Assembly (NCBI GenBank): GCA_051294905.1 | Contig: CM119371.1 | Span: forward strand, 21,578,001-21,642,000 | DNA: 64,000 nt | Direction of reading: 5' to 3' | Origin: Botryllus schlosseri | Taxonomy: Eukaryota | Shown: one piece after another, positions 1-64,000 of the stretch | How positions within the stretch are numbered: the first letter of the stretch is position 1 | How the letters are laid out: the number at the start of each line of letters is the position of its first letter | Program-made: the position numbers and the translations under genes | Notes under the pieces: generated by a model | Told to the model about the DNA's origin: nothing | Database searches by the model: none | Seen by the model: the letters and a program-made list of their open reading frames with translations, nothing else

Positions 1-2
1 AT

Positions 3-128
3 TTACTGAAACATCATCTGGATGGGTGTGAAGAATTGCTCCATGAGAAAAAGAAGGGCAGAAGTGGAGCTGGCACATCGTTTCAAGCAATTTATGCTGC
101 AGTGTTCGCCGCGGATTTTAATTCATGA
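3..128 (+). CDS. 3' end of a last coding exon, paralog of exon 58965-59276
   Basis: Frame from 3 reads LLKHHLDGCEELLHEKKKG...FNS*, matching LLENHLNECENLL in the 59-kb copy; the downstream non-coding sequence is also homologous. Confidence 0.45.
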   Translation, partial: LLKHHLDGCEELLHEKKKGRSGAGTSFQAIYAAVFAADFNS

Positions 129-920
129 GGAAACTTTTCTTTGAAATAAGATTGTCGCATTACAATATCGAAGAAAATTAGAGGCAGATAGTAGAACAGT
201 ATTATGAATGACTAAATCTTTCATTCATACCTAATAATATTTCAATTATTCCGGAACTTCTTACGGCCGTCGCCGAATTCGTGGACACGTGTCACACATT
301 GCTGTGAATAATTTTACTTTTTGATATGTATTTCTCATGATTTCAACCACCTTGTTCACAACAAACTTAGCACGTCAGGCCACCTCCAAATTTTACTATC
401 CATACATGTAACTGTCCAATTCAGTGGTTTCAATATCAAAAGTACAGTGGATTTCTCTTGTTGAGGTTATAGTCAGAAATGTAAGGAAGGGTAACAAGTT
501 CCGAGAGATATTTACTCTTACGCCATGTCTTCATATAATTGCGCAATATATTTCCTGATCCGACCGACTCAAGTGTCGTTGTTATCTGAATAATTAGTAA
601 TCGGCTTGGTAATCTCCTGCTTTGTTAACAATGGAGTTGTTAAAGATTGAATACATTTGATTCGAATTGGAAGTAACCATATTTGTGTACCATTCCATAC
701 TTGCTTGGACGCGGGTGCGCAGAACAAGGACTCAAGCGGCTAATAGCGCTCTTCGAAGTCATCCTCTGCATCTCGTTCGGATTCGAAGGAGCGGGCTATC
801 TCGAGAACGATCGAGCGATGGAGAAGGCAGCGAAGCGAACGACTGTGGAAGAACGACGGCACTTTGGTCCGCGGGTCCGATCGCCCTCGCGGCGGTGTGG
901 ACTCCCTCACGGTGAGTTAG

Positions 921-1966
921 ATCTCTGGTTTATCTCTCCATTAGTGATATGTTTATTTCAAAGATTAAGCCATGTAGGTGTAAGTTAGGGCTGGGCACAA
1001 TGATTCGAGTACTCGAATCTGAATCGAGTAATTATTTTAATGATTCGAGTCGAGTAGCAAAATACGATTTTTTCGAGTATTGACATTATATGCTACTCAC
1101 CACTGAGAGGTTCTTTTGTTAACGAGAGTTATGGTTTTGATACTATTTTTCACTGGGGAAGCCTTAAAACCTTAATTGCATACGAAACATAGTACAAAGC
1201 TACAAACGTTACTGGAAATAACACATTTCCGAAGTCACGATCCTCCTACAACATTGTCACAAAGTGCAATGAAATCGGTATAGGGTCGAAATAATACCAA
1301 AGTATCTTTAATGTGATAGATAACAGGCATTATATTCTTTGCGGTGGCATAAAAGGTATATATTTGAACCGTGACATCTTATATACTGTTATTACGTCAT
1401 AATGATTGATACTCGAATACTCGACTCGACTCGAAGTATAATACGTGATTCAGAATCGAATCACTCAAGTACTCGATTTTGCCCAGCCCTAGTGTAAGTA
1501 CGAGCTGAACGCAAAGTGAAACTACGAACGGCTCATTGAATCAGTCTTTGTTTATTTGGTCTCTGATTACGAACTTGGACAACTGTGGTAATTCCAGAGC
1601 TAATAGAGGCGACCAAGCTCCAACTCAGGAAACGTGCTTTTATTAGGTCAAAATCGACCGTGCTCGCTCGCTGACCCGTTTCTTTGGATGACTTTGGATA
1701 ACCACGCGGATCGTTCGGTTTTGCGCCGGCGACGTACCATTCAAGTGTCTGATCAATCAATCTTCGAAGATAAGCTACGGCCTTACCCTTGTGATAGTGG
1801 GTGACGGGGATTCGGGGTTTGATTCAAGAGAGAGAGCCTGAGAAACGGCTATCACATCCAAGGAAGGTAGTAGGTCCGTAAATTACCCATTCCCGACACG
1901 GGAAGGTAGTGACGAAAAATACCAATCCGGGACTCTAACGCGGCTCCGTAATTGGAACGAGACACA
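921..1966 (+). pseudogene. 18S rRNA 5' fragment (~540 nt, degenerate), interrupted by a MITE and preceded by GC-rich 5'ETS-like sequence (~700-920)
   Basis: Degenerate universal motifs ctggttTatc..., aaagattaagccatg, gtgaaactacgaacggctcatt, gagcctgagaaacggctatcacatccaaggaagg, aaattacccattcccgacacggga; ends near gtaattggaacgag. Confidence 0.92.
986..1491. mobile_element. hAT-type MITE inserted in the 18S pseudogene
   Basis: TIR tagggctgggc/gcccagcccta; perfect 8-bp TSD gtgtaagt (978-985, 1492-1499); subterminal TCGAGT/ACTCGA repeats; absent from the copy at 60.2 kb. Confidence 0.93.
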
Positions 1967-3387
1967 TATCTTGAGTCGCATCGTTGTTTACATCATTCAG
2001 TCCAAAACGGCGCCAGACCAGGTCCCGTCCGCGGTCTCCAGCCAAACCCGAATGATTAAAAAGTAATGAAAAAAATTCATAGTTCGCATTTACAGTTAAA
2101 TATTTCGTATTACTGACAGCGGATACGCAAGGCCAACACTGCATCACGGCTAAACAGAGGATGGAACATATAAATATGCCAACTCATATCGTCGTTACAG
2201 CCACTGTTCTGATGGTTTATAACAGTATCCAATTTTGTTCAATACCGCTGTTTGCGAACAACGTAGGCCTACAATACTTGTTAACCCTCGAGATTATTGA
2301 ACCACAATCTGACTTATCAACCTCGCCTACCGACACGTCCAGCCGTTATTTTGTGGCTCCTTTTTTGTAATCCTCTCTGTTAAATCAAATGTGCATGTCT
2401 CCTATTTACACGCTGTTGGCCGGGGGTCGCCAATTCAAAGCGGGTCGCGGGCTACTTTTCAACATCTGTAGAGGCCGCGGGCCGCATGACTTCAATATCG
2501 ATATAAAAATAGGCAACGCAGGTAAACATCCATGTTTTGATGAAATTAGGTCAGTACAACGCCGTGCTCTGTAACGTCGGCGATTGGCATAGTTACCACA
2601 AAATAAATAATATTTTATTGAAGAAATAGAAATACAACAAAAAAATCAGGATCATCACTTTCATTCTATTTCGAACAATGACCTGCGCACAATACCTGAC
2701 AACACCAGTCAGTAAATAAAGCAAGGGTGGCCAACCTTTTTGCTATTTACTGCCGCATTCCAGTGCATAGTCGTAATGACCTAACTGGAGGCCAAATAAC
2801 CACGCTAAACTGTCCTTATCCAGTCCATTGCCGGTGAACTCCGGACTATACTAATAACTGATATTGGGCTACAGTGCGCACCGAAATCGTGAGTGGTAAC
2901 ATTATGTATAAAACACAGGAATCCGATCTGTAGTCGCACGAAGCGCGATTTTTTTTCTTATTTATGAGTTAATTACGTCGATGTTATTAACGCAGTTTCT
3001 CATATTATTTATATTTTTCCAGCCCATGAGATCAGATTCACGAGTAGAGTTCACACAGTGGCCGGGTGTCTTCGAAAATTTAAGTAGGTTGTGAGAACGA
3101 GAATGTTTTGCTCATTATAAAATAGTTTTACCCAAAAATATCATAAGAATAGCAAATCAATGAAACAAAGAAGCAGTCGAAACGAGGTGGACGATTCTAT
3201 ATCAATCGAACAACCAAATTGACGGAAAGAGTACTTTGAAAAGTGGCATGCCCGCTAAATCACACAGAAAATACGTAACATAAAGCTAGAAGCAATGAAG
3301 GACGTCGCTGTGTCAAAATTTAGATCCTTCAATCTCAAAACGACAGCAACTTGCAACTGGTAAGTATGGATTTGAATAATGTATTTT

Positions 3388-3454
3388 GTTGTTGATATGT
3401 TGAGATCGACCTGAATATTTCGACTGACACTCATCAGGGTTAATCATCAACAAC
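3388..3454 (-). ncRNA. Type I hammerhead ribozyme-like motif (minimal, partly degenerate)
   Basis: Minus strand GTTGTTGAT-gattaacc-CTGATGA-gtgtcagtc-GAAA-tat-TC-aggtcgatc...ATCAACAAC: intact core, short palindromic stem III (AATATT), 9-bp outer stem; stem II and proximal stem I are imperfect. Confidence 0.5.
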
Positions 3455-4845
3455 TAGTAGAGAATTCAAAAGAGCATTGCATACCAAAATGTATGTCAGA
3501 AAATATCTGTAAGTTTCCCAGAAGCTGTGAAATTCACATGACATTCTATGGCCGGCCACTGAGCTGCATGGCCGTTTAACATGCGGTCATATCACCTGTT
3601 GTTCTAATTGTTTTGTTGTCAGTACTAAACACCATAACCATAGTACCTGGAAGAAACATTTGCATTTGAGGCATCAAAGAACCAATAAAATGTGGAAAAT
3701 CCCTTATAAATTACTTACCAGCTGTGAAATTCACATAACATTGTTTGGCCGGTACTTCCACCGTTCTGATCTCTTTTTTCAACAGTGGGGTAGAGTTGCA
3801 ACCGATTGCATAGCTAGTTATCTTTTATGGAGCAGAATAGCTGCGACTTCAATAGTGCTGGGCTGATAAATTCCTTCATATGTCCATCAGTCCGTGATAT
3901 GCGGTTGTATCTATATATCTGATTGCTGTGTTATACTTAAGATTTTCGCCACCCTCAAGCTCAACAGAGCTTGCACTCGTATTGTTGGACTAGCCAGAAG
4001 GCAATTTAAAAATTCCTGCGAATTGTCTTGATTCAGTGCAAATTGACTGCATATATGACGAAGAACAACGATAGCAATAATGTAGTCGAGTGGCAGCCCA
4101 CTGGTATCATTGTTAATGTGGAGCTTTTCCTACAAATTCGGTTTCAACATTATTTCATGATCTTTTTCCTGTCAGATCCCATTAAATTGCATTATATTTT
4201 CAAGTAGCAGAAAAATATGCAAATTTAATATACTGGCGGACGTGAAGTCGATTGATAAGCAGGTTAATCTGAATATTTACCTTGTCTATGCAGGGGTCGT
4301 TCGTTCAGGTTGGAACAAATCAAGTAGGCTACGAATGAAATAGCTAAAAGTGGATGTTGTAGTCACTATCAATAGCCAAGGAACGTTTTGTATCGCATGG
4401 AACTGCGGCACTGCGTTGTTGGATAAAGCTGCTAAATAATGGGGTGGATATCGGATGGTACTGCGCCTTCCATATAATCAAATTACTATTAGAATATGAG
4501 CTCGTCTTCTTGAATCTAAATAACGTGTAAAACCAACGTGCACTCCGTGCAACAAGGTGTTTTGAACAACAGATACCTTGCGTCATCACATGCAGCACCT
4601 ACATTCGACTGAAAAGCCCTAGCCAGCAAGCTTGTGTAGACCTCATAGCCCTGGTGTATCTGTGGTTGATGAAAGGAACAATCGAACGCTTCCTCCAATT
4701 AATCTTCAGGGACAAATTGTGATTGAGTGAAGAGTGCCAATCTTGCAGATGCCTTCAGTGTGAACATCTGAATGCAGTTCAATACTCATTGTCTTGTAAA
4801 GTGCATTCGGTTTTCCATGCCTCGCTGGTTGCGTTTCGTGTATAG

Positions 4846-5976
4846 CAGTGATTCCCAACCTGTGGTACGCGTACCACTGGTGGTACGCGAAGGTCCTTCA
4901 GGTGGTACGCGAGTAGATTCTGTTTTTTTTTCCGACCGAAGGGAGTTATTAGTTCACGAGCGGTTAATTTCGAGTTTTTTTGAAGCCGTCGTCGTCGTAG
5001 TAAGGTGCGTCCGTGGTCAGGTATAGCCTACGCCGAAGAAACGAAACCGACTTGTTGCACCCATGCAGGACTTTCGATGCGATGTGAGCAAACGTATGCC
5101 ACCATAGTGTCCTATATGGTGTGGACACAAGCAAATCTCACGGCTCGGTGTAATTTGGTCTACGTCACACTTTCCTTTTAGTCAAAGGCAACTTTTCGGG
5201 TATTTTTCACCGGCTTGCCGAGCGCTAAATTCGATAAAACGGGTATAAATGTGAAGCTGCTACTCTACTGATTCCAAAATTATAAATTTTATTCTGCTCA
5301 TGGTCCTGGAACCCCCCGAAATCTGCTTCAAATTTTGCATTGTGATCGAGTTTTGACATTATGACGCAACAATTCTGTCTGGCAAACCGAGAGTGTAGCT
5401 AACAGAATTGTTGCGTCATAATTCAACACGCTATCGCAATGCAAAATTCGCGGATGGTTTAGGGGGTTCGAGGACCATGAGCAGAATAAAATATATATTT
5501 TCGTAATCAGTACAGCAGCAATTTCCATTGATACCCGTTTTTTTCCGAATTTAGCGCTCGGCAAGCCGGTCAAAAATGGCCATAAAATTGCCTTTGACCA
5601 AATGGAAAGTGTGACGTACATAAATTTCACTGAGTCGTAAGATTTGCTAGTGTCCGCATCCACACCATATAGGACACTGTGATGCCACGCATCTACCGGC
5701 TAGTGCAAAATACGCAATGCAGCCATCGCATTAAATAAATAGACTTTTGTTGTTATTTCAATATATTGTTATTCTTGTGACTGGTGGTGGAAAAACAATT
5801 CCATGCATCCCCCATCAACCCTGGCTGGTGATGCCTAGTTTAATAGAATTTGTTAACACCCCTAGCTTAGGTAAAATACCTGATTATGACGTCATAAATG
5901 GTGGATGTAGGTGGTACGCGAGCACTGCATAAAACTTCGAAATGGTACGTGGGCGGAAAAAGGTTGGGAACCACTG
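4846..5976. mobile_element. hAT (Charlie-like) MITE
   Basis: cagtgattcccaacc / ggttgggaaccactg; TSD gtgtatag/gtgtagag; GGTACGCG subterminal repeats; a related inverted copy lies at ~8840-9823. Confidence 0.85.
5103..5681. mobile_element. Foldback MITE with 7-bp TSD (P-element-like termini)
   Basis: catagtgtcctatatggtgtgga / tccacaccatataggacactgtg; imperfect arms of ~275 bp around a ~20-bp loop; TSD atgccac (5096-5102, 5682-5688). Confidence 0.85.
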
Positions 5977-6592
5977 GTGTAGAGCATGTATTTGACCAAT
6001 TGAATTATCTACTTGTATAGTTGAATGATTGCAATCATATCCTCATTTGTTTTACATGTATTGGAATTGGTAACGAACGAACAAACGTTTTGAAGCAAAA
6101 TAGGTAGAAAAGAAGGAAGATGGGTTGCAAGCAGTTTATATTTTCGTATGCATCAAGTGCTTGCGTGATGGAGATGCGAAGGTACTGCAAGGCAATCTAG
6201 TCGGCACCATCATTTGATTTGTCCACGAAATGTCAGTGCATAGTGCGCCGAGCAGGGTAGTTTTAGCAGACCAGTTTTAATATCAAGTCGCTGGTCTGAC
6301 CGAGCAATATGTACGGCGTATTTAAATGCTCCACCGCTGCCATCTCGAAGGTTTCAGCAAGAGCAACCTGTGTTTCGATGGTAGTTTACAAAGACACCTT
6401 CCTAACGTGAATTTGAAATATTCAGAGATAATTAAATTCGTTTCTACTACGAACACATAATAAAGATAAATAGGTGTAGAACAGTTGTAATTTAAGACAC
6501 AGCCCAGAAATAAACTCAATAACATTGAAGGCAAACGGATAACTGACGGTAAGAACCTGCGGTATTAATGCAAGCCGTCTACAAATCTAGCC

Positions 6593-7689
6593 TGGTTACC
6601 ATATTTCTGTGACCCGAATTCCGGACACTCCTTAGCGCCCCCTAGTGGATTTCAAAATGAGATATGAGCACATTGTCTGTCAATATGTCGGCACACTAGT
6701 AAGCTCATAGACCAGAGGCGGTCACGATCCGGTTCAGGGGTATGCGACCGTGTGTTGTGTAACCGATACCGAAACCACTTTTTTAACCCATTTCCAACCC
6801 AAATAAACAATGATTTTGAGCTTAACATAGGGTAATCGATGCCATTACTAGGGGGTTTACTATATGAATCTGATTTCTATATGTATCTGTTCATTTTTTG
6901 AATGAATTCTGTCAATAATATTGGTTGTTCCATATCTTCCTATATAATTACTACTTTCCGCCCACATGATCAGAGTTAGCGGTAGAGCTGCGGTGGAGGA
7001 TGGTGAGTTCGAAAAAACGGGAGCGTTTGTACATCGTCAGGTTATGTTCATGACCCACCGATAAGATTGTTTATCAACGTCATATGCTGGTGCGCACCAC
7101 GGAGCTTTATAAACACCTCACATCCAGAGGTTACCACCTTTTTATGGTCGCAACTCCATCTCCAATTTGAAAATGTTTCGTGGCCCAGATCAAAATTTGG
7201 TGAGTTGATTACTAAAAGAAGTCAGAACTTTTGCCTAGACAGCTGATTACGTTCAAAATCTTTCCAGACGCCAGAATAAAGGCAAACGACCCCCACGTTT
7301 GGAACCACTATATTTGAGTAACGCATTTAAACGGCCTTAACGATCTATAGTAATCTACCGAGTACCGTTCTCCTATAATTGCGATTACAATCAAGCTTAA
7401 AGGTTGCTTCATTTGTATTTTATTGTAGTTTTGCGAGGGTGGTAGTACTCATATTAAAATCGATAAATGTGATAGGAGTTTGCGCGGAGCTCGTAGAAAA
7501 ATATCATGTAGCATAAATATGCCCAGAAATAATGTTTTTGTGTCGATTTACGAAAGAAATGACGAGCCTCCTACGTTAAGCCTTCAAAATTCCGGACAGC
7601 TGGCCTATTTTAGAAGTTCCTGCCGGACGCAAGTTTGAACAGTGAAATTCCGGACATGTTCGGAAAATTCCGGATGTATGGCAACCCTA
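6593..7689. mobile_element. hAT-type MITE (tagggttaccat family)
   Basis: Ends tggttaccatat / tatggcaacccta; TSD atctagcc/atctatcc; body homologous (inverted) to 42091-43350 and to the start of 54587-55339. Confidence 0.75.
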
Positions 7690-10600
7690 ATCTATCCGCT
7701 TAGTACGTAGCGCAAACAAGGAATATATCCACACGAGTAGTCAAAATGAATGAAAAGACCGAATGTCGATCCAACTAGATGTGAGAAAATAACGAACTGG
7801 CCACGAGATGTTGGCCGGCCAGATGAATTCTTGTGACCAGTCATGAAGTTCGCTGTGGCCGGCCATGATAAAACGGTTTTTCATGCCCGGCCAGTAAGTG
7901 GCCACGGAAAAGCTCAGACCCCTACTGAATTTTTATTGATGTGCTACATCTTTGGCTGTGCTAATTGTTATTAGTTTCCTTTATCCTTAGTCCCAATTGT
8001 TATCAGTTCCCACTGAAAGATTTGGGAGTCAATTGGTAAATTCAATTTGCATATTGACGGTCGCCAACACATCCTGGTCGCATATTTTTCTTCTACGGCC
8101 GCAGATTGGCCACCCCTGGACTGAAGGTTCGATATTAGGATTAGCTGGACACGGTAGGCTACTTGCTGGAAAACTGCATCCTCTTAAAGCTTGGTATTTT
8201 TCGGAGACCGAAGTCGTTTACTAAGCGTCTCGGTCTTGGTTACGTTGGCCATGGCACGTCCAGACAATATGCTCCTCCTCCGTGAAATGATATTACCAAC
8301 GCCGAAACCACATCAGCTAGTAAAGAGTAGTGACATTGGGCATAGGAGAATAGCTTACTTTGAACAACAACAACAATATGTTTTAACTGAATTCAATTTC
8401 AGCATTTCAAAATGCATACTGTAGGCTACTTAGCGTTCTTCCAAATTTCAAACCGGTCTCGGGCCGCAAATTATGACCGCAGTGGCGGCATGAGGGCCGC
8501 GGGCTGCGTGTTGGTGACCCCTGCTGTAGGCCAAGATTGGTTCTCATTCGGGCACCATCCCATCGTTTGATTTTATCGTGATCTGGTAGTTTATAAAAAA
8601 AAGTTATGATGATTACGTCGTTGCTAGCTTGCAAGTATGTAGTCATGCATAATCCGTAATATAGTGGAGACTATTGGACTACTAATGTATAGCTTTGATA
8701 ATAAAGCATTCCAGTGAAAAACAACAGTATTGATTTAGTGAGGTAACATTCTGGAATCTTTCAACTGTTCCGGCCCGCGAGTGACGCAAGTTGAGTTTGA
8801 CCCCTGGTTCAGTCACTTTAGTGATCGATTCGCTCTAGAGGTGGTTTCTAACCTTTTCCCCCCACGTACCATTTCGAGGTTTTATGCAGTGATCGCGTAC
8901 CACCTACAAAAGTTACGCGCGCCGAAGGCGGTCTAAAATATTATCATTATTGTCACAACACAGCCTGGGGCGCTTATCGCCACGGCAGGAATATATTGTA
9001 ACATACATTTCTTTGGCATCGTAATCTTTGGGGACGACCTTTTCATTTTTTATCCCAGACTATGTCAGGCTCTCTCGCCCCCATTCCTTCCCATCGTGTT
9101 CTTTGACACAGTCAAGTAACACGGCTTCGTTATATTCTGGCTTTGCAATGCACTGTCCTAGCAGCGATGTCGGCGATGGGGAGCCCGGAGAAACGCCGAC
9201 ACGTGGAGGTTGGTCATAACCGTGCGAATATTCGCTGCTTCCAGAACTTAACAGCAAGGACAACATCACCTGACAGATGTGTGATTGAACCGTGACCAGA
9301 AGAGTAACAGCAATGTCGGTCGGATCTTCCATCGCATGTTCTGTAATACGTTGCCACGTAGACCACTTTAGCCTATAGCACCGGACTAATCCACTGACTC
9401 CACTGAGTGGAAATGCTGGCAGGGATTTGAAGTCACGTTCATTGCTGTCGTGATTGCAGTGTTTAACCAACTGCGCCACGCGCTTCACAGCGGTGAAAAA
9501 TGTTTTCACCGTGTTGAACTGCTGAACACAGCGAAACAGGAAATAAACTGGTCATTTTAAGGCGCACTATATGGTTTCTGTATTGGATCGATTCGAAATG
9601 TTTGCGGTCAAATATATTAATACACAATTTGGTTAGGTAAGAATGCTTTACGACAAGATCTCATCTCTCCCCCGTAGGCTGTCATTGGTGGTATTGGCCC
9701 ACCCATGACGATGACCTTACCGCGATTACTTCTTCATAAAACTAAAAAATAACCTTAACTGAACAAATCACTCCCGTCAGAATCTACTCCCATACCACCT
9801 GTGCCACAGGTTGGGAACCACTGCTCCAGGTCCTCATTTAGGGCTGTACCAAGGGTTACGCACAATGATGTGCGAGTACTCGAATCTGAATCGAGTAATG
9901 ATTCTAGTGATTCTAGTCCAGTAGAAAATGCAACTATTGGATTACGCTTAAAGTACGCTCCTCGCAGTATGGTAAAAAAAATCCGAAGTACACCTCTCTG
10001 CACCGTCCAACGGCATCAGTTTCAAGCTTTTGACAGCCCATGATATTGTATTTATACCTGCTTCTTAACGAACTTACCTACTTGCGTAGTGGAGTAGATC
10101 TCAGCGTAGCTATACGTCTACTTCTACTTGAAGTCGTTTAGTATGCTTTCGAAAGGACTATACTTCTACTAGTATATGAGAAGATTTTGACGTCACTACT
10201 TCTAATTCTACTTGCGTATAGCTTTCTTCACTACTTTGTCAACCTCTGCAGACATATTGTTCGGATCAACATGTTTCTGTGCGTTTCATGATATCGCGTT
10301 TCCAAAGTATCAGCGGTTATTACAATCAGCTTGATAGGTTTTGAAGACAATATTTGAACTCGAAAGTAATGTTGACATGGCTCAACTTTTCTTACAAGCG
10401 ACGACATCGGCAAGGCTCTATTTATTGGGCAATTAGGTTTTAATTACCGCTTGCCAACATGATGTATTATTTCACCATGCAAACAATGTCAATATTCACG
10501 CCATATAGAAGAGTGAATGACAAACCGCCACGAGGCGGATTAACTTTATCATGAAATTTTCCATTAGCAGAATGTATGGAAGCCTAATGCCAGAACCTCT

Positions 10601-11067
10601 TTGCGATACCATTTCCTGTTCTTTGGTTTTGTACGTGTTTATTGCAGTTGGGTATCGGAACAAGGCCCTGTTTGATGCAGAGTACAAAATCAAGCTCGAA
10701 AAGTTAGTGAAAAAAACACTTTATATTGCGCTTGACTGTGTGTATAGAAAATCATTGCGATCTAAAAGTAGCACGCGCAAGAAGCACGAAATCAACATTT
10801 AAAAATAATTTTAATACCAACGCCGTTTGTGGAAATATATTGCAAACATCGTCGATATATTTTGTGCACAGCGTCGACATATTTGGAGATTCGATCAATT
10901 TCCAGTCAATTTGCAGCCAGAAGTCTTGGCTATATAAACTATGGTTCGGCTATAAAACTATATATCTATTTGTGAACTAGCCTACTACGCCAAGTTGCTG
11001 CTACGTCATTTAATCAATGGCCCAATAGCGTCTCTGAGCCCCCTTATTCCCCCATGTGGGTTATCAC

Positions 11068-13779
11068 CAGTGGTTAGAAGTTGGCACAAATTTTAAACTG
11101 CTCCAGCTCCGGAGCTCTATTCGATGATAAATTAGCTCCAGCACCAAGCTCTGGAACTCATTGATACCGCTGCTCCGGCTTCAAAACTATCGAATGGTTC
11201 AGGTATGCAGTCAATAACTACCGTTGCGTCGGGGGACGTCGGGCCGAGCCGGTAAAACATGTCTGAAACAGTGTTTTAAACAATGACCTTTTAAAAATGA
11301 GAAGTTTTAATTTTCAAATTGTACAATTATGCCGTAATTGTGTAAATAGTGTAAGTAGATCTGATTTTCGCTACTTCTACTTCTACTTCTTAATATTTTG
11401 TGATCTACTTACTAACTTTTCGCTATTTTCAGTTTGTCAAGTAGAAGTAGTTCAATCTTCCAATCAGGAAGATAGTCTGAGGAATTTCGGAGCTGTTTTC
11501 ACGGAGTATGAACATTTAATTTTCATAAAAGTTTAGTAAAGCACAGAATTTTCGTCGCGCTTCGCGCGCAGTGGATACGGTGTGACCAGTATGATTTCAA
11601 GAAAGTATCGGTGAATATAATTTAGGTGGAGGGTTGGCGTGGTTCCGTTCACACCACATTGTCGCCCATCACCTATGAAATAATTCATCACAGTATATGG
11701 CTCATCATAACGTTTGAAACTGATGTTTCGCAATCTAGCATTTTCTTGTCATATCGTAATCTAGCATAGGCCTATATATGTCCATGGCGTGTCCTGGAAG
11801 AGTGTTTTAGCATACCACCCTTGAAACTTACTGGACTGAAAACATGAAATACATATTCTGCTTTTAGAAGTAGTATTTATCTTTCACTTTCAATTCTCAG
11901 TATCATATACTTTGAGTTATAATTAATATCAGTTCTTTTGTCCGAATAACATACATGTTGAAGTATAAAAGCAAGTGCAGTAATGCCTTTAATTTCTGGA
12001 AATATAGCTATACAATATGGCATTTTTACGGTCCACCATATTTTTTGGTAACGTTTACAAATCGCGCAAAGTGTTTACACCGTATCCTATACAACTTCTC
12101 CATATTGTTCTTCGACTAAACTACGGGCCTTATATGGGGTATGGCGCCATACCATGCTATTTTTCAAAACGCGTTGTTCGAGAACACAGAGGAATAGTAT
12201 CGCATTTCCTTATCAATACTATCATTTTCACCCCATTATGTGAACGAATGCTTATGCTATCGAAAATTGGATACCTGCTGGTATGCATCAATATGAATCA
12301 AGCTCGTCACCTATCACATAGCTCAATTTGCACCTTTTTATAATCCATCCAATCAGGATCGTTTTCACAACTACTTACTTACTTGAGTACTTTTAAAGTC
12401 AGTCAATTCTACTTCTACTTCAAGTAGTTTTAGGTTGCTCATGAAAGAAGTACTTCTACTTGTACTTGATTAGATTTTTCCGTCGCTACTTCTACTTCTA
12501 CTTGAGTAGCTTTCTTGACTACTTTGAACACCTCTGCAGTTGTAATCAACTTCCTTTGCAAGTATACGTCACCACCACAATGAATCGTCATGAATTGAGG
12601 ATTTAGCGCAGCACATTAATCTGTACAGTCGTTATAAAAACGTTCGACCTTGAAGTCATTTTACATAATGTAAGAGCAGGGACTTCTAGAAATCCCTGTG
12701 CAAGAGTAACATGAATGGATTGGGACATTGGATTTAATGTTCGGACATTGCAACTTCAATTGGTACAAGACAAAATATGTATGTTGTACCGCTAGCATAT
12801 TAAGAGATTTTTTTCTACACTTCCATGTAGTATATAATTCACCAGAAAATTGCCTGAAACGGGCATAGAATCGGTATATTATTTATTGCCCGCCATAGTG
12901 GAACTAAAACCCCAATCATACAATGGACGCGAGGATTAGATCATTTGGTTTCGCGACGTGAGAGGAAAAGAGTGATAGCCTACTATCTTTCAGGGACGCA
13001 ACTGTCGCACGCCAAATCCCCAATAGGGGATGGGAGCTCGAAGGGAATCAAAATTATTTCGTTGGTGTTTTGTTGGAGGATATTTATTCAACCTGAAAAT
13101 CTTGGTCGCGCCTTGAGCAATTTAGTATCCTTATTACGTTACATTTAATTATGATTAGTATGAGAGAAATGTGAATATTTGAGTGAAATAGGCATATCGG
13201 AGTTGGCAATTACCACACATTGAACAGGACTATAGAGTCAACTCCAGGATAAGAGGTGGCCACAGAACATTTTCAAAACCTGAAAATGGGCGACGGCCAA
13301 AAGAAGGCTGAGAGCCCCTGTTTAAAAAAGGTCTTGCTTTAAACATATTTCTTTTAAACTTATTTTTGTTTTAAATGCAACGTTACGTGTAGCACTGTGT
13401 TACGCGTACCACACTTTGAGAAACACTGGCAAATTACTCAATAATAATTTGCTCGGTTCACATGAGCACCAGTCCCATTTTTTTGAAATACATGTAGTGA
13501 TCAAAATTTTTCGAACCACTCTATTGGCTATCAGTGTTGCGCTGATGAAGAAATTGCTGATATCAAGAATAACCACGCACTAGAATATAGTAATGAACGG
13601 CATGTTTCGCATACAAGAGCTCAGTAAGTTATATATGGACAATTTGATCATACTTTTAAAACAACCGGCTCCAGCTTCTGGTCCAGCTCCATCAGAATTT
13701 TATTTGGAGCTCTGGCTCAAGCTTCGGCTCCGCTGAAAATACGCGGCTCCGGGTCTCCGGCTCCGGCTCCAAAGCCCCG
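11068..13779. mobile_element. hAT-type element with GCTCC subterminal repeats, hosting a truncated CAGAGGTG-family copy (~11355-12537)
   Basis: TSD gttatcac/gttttcac; gctccg/gctcca arrays at both ends; the internal block aligns with 52610-54207. Confidence 0.65.
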
Positions 13780-14461
13780 GTTTTCACCTATTTAGATTCC
13801 GTATCATCGCCTGCATCACTCGGGCCAAGGTTAAGAAGTACTGCTATCAGTGGCGGCTCGTGACAATATCGGGTGGTGGGGCAAGGGCTGCGAGCGACTT
13901 TTATCAACATGACGTCACAATGGCGTTTTCCAACGTAAAAAAGTAACTTTAATATGATGGTCACATGAATTTCCCGACAACAGTGATTTTAACGTAGGTG
14001 CCGCGAGAGGTTTGCCGGTGAGCCGTGACTTGAAGTGTGGTAACAAATGTTTTATTCATTTTTTTTTAATCAAAGGATTATTTTACATAATGTACGTGAA
14101 CTAAGAATCGTCCCTATGCCACGAATCAATTATCAGGTCATCCTTAGTAGCATGCGTTATGATTTCATGGTAGAGTTAGAGATTACGCAAATCGATAGGC
14201 CGTCCGAAAGTGTTTCGTACACGATCCTGGTGTGTTACGACCACTGAGCTGGTGGTTACGAGTTACGACCAGGTGATAGGCAACCAAAGCGGAGGTACCC
14301 GGCGTACGATTGGATCAATGTAGTCTTCTAGACCTTTAATTTTCGCTCTAAAGGCAACTGCGTAAACTAGCCTACGTACGGAGCAAAGATTCAATACGAT
14401 TCATGTTCGCACTTGACTTGACCAGACTAATTCCAATGACTAGAACTCGAGAGATTGCGTC

Positions 14462-15339
14462 AGTAGTAGGTATGATCGGTCGTGAGGTGGCAGGGGGTTC
14501 TTATGGGTGCGGTCGCATGCGGCTGGGAAACTCGTGGTGGCATGCGGCTTTTTAGACCCCCCCTCTCGGTCGCATGCGGCTATTGCGTCTTATGGGTGCG
14601 GTGGCATGCGGCTCTTATGTCTTATGGCGGGGGTCGCAAGCGGCTGGGAAACCCGGGGTGGCAAGCGGCTCTTTTGTCTTATGGCGGGGGTGGCATGCGG
14701 CTATTGTGTCTTGTGGTCGCAGATCTCTGGTGATTCGCTATGTGTTCTTATGGGTGCGGTCATGAATCGCCCTTTCGGGTATATGCATCTCTCGCACGGT
14801 GTTGAATATGTATCAAGTAAATAGTCACGTGATTGGTTCTTAGTTATTGTGTATATCACAAATTATTGTATATGACCAATTTTAAGTAATCCCAACGTTT
14901 ACGGTGAGTGCAACAATGATATATCGTTATTCTTATGGCGGGGGTCGCAAGCGGCTCTTATGTCTTATGGCGGGGGTGGCAAGCGGCTATTGTGTCTTGT
15001 GGTCGCACGGTAACCCTTTTCAGCATAGGGATCGGTCGCACGCGGCTTCGTTGTTGGCATGTCGTACTTTCGGGTATAGACTGCAGGCGGCATGTCGTAC
15101 TTTTAGCAAAAAAGGGTGTGAAATAGTTTGCTAAATCTAAGAATCCGCCGCATGGTAATTTTTTGGTAATTAGTTTACCAGAGAGCCGGCGTAGACGGTG
15201 ATTCCAATACCAACAATAACCGCGTTCACAAACTAACACTTCAAATAGGTGTGAAATAGTTTGCAAAACCCCGCGAGCGCTGACAAGATAATGTCTCGGA
15301 CATAACCATCTTTCGCGGCTTCGTGTTACAGGCATATCG
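14462..15339 (+). repeat. Left TIR of the Polinton-like element, with internal GC-rich ~29-bp tandem units
   Basis: Reverse complement of 20207-21084; repeated unit gtcttatggcgggggt(g/c)gcaagcggct. Confidence 0.95.
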
Positions 15340-15809
15340 GTTACCGGCATACCGGTTACATACTTTATCATGGTTTCCGATTTCAAACTGAATGTCGAGA
15401 CATACATGACCAATAAAGACACAATATAGTAAACACGCGGGGGAAAACTCGACCTGGAATTGTTATCGCGATGGGTGACATAAATCCAACCGTTTTCCGA
15501 ACACCGTTATCCACATACCAACCATCCTCAAGGAGGTGTTTTATTCAGACATTTTGACTCTGGAAAATCCAAAGCACGAGCACGGACATTACAAAACTAT
15601 CGAAGCCTATTGTCCAATTTTCCAAAAACATAAACGTCGATGTACAACAGCACATTGCATGTGGGTAACCGATGATTTTGATGAGTTGCATCAGCACAAG
15701 TGAATATGCGATTACACAAATGTATTGGAGTTGTTGTTGGTGTATATTTTGTCGCTATCCGTTGTAACAATATACAAAAATATCAAATTGTCAGGTGTGT
15801 TTGTCAGAT

Positions 15810-16220
15810 TTCAAAATGAAAATGGTATTGTTACCCAGGTAAAAGATAGATTTCCAAGTGAAAACTGTATTGGTACTCAGGTAAATGATAGTTTTCCAAA
15901 CGAAAAGAGTTTGTTACCCAGGGAGAAAATATATTTCTAAAAGAAAATGATTAGTTACTCTAGGTAAAAGTATTTTTCCAAGTGAAAATGATATTTTTAC
16001 TCAGGTAAACGACGGACTACCGAGTTAAAATGGTTTGTTGATCAGAGAAAAAATATATTTCCAAGTGAAAAAGGTTTGTAACCCAGGGAAAAAATATATT
16101 TCCAAGCGAAAAAGGTTTGTTACTCTGGGTAAACGTCAGATCTCCAAAGGAAAGTGATATGTTTAGTCAGGTAAACGATGGACTGTCAAGTGAAAGTGGT
16201 AATTTTACACAGGTAAACGT
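15810..16220 (+). repeat. Degenerate ~41-42-bp tandem array (~10 units)
   Basis: Unit like tttccaagtgaaaactgtattggtactcaggtaaatgatagt; caggtaaa recurs at regular spacing. Confidence 0.8.
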
Positions 16221-19200
16221 CGTGGGCTCAGTGTCGTTGGTCTTGTTAAACGTAGCTGTCGAGTTGTACAATATACTTGTCATGAGTATACAATTACGAA
16301 GGGTGAGAATGAAATTGCTATTATGAGTGCCAGAAGGTTGTTGTATGTAGATTTGACAGTAACCCTATTATTCACATATGACAAACACAATCATTGCCAT
16401 TAACTAACTTGCTCGGTCTCGATCAATGCAAAAGAGATGATTCGTTTTTTGAAACCGTAGCGAAGACCACATGTAAATCTATGCGATAGACTTCTATCTC
16501 CTGACATTCAGTCGTGCCGTTTGCATTTTAATACGGACCTTAATGTATGACATGCACACACTAACGCCGTAAACAGAAGTCGATGATTTTGATTAATAAA
16601 CATATTTCTTGACTACATCGGAATGTCTATGTTGTAGGAAGTAAATACTTTTATGGAGTTGTGTGTTTAATGAAAGCGATTGGTTACAAGTATGTGTTGG
16701 GAAAATAAAATTTACTTTTCTGTATGTGGCAGTTTGTGAGGAAATGAAAATAGATTCGTGGTTTTAATTGAATTGCGCTGTTTTAATGTTCGCTTCAACA
16801 TGGGGACTTGACGCTGAACAACAATTTGTCACTGGTGTGCAAGGGGTTAGGAACATTTTAATACAGCTCCATCTACTGGTTGTTGTGAGGATAATCATGT
16901 GATGACACAGCGCTTTTCGTTAGCAAAGTAGATTGATTTGTGTGTAAGATGTAAGCACCGTAACTAGAAAACATATGTACTCTGTTTTTGGAGTAGTTGG
17001 TTTATTGCTATGACATTGACAGAATATCGAGAAGTGAGTATGCCTTACATTCACGAAAGTTTACGTGGCTCCGTTGTAATAAATTGGTGTTAACTAATCT
17101 CAGCTGGATACTACAATTGTGCTGGACTTACACGTGGTATTCGCATACTGCGCACATACAAACTTTTGTGTAAACAACTCTGATGTTACTGTTGGTACTA
17201 GCGCTGTGTTGAACTATTTGGTTCTTAAGACACATGAACAACCATTCAGACAATAAAGGTCTTGAGGTAACGAAACAGTTTGTAGAGTCAAACCAACCAT
17301 ACTTTAGTTTCGTAATGTGAAAATATCGAGTAAAGTTGATTACTTTGTGTGATGTAAATATCTTTCGTACTTTTGTAAGAGTTGTGGGGGTCTCATGAAA
17401 AAGTAACTAGTTGACAAAAACAAAATATTGAATGAAGGTTCGTCTGTTGTTTTCATAAGTCAAGAGAGTGAAAATTGTTGTTGTTGTTTTTGTTACACTA
17501 AATCAAAATAGTGTGAAAGCGTCACCAATCATTGCGTATGTTCGTAGCATGGAATATCGAATATTTTCGTGTACCATGAATATCTTTCATATACACTTAG
17601 TATGAAATGAGATGCGTGGAATAATAATTAGTGTCCTACAAAAGTAAAACTTGTTGTGTTTGCTTGTGTACTTTTTATCATTGCTTGTTGCGGTTTTGAA
17701 AGACGGGCGAGTTTACATTTAAATATAGTAAGCGGGACAACTCAAGTAATAAATTTTGCTCGGTTGAAAATCGACTCGTTTGAAAATACCGGTCAATGGA
17801 GTAACAGTATCAATGTGAGTAGTATATTATTTTTCGCGAGGTGCACCAATCTTCTAAACTTTTCAAAAATTCATAATGTCATAGAAAAGTCGGTTGTTAT
17901 GAACTCGAAACAAATGTACTTCGATTGTCACGATGATGGAAATTACGATCAACACAGTATTTCGTAAGTGAATGTGTATCGTTTGGTATGTTCAGCAGTC
18001 ACTAAATGACAAAAATAGCAAACTGATGCAACCCGGTAGTTAAACGATACAGTTACAAGTTGGATGTAATCTTGATTTACAGATGACAGCTTGATGATGT
18101 AAAGCTCAGCCACTCAAATGTGTTCATTGCAAAGTATTTGACCAAAAATAAAATATCAAATGGGGACTTCTGTTTCATTACCAAGCGAGTGAAAATTGTT
18201 TTCTGCTGGGTGGATATGATTTACATTTAGAAAAACGATGTAGACCGATTAAGCGACGCTGTTTCATATCCGTCGAGTGAGTAAAATTTCTTTGGAGTTC
18301 GGTTTAGTGAGTTAATCGCTAGGGGTTCAATCACATACAAGTAACGTCTTTTAGTGACAGAGTATTGTGATGACATTTACTTTAGTGAATGACAACGGAA
18401 AAATTTTTGATTGCATTGTCGGTGGGTTACACAAATAATTCTAGTACACCTAACTATAGGACACATTTGGCAAACATCGTACAAATTGTTTCTTTGTGAT
18501 GGTAATGACTTTCAGCGGCTTGGTCTCATGTCGGGAATTATTATTTGAGGGTTGAAAAACAATTTCAATCAATACTACAAACGACCAACAATGCAAAACG
18601 CGTTTAGTGAATTACAGTGTAGCAAGTACTTCCTTGATATTACGATTGTTGTGCACCAGAAATTTCTAACTGAATTGGATGCGTCTAGCAAACATACCCC
18701 AATTTACTTTTGTAATGATCAAAGTCTCCTCGCGATATTTTACATTTAGCACGTTCTATGGAAAGTGTGAACGGAGTTGAGTATTAATCGTGTACTTGGG
18801 ATAGTGCTTTGATATCAAAGATATATTTTCACACTGTGTAATGTTTCGATTCTCTGTTGTGAATACCGACAGTAACGACATTGATGTTAAATCCTCACTC
18901 TTGGTCATTGAAAGCGAATCCTAAACATCGCAACAGTCGGTATGGAAATCGAACGCATGCATAATTTTAGATAGACGACACTAACAAGTTTATTACATCC
19001 GTGAAATACTCTGAAACGTCGATTCGTGATTGTGTTAGCTATATTCATCTTCCATATCTGTGGGCACAAAGATTTCTTAACTTTGGTTACAGCTCATTCG
19101 TAACGAATTGTTGCGTGCAATCTAATAAAGCGCAAGTCGAAGATAAATGATTTGATTTCAATGAGCTTGAAAGTCCTTTTGTTTTGGTGTTGGGTTTAAT

Positions 19201-20206
19201 ACAATTTGTATGACTATAACGAATCCGATTCCAAAAGTGCTATGTTACATTTAACAAAAAGTTTGATGACTTGTATTCTGATATTGATAGATGTGAAAAG
19301 TAATATGACCAGTTTATAAAATCTCGGTAATGTTCTTTGTCATGTCTGTGTTCAACAAATATGCGATCAAGTCTTACCATTCGATATTAACTTTCGCAGT
19401 CGACGTAAGCGATAATTTGTTGAAGTAACAATATCGACGAGTTCAATAATATTCCCCATCGATGCATTCGAATAATCTGTCAGCTGCAAGCTGATTAAAA
19501 ACTTGATGCCGTTTTGTGGTTAACTCAAGTCAGTGGTCGCGTTTGTGTTGATTTCAGGAATGATCATGACGAGTTGGCCGGGTAAATTAGCGGTAGTAAC
19601 TATGACCGTACAGAGTTGCTGACATTCCAATATCTTTTACGCTGTTGTTGTACCGGATCAACACATTCAAATACGAATCAACTTGGTTTGTGTAGTGAGT
19701 TTCATTTCAAGTTGATAAATTGACACATTGATTGAATATTCTCATGATTCGCATCACGCAACCAAAGTCAACGTGAAACATATAGCGATCGCGAAAAGTA
19801 TCAAATCTTGGATATTCAAGTCACCGTCTGCGACGGTTCTGTTATTCGGTGCTTATTTCTTAATAGGTAATATTCTTATTATATCAGACTCGTGAAATCC
19901 AGTTCTGCACCAAACTACCAACATATTACATTGTAGCGATTGGGATGAATGTAACCACAAGTCACGAAAGATGGTTATGTCTTATAGGTGTTATCTTGTG
20001 AGCGATCGTAGGATTTTAGAATTATTTCAACCTTTTTGAATAAGCGTACACTTCACAAAGGATTAGGGTTAGAGTAGAAATAAGTGACAATTTGTCGCTA
20101 TTCAAGTTACCGACACTGGCGGTCTGTTATTCGTTACTTATTAAATCTTTACGAGTGAAATCAAGCTGTGACAAACTGCTTACGAAAATTTCACCGCGTG
20201 AGCGAT

Positions 20207-21084
20207 CGATATGCCTGTAACACGAAGCCGCGAAAGATGGTTATGTCCGAGACATTATCTTGTCAGCGCTCGCGGGGTTTTGCAAACTATTTCACACCTA
20301 TTTGAAGTGTTAGTTTGTGAACGCGGTTATTGTTGGTATTGGAATCACCGTCTACGCCGGCTCTCTGGTAAACTAATTACCAAAAAATTACCATGCGGCG
20401 GATTCTTAGATTTAGCAAACTATTTCACACCTTTTTTTGCTAAAAGTACGACATGCCGCCTGCAGTCTATACCCGAAAGTACGACATGCCAACAACGAAG
20501 CCGCGTGCGACCGATCCCTATGCTGAAAAGGATTACCGTGCGACCACAAGACACAATAGCCGCTTGCCACCCCCGCCATAAGACATAAGAGCCGCTTGCG
20601 ACCCCCGCCATAAGAATAACAATATATCATTGTTGCACTCACCGTAAACGTTGGGATTACTTAAAATAAGTCATATAAAATAATTTGTGATATACACAAT
20701 AACTAAGAACCAATCACGTGACTATTTACTTGATACATATTCAACACCGTGCGAGAGATGCATATACCCGAAAGGGCGATTCATGACCGCACCCATAAGA
20801 ACACATAGCGAATCACCAGAGATCTGCGACCACAAGACACAATAGCCGCATGCCACCCCCGCCATAAGACAAAAGAGCCGCTTGCCACCCCGAGTTTCCC
20901 AGCCGCTTGCGACCCCCGCCATAAGACATAAGAGCCGCATGCCACCGCACCCATAAGACGCAATAGCCGCATGCGACCGAGAGGGGGGGTCTAAAAAGCC
21001 GCATGCCACCACGAGTTTCCCAGCCGCATGCGACCGCACCCATAAGAACCCCCTGCCACCTCACGACCGATCATACCTACTACT
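20207..21084 (-). repeat. Right TIR of the Polinton-like element
   Basis: Mirror of 14462-15339; the ORF track shows mirrored peptides on opposite strands. Confidence 0.95.
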
Positions 21085-21263
21085 TGCGTCAGCCTAACTG
21101 CAAAGGTCAACGACTTCGGACACATACGCAATTGTTATCTCATAGATTGAAGCAGTTTATACGTTGGCGGGCAGAGACTTAAGTTCAGACTATTTTCTGC
21201 GGCGTGCCGTCTTATTTCTAAATTCAAAGCAGTGAAATCCATTGTTAACACATGCTGTTAAGT

Positions 21264-21693
21264 TAGGCTTACCATACGTCCTCTTTTAAGAGGATTTGTC
21301 CTCTTTTTTGGCTTTTTTGAAAGTGTCCTCGGAGGACGCCCTTTTGTCCTCTTTTTTGAGATTTTGTCCTCTTTTTGAAAATTGAGGTCAGATTTAGAGC
21401 AAATTGCGAGTGATATGCCGTAAATTAGCACAGAAGTGACGCTCCGGAGGGTATATCGGAGCGAAACACGCTATATTGAGCTCCGAGCGGAAAGATGACC
21501 ATTTATTTTTTATTATTTTTTAGTCATCCACCTAGCAATGCGGAGAAAAAAACGGTATTTTGGGCTCTGCGCGCCAAGTGATGACCTTTTTTTAGTCAAC
21601 CGGTCACAAAGTGGGAAAAATTCACCGGTTTTACAAGTCTCAAATTTCTGAAAAAGTGTCCTCTTTTTACATTTGCAAAATATGGTAAGCCTA
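21264..21693. mobile_element. hAT-type MITE
   Basis: taggcttaccata / tatggtaagccta; perfect TSD tgttaagt; GTCCTC subterminal repeats. Confidence 0.9.
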
Positions 21694-21972
21694 TGTTAAG
21701 TGGATGTGGTAATATTAGGCCATACCTCTGTGAGTCCTATCTCTGTGTGGATTGGTGAAATATTCTTGATGTTTTGCCAGTTCAGCTAGCAGGTCTTCAT
21801 TAGAAGATTGTATGTATGTCACCGCATGATTTTTCTCATAACGCCGACTCCAATTACAACCATCCACGGATACCTGCTCTAGCTCATTATAATTTAAAAA
21901 GATCAGTTCAAGGCTAACTTCAGCAAGCAAATATTCAATTCTCTAAATCTTTTTGAAAGTTGGGCCTTCAAC

Positions 21973-23018
21973 CAATGTTCCATCTAAACTTCGCACGTGC
22001 GCAAATGCGCAGTGCTGAAACGGTCTCTGCGCACAGAAAATCTAGGCTGCGCACAAAAAATCCGAAGTTATGACTTTTTTTTAATCGTTGCGCACTCTTG
22101 TCCAAGGCCCCGCGCAGGCGCTCACACTCGGGAAAAGTGAGAGGGAACATTGCCAGGGGTAAATAGTGCTATCGCTGAAGTCTGAAACCGAGGTAGGCCT
22201 ACAAGTGCAGCCCGAAAAGGCAAATATTGCGCTCCGCGAAGCAATGAGAATTTGCAATCGTATGCGACTGACGAAAGAGATTTTTCTTTTATATGGTATA
22301 TCGTACGCATGAGCAAAACTGATATCATATCAATAGCGCAATCCTTTGTGGGAATGGCGAAATAACATGGTTTAACAAAGTTTTAAATAACAATGGGCTA
22401 GCTCGAAGTTAACTGCGAGAAACTAACGAATAGTCTTCTCCGCGTGAAATGAATATTGTGTAAGATATACTGTACAAGTGTTCAATTACATGCCGCGAAT
22501 TTTCAAAGCCATCACTTTCATCAGGCGAATCTGATCACGTATGGTGATATAGGATAATATGCAGAATATGCAAGTACAAGCACCAATATTGTTAAAAAAA
22601 ATCCATCCCATTGCAAACGTTGATCGGGAAATGCAGCAACTAGATGCACTGTAGAGCGTTGCATTACATCAGCTTCTCAGCAGCACAAATTTGTGATTTT
22701 ATTCGATTCGTTTGAACGGGTATCTTCCGTCCATAAGGTCATATACGCTGATCTTGTTCTTGCTTCAATCAGACTTGACTATTCGTATCATTATATCTGA
22801 CTGTATGTCTTGATGGTAATGAGTGCATTGCCGGTATCAAGACATAAAGGATTAGTAACGGTGAAAAGCGTGTTACCTGAGGGGGGTCTGGGGCGCTACG
22901 CCCCCCAGATGTACGGTTTATCACCCTATGGGGAGGCTGGTTGCGCACTGTTGTCCAAGGGCCTGCGCAGTGAGTTGGCGTATTTGCGCATACTCGTGAA
23001 AAATTAGAGGGAACATTG
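21973..23018. mobile_element. hAT-type element with a duplicated right end
   Basis: caatgttccatctaa / ttagagggaacattg; perfect TSD ccttcaac; a second right-end copy at ~22090-22151. Confidence 0.8.
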
Positions 23019-23699
23019 CCTTCAACCATACTGTTCCGTGCTTGAAAAAAAAAATATATGAGTGAGGATGACCGTCAATCACGTGCACTATAGTTGCATT
23101 ATCCTACGAATTAGGATTTTGACGTAACAGTTTCAATCACATACTTTTGACTTCCTAATGTAACAATGGCAACAAAGAATATTTGAACTTGAATATGAAA
23201 ACAGTGAATTGGAACTTTAATTGTTACGGCATACTATATTACATAGGCTTTGTTTATAACCTGAATTATTCACAGATATAGCCTAGGTTACGTAATCACG
23301 ACACATAAATAAACTGGACTTCAACGTAAACACATTTTCGATGAAGTTTATAGGGCCTATGGTTTTAGCCTATGGCTCAAATTCCGATGAAGTCGGAATC
23401 TCGTGGCGGGCCACACAACGCTCATGTGTGCTCTACAGTATAACCTAGTAATGACATGGCAACGTGCCTTAATTCGAAAAACGCCCCGCCATGAATCCAA
23501 CCAGTGGTTTGAATCTTATATAAGAACTATAAATAAGAAGTGAGAAGAAGTGGTCAACTGAAAAAAATGTTCGTGCTTTGCACGATTTACCTCCGATTCA
23601 CGCCTGTTTCTCCATATATACTCCAAATTTCATATTCTCTATTCTCTAATCTACAGTGATAACGTTCCATGCCATCAAACAATCCGTTGTGGTTACTAG

Positions 23700-24956
23700 T
23701 AGGGATGGTGTGAACGTGAGGTTCACGTTCGCGTTCTGTGCGTGAACCTCGGAAATTGAGAGGTTCGCGTTCACAACAGAACCTTGGTAGGTTCTGCACT
23801 GTGAACCTTTTTCATATATTACAATTTTCACTTCATTATAACATCTTTGGTTCATATTAATTGCATTGCAACTGCGGGCCACTCTATGCATGGCGCTGGC
23901 AGCATTAAAAATTAACACTATAAACGAGCATGCACCTTGACAATCTCAAGAGTTTTAGTTGCTTTGTAGCAAATGTTTGCTCGAAATATTCAGCTTTCCG
24001 TTTGTGAATATTTAGTGTCTCTCTGCTGTGAGTTTGACCTGCGATCACACAACATCACGAGCGAAATACGTAGTCAGCGAATGATGCTTATATTCAACCA
24101 ATCAATGAGATTGATATCGTTTTCTGATACAAATAAGCTAGCAGGGGTACGGGCCAATCTTGACTCCATATCTTTACTGCATCACGAGAACCAAATCCCT
24201 GTGATTGAGGTGTTGTCTACTGCTGTAAAACTTGTTAATGGGGTAATATCGGTAGCAAGTATAGAAACCAGTTTTACACTCAGCTCAATATCAATGTAGC
24301 GATAGCAGAGGTGGTCAAAGTAGTCACCGTCGCTACTCAAGTAGAAGTAGAAGTAGCGCCGGAATTTCTACTCAAGTAGAAGTAGAAGTGGTGATTCACA
24401 AGTAAGTAAGTAAGTAGGTATTCTACGCTTATTTTGCCTACAAAACTGAAAAATGCCAAGTAGAAGTAGAAGTAGTCTAAAATCATAACTACTTAAAAAG
24501 TAGTGTGAGTAGGCAAAATCTACTTCAAGTACTTCAAAAAGTAGAAGTACTTCGTTACTGACCACCTCTGAGCGATAGGCTACTCAGACGCCGGATACAT
24601 TGTCCGGTCTGGCGTAAGCTTATATTCCCTGGTAAGTCCTCGTCGAAATTGTTGGCAAAGCGACGGAAGATATTGATTTTATAGGAGTATTATATCCTTT
24701 GATTGCCTCAGTTGAAACATTCAGTGACGTTTAAAACGCCAACATGTACTTCTGCATTGTGACATGATGTGGCCCGAGTCGTCGCTAGGTATCGTGTACG
24801 CTAATATAGGCTATCACTTCATTGAAAGATAGGGTTGGAATTAGCAATATGACGTCACGTGACGTCATGAGGTTCACGTTCGTGTTCACACAGAACCTTT
24901 CAAAAAGGTTCGCGTTCACACGAACCTGAACCTTTCAGAGGTTCACACCATCCCTA
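23700..24956. mobile_element. hAT-type MITE (GTTCAC/GAACC subterminal repeats)
   Basis: tagggatggtgtgaac / gttcacaccatcccta; perfect TSD gttactag; a homologous end lies inverted at ~48270-48520. Confidence 0.9.
24306..24570. mobile_element. Short CAGAGGTG-family MITE nested in the 23700 element
   Basis: cagaggtggtca / tgaccacctctg; perfect TSD agcgatag; AGTAGAAGTAG repeats. Confidence 0.92.
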
Positions 24957-26956
24957 GTTACTAGTATCCCGGTTGGATTTTGTGATATGACGATAAGGGG
25001 GGGGGGGTGCGAAATTTTTCACTTTCATAAAGCGGCGTGTCTAAAAAAAGGTTGAGAACCACTGTAGTCATTAATTTGATTGCATCATTATTGATATTTA
25101 TTAGTCTGATCCATATACTAACTAAGATACATATTTCAGTCAAATGTCCGATAAACGCGCAAGATCGGTGGGTACAATGCAAACTACGTTTATTACTTGT
25201 CATCAGTCATTGCAGATCGTACATGTATAAACTCATTCAGATCGACCGTAACACAGACATTTATTTATTTTACACAAGGTATGCTCTGTTGCTAATAAAT
25301 CACTAGGGGTGTGCCGCATTCCGTAATATCGGATTTGTGTAACGTCAGCAAAGTTTACTGGTTGATGATCTCGAAATCTATAAATTGGTATGACGCACAC
25401 TCATAAATACTCCAGAAGTCATGAATAGGGTACAATATGTGACAGAAAGGTCATCTATCGTGATGCCGCGCTGGCATATTCAGTTGTACGTTAGATTTCA
25501 AGGTGGACACTGGACACTGGAGTGAGCCCCGATAACGGACGGAATAATGTTCCGAGCCTCCACCTTGTGGAGTGTCTTGTTTTTCCCCTGATTCGCGCAT
25601 CGATATTTCAGACGTTTGTTATGTGCCAGGTGATTAGGTCAATCTGTCCAGTTAATGGCCAGGTTGAATTGCTGGTGGTTTGTTGATTCTAAAGAAATTC
25701 TAAGAGCAGCATATTCAGTAGATGAGAGCCAAATACAAATTTGCAGTCTAATTCGGTTACCGGCAAGTCAGTGAGAGATACCCAAGATATCAATAATTAT
25801 TCGATGCAAAATATAAACGACAAGGCCTAATAAGAAGGAGGGCATCAGGAGATGTTTTCACAGTAGACAATGATAGCAATCGAGTAGAAGTAGGAGTTAG
25901 TTTTTATCATTTGCTAGCAGAAGCAGAGATTTCCAAGAAATGTTAAACTAATTCACGAGGATATGTGATGCGTAAATGTAATGTGCCACCGAGCTTTATG
26001 ATGTCTGAATGTGCCACCACACTGCCGACACACAAAAAAAATCCGGAGTAGTCTCGCTCAAAGGTGCGATTGAGGAAAGTAAAACTGTTCCATAGTTCAC
26101 TGTTATTGCCCTTGATAACCTTGAATTCAAGTTTCTTTTTGTATATAGAGATTCTGCTTTCTGTAATAACACAAGCCATTTCACTGCACAACGAAATCAG
26201 AATATTGAAGGGAAGATATCTAGTCAGAAAATAAGTGTTGTGATGACTACACATAAAATTGATACGGTACGGTGATTCCGTGAATTAACAAATTTTGTTC
26301 GTTTATTTTCGCAATGGGGTGGCACGTGGTTGATAGTTATTTATTTCGAAAGAGTGATCCTTGCAGTAAAGATGTAGTGATCCGGCTCCGATCCGGATCT
26401 GGCCAAAAATGCAAAATTTTGGACGGTTATCCAATCCGACTCCGGTCCATGCTCAACCATAGTCTACATTTGCGAGCGAACATTTCCGACCATGAACATT
26501 ACCAAGACGAGGCTGCATTTCAATATAACTGACGTTTACTTCCAGTCTTCACTAAGGGTTTCTACATCCGACACGCATCCAGATTTCAAGGGACTTGTTG
26601 ACAACTTCGATGGACGGGAGATGTCTGATTGACTTCAACAGCTATTGAAGTACATTAGGTTTATATAATCATTAAATCATGTTATGATCTCTACGCTTTT
26701 AACCTAAAGTTAACATTAAATGCGATTTATTCCTTGTATATAGGTGGAAAAATACGCGATAGAGGTATCGATTCTGTAATCAGGCCACCCAAGTAATTAA
26801 TTTCCCCTATCAAACCCGTCGAACAGAGAAGTTGCCCGTCCCTGGAATATTGGTTCTCTTGTTAATATTTTTTTCGTCCATGATCACCAAAAATCACCTT
26901 CCCGTGCTGACAGTTTTTCGTGAACCAGATTTTCGTGACAGACTTATTGATTGGAG

Positions 26957-27513
26957 CAGGGGCGGTTAACATGCCACGGGATTTTGAGCGGCTCGCCGAG
27001 AGATTCTACCATGAAATTAATATTCTTATCTGGAAGTATTGACAATTTTTATGCGTCACAGAATGAATCCATGTTTGTCAAGCTGAGATAGATGGTTATG
27101 AAACTACTTGTTCCGTTCGGGTCTACGTACATTTCGAGCAAACATTTTCGACCATTATCATCAAAACGACAAGGCTGCGTTCCAATATAACTGACGTTCA
27201 CGTGCACTCGTGTAGTCTTTCCTAGGAGTTTCAACATCCTACATGCAGCCAGAGTTTAAAGAACTTAGTGACAACCTAGATCGGCCAAACTTGTTTGAAT
27301 AACTTCACCAGCTATTGAATTACATTAGGTTAATACATTCAATAAATACCTTTTTATGGTCAATGCTTTAAACTTGACGTTTACATTAAACACGATTTAT
27401 TCCTTGCATAGGTGGATAAATACGGGATTAGTGTATCGGTTCTGTAATCCGGCCCGCCAAGCACTTCATTTTTCCAAATCCGACCCGCCGACCGGAGAAG
27501 TTGCCCGCCCCTG
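26957..27513 (+). mobile_element. Charlie/Buster-type hAT deletion derivative with a transposase C-terminal relic; partial second copy at ~26465-26843
   Basis: caggggcgg / gcccgcccctg; TSD gattggag/aattagag; frameshifted translation LLVPFGSTY..EQTFS..IKTTRLRSNITD..PEFKEL resembles the Buster/GTF2IRD2-type C-terminus. Confidence 0.65.
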
Positions 27514-27740
27514 AATTAGAGCGTGAATTTGGACAGCACGGTATTGTGTACACTTGAGAATCAGAATTCATTTTTCCTCAAGTCTTTGCGAACGTTGATC
27601 GGGAAACACAGCAATCCAGGCCGGTTCGACGTTTTAAATAGAAAACAATTGCCTCAACGCAAGCTACTCACAACCCCTTTGTCTTGGACGTAAAATACAA
27701 AATACTGATTGCTTAGGCGCTTTCTCGTTTGTTGCTATTT

Positions 27741-28123
27741 GAGATAGTGTAGTGGTTACGATAAGCGCCCAGCACGCAGGCGAATCGCGTTCGATTCCCG
27801 TCGGAGGTTGATCTGGGCTCCTCTTCCCCTGCCGTTGCCGTTCTTACGGCGACAAAAAAGCCCAGAAAAAGACCCGACGAAAGAATGCACTCACAATGAA
27901 TGGAAAAGAACTAGTAGAAAGGGCCGCGGCTTCAAATAGATCAACATCGAAAAAGAACTGTGACATCGGGCACTCTAGGCCGAGGTGGATGTTAGAGTAA
28001 AGGATCGCTACTGATGCGTGTCGTTCTACATCCTCCTATCTGTTCATGACATCGCATTGTGTCTTATCGCATTGTACATTGTGTGTGACTCGTTCAGATA
28101 AAAATATATGTTATGTTATGTTA
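27741..28123 (+). mobile_element. tRNA-derived SINE
   Basis: A-box-like gagatagtgtagtgg, B-box gttcgattcc, (tgtta)n tail; homolog on the minus strand at 45082-45354. Confidence 0.75.
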
Positions 28124-28598
28124 CAATGGTCATTTACGCAACGTCATGCCGATATTCGTTATTAACCTTCTGTTTCTGCCGTCTTGGAGCAAGAAATGCT
28201 TATAGGCTTTTATAAGACAGTGCCCACGCAGATCGGATGAAAAGGAGAAGTCTTTAGATCCGGGGTGTCAAACATACAGCCCGCCAGACGATTTCATCCA
28301 GCCGGCTCCGGCCAAAATTGAAAAAATCCAACCGGATTATCCAATCGGGCTTCGGTCCGTGCTCTGCACTGGTTGTTACCGGTATAAACGAACCCGTGAC
28401 ATTGCTACCGCTAATTCCGAGAGGGGTAAAATGTGCAGGCTGATTTCAGAGTTTTTGAGGAAAATGGAACAAGACGTAGTTATTCACAGAAGCGAATAAA
28501 CTCCACTATTTACGGTGGATATATTAGTCATACAAAATATATGTTTCAAATATATGTAGTTGCACTGCGGTGTCACTTCCATGGTTATAACCAAGTCA

Positions 28599-29144
28599 CA
28601 AGGTTGCGAGTCTCAAGTCAACCTTACTTTGAAGGTTTGACTCGAGTCATTTTCAATTCACCTCCGAGTCAAGTCCAAGCTCAAGTCAGCGAGTAGATGG
28701 TCGTGTACGAGTCATAATGTTTTGACACGATTCCTAGTCCAAGTCATGATGTTTATTGTTCAGTTTTCAATTCAATCTGGTTCAACCCACTTTTTCAACT
28801 ATTCTCGAGTGATATATGGCTTGCATTCATAATATAATAATTTTCCTCAGTCGTAACCGTTTCCTGACCTATTTCCAAACATCAGGACTGATAAACGAAA
28901 TATCAATTATGTGGTAACTTTATTATTCATCGAAAATACAATGAAATGTCTGTCTTGGTCGTCCTTGTCTCGAGCCATGAGACTTGGTTCGAGTCATGCA
29001 CGATGACTCGAGTCCAAGTCGAGTTATTACAAAAATTGACTTGAGTCGAGACATTTTACACAATTGAAAAAATGAATCGAGTCAATTCGAGTCACGAAAA
29101 ATCGCGACTCGAGTCGAATGATGACTCGAGTCATTACAACCCTG
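28599..29144. mobile_element. MITE with GACTCGAGTC subterminal repeats
   Basis: Dense gagtc/caagtc motifs; right end tacaaccctg; left end and TSD degenerate. Confidence 0.55.
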
Positions 29145-29681
29145 GTCACGGGAATAGTCGAATCTCTTGGTCAGACCAGTTGACCTCCAGGTCGTACTGA
29201 TCATTCCTATCTGTTACGGAATACCGTACATGCGTATTTTCTGTACCACCATTATTCCTGTTTGTTTGTTTGTTATGTATTTCGTTTGGATGAAAATAAA
29301 GAATCTCCCTCCTCATACACAGAGCTAACGCTAGATTACGACTGGAGCAAATGGATCATATAAATATGCCAACTTATATCGTCGTTTTCGCCATTGTTTA
29401 ACGGTTCATATCGGTATTCAACCGGCCTATCATCGTATTTGCCAATTCCATTGTTCGCGGGAAAAGGTGTTACTATACTTGCTAGAATAAATTCCTTATG
29501 ATCATCGGTACTATGTAATATACAATTATCTCTACACATACTTGATAATAAAGTACTCAAGTGAAAAGATAGGGTATGATTTTGGAATCAGTTTACCGGT
29601 GCGGCCCGCGCGCGAATTGAAGGTCCGGCCCACGAAGCAATTTGAGTTTGACACTCCTGCTTTAGACGAACCTTTGTGGGT

Positions 29682-29880
29682 GGCGAGATAGCGCAGTGGT
29701 ATAATCCGCGGCTGCAACACCAATGGGTGCGGGTTCGAGTTCGATCGAGGTCGACTTCCGAATTCCGATACCTAAGTGTTGGAGGTGGGCCATGCTTTAA
29801 GTCGGCAGTTACGGAGAATAAGAAGATATCGGCCTGGTGTAAATGACAAACACCATGGATACCCCAAAACAAAGAAACAA
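29682..29880 (+). mobile_element. tRNA-derived SINE (second family)
   Basis: ggcgagatagcgcagtgg A-box, ggttcgagttc B-box, caaa-type tail; 5'-truncated relative at 53831-54041. Confidence 0.7.
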
Positions 29881-30906
29881 GATGTACCTTTCTCATTTGC
29901 AATCATCTGCTACATGCAACTACACGCAAATATGCTACATGCTACATGCATCTCTGCCCCTCAAGTGATGGGGGTTGGACGATCTCGAATGGGGTGGATA
30001 AAATTAGCTCGTGAATCAATTATAGAGTATTTGTTTTGGAATTCACTCAGTCGTTTTGGAAAAGTTGAAGTTGGTAATATTAGTTTACCAAAATGTACAA
30101 ATAAGTAAATAAATATTCACCAAAATCAAATAAATGAGATATGAAGAAATAGCTTTCAGGCAAGACCGTAGCTGTTGCACAGTCTACTCCACAATTTGAA
30201 TTAGAATTACTTTACATCTAAAAATAAAATATATGAGATAGTTGGTGATGCTTATGAATTTACAGGCGGTTCAGGCACTGAGAATGTGCATGTAAATTTA
30301 TTACATCTGATATGCTCACATCGATGTGGGGTGCAATATTATTCGGAGCGGGGCCAAATCACACCATCATATTTTGGCTCTGCTGTATAAACCGTTATTT
30401 GTAATAAATATTGGTCACTATAAACAACATAAATCCATGCACGAGTGAATAATTTGTCTGCATAATTTGCGTGTGAACAATATGCGGAATGAGTCCATGA
30501 CTCAAAAATCGGTCGTAACCATACTCTCACAGAAGCAGAGTCGCCATGTTCAGAAATAGGATAGATTCGAGTTTTACGTAGAGTTGGAATGTTTGTAAAG
30601 AAAAGGGGACGCATCTCTGCAGCTGATGACTTTGCTCTATTTCTAGCAATCGATGAAAACTATTTTCTTTTTTACAACTTAACAATGTCTAACAGTTCCC
30701 AAGTGCGGAATGATTCAACATCAGATTCATTCCCAGAGCCACCACGCACAGGGGATGGAAAATGTCCATAGAATCTGTAACTTCAGTTATTATAGAAAAA
30801 ACTTGATTAATGTGTATATTGAATTTCATTTCAGACGTTACTTGTCCTAAGCTTGTCCAAAATAACGAAAATCCAACTTGATAAAAGCGAACGGAAATCT
30901 TTCAAA

Positions 30907-30927
30907 ATGTCGCACGGCGATAGAGCG
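30907..30927 (+). CDS. Candidate coding exon 1 of an unknown helical protein (MSHGDRA)
   Basis: Acceptor tttcatttcag at 30834, AAAATG start context, donor gcg|gtatgt; phase 0. Confidence 0.4.
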
Positions 30928-31123
30928 GTATGTGTAGCTAATTTTCTGAATGTAGTTTGGGAAAGTTACTGGGAAATGAACTGCCCTTTTGAGCTGTTTT
31001 CACCTTATGATAAGCATTTATAACAGATAAAATAATGTGCCTGCTTTTCAATTATTGCTCCTTATCTCGTGATCAATGGTCTTGCGACATAGTCAACTGT
31101 ACAATGTACATTTATACTTTCAG

Positions 31124-31183
31124 GACAATCTCAAAGGTATAACATCAAAAATATTTGCTGATTTTAAAGGATGTGCAAAAGCG
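31124..31183 (+). CDS. Candidate coding exon 2 (DNLKGITSKIFADFKGCAKA)
   Basis: tactttcag| ... |gtaagt; 60 bp, open, phase 0-0. Confidence 0.55.
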
Positions 31184-34100
31184 GTAAGTTACATCCTATT
31201 GGCTCTATTAGGCTCGGACTACCTTAAAATGCGAAAATTAAACATACGAGATCACGCGAGGCGCAAGAAACTTCTTTCGAAAGATATACAGTATATATTA
31301 CATAGTTATGACAAAATATTATTATACCACATATATATTACATTGGTATGAAACGAAATGAAATATATCGAATACGAAACCTCACAAAGTTGAAACAAGG
31401 TAATGTGATAATGTACTCTATTAGATACCACAAACATGAGATACAATTCAAGCATGATCCAACTGTCTATGAGTATTATATAGACTATACTCATTTGGTT
31501 TAAATCAATGGTTCTTCCCTTTTCCCTCTAGCGCTCTTTTTCAGGAAGTTCCGTAGTCTGGCGACCTCCTGTCATATTTCATAGATTTTACTAAAGACGA
31601 TGGGCTAGCTACGGTATCATATTGAAGATAATCTACCATGTTTAAAGAAATATTATAGTCGTGAAACACCATGCATACAACAAACAACGGCGACGTTAAT
31701 GAGGTAGAGGTTAAAGCTCGGTCGATCTTTTCGGATTTGCACCTAAATATTTGAAATATTTCGTGCAGAATCGAACCCTATGAACACTCAACTAATTACC
31801 GATCTGATAATTAAGGTTCTTATGCCAACCGTGTGAGCTCCATCCTACTGCGAGCACCCAAATTACAATTCTGCGAATGATGATACAGTGAAATTGTATA
31901 TGGGGTTTGTTTCATTGCGGTGTTCGACTAGTAAATCAACTGATCTGATTTCTTATTTGTTTAGTTTGAAAAAATTGAGGGAATAATTCAACCAGTTCTT
32001 AACTTAAACATGAATGTAGCCCGATCAAACTATAACTAATATTAAATACTTGACATGTGAGCTTGTGGGTCACAACAATAAACTGCATCACTCTTTACGG
32101 TAAGATGAAGAAATATACTGACAGTTACATTTTGTCGCTCTCAACACAAGCATATTATATTTTATTAAGACCCAGACTGACACAAAGAATGTCCATTGTA
32201 CAAATACGGTAAATAAGGGGGTTAAAGCGGCCAAGATCTTAATTTGACTCTCACAGGATTACTTTCCCGGTTTTCGATGCGCAGTGTGCTGCAAGATACA
32301 AAACCTAGTTCGGAACAATTCGTCGAGAATAACCCTATCTGGTAACTGTGTCAAGAAGAACTTTGCAATCAAATAGCATATGTGCAAAAAGCCCGTAAGC
32401 CACATCTTACAATAAATATAATAACTACTACGCTTGTGGAAACATTTCGCTGGTATATTACGCGCAAACCGTGACGAAACATTTTACGATTTTCTAGATT
32501 TTGTCAGAATTTTTCAATTTGCAAGGAGAGCACATTTTATAGAACATCAGTTCCACAATCTGACTATATTTTCTCATGAGAAATACTAGAATATCCATAC
32601 GGGTAAACATATATTTAGAGCCTCCTCCACATCACCTCTGAGTGTTTTCGTCCCCTTCAAAATCCAAATTACCCCGGGGGTGCTGGAGGCAAGGTTGAAA
32701 ACCATGTTAAAATCATACGAAATGGGGTTCTTGGAGGTACAGAACTTCAATATACCATTTATTATTATATTCATATTGAAATGACCCGAATATTTTCGGC
32801 TATCACTCGTCAGGCGCAATCGTCAGCAACTAGTATAGAGATTTGGACATAACCGTGGTTGATCAACCCGTTATCACTGAGGCCACTGTCAATAGTGAAG
32901 CAAACCGTCCAAACAAGCATTTGAATTGGTCGTTTTTTTCCTTCTTGCCAGCCATATAACCAGGCTTCGTGTTGTCCACTATCAATCCCTACCATTCATC
33001 AGACCAGTGGTTCTTAAACATTTTCTTCAAGCGCCTCTTTTCCCAAATTGCCCTAGTTTTGTGTCCCATAAAGACTGTACTTAAAAAAACTTATCTAAGG
33101 TTGAAGCTCGGTCGGTATTTTTGGGTTTGGATGGAAATATTTCGCCGTTTGATCGTGAGCGATGATCACTCGACCAATTGCGTTGGAGTTCATATATAAA
33201 CATCTCGAATCCACCTCTGTGATAGGCAATAGAGTGAAGATCACCGTATATGGTTTTGTTTTATAGCTTTGTGAATCTAGTAAATAATTTGAAAATTTAG
33301 TACATGTATCTGCTCACACAAATATAGGCATACTCAACCCGGTTCTTAACGTATCATGAATATAAAATATACATACACCAAGCACAGCAGCCCTAATTAT
33401 AATATCTTGAACACAGATACCAAATTTTTCGGGGCCATGGCAGGAGCCGAAATGCCCGTAATCACAAATTATTCGCAATAATCCGCACTCTGGAACCCTT
33501 CTGAAATTAATTACCTGCAACACCTTCTACGCAACACTTACCGCAGCCCGATACATTTGGCACTGTGGGCTCGCAGAAAATTGGTAGTAAATGATAAGTC
33601 CTTAGGGTTGCATTATAAAAATCAATTATTAAAAAAAATGTTTAAAAAAAGGCCTTAATTTAAATCATGTTTTTATCGTTTTTTTCTTTGCCATGACGTC
33701 ACGAATATTCGATTGGCTTGACATTGACATTTGAAAATATAGGGTAAATATAGCGGATTTCAACCATCCCATATCGGTATACTTCGGCTTAATCGGACGG
33801 TAATCGTCAGTAGGCTCATACAAAATGTTTTATAAAGTATTTACACAAATATGGCATAATTTGACAAGTAAAAAAAATTTTTTTTTCGAAAAGGCTTTTG
33901 TTGAAAAAGTGATTTAAAACAATGTTAGTTTCAAATGCAACCCTTCAAGTGCTTAAGCGAGAACTGCATCAGTGATGGTTAAAAGTCGCCGATACCAATA
34001 CACCAATTAATGCGATGTGCCTAAATTAATTTGCATGCATCTGCTGACTTCGTTGCAAGGTAAACAACTGCGCTATTCAGGGCTGTAGCTATGTAAAAAG

Positions 34101-34346
34101 TAGGCTTTTTCTGCCTGTTTGCGTGAAACGTATAGCAGAATCATCGATGTATTATATATTCTAATAAGATCGCGAATGAGCTCAATTGACATATTCATTC
34201 GATTAAAATGAAGGTAAAATATCCTTTTTTCGAGAAATATTTGGGATGAGGATTCCAATTTGAACAGAAACATTGGGGATGCGCTTGCTAACCACCAATT
34301 AGGGAGGTTTGGGTTGCGGCAGTTACGGTCGTGGCTGCGACATTCA

Positions 34347-37155
34347 CAGAGGTGGTCAAAGTAGGAAAGAAAGCTACTCAAGTAGAGCTAGAAGTAGCGA
34401 CGCAAAAATATACGCAAGTACGAGTAGATGTACTTCTTTCATAAGCAAATTTAAACTACTTGAAGTAGAAGTAGAATTGACTGGCTTTAAGTCTACTCAA
34501 GTAAGTAAGTAGTTGTAAAAACGATCGTAATTTGTTCGCATGGACTGTCAAAAGATGCAAATTGAGCAATGCGGAAGCAGTAGAGAGCTTGATTCATATT
34601 GATGAATCCCACGACGTGTCAATTTTGACAGAATAAGCAGTCGTCCACATCATGGGATGAAAATGATAGTATTGATATAGAAATGCGATACTAATCCTTT
34701 GTTTACTCGAACACTCCGTTTTAAAGAATTTCATGGCATGGCGCCCTCCTCCATATTATAAGGCCCCTAGTTTTGTCGAAGAGCAATACGAAAAAGTTGT
34801 ATCGGATACGGATTTAACTCTTTGCGCAATTAGTATACGTTAATTAAAAATATTACAGATCGTCAAAATCCCGTATCGTGTATAGCTTTATTTTCGGAAA
34901 ATATATGGCATTAGGCCTACTAGACTTGCTTTTATACTCCCACATGTATGTTTTCCAGACAAAATAACTGAAATTATAATTAGAACTCAACGTATAATAC
35001 TCGTAATTGAAAGAAAAACACAAATACTACGGAAAAGCGGAAAAATATATTTCATGTCTATTGTCCAGAAAGTTTCAACGGTGGTCTGCGAAAACAGGTC
35101 TAACGTTAGAAAAGTCAAAGTCCACCTTTCCAGATTAGGACATGACAGGCTGTGGAGTCGGTGGAGTCGGAGTCGGATTTTGACTAATTTTCGCTTGATG
35201 GAGTCGGAGTTTGTGAAAATTACCCTGACTTCGACTCCGACTCTAACTTCTGTATCATGAATATAATAATATATAATAGTAATATATTAACTATAACAAT
35301 AGGATTTTTATGTTCTATCAATCACTGTTGTTAGTAACGATACAGATCAGGGGCGGCCAAACCATGCTCCGCAGGCCAAATGTGGCCCGCTGGTAGGTTT
35401 TGTGTGGCCTGCGAGGGAATTCTCGAAATTAGATATAGAATCAGGTAAAATGGCAAGGCCAACCAAAATTTGATTAGCCTGCATAACCGCGAAATTTGAC
35501 GATGACTCTAACATCAGTTTCGACGCATTGGCGTATCCAGGGGCCAGTCACATTCATCACATATCTTCGTATATAACCATAAAGCAGATTTATTTGACTT
35601 GAAATTTTTCTTAACACTTCGCATGATTTATCGTCACATTTCTTGCATCTAGTATTGAAACCCCTCCTGAAAATGATAAATACACGTAATTTACAGAATT
35701 GAGTCCAACTATGCTCGCAACTGGGAGATAACGTGTCGTTCATCATACGACTTCGCTTGTGCGCTCGAAGCGAGGTCGTCGGCGATGAAACATTTGCACA
35801 AAATGACAGAGGCATGTTCACCGAAACCGTCGATGTTGCTATGTCTAAAACACCAGATAATCCTGTCCATGCCGAATAAGCACATTGTCATACAGAGGCG
35901 ACCCCCAATATATGCAAGTAAATATAATTATGGGTCGAATTCATTCATTAACTTTGAAGAAATGTCGGGCTTCGCGCGATCAGGGCATGACCGCACACTA
36001 TGTACAGTTGCACACGGATTTTTCGTGACATAATTGTTATCAATTATAAGACGTAGTTACATAAGTCTTGTTTTCAATGTTACCTAATTCGGTTCGTTTA
36101 TATCAGTCGACTAAAAATACGTTATCAACATTCAAGTTGCCAGCGCAATGGTTAGTAAATCTCATGTGGTCCTTTCGCCGAGAAGGTTGGACACCCCTGA
36201 CATAGATAAACTTGGACATTATTTGCAAAATACAATTCAGTTGCATAGAGGAACAAAGAAGCAATTTGCATCTTCGCGATGCAGTCACAAATTGATGCGC
36301 TTTTTGGAATTATACCATGATATTGTGACAGAGGAAATATATCGTCTGGCTGTTTAATTGATGTAAATATAACCAAACGCTCCTTCCCACTTGACAAAAT
36401 TAAGAATATTTGTAGTGTAGCTTAGCTGCTTGGGTCGAACAAAGGCTTAAGAAAGACTGCAAGTCCAAGTCCTTGAATAATTGACTAGGTTCATGTAGAC
36501 TAGACATATGCTATTTGACTATTTACTACATTTCGTTTTGACTATTTCCTAAATTTCATTTATAACCAATGTCTATTAGTAGTGAGAGTGTGTGGGCTTG
36601 TAATCAGTACAGTGTGTAATGAGAAAATTAGTGAGATGCATCTCTGTATAGGTTGCTGACTCATACACAAGAGCAACACTTGGATTGTATTATCTACATT
36701 TTAATTATACGGGATGGGATAGATGTCGTCTTTGAATGATTCGTACATATTAGGTTATTAGAGAGTCCATGACATGAGGAAGGATATCTAAAAGGCAATC
36801 TTTCATGCACAGTGATTAATTCGAGCTGTGTCACAACGAAACAATTTTGCATGCCATCGTTAATCACTCCATATCTACTGTGCGCGAAGGGTAACGAAAA
36901 TTCTGGGTATTACATAACTTTTATGAAAATTAAATGTTGGCACTACGTGAAAACAGGATATCTTTCTTATTGGGGGATTAAACTATTATTACCTTACCAA
37001 CTGAAAGTAGCGAAAAGTAAGCAAGTAATTCACAAAATATTACGAATTCGAAGTAGAAGTAGCGGAAAAAGATCTACTTGACCAAGTACCAGAAGTAGAG
37101 GAAAATACTTGAGTACTTCGAAAAACTAGAAGTACTTCGTTACTGACCACCTCTG
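34347..37155. mobile_element. CAGAGGTG-family MITE (inverted relative to the 52540 copy), containing a partial GGAGTC-family element (~35146-36810)
   Basis: cagaggtggtcaaagtag / tgaccacctctg; AGTAGAAGTAG arrays; TSD not clean. Confidence 0.75.
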
Positions 37156-38396
37156 CATTCGACCCTCTGTTTTTTTCTCCAAGATATCATATACAATATC
37201 GATAAACCATGAATAATAATCAAAAAATTCAGCTATATTACAGTTTATAAGGAGTCCGTCTTGAATCGAATTCGATAACGTTTGCGAATGCCTGTCTCTG
37301 CCTGTGACAAACGTATAAGTCGAAAATATTCCGATTAATTATATTTATTTCTTGAAATTACCCTAAAAGTTCCATTGTCTAATTTAAAACTAAATCTGGC
37401 AAAACATTAGTTGAAGCTTTTTTCTTGAGCATTTTGTAATCTCTCCTTGCGTAAAGCTGCCGAAAATTATATCCTTCGTATGCAATAGTCTCATGTCATT
37501 GATTTTCGTAATCTCAAACCACAAGCGGGCTGCAGAAAATAACCTCGCGAGTCAGTGACTCTTTTTCAAGTTGATATCAGGGCAACATCAGACGGGATAA
37601 CGATACCTTTCATCATAGAATGTACCGCTATAGTAAATACATGTCACCAATCACTGCTAATATCCACCGGTCGTGCGCAGCGATTATACCGGTGTTCATC
37701 GCTTCGAACGGCACATAAACGTATAAGACCGTCGCGGAGGTATCCAATATATTCACTAATCCGTCTACACTTATATCAACGATGATAAAATATCCAATTA
37801 GTCCTTCACAAGAATTCAAACTCCAATACGTCGACCCATTCCCATCGAGAAATAATTGTTACCAGACAAAAACTCAAATTTTCACCGTCTGAATTCCATA
37901 TGGGCTTGGTAGTCGTGACTTGTAACGATGGGTTACCCACTACGCAAAGCGGAGCGGAATGAATCTAATGGGAGTTGAATATGATTGCGCGTAGTGAAAA
38001 TAGTATTTTCAATTTAGATGGATATTTCGATCGGCATATGCACTAATACTGGTATATTATCAAATATTGAAAGTATTACCGTCAATAATGCCATAGATAT
38101 CCATTTTTACAAGATAGCTACTGGAAAATCGCGCCAACAAAATATGTTGCGGTTGAACATCAATTAGGAATTTAAATTCTGTCTTCGCTCCATCCTACAA
38201 TCTCTATAGTCGCACACAACTGGTTGTCTGCAACTTCATCACTTCACACATGACATAAAACGTAGCCTAAAATTGGAAATGCATCCGTTTTAATGTACAA
38301 TACTTTGGTCGCAAGATGCCACCAAACCTCACATTTTGGGGGACTGTCTACAAAGTTTAAGAATCATATTGTTATACAGTATCAGGGTATATACAT

Positions 38397-39012
38397 TAGG
38401 GCTGTTCAAAAATAACTTTTTTTCCCGGATTTCAGCCATTCACTGATTAAATTGTCAGGTTACCCTAAAAAACGCTACACACCAAATTTGGTTCAATTCT
38501 AACAAGTATAGGACTCCGCTGATCCAATTAAAATTTTTAATTTATTATGGAAAATTAAAAAAAAAACAATTTCAAATTTTCCTGCCAACCCCATGAAATT
38601 GTTGAGCTGTCTTCAAAGACGTTGCAAAACAAATTTGAGTCAATTTCGACCAGTAGAAGCGGAGTTATGTGAGTTTTTCGTTGATAAATCGCGGATTATC
38701 TTTGATTGGTGGATAATCCGCGATTTATCAACGAAAAACTCACATAACTCCGCTTCTACTGGTCGAAATTGACTCAAATTTGTTTTGCAACGTCTTTGAA
38801 GACAGCTCAACAATTTCATGGGGTTGGCAGAAAAATTTGAATTTTTTTTTTTAATTTTCCATGATAAATTAAAAATTTTAATTGGATCTGCGGAGTCCTA
38901 TACTTGTTACAATTGAACCAAATTTGGTGTGTAGCGTTTTTTAGGGTAACCTGACAATTTAATCAGTGAATGGCTGGAATCCGGGAAAAAAAGTTATTTT
39001 TGAACAGCCCTA
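38397..39012. mobile_element. Near-perfect palindromic hAT-type MITE (616 bp)
   Basis: ~300-bp arms (tagggctgttcaaaaataac / gttatttttgaacagcccta), ~11-nt centre near 38701-38711; perfect TSD atatacat. Confidence 0.95.
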
Positions 39013-39421
39013 ATATACATAGCCTTAGTTGAGTTTTGCAGTTTTAGGTGTGCGTGAGCGATACAACGCCTTTGTGCAATGTATATTTAACTCCATATTC
39101 GTTTCTCGGTGCAGAATAAATACAGACTCAATTAAACTTCAATCTGTCAGCAAAACTCGAATACTATGAATCATACCTCATACTTCCAAAATTCAACTCG
39201 ACTTCATTCGTCACTTGTCTCGTGACTTGAGCTGACGAGGCCCGCATCAAAATGCGAAATGACTCGAGATGTCTCATGAATCGAAGGTATCAGTGACTGG
39301 CTCCCGAAACTACTCTGTATCCGACTGGAATCATTCATGTTATTGTCCTAATCGTATCGTACTTACCCGATATGGATGCTCAATCATGTTGCATGTCACG
39401 TTCACTGTTCGCAGTGTACTC

Positions 39422-41332
39422 CAGGGCTGTGGAGTCGGTAAATTTTACCACCGACTCCGGCTCCGACTCCACACATTTTCAATATACCGACTCCGACTCC
39501 CGACTCCGACTCCAGCATTATTACCAATTTACTTCGAAAATTATATGCCACATTGTCGGTTGAATGACTATCATACAAACATTAAACATATGCAAACGGT
39601 GACATGATAAATTGTTTCATTGTGGAACAGCTCGAATTATCCACTATGCAATTTACATGAAAGAAAGACTTGCTAAATATCCTTCCTTTTTCAAGTTTTT
39701 ATAACATGGACTCTCTAATATACTGAAATGTATGAATCATTCAAATAGGGCAGATGTCCAATCCTGTATAATAAAAATGTAGATAAAAAATCCAAGTGTA
39801 GTTCTTGTATATGATTCAGCAACTAATAAAGAGATTGAACTTACTAATTTTGCCATTGCACACTATCCTAATTACAAGCACACACATTCTTACTACTAAT
39901 AGTTATTGATCATAAATGGAATTTAGTTAAGTAGTCAAAGACCATAGCCTATGTCCAGTCTACATGTACTTTAATCAAGTATTCAAGGATTGGGACTTGC
40001 AGTCTTTCTTAATCATTTGTTCGACCCGAACAGCTAAGCTACACGACAAATATTTTAAATTTTGTCCAGTGGGAAGCACCCTTTGGTCATATTTACATCA
40101 TTTTGACAATTTTACAAAACCAGCCGATGCATTTGCTCTGTCACAGTATCATCGTATAATTCCAAAAATTGCATCAATTTTGACTGCATCGCCAAAACGC
40201 ATATTGCGATTTTCTTCCCCTCTGCAACTGAGTTGTGATTTGCAAGTAATGTCCAATTTTATCTATATCTGGGGTGGGCAACTTTTTCGGCCAAAGGGAC
40301 ACATGAGATATACGAACCATTGCGCGGGCAACTGGAATGTTGATAGCCTTTTTTAGTCGTCCGATAGGAGCGAACCGAATTAGGTAACATTGCAAACAAG
40401 ACTTATATTGATACGCTCTAAAATTGATAACAATATATGTCATGCAACTGTGCAGTGCGCAACGAGGGTCAGGTCGCGCCAAGGGCGAAATTTTTTGGCA
40501 AGATAATGACTGAATTATATCAATAAATATGTTGATAACATACATTGGGGCTCGCATCTGTATACCATTGGGCTCATTTGGCAAGGACAGGATTATTCGA
40601 CGTTTAGACATAGCAAAATCGACGGTATCAGTGAACATGAACATGCCTCTATCATTTTGTGCAAATGTTTTGTCGACGATCTCGCTGCGAGTGCACAAGC
40701 GAAGCCGCTTGTTAGGCGACACGTTATCTCCTAATTGCGAGTATAATTTTCAGAAGTGGGCTCAAATACTGAGTGCAAGAAATCTAGTGACAATGAATCA
40801 TGCAAAGTACCGAGAATAATTTCAAGTCAAATAAATCTGCTATGAAATATTCTACTTTATGGTCATATACGAAGATTTGGGATAAATGTGACTGGCCCCT
40901 GGATACGTCAATGCGTCAGAACTGTTGTTTTAGTCATCATCAAATTTCGCGGTCATGCTAATCAAATTTTGGTTGTCCTTGCAATTGTACCTGATGTCAT
41001 AAATAATTTCGAGAATTACCTCGCAGGCCACACCTAACCTTCTCGTGTGCCAAATTGGGCCTGCGTGCCACGGGCTGGCCGCACCAGATCTGTATGGGTA
41101 TTAATAACAGTGATTGGTGGTACATAAAAAATTCTATTGAAAATTCTTCGAAAACAAATGTTTTCATGATGGAGAAGTTGGAGTCGGAGTCGGAGTTGAA
41201 GTCACGGTCATTTTCACAAACTCCGACTCCGACTCCAGTCAGTATTTTTCCACCGACTCCGACTCCATCAACGAAAATTACCCAGACTCCGACTCCGACT
41301 CCACCGACTCCGACTATGAGTCCACAGCCCTG
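39422..41332. mobile_element. hAT-type element with GGAGTC/GACTCC subterminal arrays, containing an older Charlie-like insert (~40269-41088)
   Basis: cagggctgtgga / tccacagccctg; perfect TSD gtgtactc. Confidence 0.9.
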
Positions 41333-41468
41333 GTGTACTCCACATCGATCTGTGTAAGGCTTATTCATAATTAAACTGAGTAAATTATTTATGATCAGGC
41401 GTGTGAAACTGACGTTCTTGAGTCTTGTTTCACTAAATTAAATGAGTTTATTATATTCTCGTCGACAG

Positions 41469-41666
41469 GCATTGCCCCTTGGCGTGAGACGTGGAGAAGA
41501 CACTTTTGTAAATTCATGTGAGCAACATAAATCGAGGCACTTGGAATTTTTGGAAAAATGGTGTCGTGAGAATGGGATTGCAGACCATGAAATTCTAAAG
41601 GCGCACATTGACCTTGTTGCTAAAATTGAGAAACATATTTTGGAATTATTGGATGAACTTCAACAG
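41469..41666 (+). CDS. Candidate coding exon 3 (ALPLGVRRGEDTF...ILELLDELQQ)
   Basis: tctcgtcgacag| ... cag|gtaata; 198 bp, open, phase 0-0; amphipathic helical composition; lies in unique sequence between repeats. Confidence 0.6.
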
Positions 41667-44114
41667 GTAATAATGTGTTCACTATTCAAGACTAATGGTA
41701 TAAGCTAGCTTCTTATCGAAGCTAAAGGCCTTCCCTCATACCCGTACACGCGTAAAAATATAAGAATATTTCTGTGAGACAGCTGTTAGGAATATTAGGG
41801 AAGCCACAGCAAAAATCTTTGTGATTGATTCAATTCGTGCAGTTCGGATTTCCTGTGCATTGGCTATATGACGTGATGCATTCCCAAAGTACTTGGTTTT
41901 GCTTCAAGCAAGAGAGGAGCTTTTTATCCACTGGTCCCAAAGGCGACAGGCGCTCATTAAAGCTCGCCTCACACACTATACTAATACTTGGGATTTCTAA
42001 TGACACGCCCGTCTTGGTCATCATTGATTGCAGACAGTTTGCCGCGATCAGTAGTGGAATTGTGATTGTTGTGTTACGTAGTATGTAGTGAAGGGTTGCC
42101 ATGCATGTCATTGATATCAGTTTTTCAAACTGCGTCCATGAGAACATTTTGAAATATGCCCAAATGTCCGGAATTTTTTAGGCTTGAAGTAGGGTCATAT
42201 TAATTTTCGTCAAGCAACATAAACAATAGGCAGATATAAACTAAATGACATTTTTCTCGTTTAGTATCACACATATTGTTTCAATATGGGGTTACCGTCC
42301 TCGAGAAAACTACAATCAAAAATAAATGTAAACATTTTTCATTTACTGAAATATGTCTAATGGTAATCGCAATCATAGGAAAACGGTATATTCATAGAGT
42401 CGTTAAGCTCGTTTAAATGATATATTTAAAGATAGTGGTTCTGAACCTTAGGTTTGTGAGCCTTCATTCTGGGCTTCGCGAATATGTTCAGCGTAATCAG
42501 CTTCCAAAATCAGTCGTGAGTAAGCCTAGGCAAAGGTGCTGACCTTTTTTAGTAATTATCTTATATTTGTACTGGGCCGTAGAACACTTTCAAATAGCAA
42601 ATGAAATTCACCACCATAATTGGTTGGAAACCACCGGATGTCTGGTGCTTATATAGCTAAATGGTGCGCACCAGCACGAGGCTGATAAATAACCTTATCG
42701 GTGTAACATGAACATAACTTAACGATGTACCATTTATCTACCTGTATTTTTGAAGTCCTCATTGTCCACCAGCGCTACCGCTAACTCTGATCATGTGGGT
42801 GGAGAGGGGATCAAAACTATACAGCAACATATGGAGGAGCCAATAATATTGACAGAATTAATTTAAAAGATTAACGAACCGGTGCATATATCAATTAGAA
42901 ATTCTATATTATCTTCTTTTACTCATCATTCAGTGCGTGTGCGTGCGTGACTCCTCCTTAAATCGCCTAGCTAGGCCAAGGTGGGTGTTTGATCTCAAAG
43001 ACTACTAAAAATCGTTTCGAGGCCTTCCTATCTTTTCATTGTATCGCAATATTTGTGGTGCATTGTACCGATAAAAATACTGAACGAAAAGCAAGCCCTG
43101 AGAAGTTTCATCGACTACCCTTCGGTGGGCCAACGATTGGCGTTCATTTGGGTTTGGGTGGGAAAAGTCTAAAAAAAAACTTGCTTCGATCTTGGTTATT
43201 CCAGAGCCGGATCGTGACCACCTTTGGTTCGAAACTCAAAGCTTTGCTCTTGTGACACCATCCTGACAGACAATGTGCCTATATCTCATTTTGAAATCCG
43301 CTAGTGGGTGCTAAAGAGTGTATGGAAATTCACGCACAAAAATATTGTAATTAGAGCCCGACCGATTACATTGGGCAACAATTTTGATCGAAAAATTTGT
43401 TGAATTTGCTTTTGCAATTGATTTAGGCTAGTTTTGGCATGCTGATTCCAAAAATACCACTTGTTTTCTTTTAACACGTCAAGTTTATGCTCTACAACAG
43501 TGGTTCTTAACCGCCGGTCCGCAACGACTTTCCTGCCGGTCCGCCAGGCATATTACAATTTTATATCTTTATTTCAAAATGCGATATGTTGATTGCTTGT
43601 TCATTGATAAAACAAATAAAACATCAAAACTTCGTGAGGTAACTTTACGTCTGAAAACAAGTTCGATTTGACTTGAATTTCAAGACTTGTCATTTGACGA
43701 CATACGAGCGACAAGTAGGCAACAAGCTGACTCGCTAAACAATGCAGTTTGCGCGATCATTCGTTTTCGATTCATTCATTTTGTGCAGGACCGTAACTGC
43801 GGCACCAGGCGCTGAGCCTAAAGGGGGCTCAAAATTAGTTCGCAGATGAACATAAATTATAAAGTGTTTTATTGAAACTTTCTCCAACATTTTCAAAATT
43901 TTTTTGAACTTCGCGAAATGGCTGGCACCGAATCTCGCTGTCCTGGCAATCCCTTCCCACTGAGAAAAATTATTTGCCAGTCAAGAAATAACAATTTGGA
44001 ATCGTGATCGTTTTTGAGTTTAGCACGCTTTGGCAATTTCAATATCTATTAACTATATAGTAACATTCGTTCAACTAAATCGTCGGATTGCATTTTCATC
44101 TTCCCAAGACACAC

Positions 44115-45081
44115 CAGTGTTGGGATGACTCGAGTCATGACTTGACTCGAGTCAGACTCGAGTCACCTTTTTCGTATCACTTGACTTGACTCGAGTCACT
44201 TTGCTAAAATGACTTGACTTGACTCGGCGTATCAGAAATGGGGATTGACACGTGACTCGGAGCGAAATTCACGAGTCAATTTCAAGTCATAAAGTAATCA
44301 GTGTCGATAAAAATCACTGTATCTTGCATATGGTCGGATTGTTCGCGAAGCGCTGGTCTAACCCGTGAGAGCGACCAATCATTCAATGATCGTGCGATTT
44401 ACTGAGCCTCCATTGTTCTCTCACAAATAAATTGACCCAAAACGAAGTGATCGAAGCTTACAGCTTACGTTGTTACAAACTAGTATAGTAAAGTAAATTC
44501 ATAGCAAAATGTATATTTCTATTCTCTGTTCTTACCTTCACCAAACCTCCTGTTTTATAGAAATTGAATTCGAATATAGTTTATATAGTCCTCAACCATT
44601 GGCGCAGGCTCGAATTTTATCATATCAATTTGTAAATGGCTAATGTATTGAATCTTATCAATTCGTATCTCTATTTTGGCTGGTAACTATATAAACTGAG
44701 GCAATGCAATTACTTACGTAGTTTAGCAGTTCTACGTATATGTGAGCGATACAGCGCCTTCTTGCGTGTATATTTAACTCTATATTCGTTCACTGGTCCA
44801 ACATCCAAGATACCACTCAATCTCTATTTCCGATAGCTAGCAAAATGCAATGACGTAATCATGCCTCATACCCGGAAAACGCAACGTGACTTGAATTGTG
44901 ACTTGACTCGTGACTTGACTTGACTTGACTCGACTTGACTCGAGTCACCTCCAAGAATCGAGTGACTTGAATTGACTCGAGTCACCTTTGAAAATCGATT
45001 GACTTGACTTGACTCGAGTCAAAATGTGCAATGACTCGAAATGACTCGTGACTCGAAGGTAGTGACTTGATCCCAACACTG
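44115..45081. mobile_element. hAT-type MITE with GACTCGAGTC/GACTT arrays
   Basis: cagtgttgggat / atcccaacactg; perfect TSD agacacac; a homologous fragment lies at ~39020-39305. Confidence 0.92.
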
Positions 45082-45354
45082 AGACACACACAATAATGTA
45101 CAATGCGTTAGAATGAAGAGATAAGCGGATGCCGAGATGAACAGCGGTGTTTTAACCAGGTATCCACGTCGGTCTAGTACCCGATGTCACAGTCTTCTTC
45201 GATGTCAATCTTACTTCATTGGGTCTTTTCTGAGCTTTTTTGTCACCATGAGAACGGGGTATGAGGAGACCAGAATAACCTCCGACGTCACGACTTGAAC
45301 CCTGGTTGCCTGATACGTACATAGCGCCTATACGCTCACCACTACGCTATCTCC
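45082..45354 (-). mobile_element. tRNA-derived SINE (same family as 27741)
   Basis: Minus strand gagatagcgtagtgg...ggttcaagtc...gtcggaggtt...gacaaaaaagctcagaaaagaccc...ctgtgacatcggg...gcattgtacatt. Confidence 0.7.
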
Positions 45355-48300
45355 TAAGACATAACAGATAGTTGGTCACAAAATACTGACATGCAATGAA
45401 GTAATTATTCCAACAGGCCAGCCCGAATATGTTTAATTATTTATTGCGGGTCCCAAATTTGATCTGATATCTGATAATTCTGAAAGGAGAAAAAATATAG
45501 CATGCCATTACTAATATTATTGACCGATTCAGTCATGAATTGTAGAAATTTATCGCGCTTCACGCGATTAGGCTTTATAAGTCCTCTGCCTACACTGAGT
45601 AGAATGAATGTGCTCACAAGAACTGGTGCAAATAACCAACCAACTGTCGGGCCTGGGCGGAAGTTTGACTTATAACGTTTGTCGGTGGTGGGATGACAAA
45701 GCGCATTTTGGCCCTGGTTTTGCTCATGGCCTGTATAGTTGATGTCGAGTTTTCATGCGGATCATTGTATTCGTATATAGTAAACATAGTAGCCTACGGC
45801 TGATGGTGGCGGGCAATGAGCAACCTAGGACAACAGGGTGCTTGGTTCGACCCCGAAACGCTTTGTCCCTCGATATTGGCAAAAAGAAGATTCGAGTTGG
45901 CGTGGTCGGTTAAACCCAAGGTCTTCGGCGAGAAAGACTGTAAACGACTCTCGGCGGCAGCACGTTTATATGGACAAGGCAATTTTACTTCGCCTCCCCT
46001 GACTCACTACCGTAAAATCACATGGATGCGATCATGAACATGAATAATTACGATAAAAACCCTTTAAATGTCACTCCCTAGCACCATACTTGCAAAAACA
46101 CGGCTGCATGCTTTGTATTTTGGGTCGATATCGATTTTTGAAAGTCCGCCGGTCCGCCAAATATTTTTTGAAATTTTACTGGTCCGCGAGGTGAAAAGGG
46201 TTGAGAACCACTGCTCTACAACTAATGCCCAAAATATGCAAATTTTCACGAATTTAGCCATATTACTTTTCCGTGCCATGTAGAAATCCACACTTTAATC
46301 ATAAGGTATCTAGCCAAGGTACCAGTTGAATTGTTTAAAAAAGCTACTGGTATCGCTCTAGGCCAGTGGTTCTCAGCCTATATTCGGTAGTGGTGGCCCA
46401 TTATTGGTTTTGCAAATCCTCTGCGGCCCACCTCTTATCCTGGAGTCATAGTCACGTTAAATTTCCGCTGCAGATATGACCATTTCTCTAAAATATGCAC
46501 ATTTTTCTCTTGAAGCCTACTTATCATATTTAAACACAGGTCCGTATGCACATGAAATCGTGGGAAGCACGAATAAAATTTTCAAGTTCAATTATTATTC
46601 TCCTCCAACAACAAGCGACATAACTATCGGCTCTTTCTATCTCCTTCTGGTTGGAGTTTGAGAGGAGGTGCGGCAGTTACGGCCCTTGAAGATTGTATGA
46701 CTCATATGTAAGTCCGCTGTTCCAATCACGTGGTGAAAATCAATGATCCAATCCCTGCATCCAGTGTGTGATTGTCGCTTTAGTTCCACTATGGTGAGGA
46801 ATAATATACCCATTCGGGACTCATTCAAACAATTCTTGAATGGGATACTATAGAGAAGTGGAGAGGTTTTTTTACTATGTACATTGCACAGCTAGCATAC
46901 TATGTCTCGTAAGCCTATCTATTGCAGTTGCTATTAGAGATTGGATATAAAATATGGCTCTTTGACAAATTTTTCATCTTTTACCTAATTTATCAATATT
47001 GCAGCAACTTGTTAGTAAATTTGCATGGCGGCCAGAAAAATTATTCTCATGGCAGTATAAACATGTCTTTGTGAGGTCAATACAGTTGGTCAGGGGCTCG
47101 TACCCCTCTTTTCAGAAATCCCAAATTCGAGTTGCTCTGGCCACGGCGACTAACACCACTCGCGAATGCGATCTACCCATCACCGCGCGCCACGAAATCT
47201 TGGATTGCATGATGATGATACCTTGACTGATCAAGAATAGAAGATATGGCGACGGTGTAGCCCAAATCAGTCGTTAAATACGCAGGTTCCTCCCGATCTA
47301 CTCCGAAAAATAAACTGGCTTGAAAGTGACATTCACAATTACAAATTCAAATAAACACAACGCCCTAGCTTTCCATGTTCTTGATTGGTCAGTAGGCCCC
47401 TATTGCTTTTTAGCCCCACCGTGAAAATATAGGTGTTTATTACAAAGCTTTTTTACGCCGAATACTGCAGGAGTCGATCAATATACTTCGATTTTCGGAA
47501 TCAGCGCGACGATTATATTTGATGATTCTCAGTGAATATAAATTCGATTTAAGATGAATTGCACTATCACAGGTTAGGCTTGGCTCGTCTGTGCCTCATC
47601 TGTGCCTTACCTCTCGTTTCTCTCTTCATTTTCAAACAATAAATATGAAAATTCCTTGACTTTGGAAATAAAAATGTTCAATATTTGATCTTTCATTAAC
47701 ATCGATAGACAATACCAATAATCATAGAAGCTTTCACATTTTTCCTTGATTCATCCCTGACGACATGTGAGGCACTGCCTCACTTGCTTCCCTAACCCCA
47801 CGTAGGGCCACATAATACCACCATGCATAATGACGTTTTAAACGTCACCAAAATGTATCATCAATTTGGACCGGGACTTGCAAGGGAATATAAGCTTACG
47901 CCTCAACGGTCTAGGCCAGACCAGACAATGTATTCGGAGTCTGAGTACTGCGACGTTGATATTGAGCAATGAGTAAAACGGGTTTATACTTGCTACAAAT
48001 ATTATGCGACTAACAAGCTGTACAGTGTACAGCAGTAGCGAACACCCCAATCGCTGTTTTTTTTTATGATGCAATGAACATATTAAGTCAAGATTGACTC
48101 CGTACAACTGCTAGATTTTTTTCATTCGACAACGATATCCATGCCATTGATTGGTTGAATGAGCATCATTCGCTGACTAGATGTAGTATATTTCGCTGTT
48201 GTGACTTCGCGGGTCAAGCTTGAAATTGGATATTTCAAGCAAACTTTTTTAACAGAGCAAGTATAATTTTTGAGATTGTCAAGGTGCATGCTCGTTTAGT

Positions 48301-49646
48301 GTTGATTTTTGCTATTACGTCAGCGCCATGCATAAAGTGGCCCACTGTTGAAATGCAATAAATTTCACCCAACGATGTTATATTGAAGTGAAAATTGTAA
48401 TATATGAAAACGGTTCACAGTGCAAAACCTACCAACGTTCATTTCTGAACGTGAGCCTCTAAATTTGTGAGGTTCACACACAGAACGCGAATGTGAACCT
48501 CACGTTCGTACCAGCCCTAGTTGCTATGTCAGAACATTGAATCCAAAGATACAATCAATTCATGTAACCGGTACTCTTACATTACGTGCAATGACTTCAT
48601 GGCCGGACATTTCAGACCAGTGATGAGCGGATGTTGATTTTTGAGAATCCGAATCCATCCGCCAGTTTTTGTGTCTGTGGAACTATCCGTCCGACTCTGA
48701 AGAATCTCATCCAACTATCCGACTTTATCCGAAAATCTCGTACACGAATTCCAAAAATCCTTGTCGAATAATAATATCGCAAAATATCAATTGTACAGCT
48801 GAGCTTGGATACAGTTCTGCACTAAAAGAGCACAAATTGTATCCATGGAATGAACAAAAACAAACAGAAGAAGAATTGGAATTTTAATTATAGGAACGTT
48901 AACGCGAAGAAACAACGGTACTAATTTAAAGTAAGTGTGCGAATGAGTGGTATTTCGGATCAAAAGAAAATAAATTAAAAATGAAGGATTATTAGGCCAT
49001 GTTCATATATAACAATCAGTCATTTAACCATAGTACCCAATATATATCAAGAAGTGATAGTAGCAAGTTGTAACCATGGAATTTTTTACAATCTCAGATG
49101 ATTAATATTGGATGCAGTTAATCCACATTTTGCCCACAAATGCTCGAAGGTAATACCTTTTGTCAATCAGTTCAAAGTTTTGAACACGACGCATATAGTC
49201 GAGCCACACAAAATGTCAATAATAGCACCATCCTGAATGTCCCTCAATAGCTGTCCAAAATTTCCTCTCCAGCAGCAGGTCAGTAGTTGTCTTGCCGACT
49301 TGTTTATTGGAAGAGAAGAAAATCATATCCAGCTGTGTAGTATCATTGGCCTTTCGGATATGGTTTGTAAGGTGCATGTATCTCTGGAAAAGTTGTGGTT
49401 TTTCACTTGAACATAGCAGATATTGCATTCAGCAGCAGAGCCAGTGTCCCATAAATCAGGATGTGATCTCTCCACATTTCACTCTCGCTGTGCTATCTCT
49501 CAAGGAGTCGACTTTCCTCATTGATCCATTATTACTGAGAGACGAAATTCAGACAGTAGGGGGAGTTTGACAACATTCGAGGTCTTCAAATAAGTGTACA
49601 GAGTACACTTCGAACAGTTGATGGAGCTCCACTCAAGAGTCATGAC

Positions 49647-51417
49647 CAGACATGGGGTAATCGCGATTAGTAATCGTAATCGATTACGACGATTACAGCA
49701 TTTTCGAGTAATCGTAATCGCAATCGATTACATTCGAGAAAATTACGAAGTAATCGTAATCGTAATCGACTACTTCCCATATTTAATCGATTTCTTTGTG
49801 AAAGAACGATTACTCTTTATTTGTACAAGACTATGACATAAACTGAACATTGGTGAACAAGGAAGAGGGATTATGCCAGTTAGTGATAGCACAAACGTCA
49901 GATTTCCAAATGCCACTGCTCATTATTACGTAAGAAGTGGCCAATTAGCTTGCTCGTCATTGCGTAGGAAGTATCCAGTTATCCTAATAGTGAATAGAGA
50001 TATTCTATGTACATTGTACATTGTACATTAGTGTGAGTGTAAGAAAACTCACCGTGCTGTATATAAGGATCAGCAGCAGGATCACCACTTCGCCTAGTTT
50101 AATATAGTAATATTTGTATTGATGTTTTGTTATGCTTAGTTAAACGCAGTTTGACCGTTGCTGCTTGGCGAGCAGTAGGCCTATGTAGTACAAACGTACA
50201 CCGGACAATGGTTTGCAATTTTGTGGCCTAATCGTAATATAAAACATTACGGTTTGCACGACGAAGCATTAAAAATCAACAGCTGCTGATATATATCCTA
50301 ACCGAGCCGTTTCTCTTATAATGACCCCTTGCATTACATTATCTGTATCAAGTTGAAGGCAGAATTTTATGTACACTTTCTCTTATTCTCATATGGTTCT
50401 GCTTGAAACGGGCGCCAATCGTTATTTCACAATTCTTTACCCAACATTTGGACCTTCCGTCATAGCCATCGGCTTATATAGCCTACAATGTTATCGTGGC
50501 TTGAAGCTAGAATCTGGACAAAAACATCAAATCGTCCCCCACTCTAAACGTTGGTCTTGGGCCCCCATAGGGTAGTTTATTTTCAAGTTGAAGATTTAAT
50601 TCCGTCAATAATATTGGTAATTTCATTATATTACGATTCATTTTTAATTCTCTCTCATCCCCCGATGGTCAGATTTACCTGAAGAGCTGGGAGCACGTAA
50701 TTCATATTTATAACATCTGGTATGTTGTAATAATTACTATTTAGGGTATGTTGTTAATTCGTGACCTCCGGTCTTTTATACAATCGAAAGATATTGTTGT
50801 GGCCAAAACGTAGCAGACTAAAAGAAATACTTGCGTGAGACGCACCTAAACGCCTGTTACTATAAATTATGCGTGCTTTTTTTTCTTAAGTAGGAGACGT
50901 AGCCTATGTATTTCAAAATCAAGCTATCTAGAGACATTTAAATCGCAAAGCTCAAAGATCATTTCCAAGTTAATGAAATCTCTCGAAAATACTCTATAAT
51001 TTATGTTGGTTTACGAAATACTATTGAGTAGCCTACCCTCCAACCACGCTCCCCGCCCTATTGGGAAATTTGGGGTGAGGCAGTTATGGACCTGGCAAGA
51101 ATGCAAAACGTTGTGTGCGATAAACCGTCCTCTATAAAATGGGCAATGGGTACTTCATGACGTAACAAGCAAATGTCGCATCTTTTTAAAGAAAGTTGTT
51201 ATCTCATTAGGCCTTTTCAGCGCAATCCATATATTGTCATCCAATATAACTTCTAAGAAGCAAAATAAATGTAATCGTGAGTAATCGTGATTACTTTTCG
51301 AATGTAATCGTAATCGACTACTTCCTGATTTTGCTGTAATCGTAATCGTAATCGCGTCATTCAGAAGTAATCGTAATCGCAATCGATTACATTCACGAAG
51401 TAATCACCCCATGTCTG
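49647..51417. mobile_element. hAT-type element with GTAATC arrays
   Basis: cagacatggggt / accccatgtctg; perfect TSD gtcatgac. Confidence 0.92.
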
Positions 51418-53607
51418 GTCATGACCCATCCTCAACGCACGAATCAGCACTCCTCGGCGTTGACTTTCAAACTGTGTACATGGTCGCTCGTTTAAATCAT
51501 ATAAAAAAGCACCGTACTAACGTCAACTTTTTTCACAATTCTTGAACAGAAATTAAATTTACATGAACTGACCATTGCTTGACAAAAAACAAATAACAGC
51601 TTTTGTTTATATGGCTCAGTGGTTCTAGATGATTGATTCAGTCAATCATATTGGAGAAAATATAGATGATAAAGGAAGGAAAGTGTAAGCAGGAGTTGAA
51701 TAGGTTTGGGTTTCGTTCGATGTAACAGTAGCCTTGTTATATGTTATCAGTTTACCTTAGTAAGGTATGCATACATCTTTAATGATTTGAAAAAGAACGG
51801 TAGACTACTGTATGGTCGAGGCATCATTATAATAATTATCATACAGTTTATCTGTGCACATATCTCTTTATATAACTTTCTATATAATTTTCTGACTGCA
51901 GAAAGTTACTGGTTTATGTTTGTATGCATATTCTTATTTGATTGACCGGGTTGCAAGTGCGTGTGTACGGTAGCTGTCAACTCGACGGGCCAAGCTGACG
52001 CAAAGGCCAAGTCCACACTGGGAATACCTTCACAAAATGGAGTTATTATCCATTGTTGAACGTCATCGGGATATATTCCGTTATGATCATGAACAGCCGG
52101 ATGCCGGAAGATTCATGGTAGCGAAAGATTGTGCCATAGCACAAGCACCGCTGTATAGTGCTGATTGAAAGGGTATCATACAACTACTTTGGTAGCATGA
52201 AAATCAGTCACGCAACAAAGTACCCAAAGAGGGATTTGTCTTATATTTATCTACAGAAGACTGCCACAACAACTACGTCGTGGATTCTGGAGATTGTATG
52301 CCCTATGCCCGGACATTCGTCAGCTATGGGTTCAAATACTGCATGTCAAGGTGGAAAGCAAATGCAGTTCTACAACTGATGTTGAAACAATGCCGTCAAT
52401 GTTATGAACTTCAGAAACTGCTCTGCGAGAATACTGTACTTACGATAACTATGTCAGGAGAGATCATGTCTAATCATACCATATTTTATCAGTTCACATA
52501 TTATATATAGTTAGGCTGTCAAGTATGGTGTGTTTTATCCAGTGGTGGTCAGTAACGAAGTACTTCTACTTTTTCGAAGTACTCAAGTAGTTTTCCTCTA
52601 CTTCCGGTACTTACTCAAGTGGATCTGATTTTAGCTACTTCTACTTCTACTTCGTAATATTTTGTGATCTACTTACTTACTTTTCGCTATTTTCAGTTTG
52701 TCAAGTAGAAGTAGTTTAATCCTCCAATCAGGAAGATATAGCCTGAAGAATTTCGGGGCTGTTTTCAAGGAGTAGGCTATCGAATTTAATTTTCATAGGA
52801 GTTGAGTAAAGCCCAACATTTTCGTCGCGCTTCGCACTCAGTGGATACCGAGCAACCAGCATGAATTCACAAAAGTATCGGTGAATGTAATTTAGGTAGC
52901 GGGTTGGCGTGGTTCCGTTCACACCGCATTGTCGCCCTTCACCCATATGAAATATTTCATCACAGTATATATGGGTCATCATGACGCTTGAAACTGATGT
53001 TACGCAATTCACAATTTACTTATCATATCTAACAGTCCATGGCGTGTCCTAATCTGGAAAATTGGACTCTTACTTTTTTTTTAGTTTTAGAGCTGTTTTA
53101 GCATACCATCTTTGAAACTTTCTGGACTTAAGAAATGAAATACATTTTCCGCTTCTAGGAGTAGTATTTATATTTCACTTTCCATTCCCAGTGTCATATA
53201 CTTGAGTTCTAATTAATATCAGTTCTTTTGTCTGGGTAGCATACATGTTGAAGTATTAAAGCAAGCGTGGTAATGCCTTTAATTTCCGGAAATAAAGCTA
53301 CACAATATGGCACTTTTACGATCCACCATAATTTTATTCACGTTTACTAATCGAGCAAAGTGTTTATACCGTGTCCTATACAACTTCTCCGTATTGCTCT
53401 TCGACTAAACTACGGGCCCCATAATATGGGGGAGTGCGCTATACCATGATATCTTCTAATGCATGCTGTTCGATTAAATAGAGGATTAGTAGCGCATTTC
53501 CATATCAAAACTATCATTTTCATCCCATGATGCGGACGAATGCTTATGCTATCGAAAATTGAATACCTCCTGGTATGCATCAATATGAATCAAGCTCGGC
53601 ACCATTC

Positions 53608-53764
53608 TGTGGCAGCCCTCGTGCGTCCCCTATCTGGGTTGGCGCCCTTGGGATGCTCTAGTGATTGCATGCTAGGCGTGTCTTCTTGTGTTTGGTCTCG
53701 TCGCTGCTGGATTGTTGAGTACGATTGAGTGAATAAACCTCCTATCTGAGCAAAGGTCTCTACA
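53608..53764 (+). mobile_element. Candidate solo LTR (157 bp)
   Basis: Discrete insert relative to sister MITE copies; TGT...ACA ends, AATAAA at 53732, flanks attc/tttc. Confidence 0.6.
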
Positions 53765-53830
53765 TTTCGCATAGCTCAATTTGCACCTTTTTGGCAATCC
53801 TGCGAACGAATGACGATCGTTTTCACAACT

Positions 53831-54041
53831 AACCAATGGGTGCGGGATGGAGTACGACCTAGGTCGAGTTCCGATGGCTAAATGTTGGAGGTTTACCTAG
53901 TCTCCTCCTCGCCACCTCATCGGTGTCTTACAAAAGCCTAGAGGAGGGCCGTGCTATAAGTCGGAAAATAAGAAGAATATCGGCCTGGTGTAAATGACCA
54001 TAGTAGTCGACAAACACCATGACTACCTCAAAACAAACAAA
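53831..54041 (+). mobile_element. 5'-truncated SINE (29682 family)
   Basis: Shares accaatgggtgcggg, tatcggcctggtgtaaatgac and caaacaccatg with 29682-29880; (caaa)n tail. Confidence 0.7.
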
Positions 54042-54224
54042 CTACTTACTTACTTGAGTAGATTTAAAGTCAGTCAATTTTACTTCTACTTCTAGTAGTT
54101 TTAAATTGCTCATGAAAGAAGTACTTCTACTCGTACTTGAGTAGATTTTTTCGTCGCTACATCTACTTCTACTTGAGTAGCTTCCTTGACTACTTTGACC
54201 ACCTCTGGTTTTATCAAATAAATG

Positions 54225-55527
54225 GGCGCTTCTTCGATATGCGCCCGAGATCGAAACAGTGTTTCACGTAACACCAGCAAGTGCTTCCCATGAGCACGAT
54301 ACAATTTAATAAACGTCAAAATAAATTGTTTTTGCCTTTGGAGAGACAGATATTAGGGTTAGAGGTGGGTTAGGGTATCCCAAGATTGGGGTTGGGGAAG
54401 GAGATATCAGGGTTTGGGAGGGGGTCTTAGAGTTGGATGCGGGCTAGGGTCAAAGTTGAGGTTAGGGTTTCCCAATATTATGGTTGGGGGAGAGGGTTAG
54501 GGATACCCTAACCTAAACTTTGACCCTAACCCACATCCAATCTTAATGCCCCCTCCCCCAACCCTAATCTTGGAATACCCTAACCCTAGGGTTACCATAT
54601 TTTTGTTTCATAAATTCGGGACGCTCCTGAGCGCTCACTAGCGGATTTCAAAATTAGATATGAGCACATTTTGGAATGACCTCACACTAGCAAAGCTTTG
54701 TCAATCGCAGGGATGGGCAAACTACGGGCCGCATGCGGCCCGCAAGAGTCTGGAGAAACTTTTCAAAAATATTGATAGAATGTGAACTAAAAATCGAATT
54801 AATGAAGGGACTTGATAAAATTTTGATTAGTATATTCCACAATGGTTCTCAAACTGGTGGGCGCCCCCATTGGGGCGTGAAAGCATCTGAAAGGGGGCGC
54901 GAAGCTGAACTCGAAAGAAAATTTTTTTCGCTCTTCACGTGATATACATCCAATTCATACTTAACTACATAACATACTCACTTATCGATTACAGATATGG
55001 CTCTTCTATTTATTGTATAATTTATTATTTAATTTAATTTATAATTTATTATAACAATTTTGAGTGAGTTTAAATAAATGCAATTATATGGAGGGTGAAT
55101 TTCTACGAAAATGGTTGATTTCAAATCGTATTTTAACATACTTCTAATTCGAAATCAGACAAGAGAACTAGTTTCATACTTAAGGATTCTGCAACAAACA
55201 AAAAATTGGAAAATTTTGTTAGTTCAGCAGTACCTTACGGCCTTAAAAAGCGGGACGTTTGGCTGACTGGTCGGGACACCGGGACAAGACGTTAAAAAGC
55301 GGGACAATCATGCCTAAAATGGGACGTACGGTAAGCCTACCTAACCCCGACTTTGACCCTAACCCACATCCAACACCAATATCTCCATTCCTGCAACTCT
55401 AATATCCGTCTATTCAAATGCAAAAACAATATTTTGACGTTTATAAAATTTAATCGTGTTCATGGTGAACATTTACAGGCTTCATGGGGAACACTGTTTT
55501 GATCTCGGCGTATATCGCTGAAGCGCC
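54225..55527. mobile_element. GG-ended long-TIR MITE (Merlin/Mutator-like) with TTAGGG-rich arms
   Basis: ggcgcttc..gatat..ccgagatc..aacagtgttt mirrored at ~55490-55527; TSD aataaatg/aataaata. Confidence 0.65.
54587..55339. mobile_element. hAT-type MITE (tagggttaccat family) nested in the 54225 element
   Basis: tagggttacc / ggtaagccta; perfect TSD cctaaccc; CGGGAC repeats. Confidence 0.88.
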
Positions 55528-58500
55528 AATAAATATGATAACATGGCTGACGTTATAGTATTTTCTACTCTTGAATGGTAGTGGCGATAGTTTATTTATA
55601 TTTTCTTGGACTCATGGCAAACATTTTTAGACTGCTACCAATCCTATTGCAAGGTGTCAGCTGTCTGTATTTGGTTATTGAATTGATGACTTTTTTCTAT
55701 GGGCCTGTAATCATATCTCACATCTGGTTACAACTTTCCGGAAATATCCGTATCAAAAGTTACTACTATCCGATAATATCCAGAAAAAAAATCTGCGATA
55801 ATATCCGAATCCTATCCGACTGCCACAAAATTGTCTAATATCCGGTCTGAATGCTAACCGAGTCCGCCCAATAGTCATCACTGCTTCAGACCGACTCCAA
55901 AATTTATGCTCTGCAGAAAATCCTCGATCCATTACGATTCGTTGCGGTAGTGTCGTAAACTTTCACAGGAAGTCGATAATTTGAAATAAACTGCAATATG
56001 TGGGTATTTTTATGTTACATTAATACGACCTGCCGGCGTAGGCCTACCGTAAATCTACAATAAATGCACTTTATTCATAGTTTAATGCACACCATTTTCA
56101 AGGGCATACGACGTATGACACTGCCGGAACACATGGTTACTTCAGCATTAACTTAAATAAAAGTATTTTCGTCGCTGTTAGCCGTAGGTTGCTATAGCCG
56201 GAGGACAAAAGCCGCCGTTTTGCCTCCCATTTTCAACTTGTAAACATCGTTACGTGTCACTAGCTCACTACATCCCATTAGAGTCGGATTGAAAAGTTTA
56301 ATGTATAGCTTACATGTAATTCGATAATATAAATATATTTCCGAATATATAACAAAATATTTAACTAAACTTCTATTAATAGTGCAAGCTCTGTGGCTTC
56401 CCTCAAATTACTCCTGTGGCCCAAAAAGTGGGCAAAGGCCCTCCTTTTGAGAACCCCTGATTAGAGGGTGCAATCATCCGAGGATGTTTCAGATACACAT
56501 TTTATTCAAACTGCAGGATATAGCAAGACAAATGTTTAGTATTCAGGATCGGCTATAAGTCCAGTACCACAATCGGCTGATCCAGTATACCTTGAAACTC
56601 TTACACGCTCCATAATTTGAATCAAGATGAAGATCTCAGGGATAGTCGGCTTAATGATGAAGATCTTAAAATCGAATATAATTCAGAACGTAGGGTAGTC
56701 CATCAACACAAGTTAAATGATCTGACATAGGCTGGGGGTCTAAAGCATAATAGTATTTGGAACTTTTAGCATCCTTGCGAATTGAAAAAAATTACTTGGC
56801 AAGTGAGAGAGCCTTTTTCATTTCCGATCATGAGATATGGCGTTTTCCTCGTAGGCCTGCTTTCCGTAGCTCTGTGTTTTGCCGGGATACTGGCATCGGC
56901 GTGACACTGTTACCATGCGTTGCTGGAGAAGTTACAGCTCAAGTAAATGGCTATTGGTAGCTCAAAAAGGATCATAAAGTGTAACATTGTGGAAAATAGC
57001 AAGGTCTTTCTTGCAGTAGCAATTGCACTCTCAGTCTTCGTAACAAGGAAAATAATACAGAAACATTGAATTGTTGCAATATCGCAAGCACGATTGGATC
57101 ATATATTTGTCAGCTTTAACATACTGTGTTTTCTTGGTGGCCACACAATAAGGATGCACCTGTACATGTACACCTGATACATGTGTAACACTGCCATGTG
57201 TTCTGTCTGACAGCAGATATTCGAAATGGCTTAAATATCTAAATAATTTCCTGGCCAACCTTGCCATAGTAAGCAATGGGCAATGAGAAAGTGTCATCCA
57301 ATATCTGAAGATGATAGTGGTAAGATACCAGAGTAGACTGGAGCTTACATATGTTAGCTGACTATTGCTCGAGTATCAAACGACACAAACCACAGATTTA
57401 GGAGTTATTAGCGTGGATTTGAACCCTGAAACTCGGACTTTTTTGTCATGCAGAACCAATATTAGTTTAGTTCAAAGAAATAAAGCACTATAGATATTTA
57501 TTTGAAGTCAATTGATTTACTTTCGACTTCATGCGATTTTTGAAACGTTTTATACAATAAACACAAAATATTATAAGTACTACTATTATGTTTGTTGTGA
57601 GAAAATGTGACGGGTGCCTAACCCAAAAACTTGAAGTGATAGAGAAAAACCGAAGTCAATATTAAATTAATAGCCCAACAGTTAGTCAAAATCAACTGTC
57701 TGATGAAAGTCGAAATAGATTGTGTTGACCAGTGTTATCGGTTCACCGATATCGAGTGGATATCACACTTCGAAAGAATTATCTGTTTCGGCCATTGGAT
57801 GTAAAAAATAGGGTAATTTTTGCACCGTCACCAGGTGGTATGAATTCTGAAAACTATAATCCTTTACCGCTAAAATGGTAATATTGCTGTATTTCATATG
57901 ACTTGCACATTCAAGGTGCTGTTCAGATGCACCCTTTCTATTTTATTTCATGTTCAAGTATGACAATGACTGTAAAGAAATAAATGCTTTGAAGTTTTGA
58001 AAATGCACCCTTTGAGGAAGATTCCACCTTATCTGAATATTGGCTGAATATATCGGTGTTAACGGGGAAAGTGTTAGGTATCGGTTTTATCGGTATCGCC
58101 CCAAATATCCAATATCGGTCGGGCTTTATTGGTAACCCTAAGCCTAATGTAATGGCCTACGAATAGGAGGTTGGTGGGATGGGGCAAGAATGAAAATCCC
58201 GTCCTTCTTAAATGCGGTTTCCATCTCCAATATTGATAAGGTAATTTGAAATTAAGCTATCGGTATCACGTTCGTGGATTTCACATAACAATACGAAAGC
58301 AACTTCCAGGGTAAGGCGTCGTCTAAGTGTCCGAATGAGGACAGCACAATGCAATGAGATAAATATTCATTATAGCCTAATGTTTCTTTTTCACGAAACT
58401 CTGATAATATTACTTTTGATCTTTTACCGCTCCGTTGAGTTCAATTTGTGCACCGCAATTATATAGTTACGTGTTAGATATGTAGCTAGATGTTTATGGT

Positions 58501-58964
58501 GGTGGAATATCGTGTTTATTCTTCAGTAAAAATTTTCGGATTCGCAAACGCATGCTCGATTAACGTAAGGTTTTATAAGGTTATAAACACTGCGCTTGAA
58601 TAAAGTTGATGCACGTTGACGAGAACGTAGTTACAATAGTTCGCGACATGTAACATGAACATGAACACATGACTGTAGTGTAGGGTCTGAAGTAGCATTA
58701 TAACCTCGGATGAATGGTCATTTACGGCACGGTTCGCCAAACGTATATTTTCACTATCAAATCTTCAGTGACCTGGTGTCAGTAAAGGTAAAATAGGGCT
58801 GCATACGAGGTAATTATACATTCAGGCACCTCGCCACACCCCGAACATGGTTATCTTTCAGGAATTTTCCTATCATGTCCTTCATGCAGAACTGTATACG
58901 AACACATGCTTCGACTTCAGTATTGTGATTTATTTTCATACGGTTCAAAACCTTTCAATTTCAG

Positions 58965-59276
58965 GAACGGCGAGGAATTCTAGACGCTCGAAAAATCCGT
59001 ATTAGACAGAGTTACGATGAAATGAGACAACACCGACCAAGAAGGAAAAAAAAGGAAATCAAACGTGAATTATTGAATCAAGAACGACGCGAATGCAGCT
59101 GTTTCAACTTTCCGCAGAATTTACTCGAAAATCATCTGAATGAGTGCGAAAACTTGTTAAAGAACCACGGAAATCTATTGGACAGACCGTTGAAATTTGT
59201 GTATGCTGTAGGTCGCGTCGCGCTTCAAGTCGGACTTTTCGGTGTTGGTCTTTTCAACGCCATTGCCGGAAATTAA
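58965..59276 (+). CDS. Candidate last coding exon (ERRGILDARK...LLENHLNECENLL...IAGN*)
   Basis: Acceptor cctttcaatttcag, phase 0, 103 codons plus TAA; peptide motif conserved in the paralog at 3-128. Confidence 0.55.
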   Translation, partial: ERRGILDARKIRIRQSYDEMRQHRPRRKKKEIKRELLNQERRECSCFNFPQNLLENHLNECENLLKNHGNLLDRPLKFVYAVGRVALQVGLFGVGLFNAIAGN

Positions 59277-61797
59277 TTCATGAATGACTTTTCTTTCAAA
59301 TAGGATTGTCGCATTACAATATCGTAGAACATGAAAGGCAAAGAGTAGAGCAGTATTGTGGATGACTAAATCTTTCGTTCACAACTAATCATATTTCAAA
59401 TAATTCGTAGCTTCTTACGGTCGTCGCCGAATTCGTGGACACGTGCCACATATTGCTGTGAATAATTTAACCATTTGATATGTATTTCTCATGATTTTAC
59501 CCACCTTGTTCACGAAAAGCGTGGCACGTGACGCCACCTCAACTTTTACTATTCATACATGTAACTGTCCAATTCAGTGGTATCAAACACAAAAGTATAG
59601 TGGATTTCTGTTGTTATTGTTATAGCCTGAATTGTATAGGAAGGGTAACAAGTTCCAAAAGATATTTACTCATACGCCATGTTTTCATATTACGCAATAT
59701 ATTTCCTGATCTAACCGATTTATGTTATGTTGTTCTCTGAATAAGTAGCAATCGGCGTGGTAATCTCCTGCTTTGTTAACAATTAAGTTGTTAAATATTG
59801 AAAACATTTGATTCGAATTGGAAGTGACCATTTATGTGTACTATTCCATACATGCTTAGACGTGGGGGCGCGGAACAAGGACTCAAGCGGCTGGTAGCGC
59901 TCTTCGAAGTCTGCCTCTGTTTCTGCCAACGCCCCGGCTGCCCACGGTGGCACAGACGCTTTTCCGTGCCTTGCGACGCGGCATTGCGTACGTCTGAACC
60001 CGGGTTTAGGGCCCTGCATCTCGGATTCGGGTTCGAGGGGCCATTTAATTAAGTGGTGCAGGCGTGTCCTTCGCAGCGGCGGGCTGTCTCGAGAACGATC
60101 GAGAAGGCAGCGAAGCGAACGAGTGTGGCAGAACGGATGTACCTTGGTCCGAGGGCCCGATCGCCCTCGCGGCGACGTGGACTCCATCACGGTGAATGAG
60201 ATCTCTGGTTGATCCTGGCATCAGTGATATGCTTGTATAAAAGATTAAGCATGCAGTCGTAATACGAACTGAACGTAAAGTGAAACTGCGAACGACTCAA
60301 TAAATCGGTCTTGCTTTATTTGTTATCTGATTACCAACGTAGATAACTGTGGCAATTCCAGAGCTAATAGATGCGACCAAGTTACAACTTGAGAAGCGTG
60401 CTTTTATTGGGTCATAATCGAGTGGGCTCGCTTCCGAACGCGTTTCGTTGGATTACTCTGGATAACCACGAGGATTGGTCTGCTTCACGCCGGCGACGTC
60501 CCATTCAAGTGTCTGACCAATCAATTTTCAAAGGTAAGCTGCGGGCTTACCTTTGTGTTAACGGGTGACGGGGAATCAGGGTTCGATTCAAGAGAGGGAG
60601 CATGAGAAACGGCTACCACATCCAAGGAAGGCAGCAGGCGCGCAAATTACCCATTCTCGACACGAGAATGTAGTGAAGAAAAATACCAATACGGGACTCT
60701 AACGAGACTCCGTAATTGTATTGAGACAAATATCGTGAGACGCATCGTTGTGTACATTATTCAGTCCAAAACGGCGCCAGACCCGGTCCCCTCCATGTTG
60801 CCCAGCAGAACCCGCATGATTAAAAACGAATGAAAAAAAATCATAGTTCGCATTTACAGTTAAATCTTTCGTATTACGCACAGCGGATACACAGGGCGAA
60901 CACCGCATCACGGCTAAAAAAGATAGGGGAACATACAAAAATGCGAAGTCATATAGTCGTTTGAGCCACTCTTTTGATGGTTTAGAACGGTATCCAATAT
61001 TTTTCCGTTGTTTGCGAACAACGTGGGCCTGCAATACTTGTCAGCACTCAAGATTATTGGACCACGATCTGACTTATCAACCTCGCCTACCGGTTGAGCA
61101 TTTATTTTGTCGCTTCTTCTTCGTAATCCTCTTATAAATCAAATGTACATGCCTCTTATTTACATGCTGTAGGCCAGTGGTCGTCAACTCAAAACGGGTC
61201 GCGGGCCACTTTCCAAAATCTGCGGAGGCCGCGGGCCGCATGACTTCAATATCGAGATAAAAATAAGCAACGCAGGTAAACAGCCATGTTTTGATAACAC
61301 TAAGTCAGTACAACGCCGTGCTCTGTAATATCACGCAGCGACGGGCATAGTTACCACAAAATAAATAATATTTGATTGAAGAAATTCAGATACAACATAA
61401 AAAGATAATGATCATCACTTTCATTCTATTTTGAACAATGAGCTGCGCACGATACCTGACAACACCCTTCAGCAAGGGTGGTCAACGACCGCATTCCGAA
61501 TACTTATGTAGCCTACGGTCGCATTCCAGTGCATAGTCGTAATGAGCTAACTGGGGGCCAAATAACCACGCTAAACTATCCATGTCGACGTCCAGTCCAT
61601 TGCCAGTTAACTCCGGACTATACTAATACCCGATATTGGGCTACAGTGCGCCCCGAAATCGTGAGTGGCAACATTATGTATAAAACACAGAAATCTGATC
61701 TGTAGTCGCGACAAGCGCGAATTTTTCATATTCATGAGTGAATTTCGTCGATGGCATTAGCGCAGTTTCTACTAATATATATTCTTTCCCAGCCCAT
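59120..61797 (+). repeat. Segmental duplication copy 2
   Basis: Direct homolog of 1-3030; lacks the 986-1491 MITE and has extra ETS-like sequence at ~59920-60070. Confidence 0.9.
60201..60728 (+). pseudogene. 18S rRNA 5' fragment (degenerate) with upstream ETS-like sequence from ~59860
   Basis: ctggttgatcctg, aagattaagcatgca, gtgaaactgcgaacg, taacgggtgacggggaatcagggttcgattc, gagaaacggctaccacatccaaggaaggcagcaggcgcgcaaattaccca. Confidence 0.95.
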
Positions 61798-61949
61798 TTT
61801 TATGGCCGACCATTAACAAATTTCATGGCCGGTCATGGCGGAATTTCATGACCGACCGTAATATACTAACTTAGCATTAAATAGCTGGTTCGTGGTACAG
61901 AACTTGAATATAGCTTTCAATACAATATCCATTGTAGAATAATATTTAT

Positions 61950-61988
61950 TAACTCGAAGACTTTTCGGGTGCCTCTTTTCAAGAGTTA
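61950..61988 (-). ncRNA. Degenerate hammerhead ribozyme in the PLE 3' pseudo-LTR
   Basis: Minus strand TAACTC-ttgaaaa-gaggcaccc-GAAA-agtct-TC-GAGTTA immediately followed by AATAAA; the core differs from CTGAAGA at two positions. Confidence 0.5.
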
Positions 61989-62061
61989 TCGGCACACTAA
62001 AGGGATTTAAACAGATTTAAAAGAAAAACCAAAAAGGCAAAGTATGACGCAACAATCAAAA

Positions 62062-62739
62062 TCACAAACCATGAAATTCGCATTGTACCAATGGCAACAA
62101 TAACAAACTATGAAGTATACGGACATACGGTACTATAGTAGCAGCACAATTTGTAAATAAACAATTACACGCACGGAACAACACGCACTGATGAGAAATT
62201 TGTAGGTTATAGAGGAAATCTTTTTGTCTGCATAAAATAGGTTTGCTCAACTGAATAATAGTAGACTCCAACACTTTTAAATGAAACACAGACCTACCAC
62301 GCGCAATGACAGTGAACATATTGTCATCATAGTGCTGTGCACAGGCAAGGTTTTCACTCAGATGCTGACCAATTGACGAAGCATATGCTTGGTAATCATC
62401 ATAGCAGTCTGTTTTTGCAGCCAATTTGCACTGACGTGCGAGCTCCGTGCGATCATTTGCGCAAGTTTTTGACCGAATCAATTTTGGGATATGCTGCTTA
62501 ATACGCTCAAACAATCTTTGAGATGTACGTCCTACATACCTACTATCACAGTGGCACTTGTATTGGTAAACAACATTACTTGCATCAAAGGCAGGAAGTA
62601 CATCTTTTCGAGAGTTGGGTAACAAGGGTTTCGTCGTGTACACTACATGCGTGTTAACGCTGTAATAGCAACGGTGAACAGCCGATTTAATAAGCTTTTC
62701 CAAACGGCTAGACACGTTACCTAGCCAAGGTAGGTGCAA
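62062..62739 (-). pseudogene. PLE C-terminal region with GIY-YIG endonuclease (frameshifted from the RT)
   Basis: NVVYQYKCHCDSRYVGRTSQRLFERIKQH...SSIGQHL...LKVLESTII. Confidence 0.9.
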
Positions 62740-63989
62740 AAATGCCGGGCATTTTTTGGGTCATATTTTGGAGCTGTATCCGATTTTTTCAATACCCTAG
62801 AGATGGAGCATTTTAATATGTGGTCCGGATAGCCATTTTTGGAGAGAATCAAGTGGATATCATCCAATTCGCGTGACAGTTTTTCTGGTGAGCAGAGACG
62901 CAAGGCGCGATTAACGAGCGATGAAATGAGGTTTAATTTACGCCGCTTCGGGCAAAATGAATCCCAACGAATATAATGACCAGTGAAAGTAGGTTTTCTG
63001 TACACCGACGTTAAAAACGTTTGTCCTGATCTCTCTACTAAGACTTCTAAAAAGGGAAGGGCAGCATCAGTTTCCTTTTCCACGGTAAATTGTAGAGCTG
63101 GATGGAGACAGTTCAATTTTTCGAAGAAATTATTACACTCTCGCTCATTTTTAAAGGCAACAAAGGTGTCATCGACATATCTAAAATAGAGGAGAGGTTT
63201 TGCGACGTTTTCAAACAATTTCTTTTCATGGTATCCCACGAATATATCGGCCAAACTAGGTCCCAACGGTGAACCCATCGCAACACCATTGCATTGGCGG
63301 AACATCGTGTCATTGAAGCTGAATTCAACGCTACTAGTAGCAGTCTGCAACAATTCAAGAAATATTTTACGCGGTAGTTTCGGAGGTTCAAGCGTGCCAT
63401 CATAAAGCGCGTCTGCGCAGATTTCAAAAGTTTCCGACAATGGTACGTTGGTAAAAAGACTTTTCACATCAAATGAGCTAAGAAATACATTGGACGGATT
63501 TAATTTGGCGCATTTTAATTCGTCTACAAACGTGAACGAGTCGCGAACACAGTGGTGCGTATACAAGGTTCGAACTGGCTCAATGACGGTATTAAGCCAT
63601 TTGGCTAAATTATGTTGTGCCGATCCACACATAAACAATATGGGGCGAAGAGGAACGTTCTCTTTATGTGTTTTCGGCAAACCGTACATACGCGGCCGTT
63701 GCGATCCCGTTGGGCGTAGGGACTCGTACAGATTTGCAGGAAGTACTCCATCCTTCTTCAGTTTGAGAAGGCGACGCTGCAGCTTCATTTCTAACTTGCG
63801 CGTGTTGTCGTTCACATCAGCAGGACCCAGGTTGGTGAACTTGGACGAATCATGGAGAACAGATTCCTTTTTCATGTTGTAATCTGCCCGGTTCAAAATC
63901 ACAACTCCAGAGCCTTTGTCAGGTTTTGTGATGACAATTTTTTCATTTGAACGTAAATATTTGATGGTTTTAAGACAATCCTTGTTCAT
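62721..63989 (-). pseudogene. PLE reverse transcriptase domain
   Basis: KPDKG, YGLPKTHK..PLRPI, SFDVKSLFTNVP, GVAMGSPLGP, YFRYVDD, LPFLEV, VYRKPT motifs; frameshift near 62740. Confidence 0.93.
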
Positions 63990-64000
63990 CAGAAAATCAC

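Follow-up and report, generated by a model that had tools for sequence, protein, structure and literature searches.

A multi-copy, gene-less element with Polinton-type ends in the genome of Botryllus schlosseri

Non-autonomous Polintons, also known from Repbase, carry the ends of a Polinton but lack part of its gene set, and are moved in trans; Kapitonov and Jurka are said to have named such elements in 2006. Among vertebrate Mavericks, (AGT)2 is reported as the commonest end motif, with (AG)3 also occurring, and the elements are described as 12.7–24.6 kb long, with seven to eight core genes, 6-bp duplications and, when intact, arms of 46–1,447 bp (PMC8097293). Arms of 744 bp are given for Polintons of C. 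elegans (PMC11414722), and a study of anole Polintons speaks of an apparent absence of non-autonomous copies (PMC3014272). Within the titles and abstract openings searched, a body of literature lying mostly outside the subscription papers, no gene-less Polinton family of the form described here was met with; the term 'non-autonomous polinton' occurred there only in connection with Tlr1, and 'non-autonomous maverick' nowhere. A gene-less, Polinton-ended element is treated here as a known but thinly documented kind.

The element described below occupies positions 14462–21084 (6,623 bp) of a 64,000-nt stretch of contig CM119371.1 from Botryllus schlosseri, the whole of which is referred to as the window. 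The insertion is real and fairly recent, and the inserted element is multi-copy, gene-less and Polinton-ended. It is probably a non-autonomous element that has retained no more of a Polinton/Maverick than its cis signals, namely (AGT)2-ended long inverted arms, and that was copied and inserted in trans by the polymerase and integrase of a Polinton.

Termini, arms and host site

The initial annotation had described long terminal inverted repeats, AGTAGT termini and a perfect 6-bp target-site duplication, all of which were borne out. The left repeat (14462..15339, + strand, 878 bp, 49% GC) starts with AGTAGTAG, and the right repeat (20207..21084, - strand, 878 bp) ends on the + strand with CTACTACT. 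AGTAGTAG is read inward at both ends, and this 9-mer end motif is present nowhere else within the window; the element termini are thus AGTAGT, of the (AGT)2 type, with AG..CT ends. The two arms are 99.2% identical, with seven mismatches over 878 bp (arm positions 192, 407, 416, 417, 464, 553 and 653), and homology breaks off sharply at arm position 879. Their outer 191 bp are without any difference, which is no departure from chance (p 0.18). Among 85 inverted pairs in the window the arm pair is the longest, the runner-up being 293 bp at 83%. The GC content of the arms is 49.4%, compared with 36.3% for the interior and 40–41% for the flanks. The interior, given as 4.9 kb and AT-rich in the initial annotation, is 4,867 bp long and only moderately AT-rich.

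Beyond the features noted initially, the element has 32-bp subrepeats in its arms, a tenfold 41/42-bp minisatellite (see below) and a decayed duplicate of the inner end of the right arm. The subrepeats of the left arm lie at 14499..15007 (+ strand), with seven core matches and nine GCAWGCGGCT motifs; this zone includes two copies of a 67-bp block, 286 bp apart, and its mirror zone in the right arm is 20539–21047. A 15-bp tandem repeat of 2.4 copies (15325..15360, + strand) straddles the left arm's inner boundary. The decayed duplicate (19905..20040, + strand) is a direct, 74% identical copy of 20171–20306, a source that runs across the right arm's present inner boundary, which suggests that this boundary shifted during the history of the family. 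Folding of a single arm gave no signal (z -0.25), and an Rfam search of 13000–22500 returned no match.

The hexamer TGCGTC flanks the element on both sides (14456..14461 and 21085..21090, both + strand), and the chance of such a 6-bp flank match is about 2.4e-4. An 8-bp duplication, TGCGTCAG, was rejected because the left arm's end would be cut and the arms left unequal. The insertion lies in a multi-copy host repeat, the left part of which was placed at 13726..14455 from depth and loose read ends (the start is approximate, and several nested repeats may be involved); the same repeat resumes behind the element from 21091 to at least 21120, as the loose ends at 14460 match 21091 onward. In the public runs X7 and X24 (see below), one X7 contig and 26 X24 reads run from 14460 into 21091 onward with the hexamer present once. 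Since the hexamer is single in other copies of the host repeat, the flanking TGCGTC copies are a genuine target-site duplication, which confirms the element's exact ends as well. These empty-site reads may all come from paralogous copies of the host repeat, and hence give no sign of polymorphism at the locus.

The window consists of non-coding DNA rich in repeats, from an animal that shows no CpG loss here (CpG observed/expected 1.05–1.2, not depleted; no Pfam match for the 89 tested ORFs of at least 80 aa outside the element), and the single copy within it is an otherwise ordinary transposon insertion. About 180 bp to the right of the element is a MITE-like sequence of about 430 bp (approximately 21267–21693) with the short inverted ends TAGGCTTACCATA ... 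TATGGTAAGCCTA. A dispersed repeat of about 2.5–3 kb is represented by two copies in the same orientation (112–3027 and 59267–61797, 80–86% identical), the tested ORFs of which are without a Pfam match, and a repeat family of 1–2 kb by three partial copies (11353–12536, 34347–37158 and 52537–54207, 77–93% identical). Inverted copies of 1.7 kb at 35162–36861 and 39595–41267 (75% identity, 2.7 kb between them) are possibly an older long-armed element. They enclose a near-perfect hairpin of 640 bp (38384–39025, arms 96–98% complementary, 11-nt loop), which is probably a young MITE-like element.

Copies of the family and their mobilisation

Part of the interior was found in 20 of 24 listed public runs, from 11 studies (shares 0.23–0.79), and the reads of four runs (X1, X6, X7 and X24) were placed on 13500–20260, comprising the left flank, left arm and interior. 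The initial annotation had named a single-copy interior as evidence against its own reading; the interior proved to be multi-copy in three runs, with all 22 interior bins exceeding the first flank bin at least 313-fold in X1, at least 42-fold in X6 and at least 21-fold in X7. Relative to the same flank bin, the medians of the interior bins were 657 (X1), 167 (X6) and 52 (X7), values of summed contig depth that do not equal copy number. Single X7 contigs of 168–300 bp with 0–6 differences had depths of 51–238, and diverged pieces 3–6, while near-identical X6 pieces (2–7 differences) had depths of 23–137 against 3.3 in the flank bin. At a rough estimate, the family, multiplied as a unit of about 6.6 kb, numbers tens of copies or a few hundred. 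That whole copies are collinear is suggested by the even depth and by how few of the 15 joints listed (of 219) are large, no single contig spanning the element. Since X6 and X7 also cover flanking host DNA, the whole genome of the host or of a close relative is present in those runs, and horizontal transfer, which was also considered, is unsupported. No transcript of the element was evident in X24, in which coverage is thin and two-stranded and 481 of 504 reads fit only partly, and this is not evidence of silence.

Variants within the family include arms with deletions and interiors with a 734-bp skip. At 14758–15069, family reads show skips of 123–297 bp and a back-jump of about 270 bp, indicating that arm length differs among copies. 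The interior skip, from 17437 to 18172 in 15 X1 contigs, coincides with a pair of duplicates at 17405–17479 and 18132–18200 (75% identity), and represents either a deletion variant or mis-placement between these two copies. Among the variant rows listed (40 of 680), two of 38 fall in the arm, which is fewer than in the interior but not separated from chance (p 0.06).

The 6.6-kb form is unlikely to be a rare by-product, with the multi-copy signal coming from larger elements that contain arm and interior and the present copy being a one-off rearrangement integrated once. Such a reading would fit the lack of any contig bridging the whole element, the arm bins of X7, which are 3.6-fold deeper than the interior where 2-fold is expected, and the other arrangements seen (loose ends near 19645–19648 and the 734-bp skip). 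However, high depth continues across both arm–interior junction bins, the other two runs have arm-to-interior depth ratios of 1.7 and 0.8, and no interior fold-back joint occurs among the 15 of 219 joints listed.

The initial annotation had called the element young, and in a relative sense it is. Divergence between the arms is 0.8% (exact 95% range 0.3–1.6%), or about 0.4% per arm, and at 26 of the 36 interior variant rows listed (among 40 of 680 rows in all) at least 90% of X1 depth departs from this copy, a difference of at least 0.5%; these at least 26 sites thus set it apart from nearly all family reads. The other dispersed repeat pairs of the window are 64–93% identical. As the arm and interior-variant figures agree, the copy is far younger than the other dispersed repeats of the window, yet not brand new.

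For mobilisation of the family, a resident Polinton would supply the protein-primed polymerase, whose start site would be the AGT repeat. Via the arms, the displaced strand could then fold into a panhandle, allowing one arm to be copied onto the other, and the retroviral-like integrase of the Polinton would insert the copied product. A racket-like single-stranded intermediate has been proposed for Polintons, the replication and integration of which are presented as largely a bioinformatic model (PMC4196379); pairing of the strand through its arms before re-synthesis corresponds to this racket model, and with such pairing copying from arm to arm would be expected. At position 14847, both arms carry a letter that is absent from 80%, 100% and 95% of read depth in three runs. 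The presence of this family-rare letter in both arms suggests a single mutation that reached both, and hence arm-to-arm copying; the signal comes from a single site, with 40 of the 680 variant rows listed. The shared letter could also stem from gene conversion after the insertion, or from assembly effects; the seven differences between the arms indicate that they were assembled separately.

The trans-integrated, satellite-like replicon proposed in the initial annotation thus agrees with the end motif, the 6-bp duplication and the multi-copy interior, but its helper was not found: searches for a helper with the same arm sequence, using arm DNA patterns, gave no match in viral contigs and none in metagenome contigs. 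A more specific form of this proposal, in which the element is a unit-length satellite of an animal polintovirus, i.e., a 6.6-kb gene-less linear DNA that is replicated and packaged by helper proteins and has longer palindromes as its fold-back counterparts, is unlikely. If true, element and palindromes together would form an inherited counterpart of defective-interfering viral genomes, subject to a capsid size rule.

It is very unlikely that the element is instead a non-autonomous cut-and-paste transposon with long, subrepeat-rich arms (IS3EU/GingerRoot or foldback-like), moved by a simple transposase and ending in AGT by coincidence. The 32-bp subrepeats do resemble transposase-binding arrays, a likeness that applies to arms built of subrepeats, but such movement would not be expected to leave a family-rare letter in both arms, and no trace of a transposase appeared in the Pfam scan or in the family scan of stop-free stretches (see below). 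Duplications of 6 bp are also made by IS3EU and GingerRoot, and the element has this in common with them, whereas the families with 6-bp duplications named in the same source besides Mavericks, these two included, have TA..TA or TG..CA termini and not AGTAGT (PMC10045372). Mobilisation in trans by a Polinton remains the preferred explanation.

Coding content of the interior

The non-coding interior (15340..20206, no strand assigned, 4,867 bp, 36% GC) is multi-copy throughout and G-skewed on the + strand (0.12). Its minisatellite (15806..16217, + strand) consists of about ten units of 41–43 bp, most of them 41 bp, so that a reading frame is not preserved. Each interior frame contains 72–113 stops in about 1,622 codons. 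When decay of a coding gene was simulated, about 3 stops per frame arose at 1% divergence and about 23 at 10% (range 3–23), far fewer than observed, which indicates that the interior was already non-coding at insertion and that this copy did not decay in place, as had been argued in the initial annotation. That annotation had also reported no long internal ORF (about 100 aa), and the longest wholly internal stop-free stretch is indeed 111 aa, equal to the null mean (111) and reached by 43% of 300 nulls; the longest ATG-started internal ORF is 55 aa. A frameshift-tolerant stop path through the interior was not below the null on either strand (z -1.1 on both), and 3-base periodicity was indistinguishable from that of the flanks (p 0.14). 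Stop-free stretches of at least 40 aa are slightly over-represented (56 versus 46.8 +/- 5.2, reached by 5% of 300 nulls), which counts slightly against a purely non-coding origin of the interior.

No family was found in a Pfam scan of all six interior frames. A family scan of 57 stop-free stretches (54 of the 56 interior ones and three boundary ORFs) gave six weak, unrelated matches (best E 0.009), far below the cut-off, and PHROGs searches with 12 half-frames gave three weak matches of unknown function (best E 0.007), taken as chance. Six PDB searches, including one frame only from 15944 onward, returned a single match at E 0.74 and none below E 0.7. Three word-based protein searches with the interior found nothing, a result that is weak as evidence, and an Atlas search with the 111-aa stretch gave no usable match. 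For one + strand frame close to the left end of the interior, the comparison was with Pfam and PHROGs only. Polinton genes (polymerase, integrase, capsid, ATPase and protease) were not detected in the element by the Pfam, PHROGs and PDB searches, and the searches run, which did not set every frame against every library and are weak for frameshifted fossils, gave no link between the interior and any Polinton gene.

A phmmer search with one + frame (16620–20204) against 1.84 billion proteins produced three matches, all unnamed gene calls on ENA contigs of 0.7–3.1 kb and 51–89% identical to the window translation. These matches switch frame relative to the window, and were therefore taken as diverged DNA copies without a conserved frame rather than as genes. 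Pattern matches likewise revealed no related loci, with none of 83 confirmed for P0001 and none of 47 for the 111-aa stretch. The interior would be filler, already without coding function when this copy inserted, and may derive from a very old, eroded Polinton or from captured DNA; the interior of the family may have an older, remote coding origin.

That a single autonomous Polinton inserted here and then decayed and lost its genes in place is extremely improbable and largely refuted for this copy: it would be in keeping with the 96% of vertebrate Maverick loci reported to be eroded fossils (PMC8097293), the slight excess of stop-free stretches and the strand skew, but the arm divergence of 0.8% leaves room for some 3 new stops in 1,622 codons, not 72–113 per frame, neither the frameshift-tolerant path nor the 3-base periodicity is significant, and the interior is multi-copy.

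Significance and comparison with known systems

A gene-less family with many copies means that cis signals would be enough for mobilisation by a helper. It also offers a direct sequence test of the Polinton replication model, under which each arm of a copy should be most closely related to the other arm of that copy. Polinton mining by protein searches misses such elements, and the Polinton share of animal genomes may therefore be undercounted.

The likeness to the non-autonomous Polintons of Kapitonov and Jurka and of Repbase is one of ends, of an incomplete gene set and of presumed movement in trans. A functional analogy only is provided by LARDs, in which multi-kb non-coding DNA between intact terminal repeats is relocated in trans; these differ in being LTR retroelements, which have direct repeats and move through an RNA intermediate (PMC6431247). 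Mobile, polinton-related insertions without polB have been described in butterflies, which are likewise flanked by arms and apparently amplified without a polymerase of their own, but which retain other Polinton genes and transposon cargo, none of which is recognisable here (bioRxiv 10.1101/2025.02.07.637071). As the initial annotation had held, the ends and the 6-bp duplication are of Polinton type and match those reported for Mavericks (PMC8097293); polymerase and integrase genes were not detected. With autonomous Polintons/Mavericks the element has in common (AGT)2 ends, a 6-bp duplication and arms of several hundred bp (878 bp here), whereas they are 12.7–24.6 kb long with seven to eight core genes and it measures 6.6 kb and has no detectable gene. 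Having Polinton ends but not the gene features, the element behaves like a Polinton passenger and is not an autonomous Polinton.
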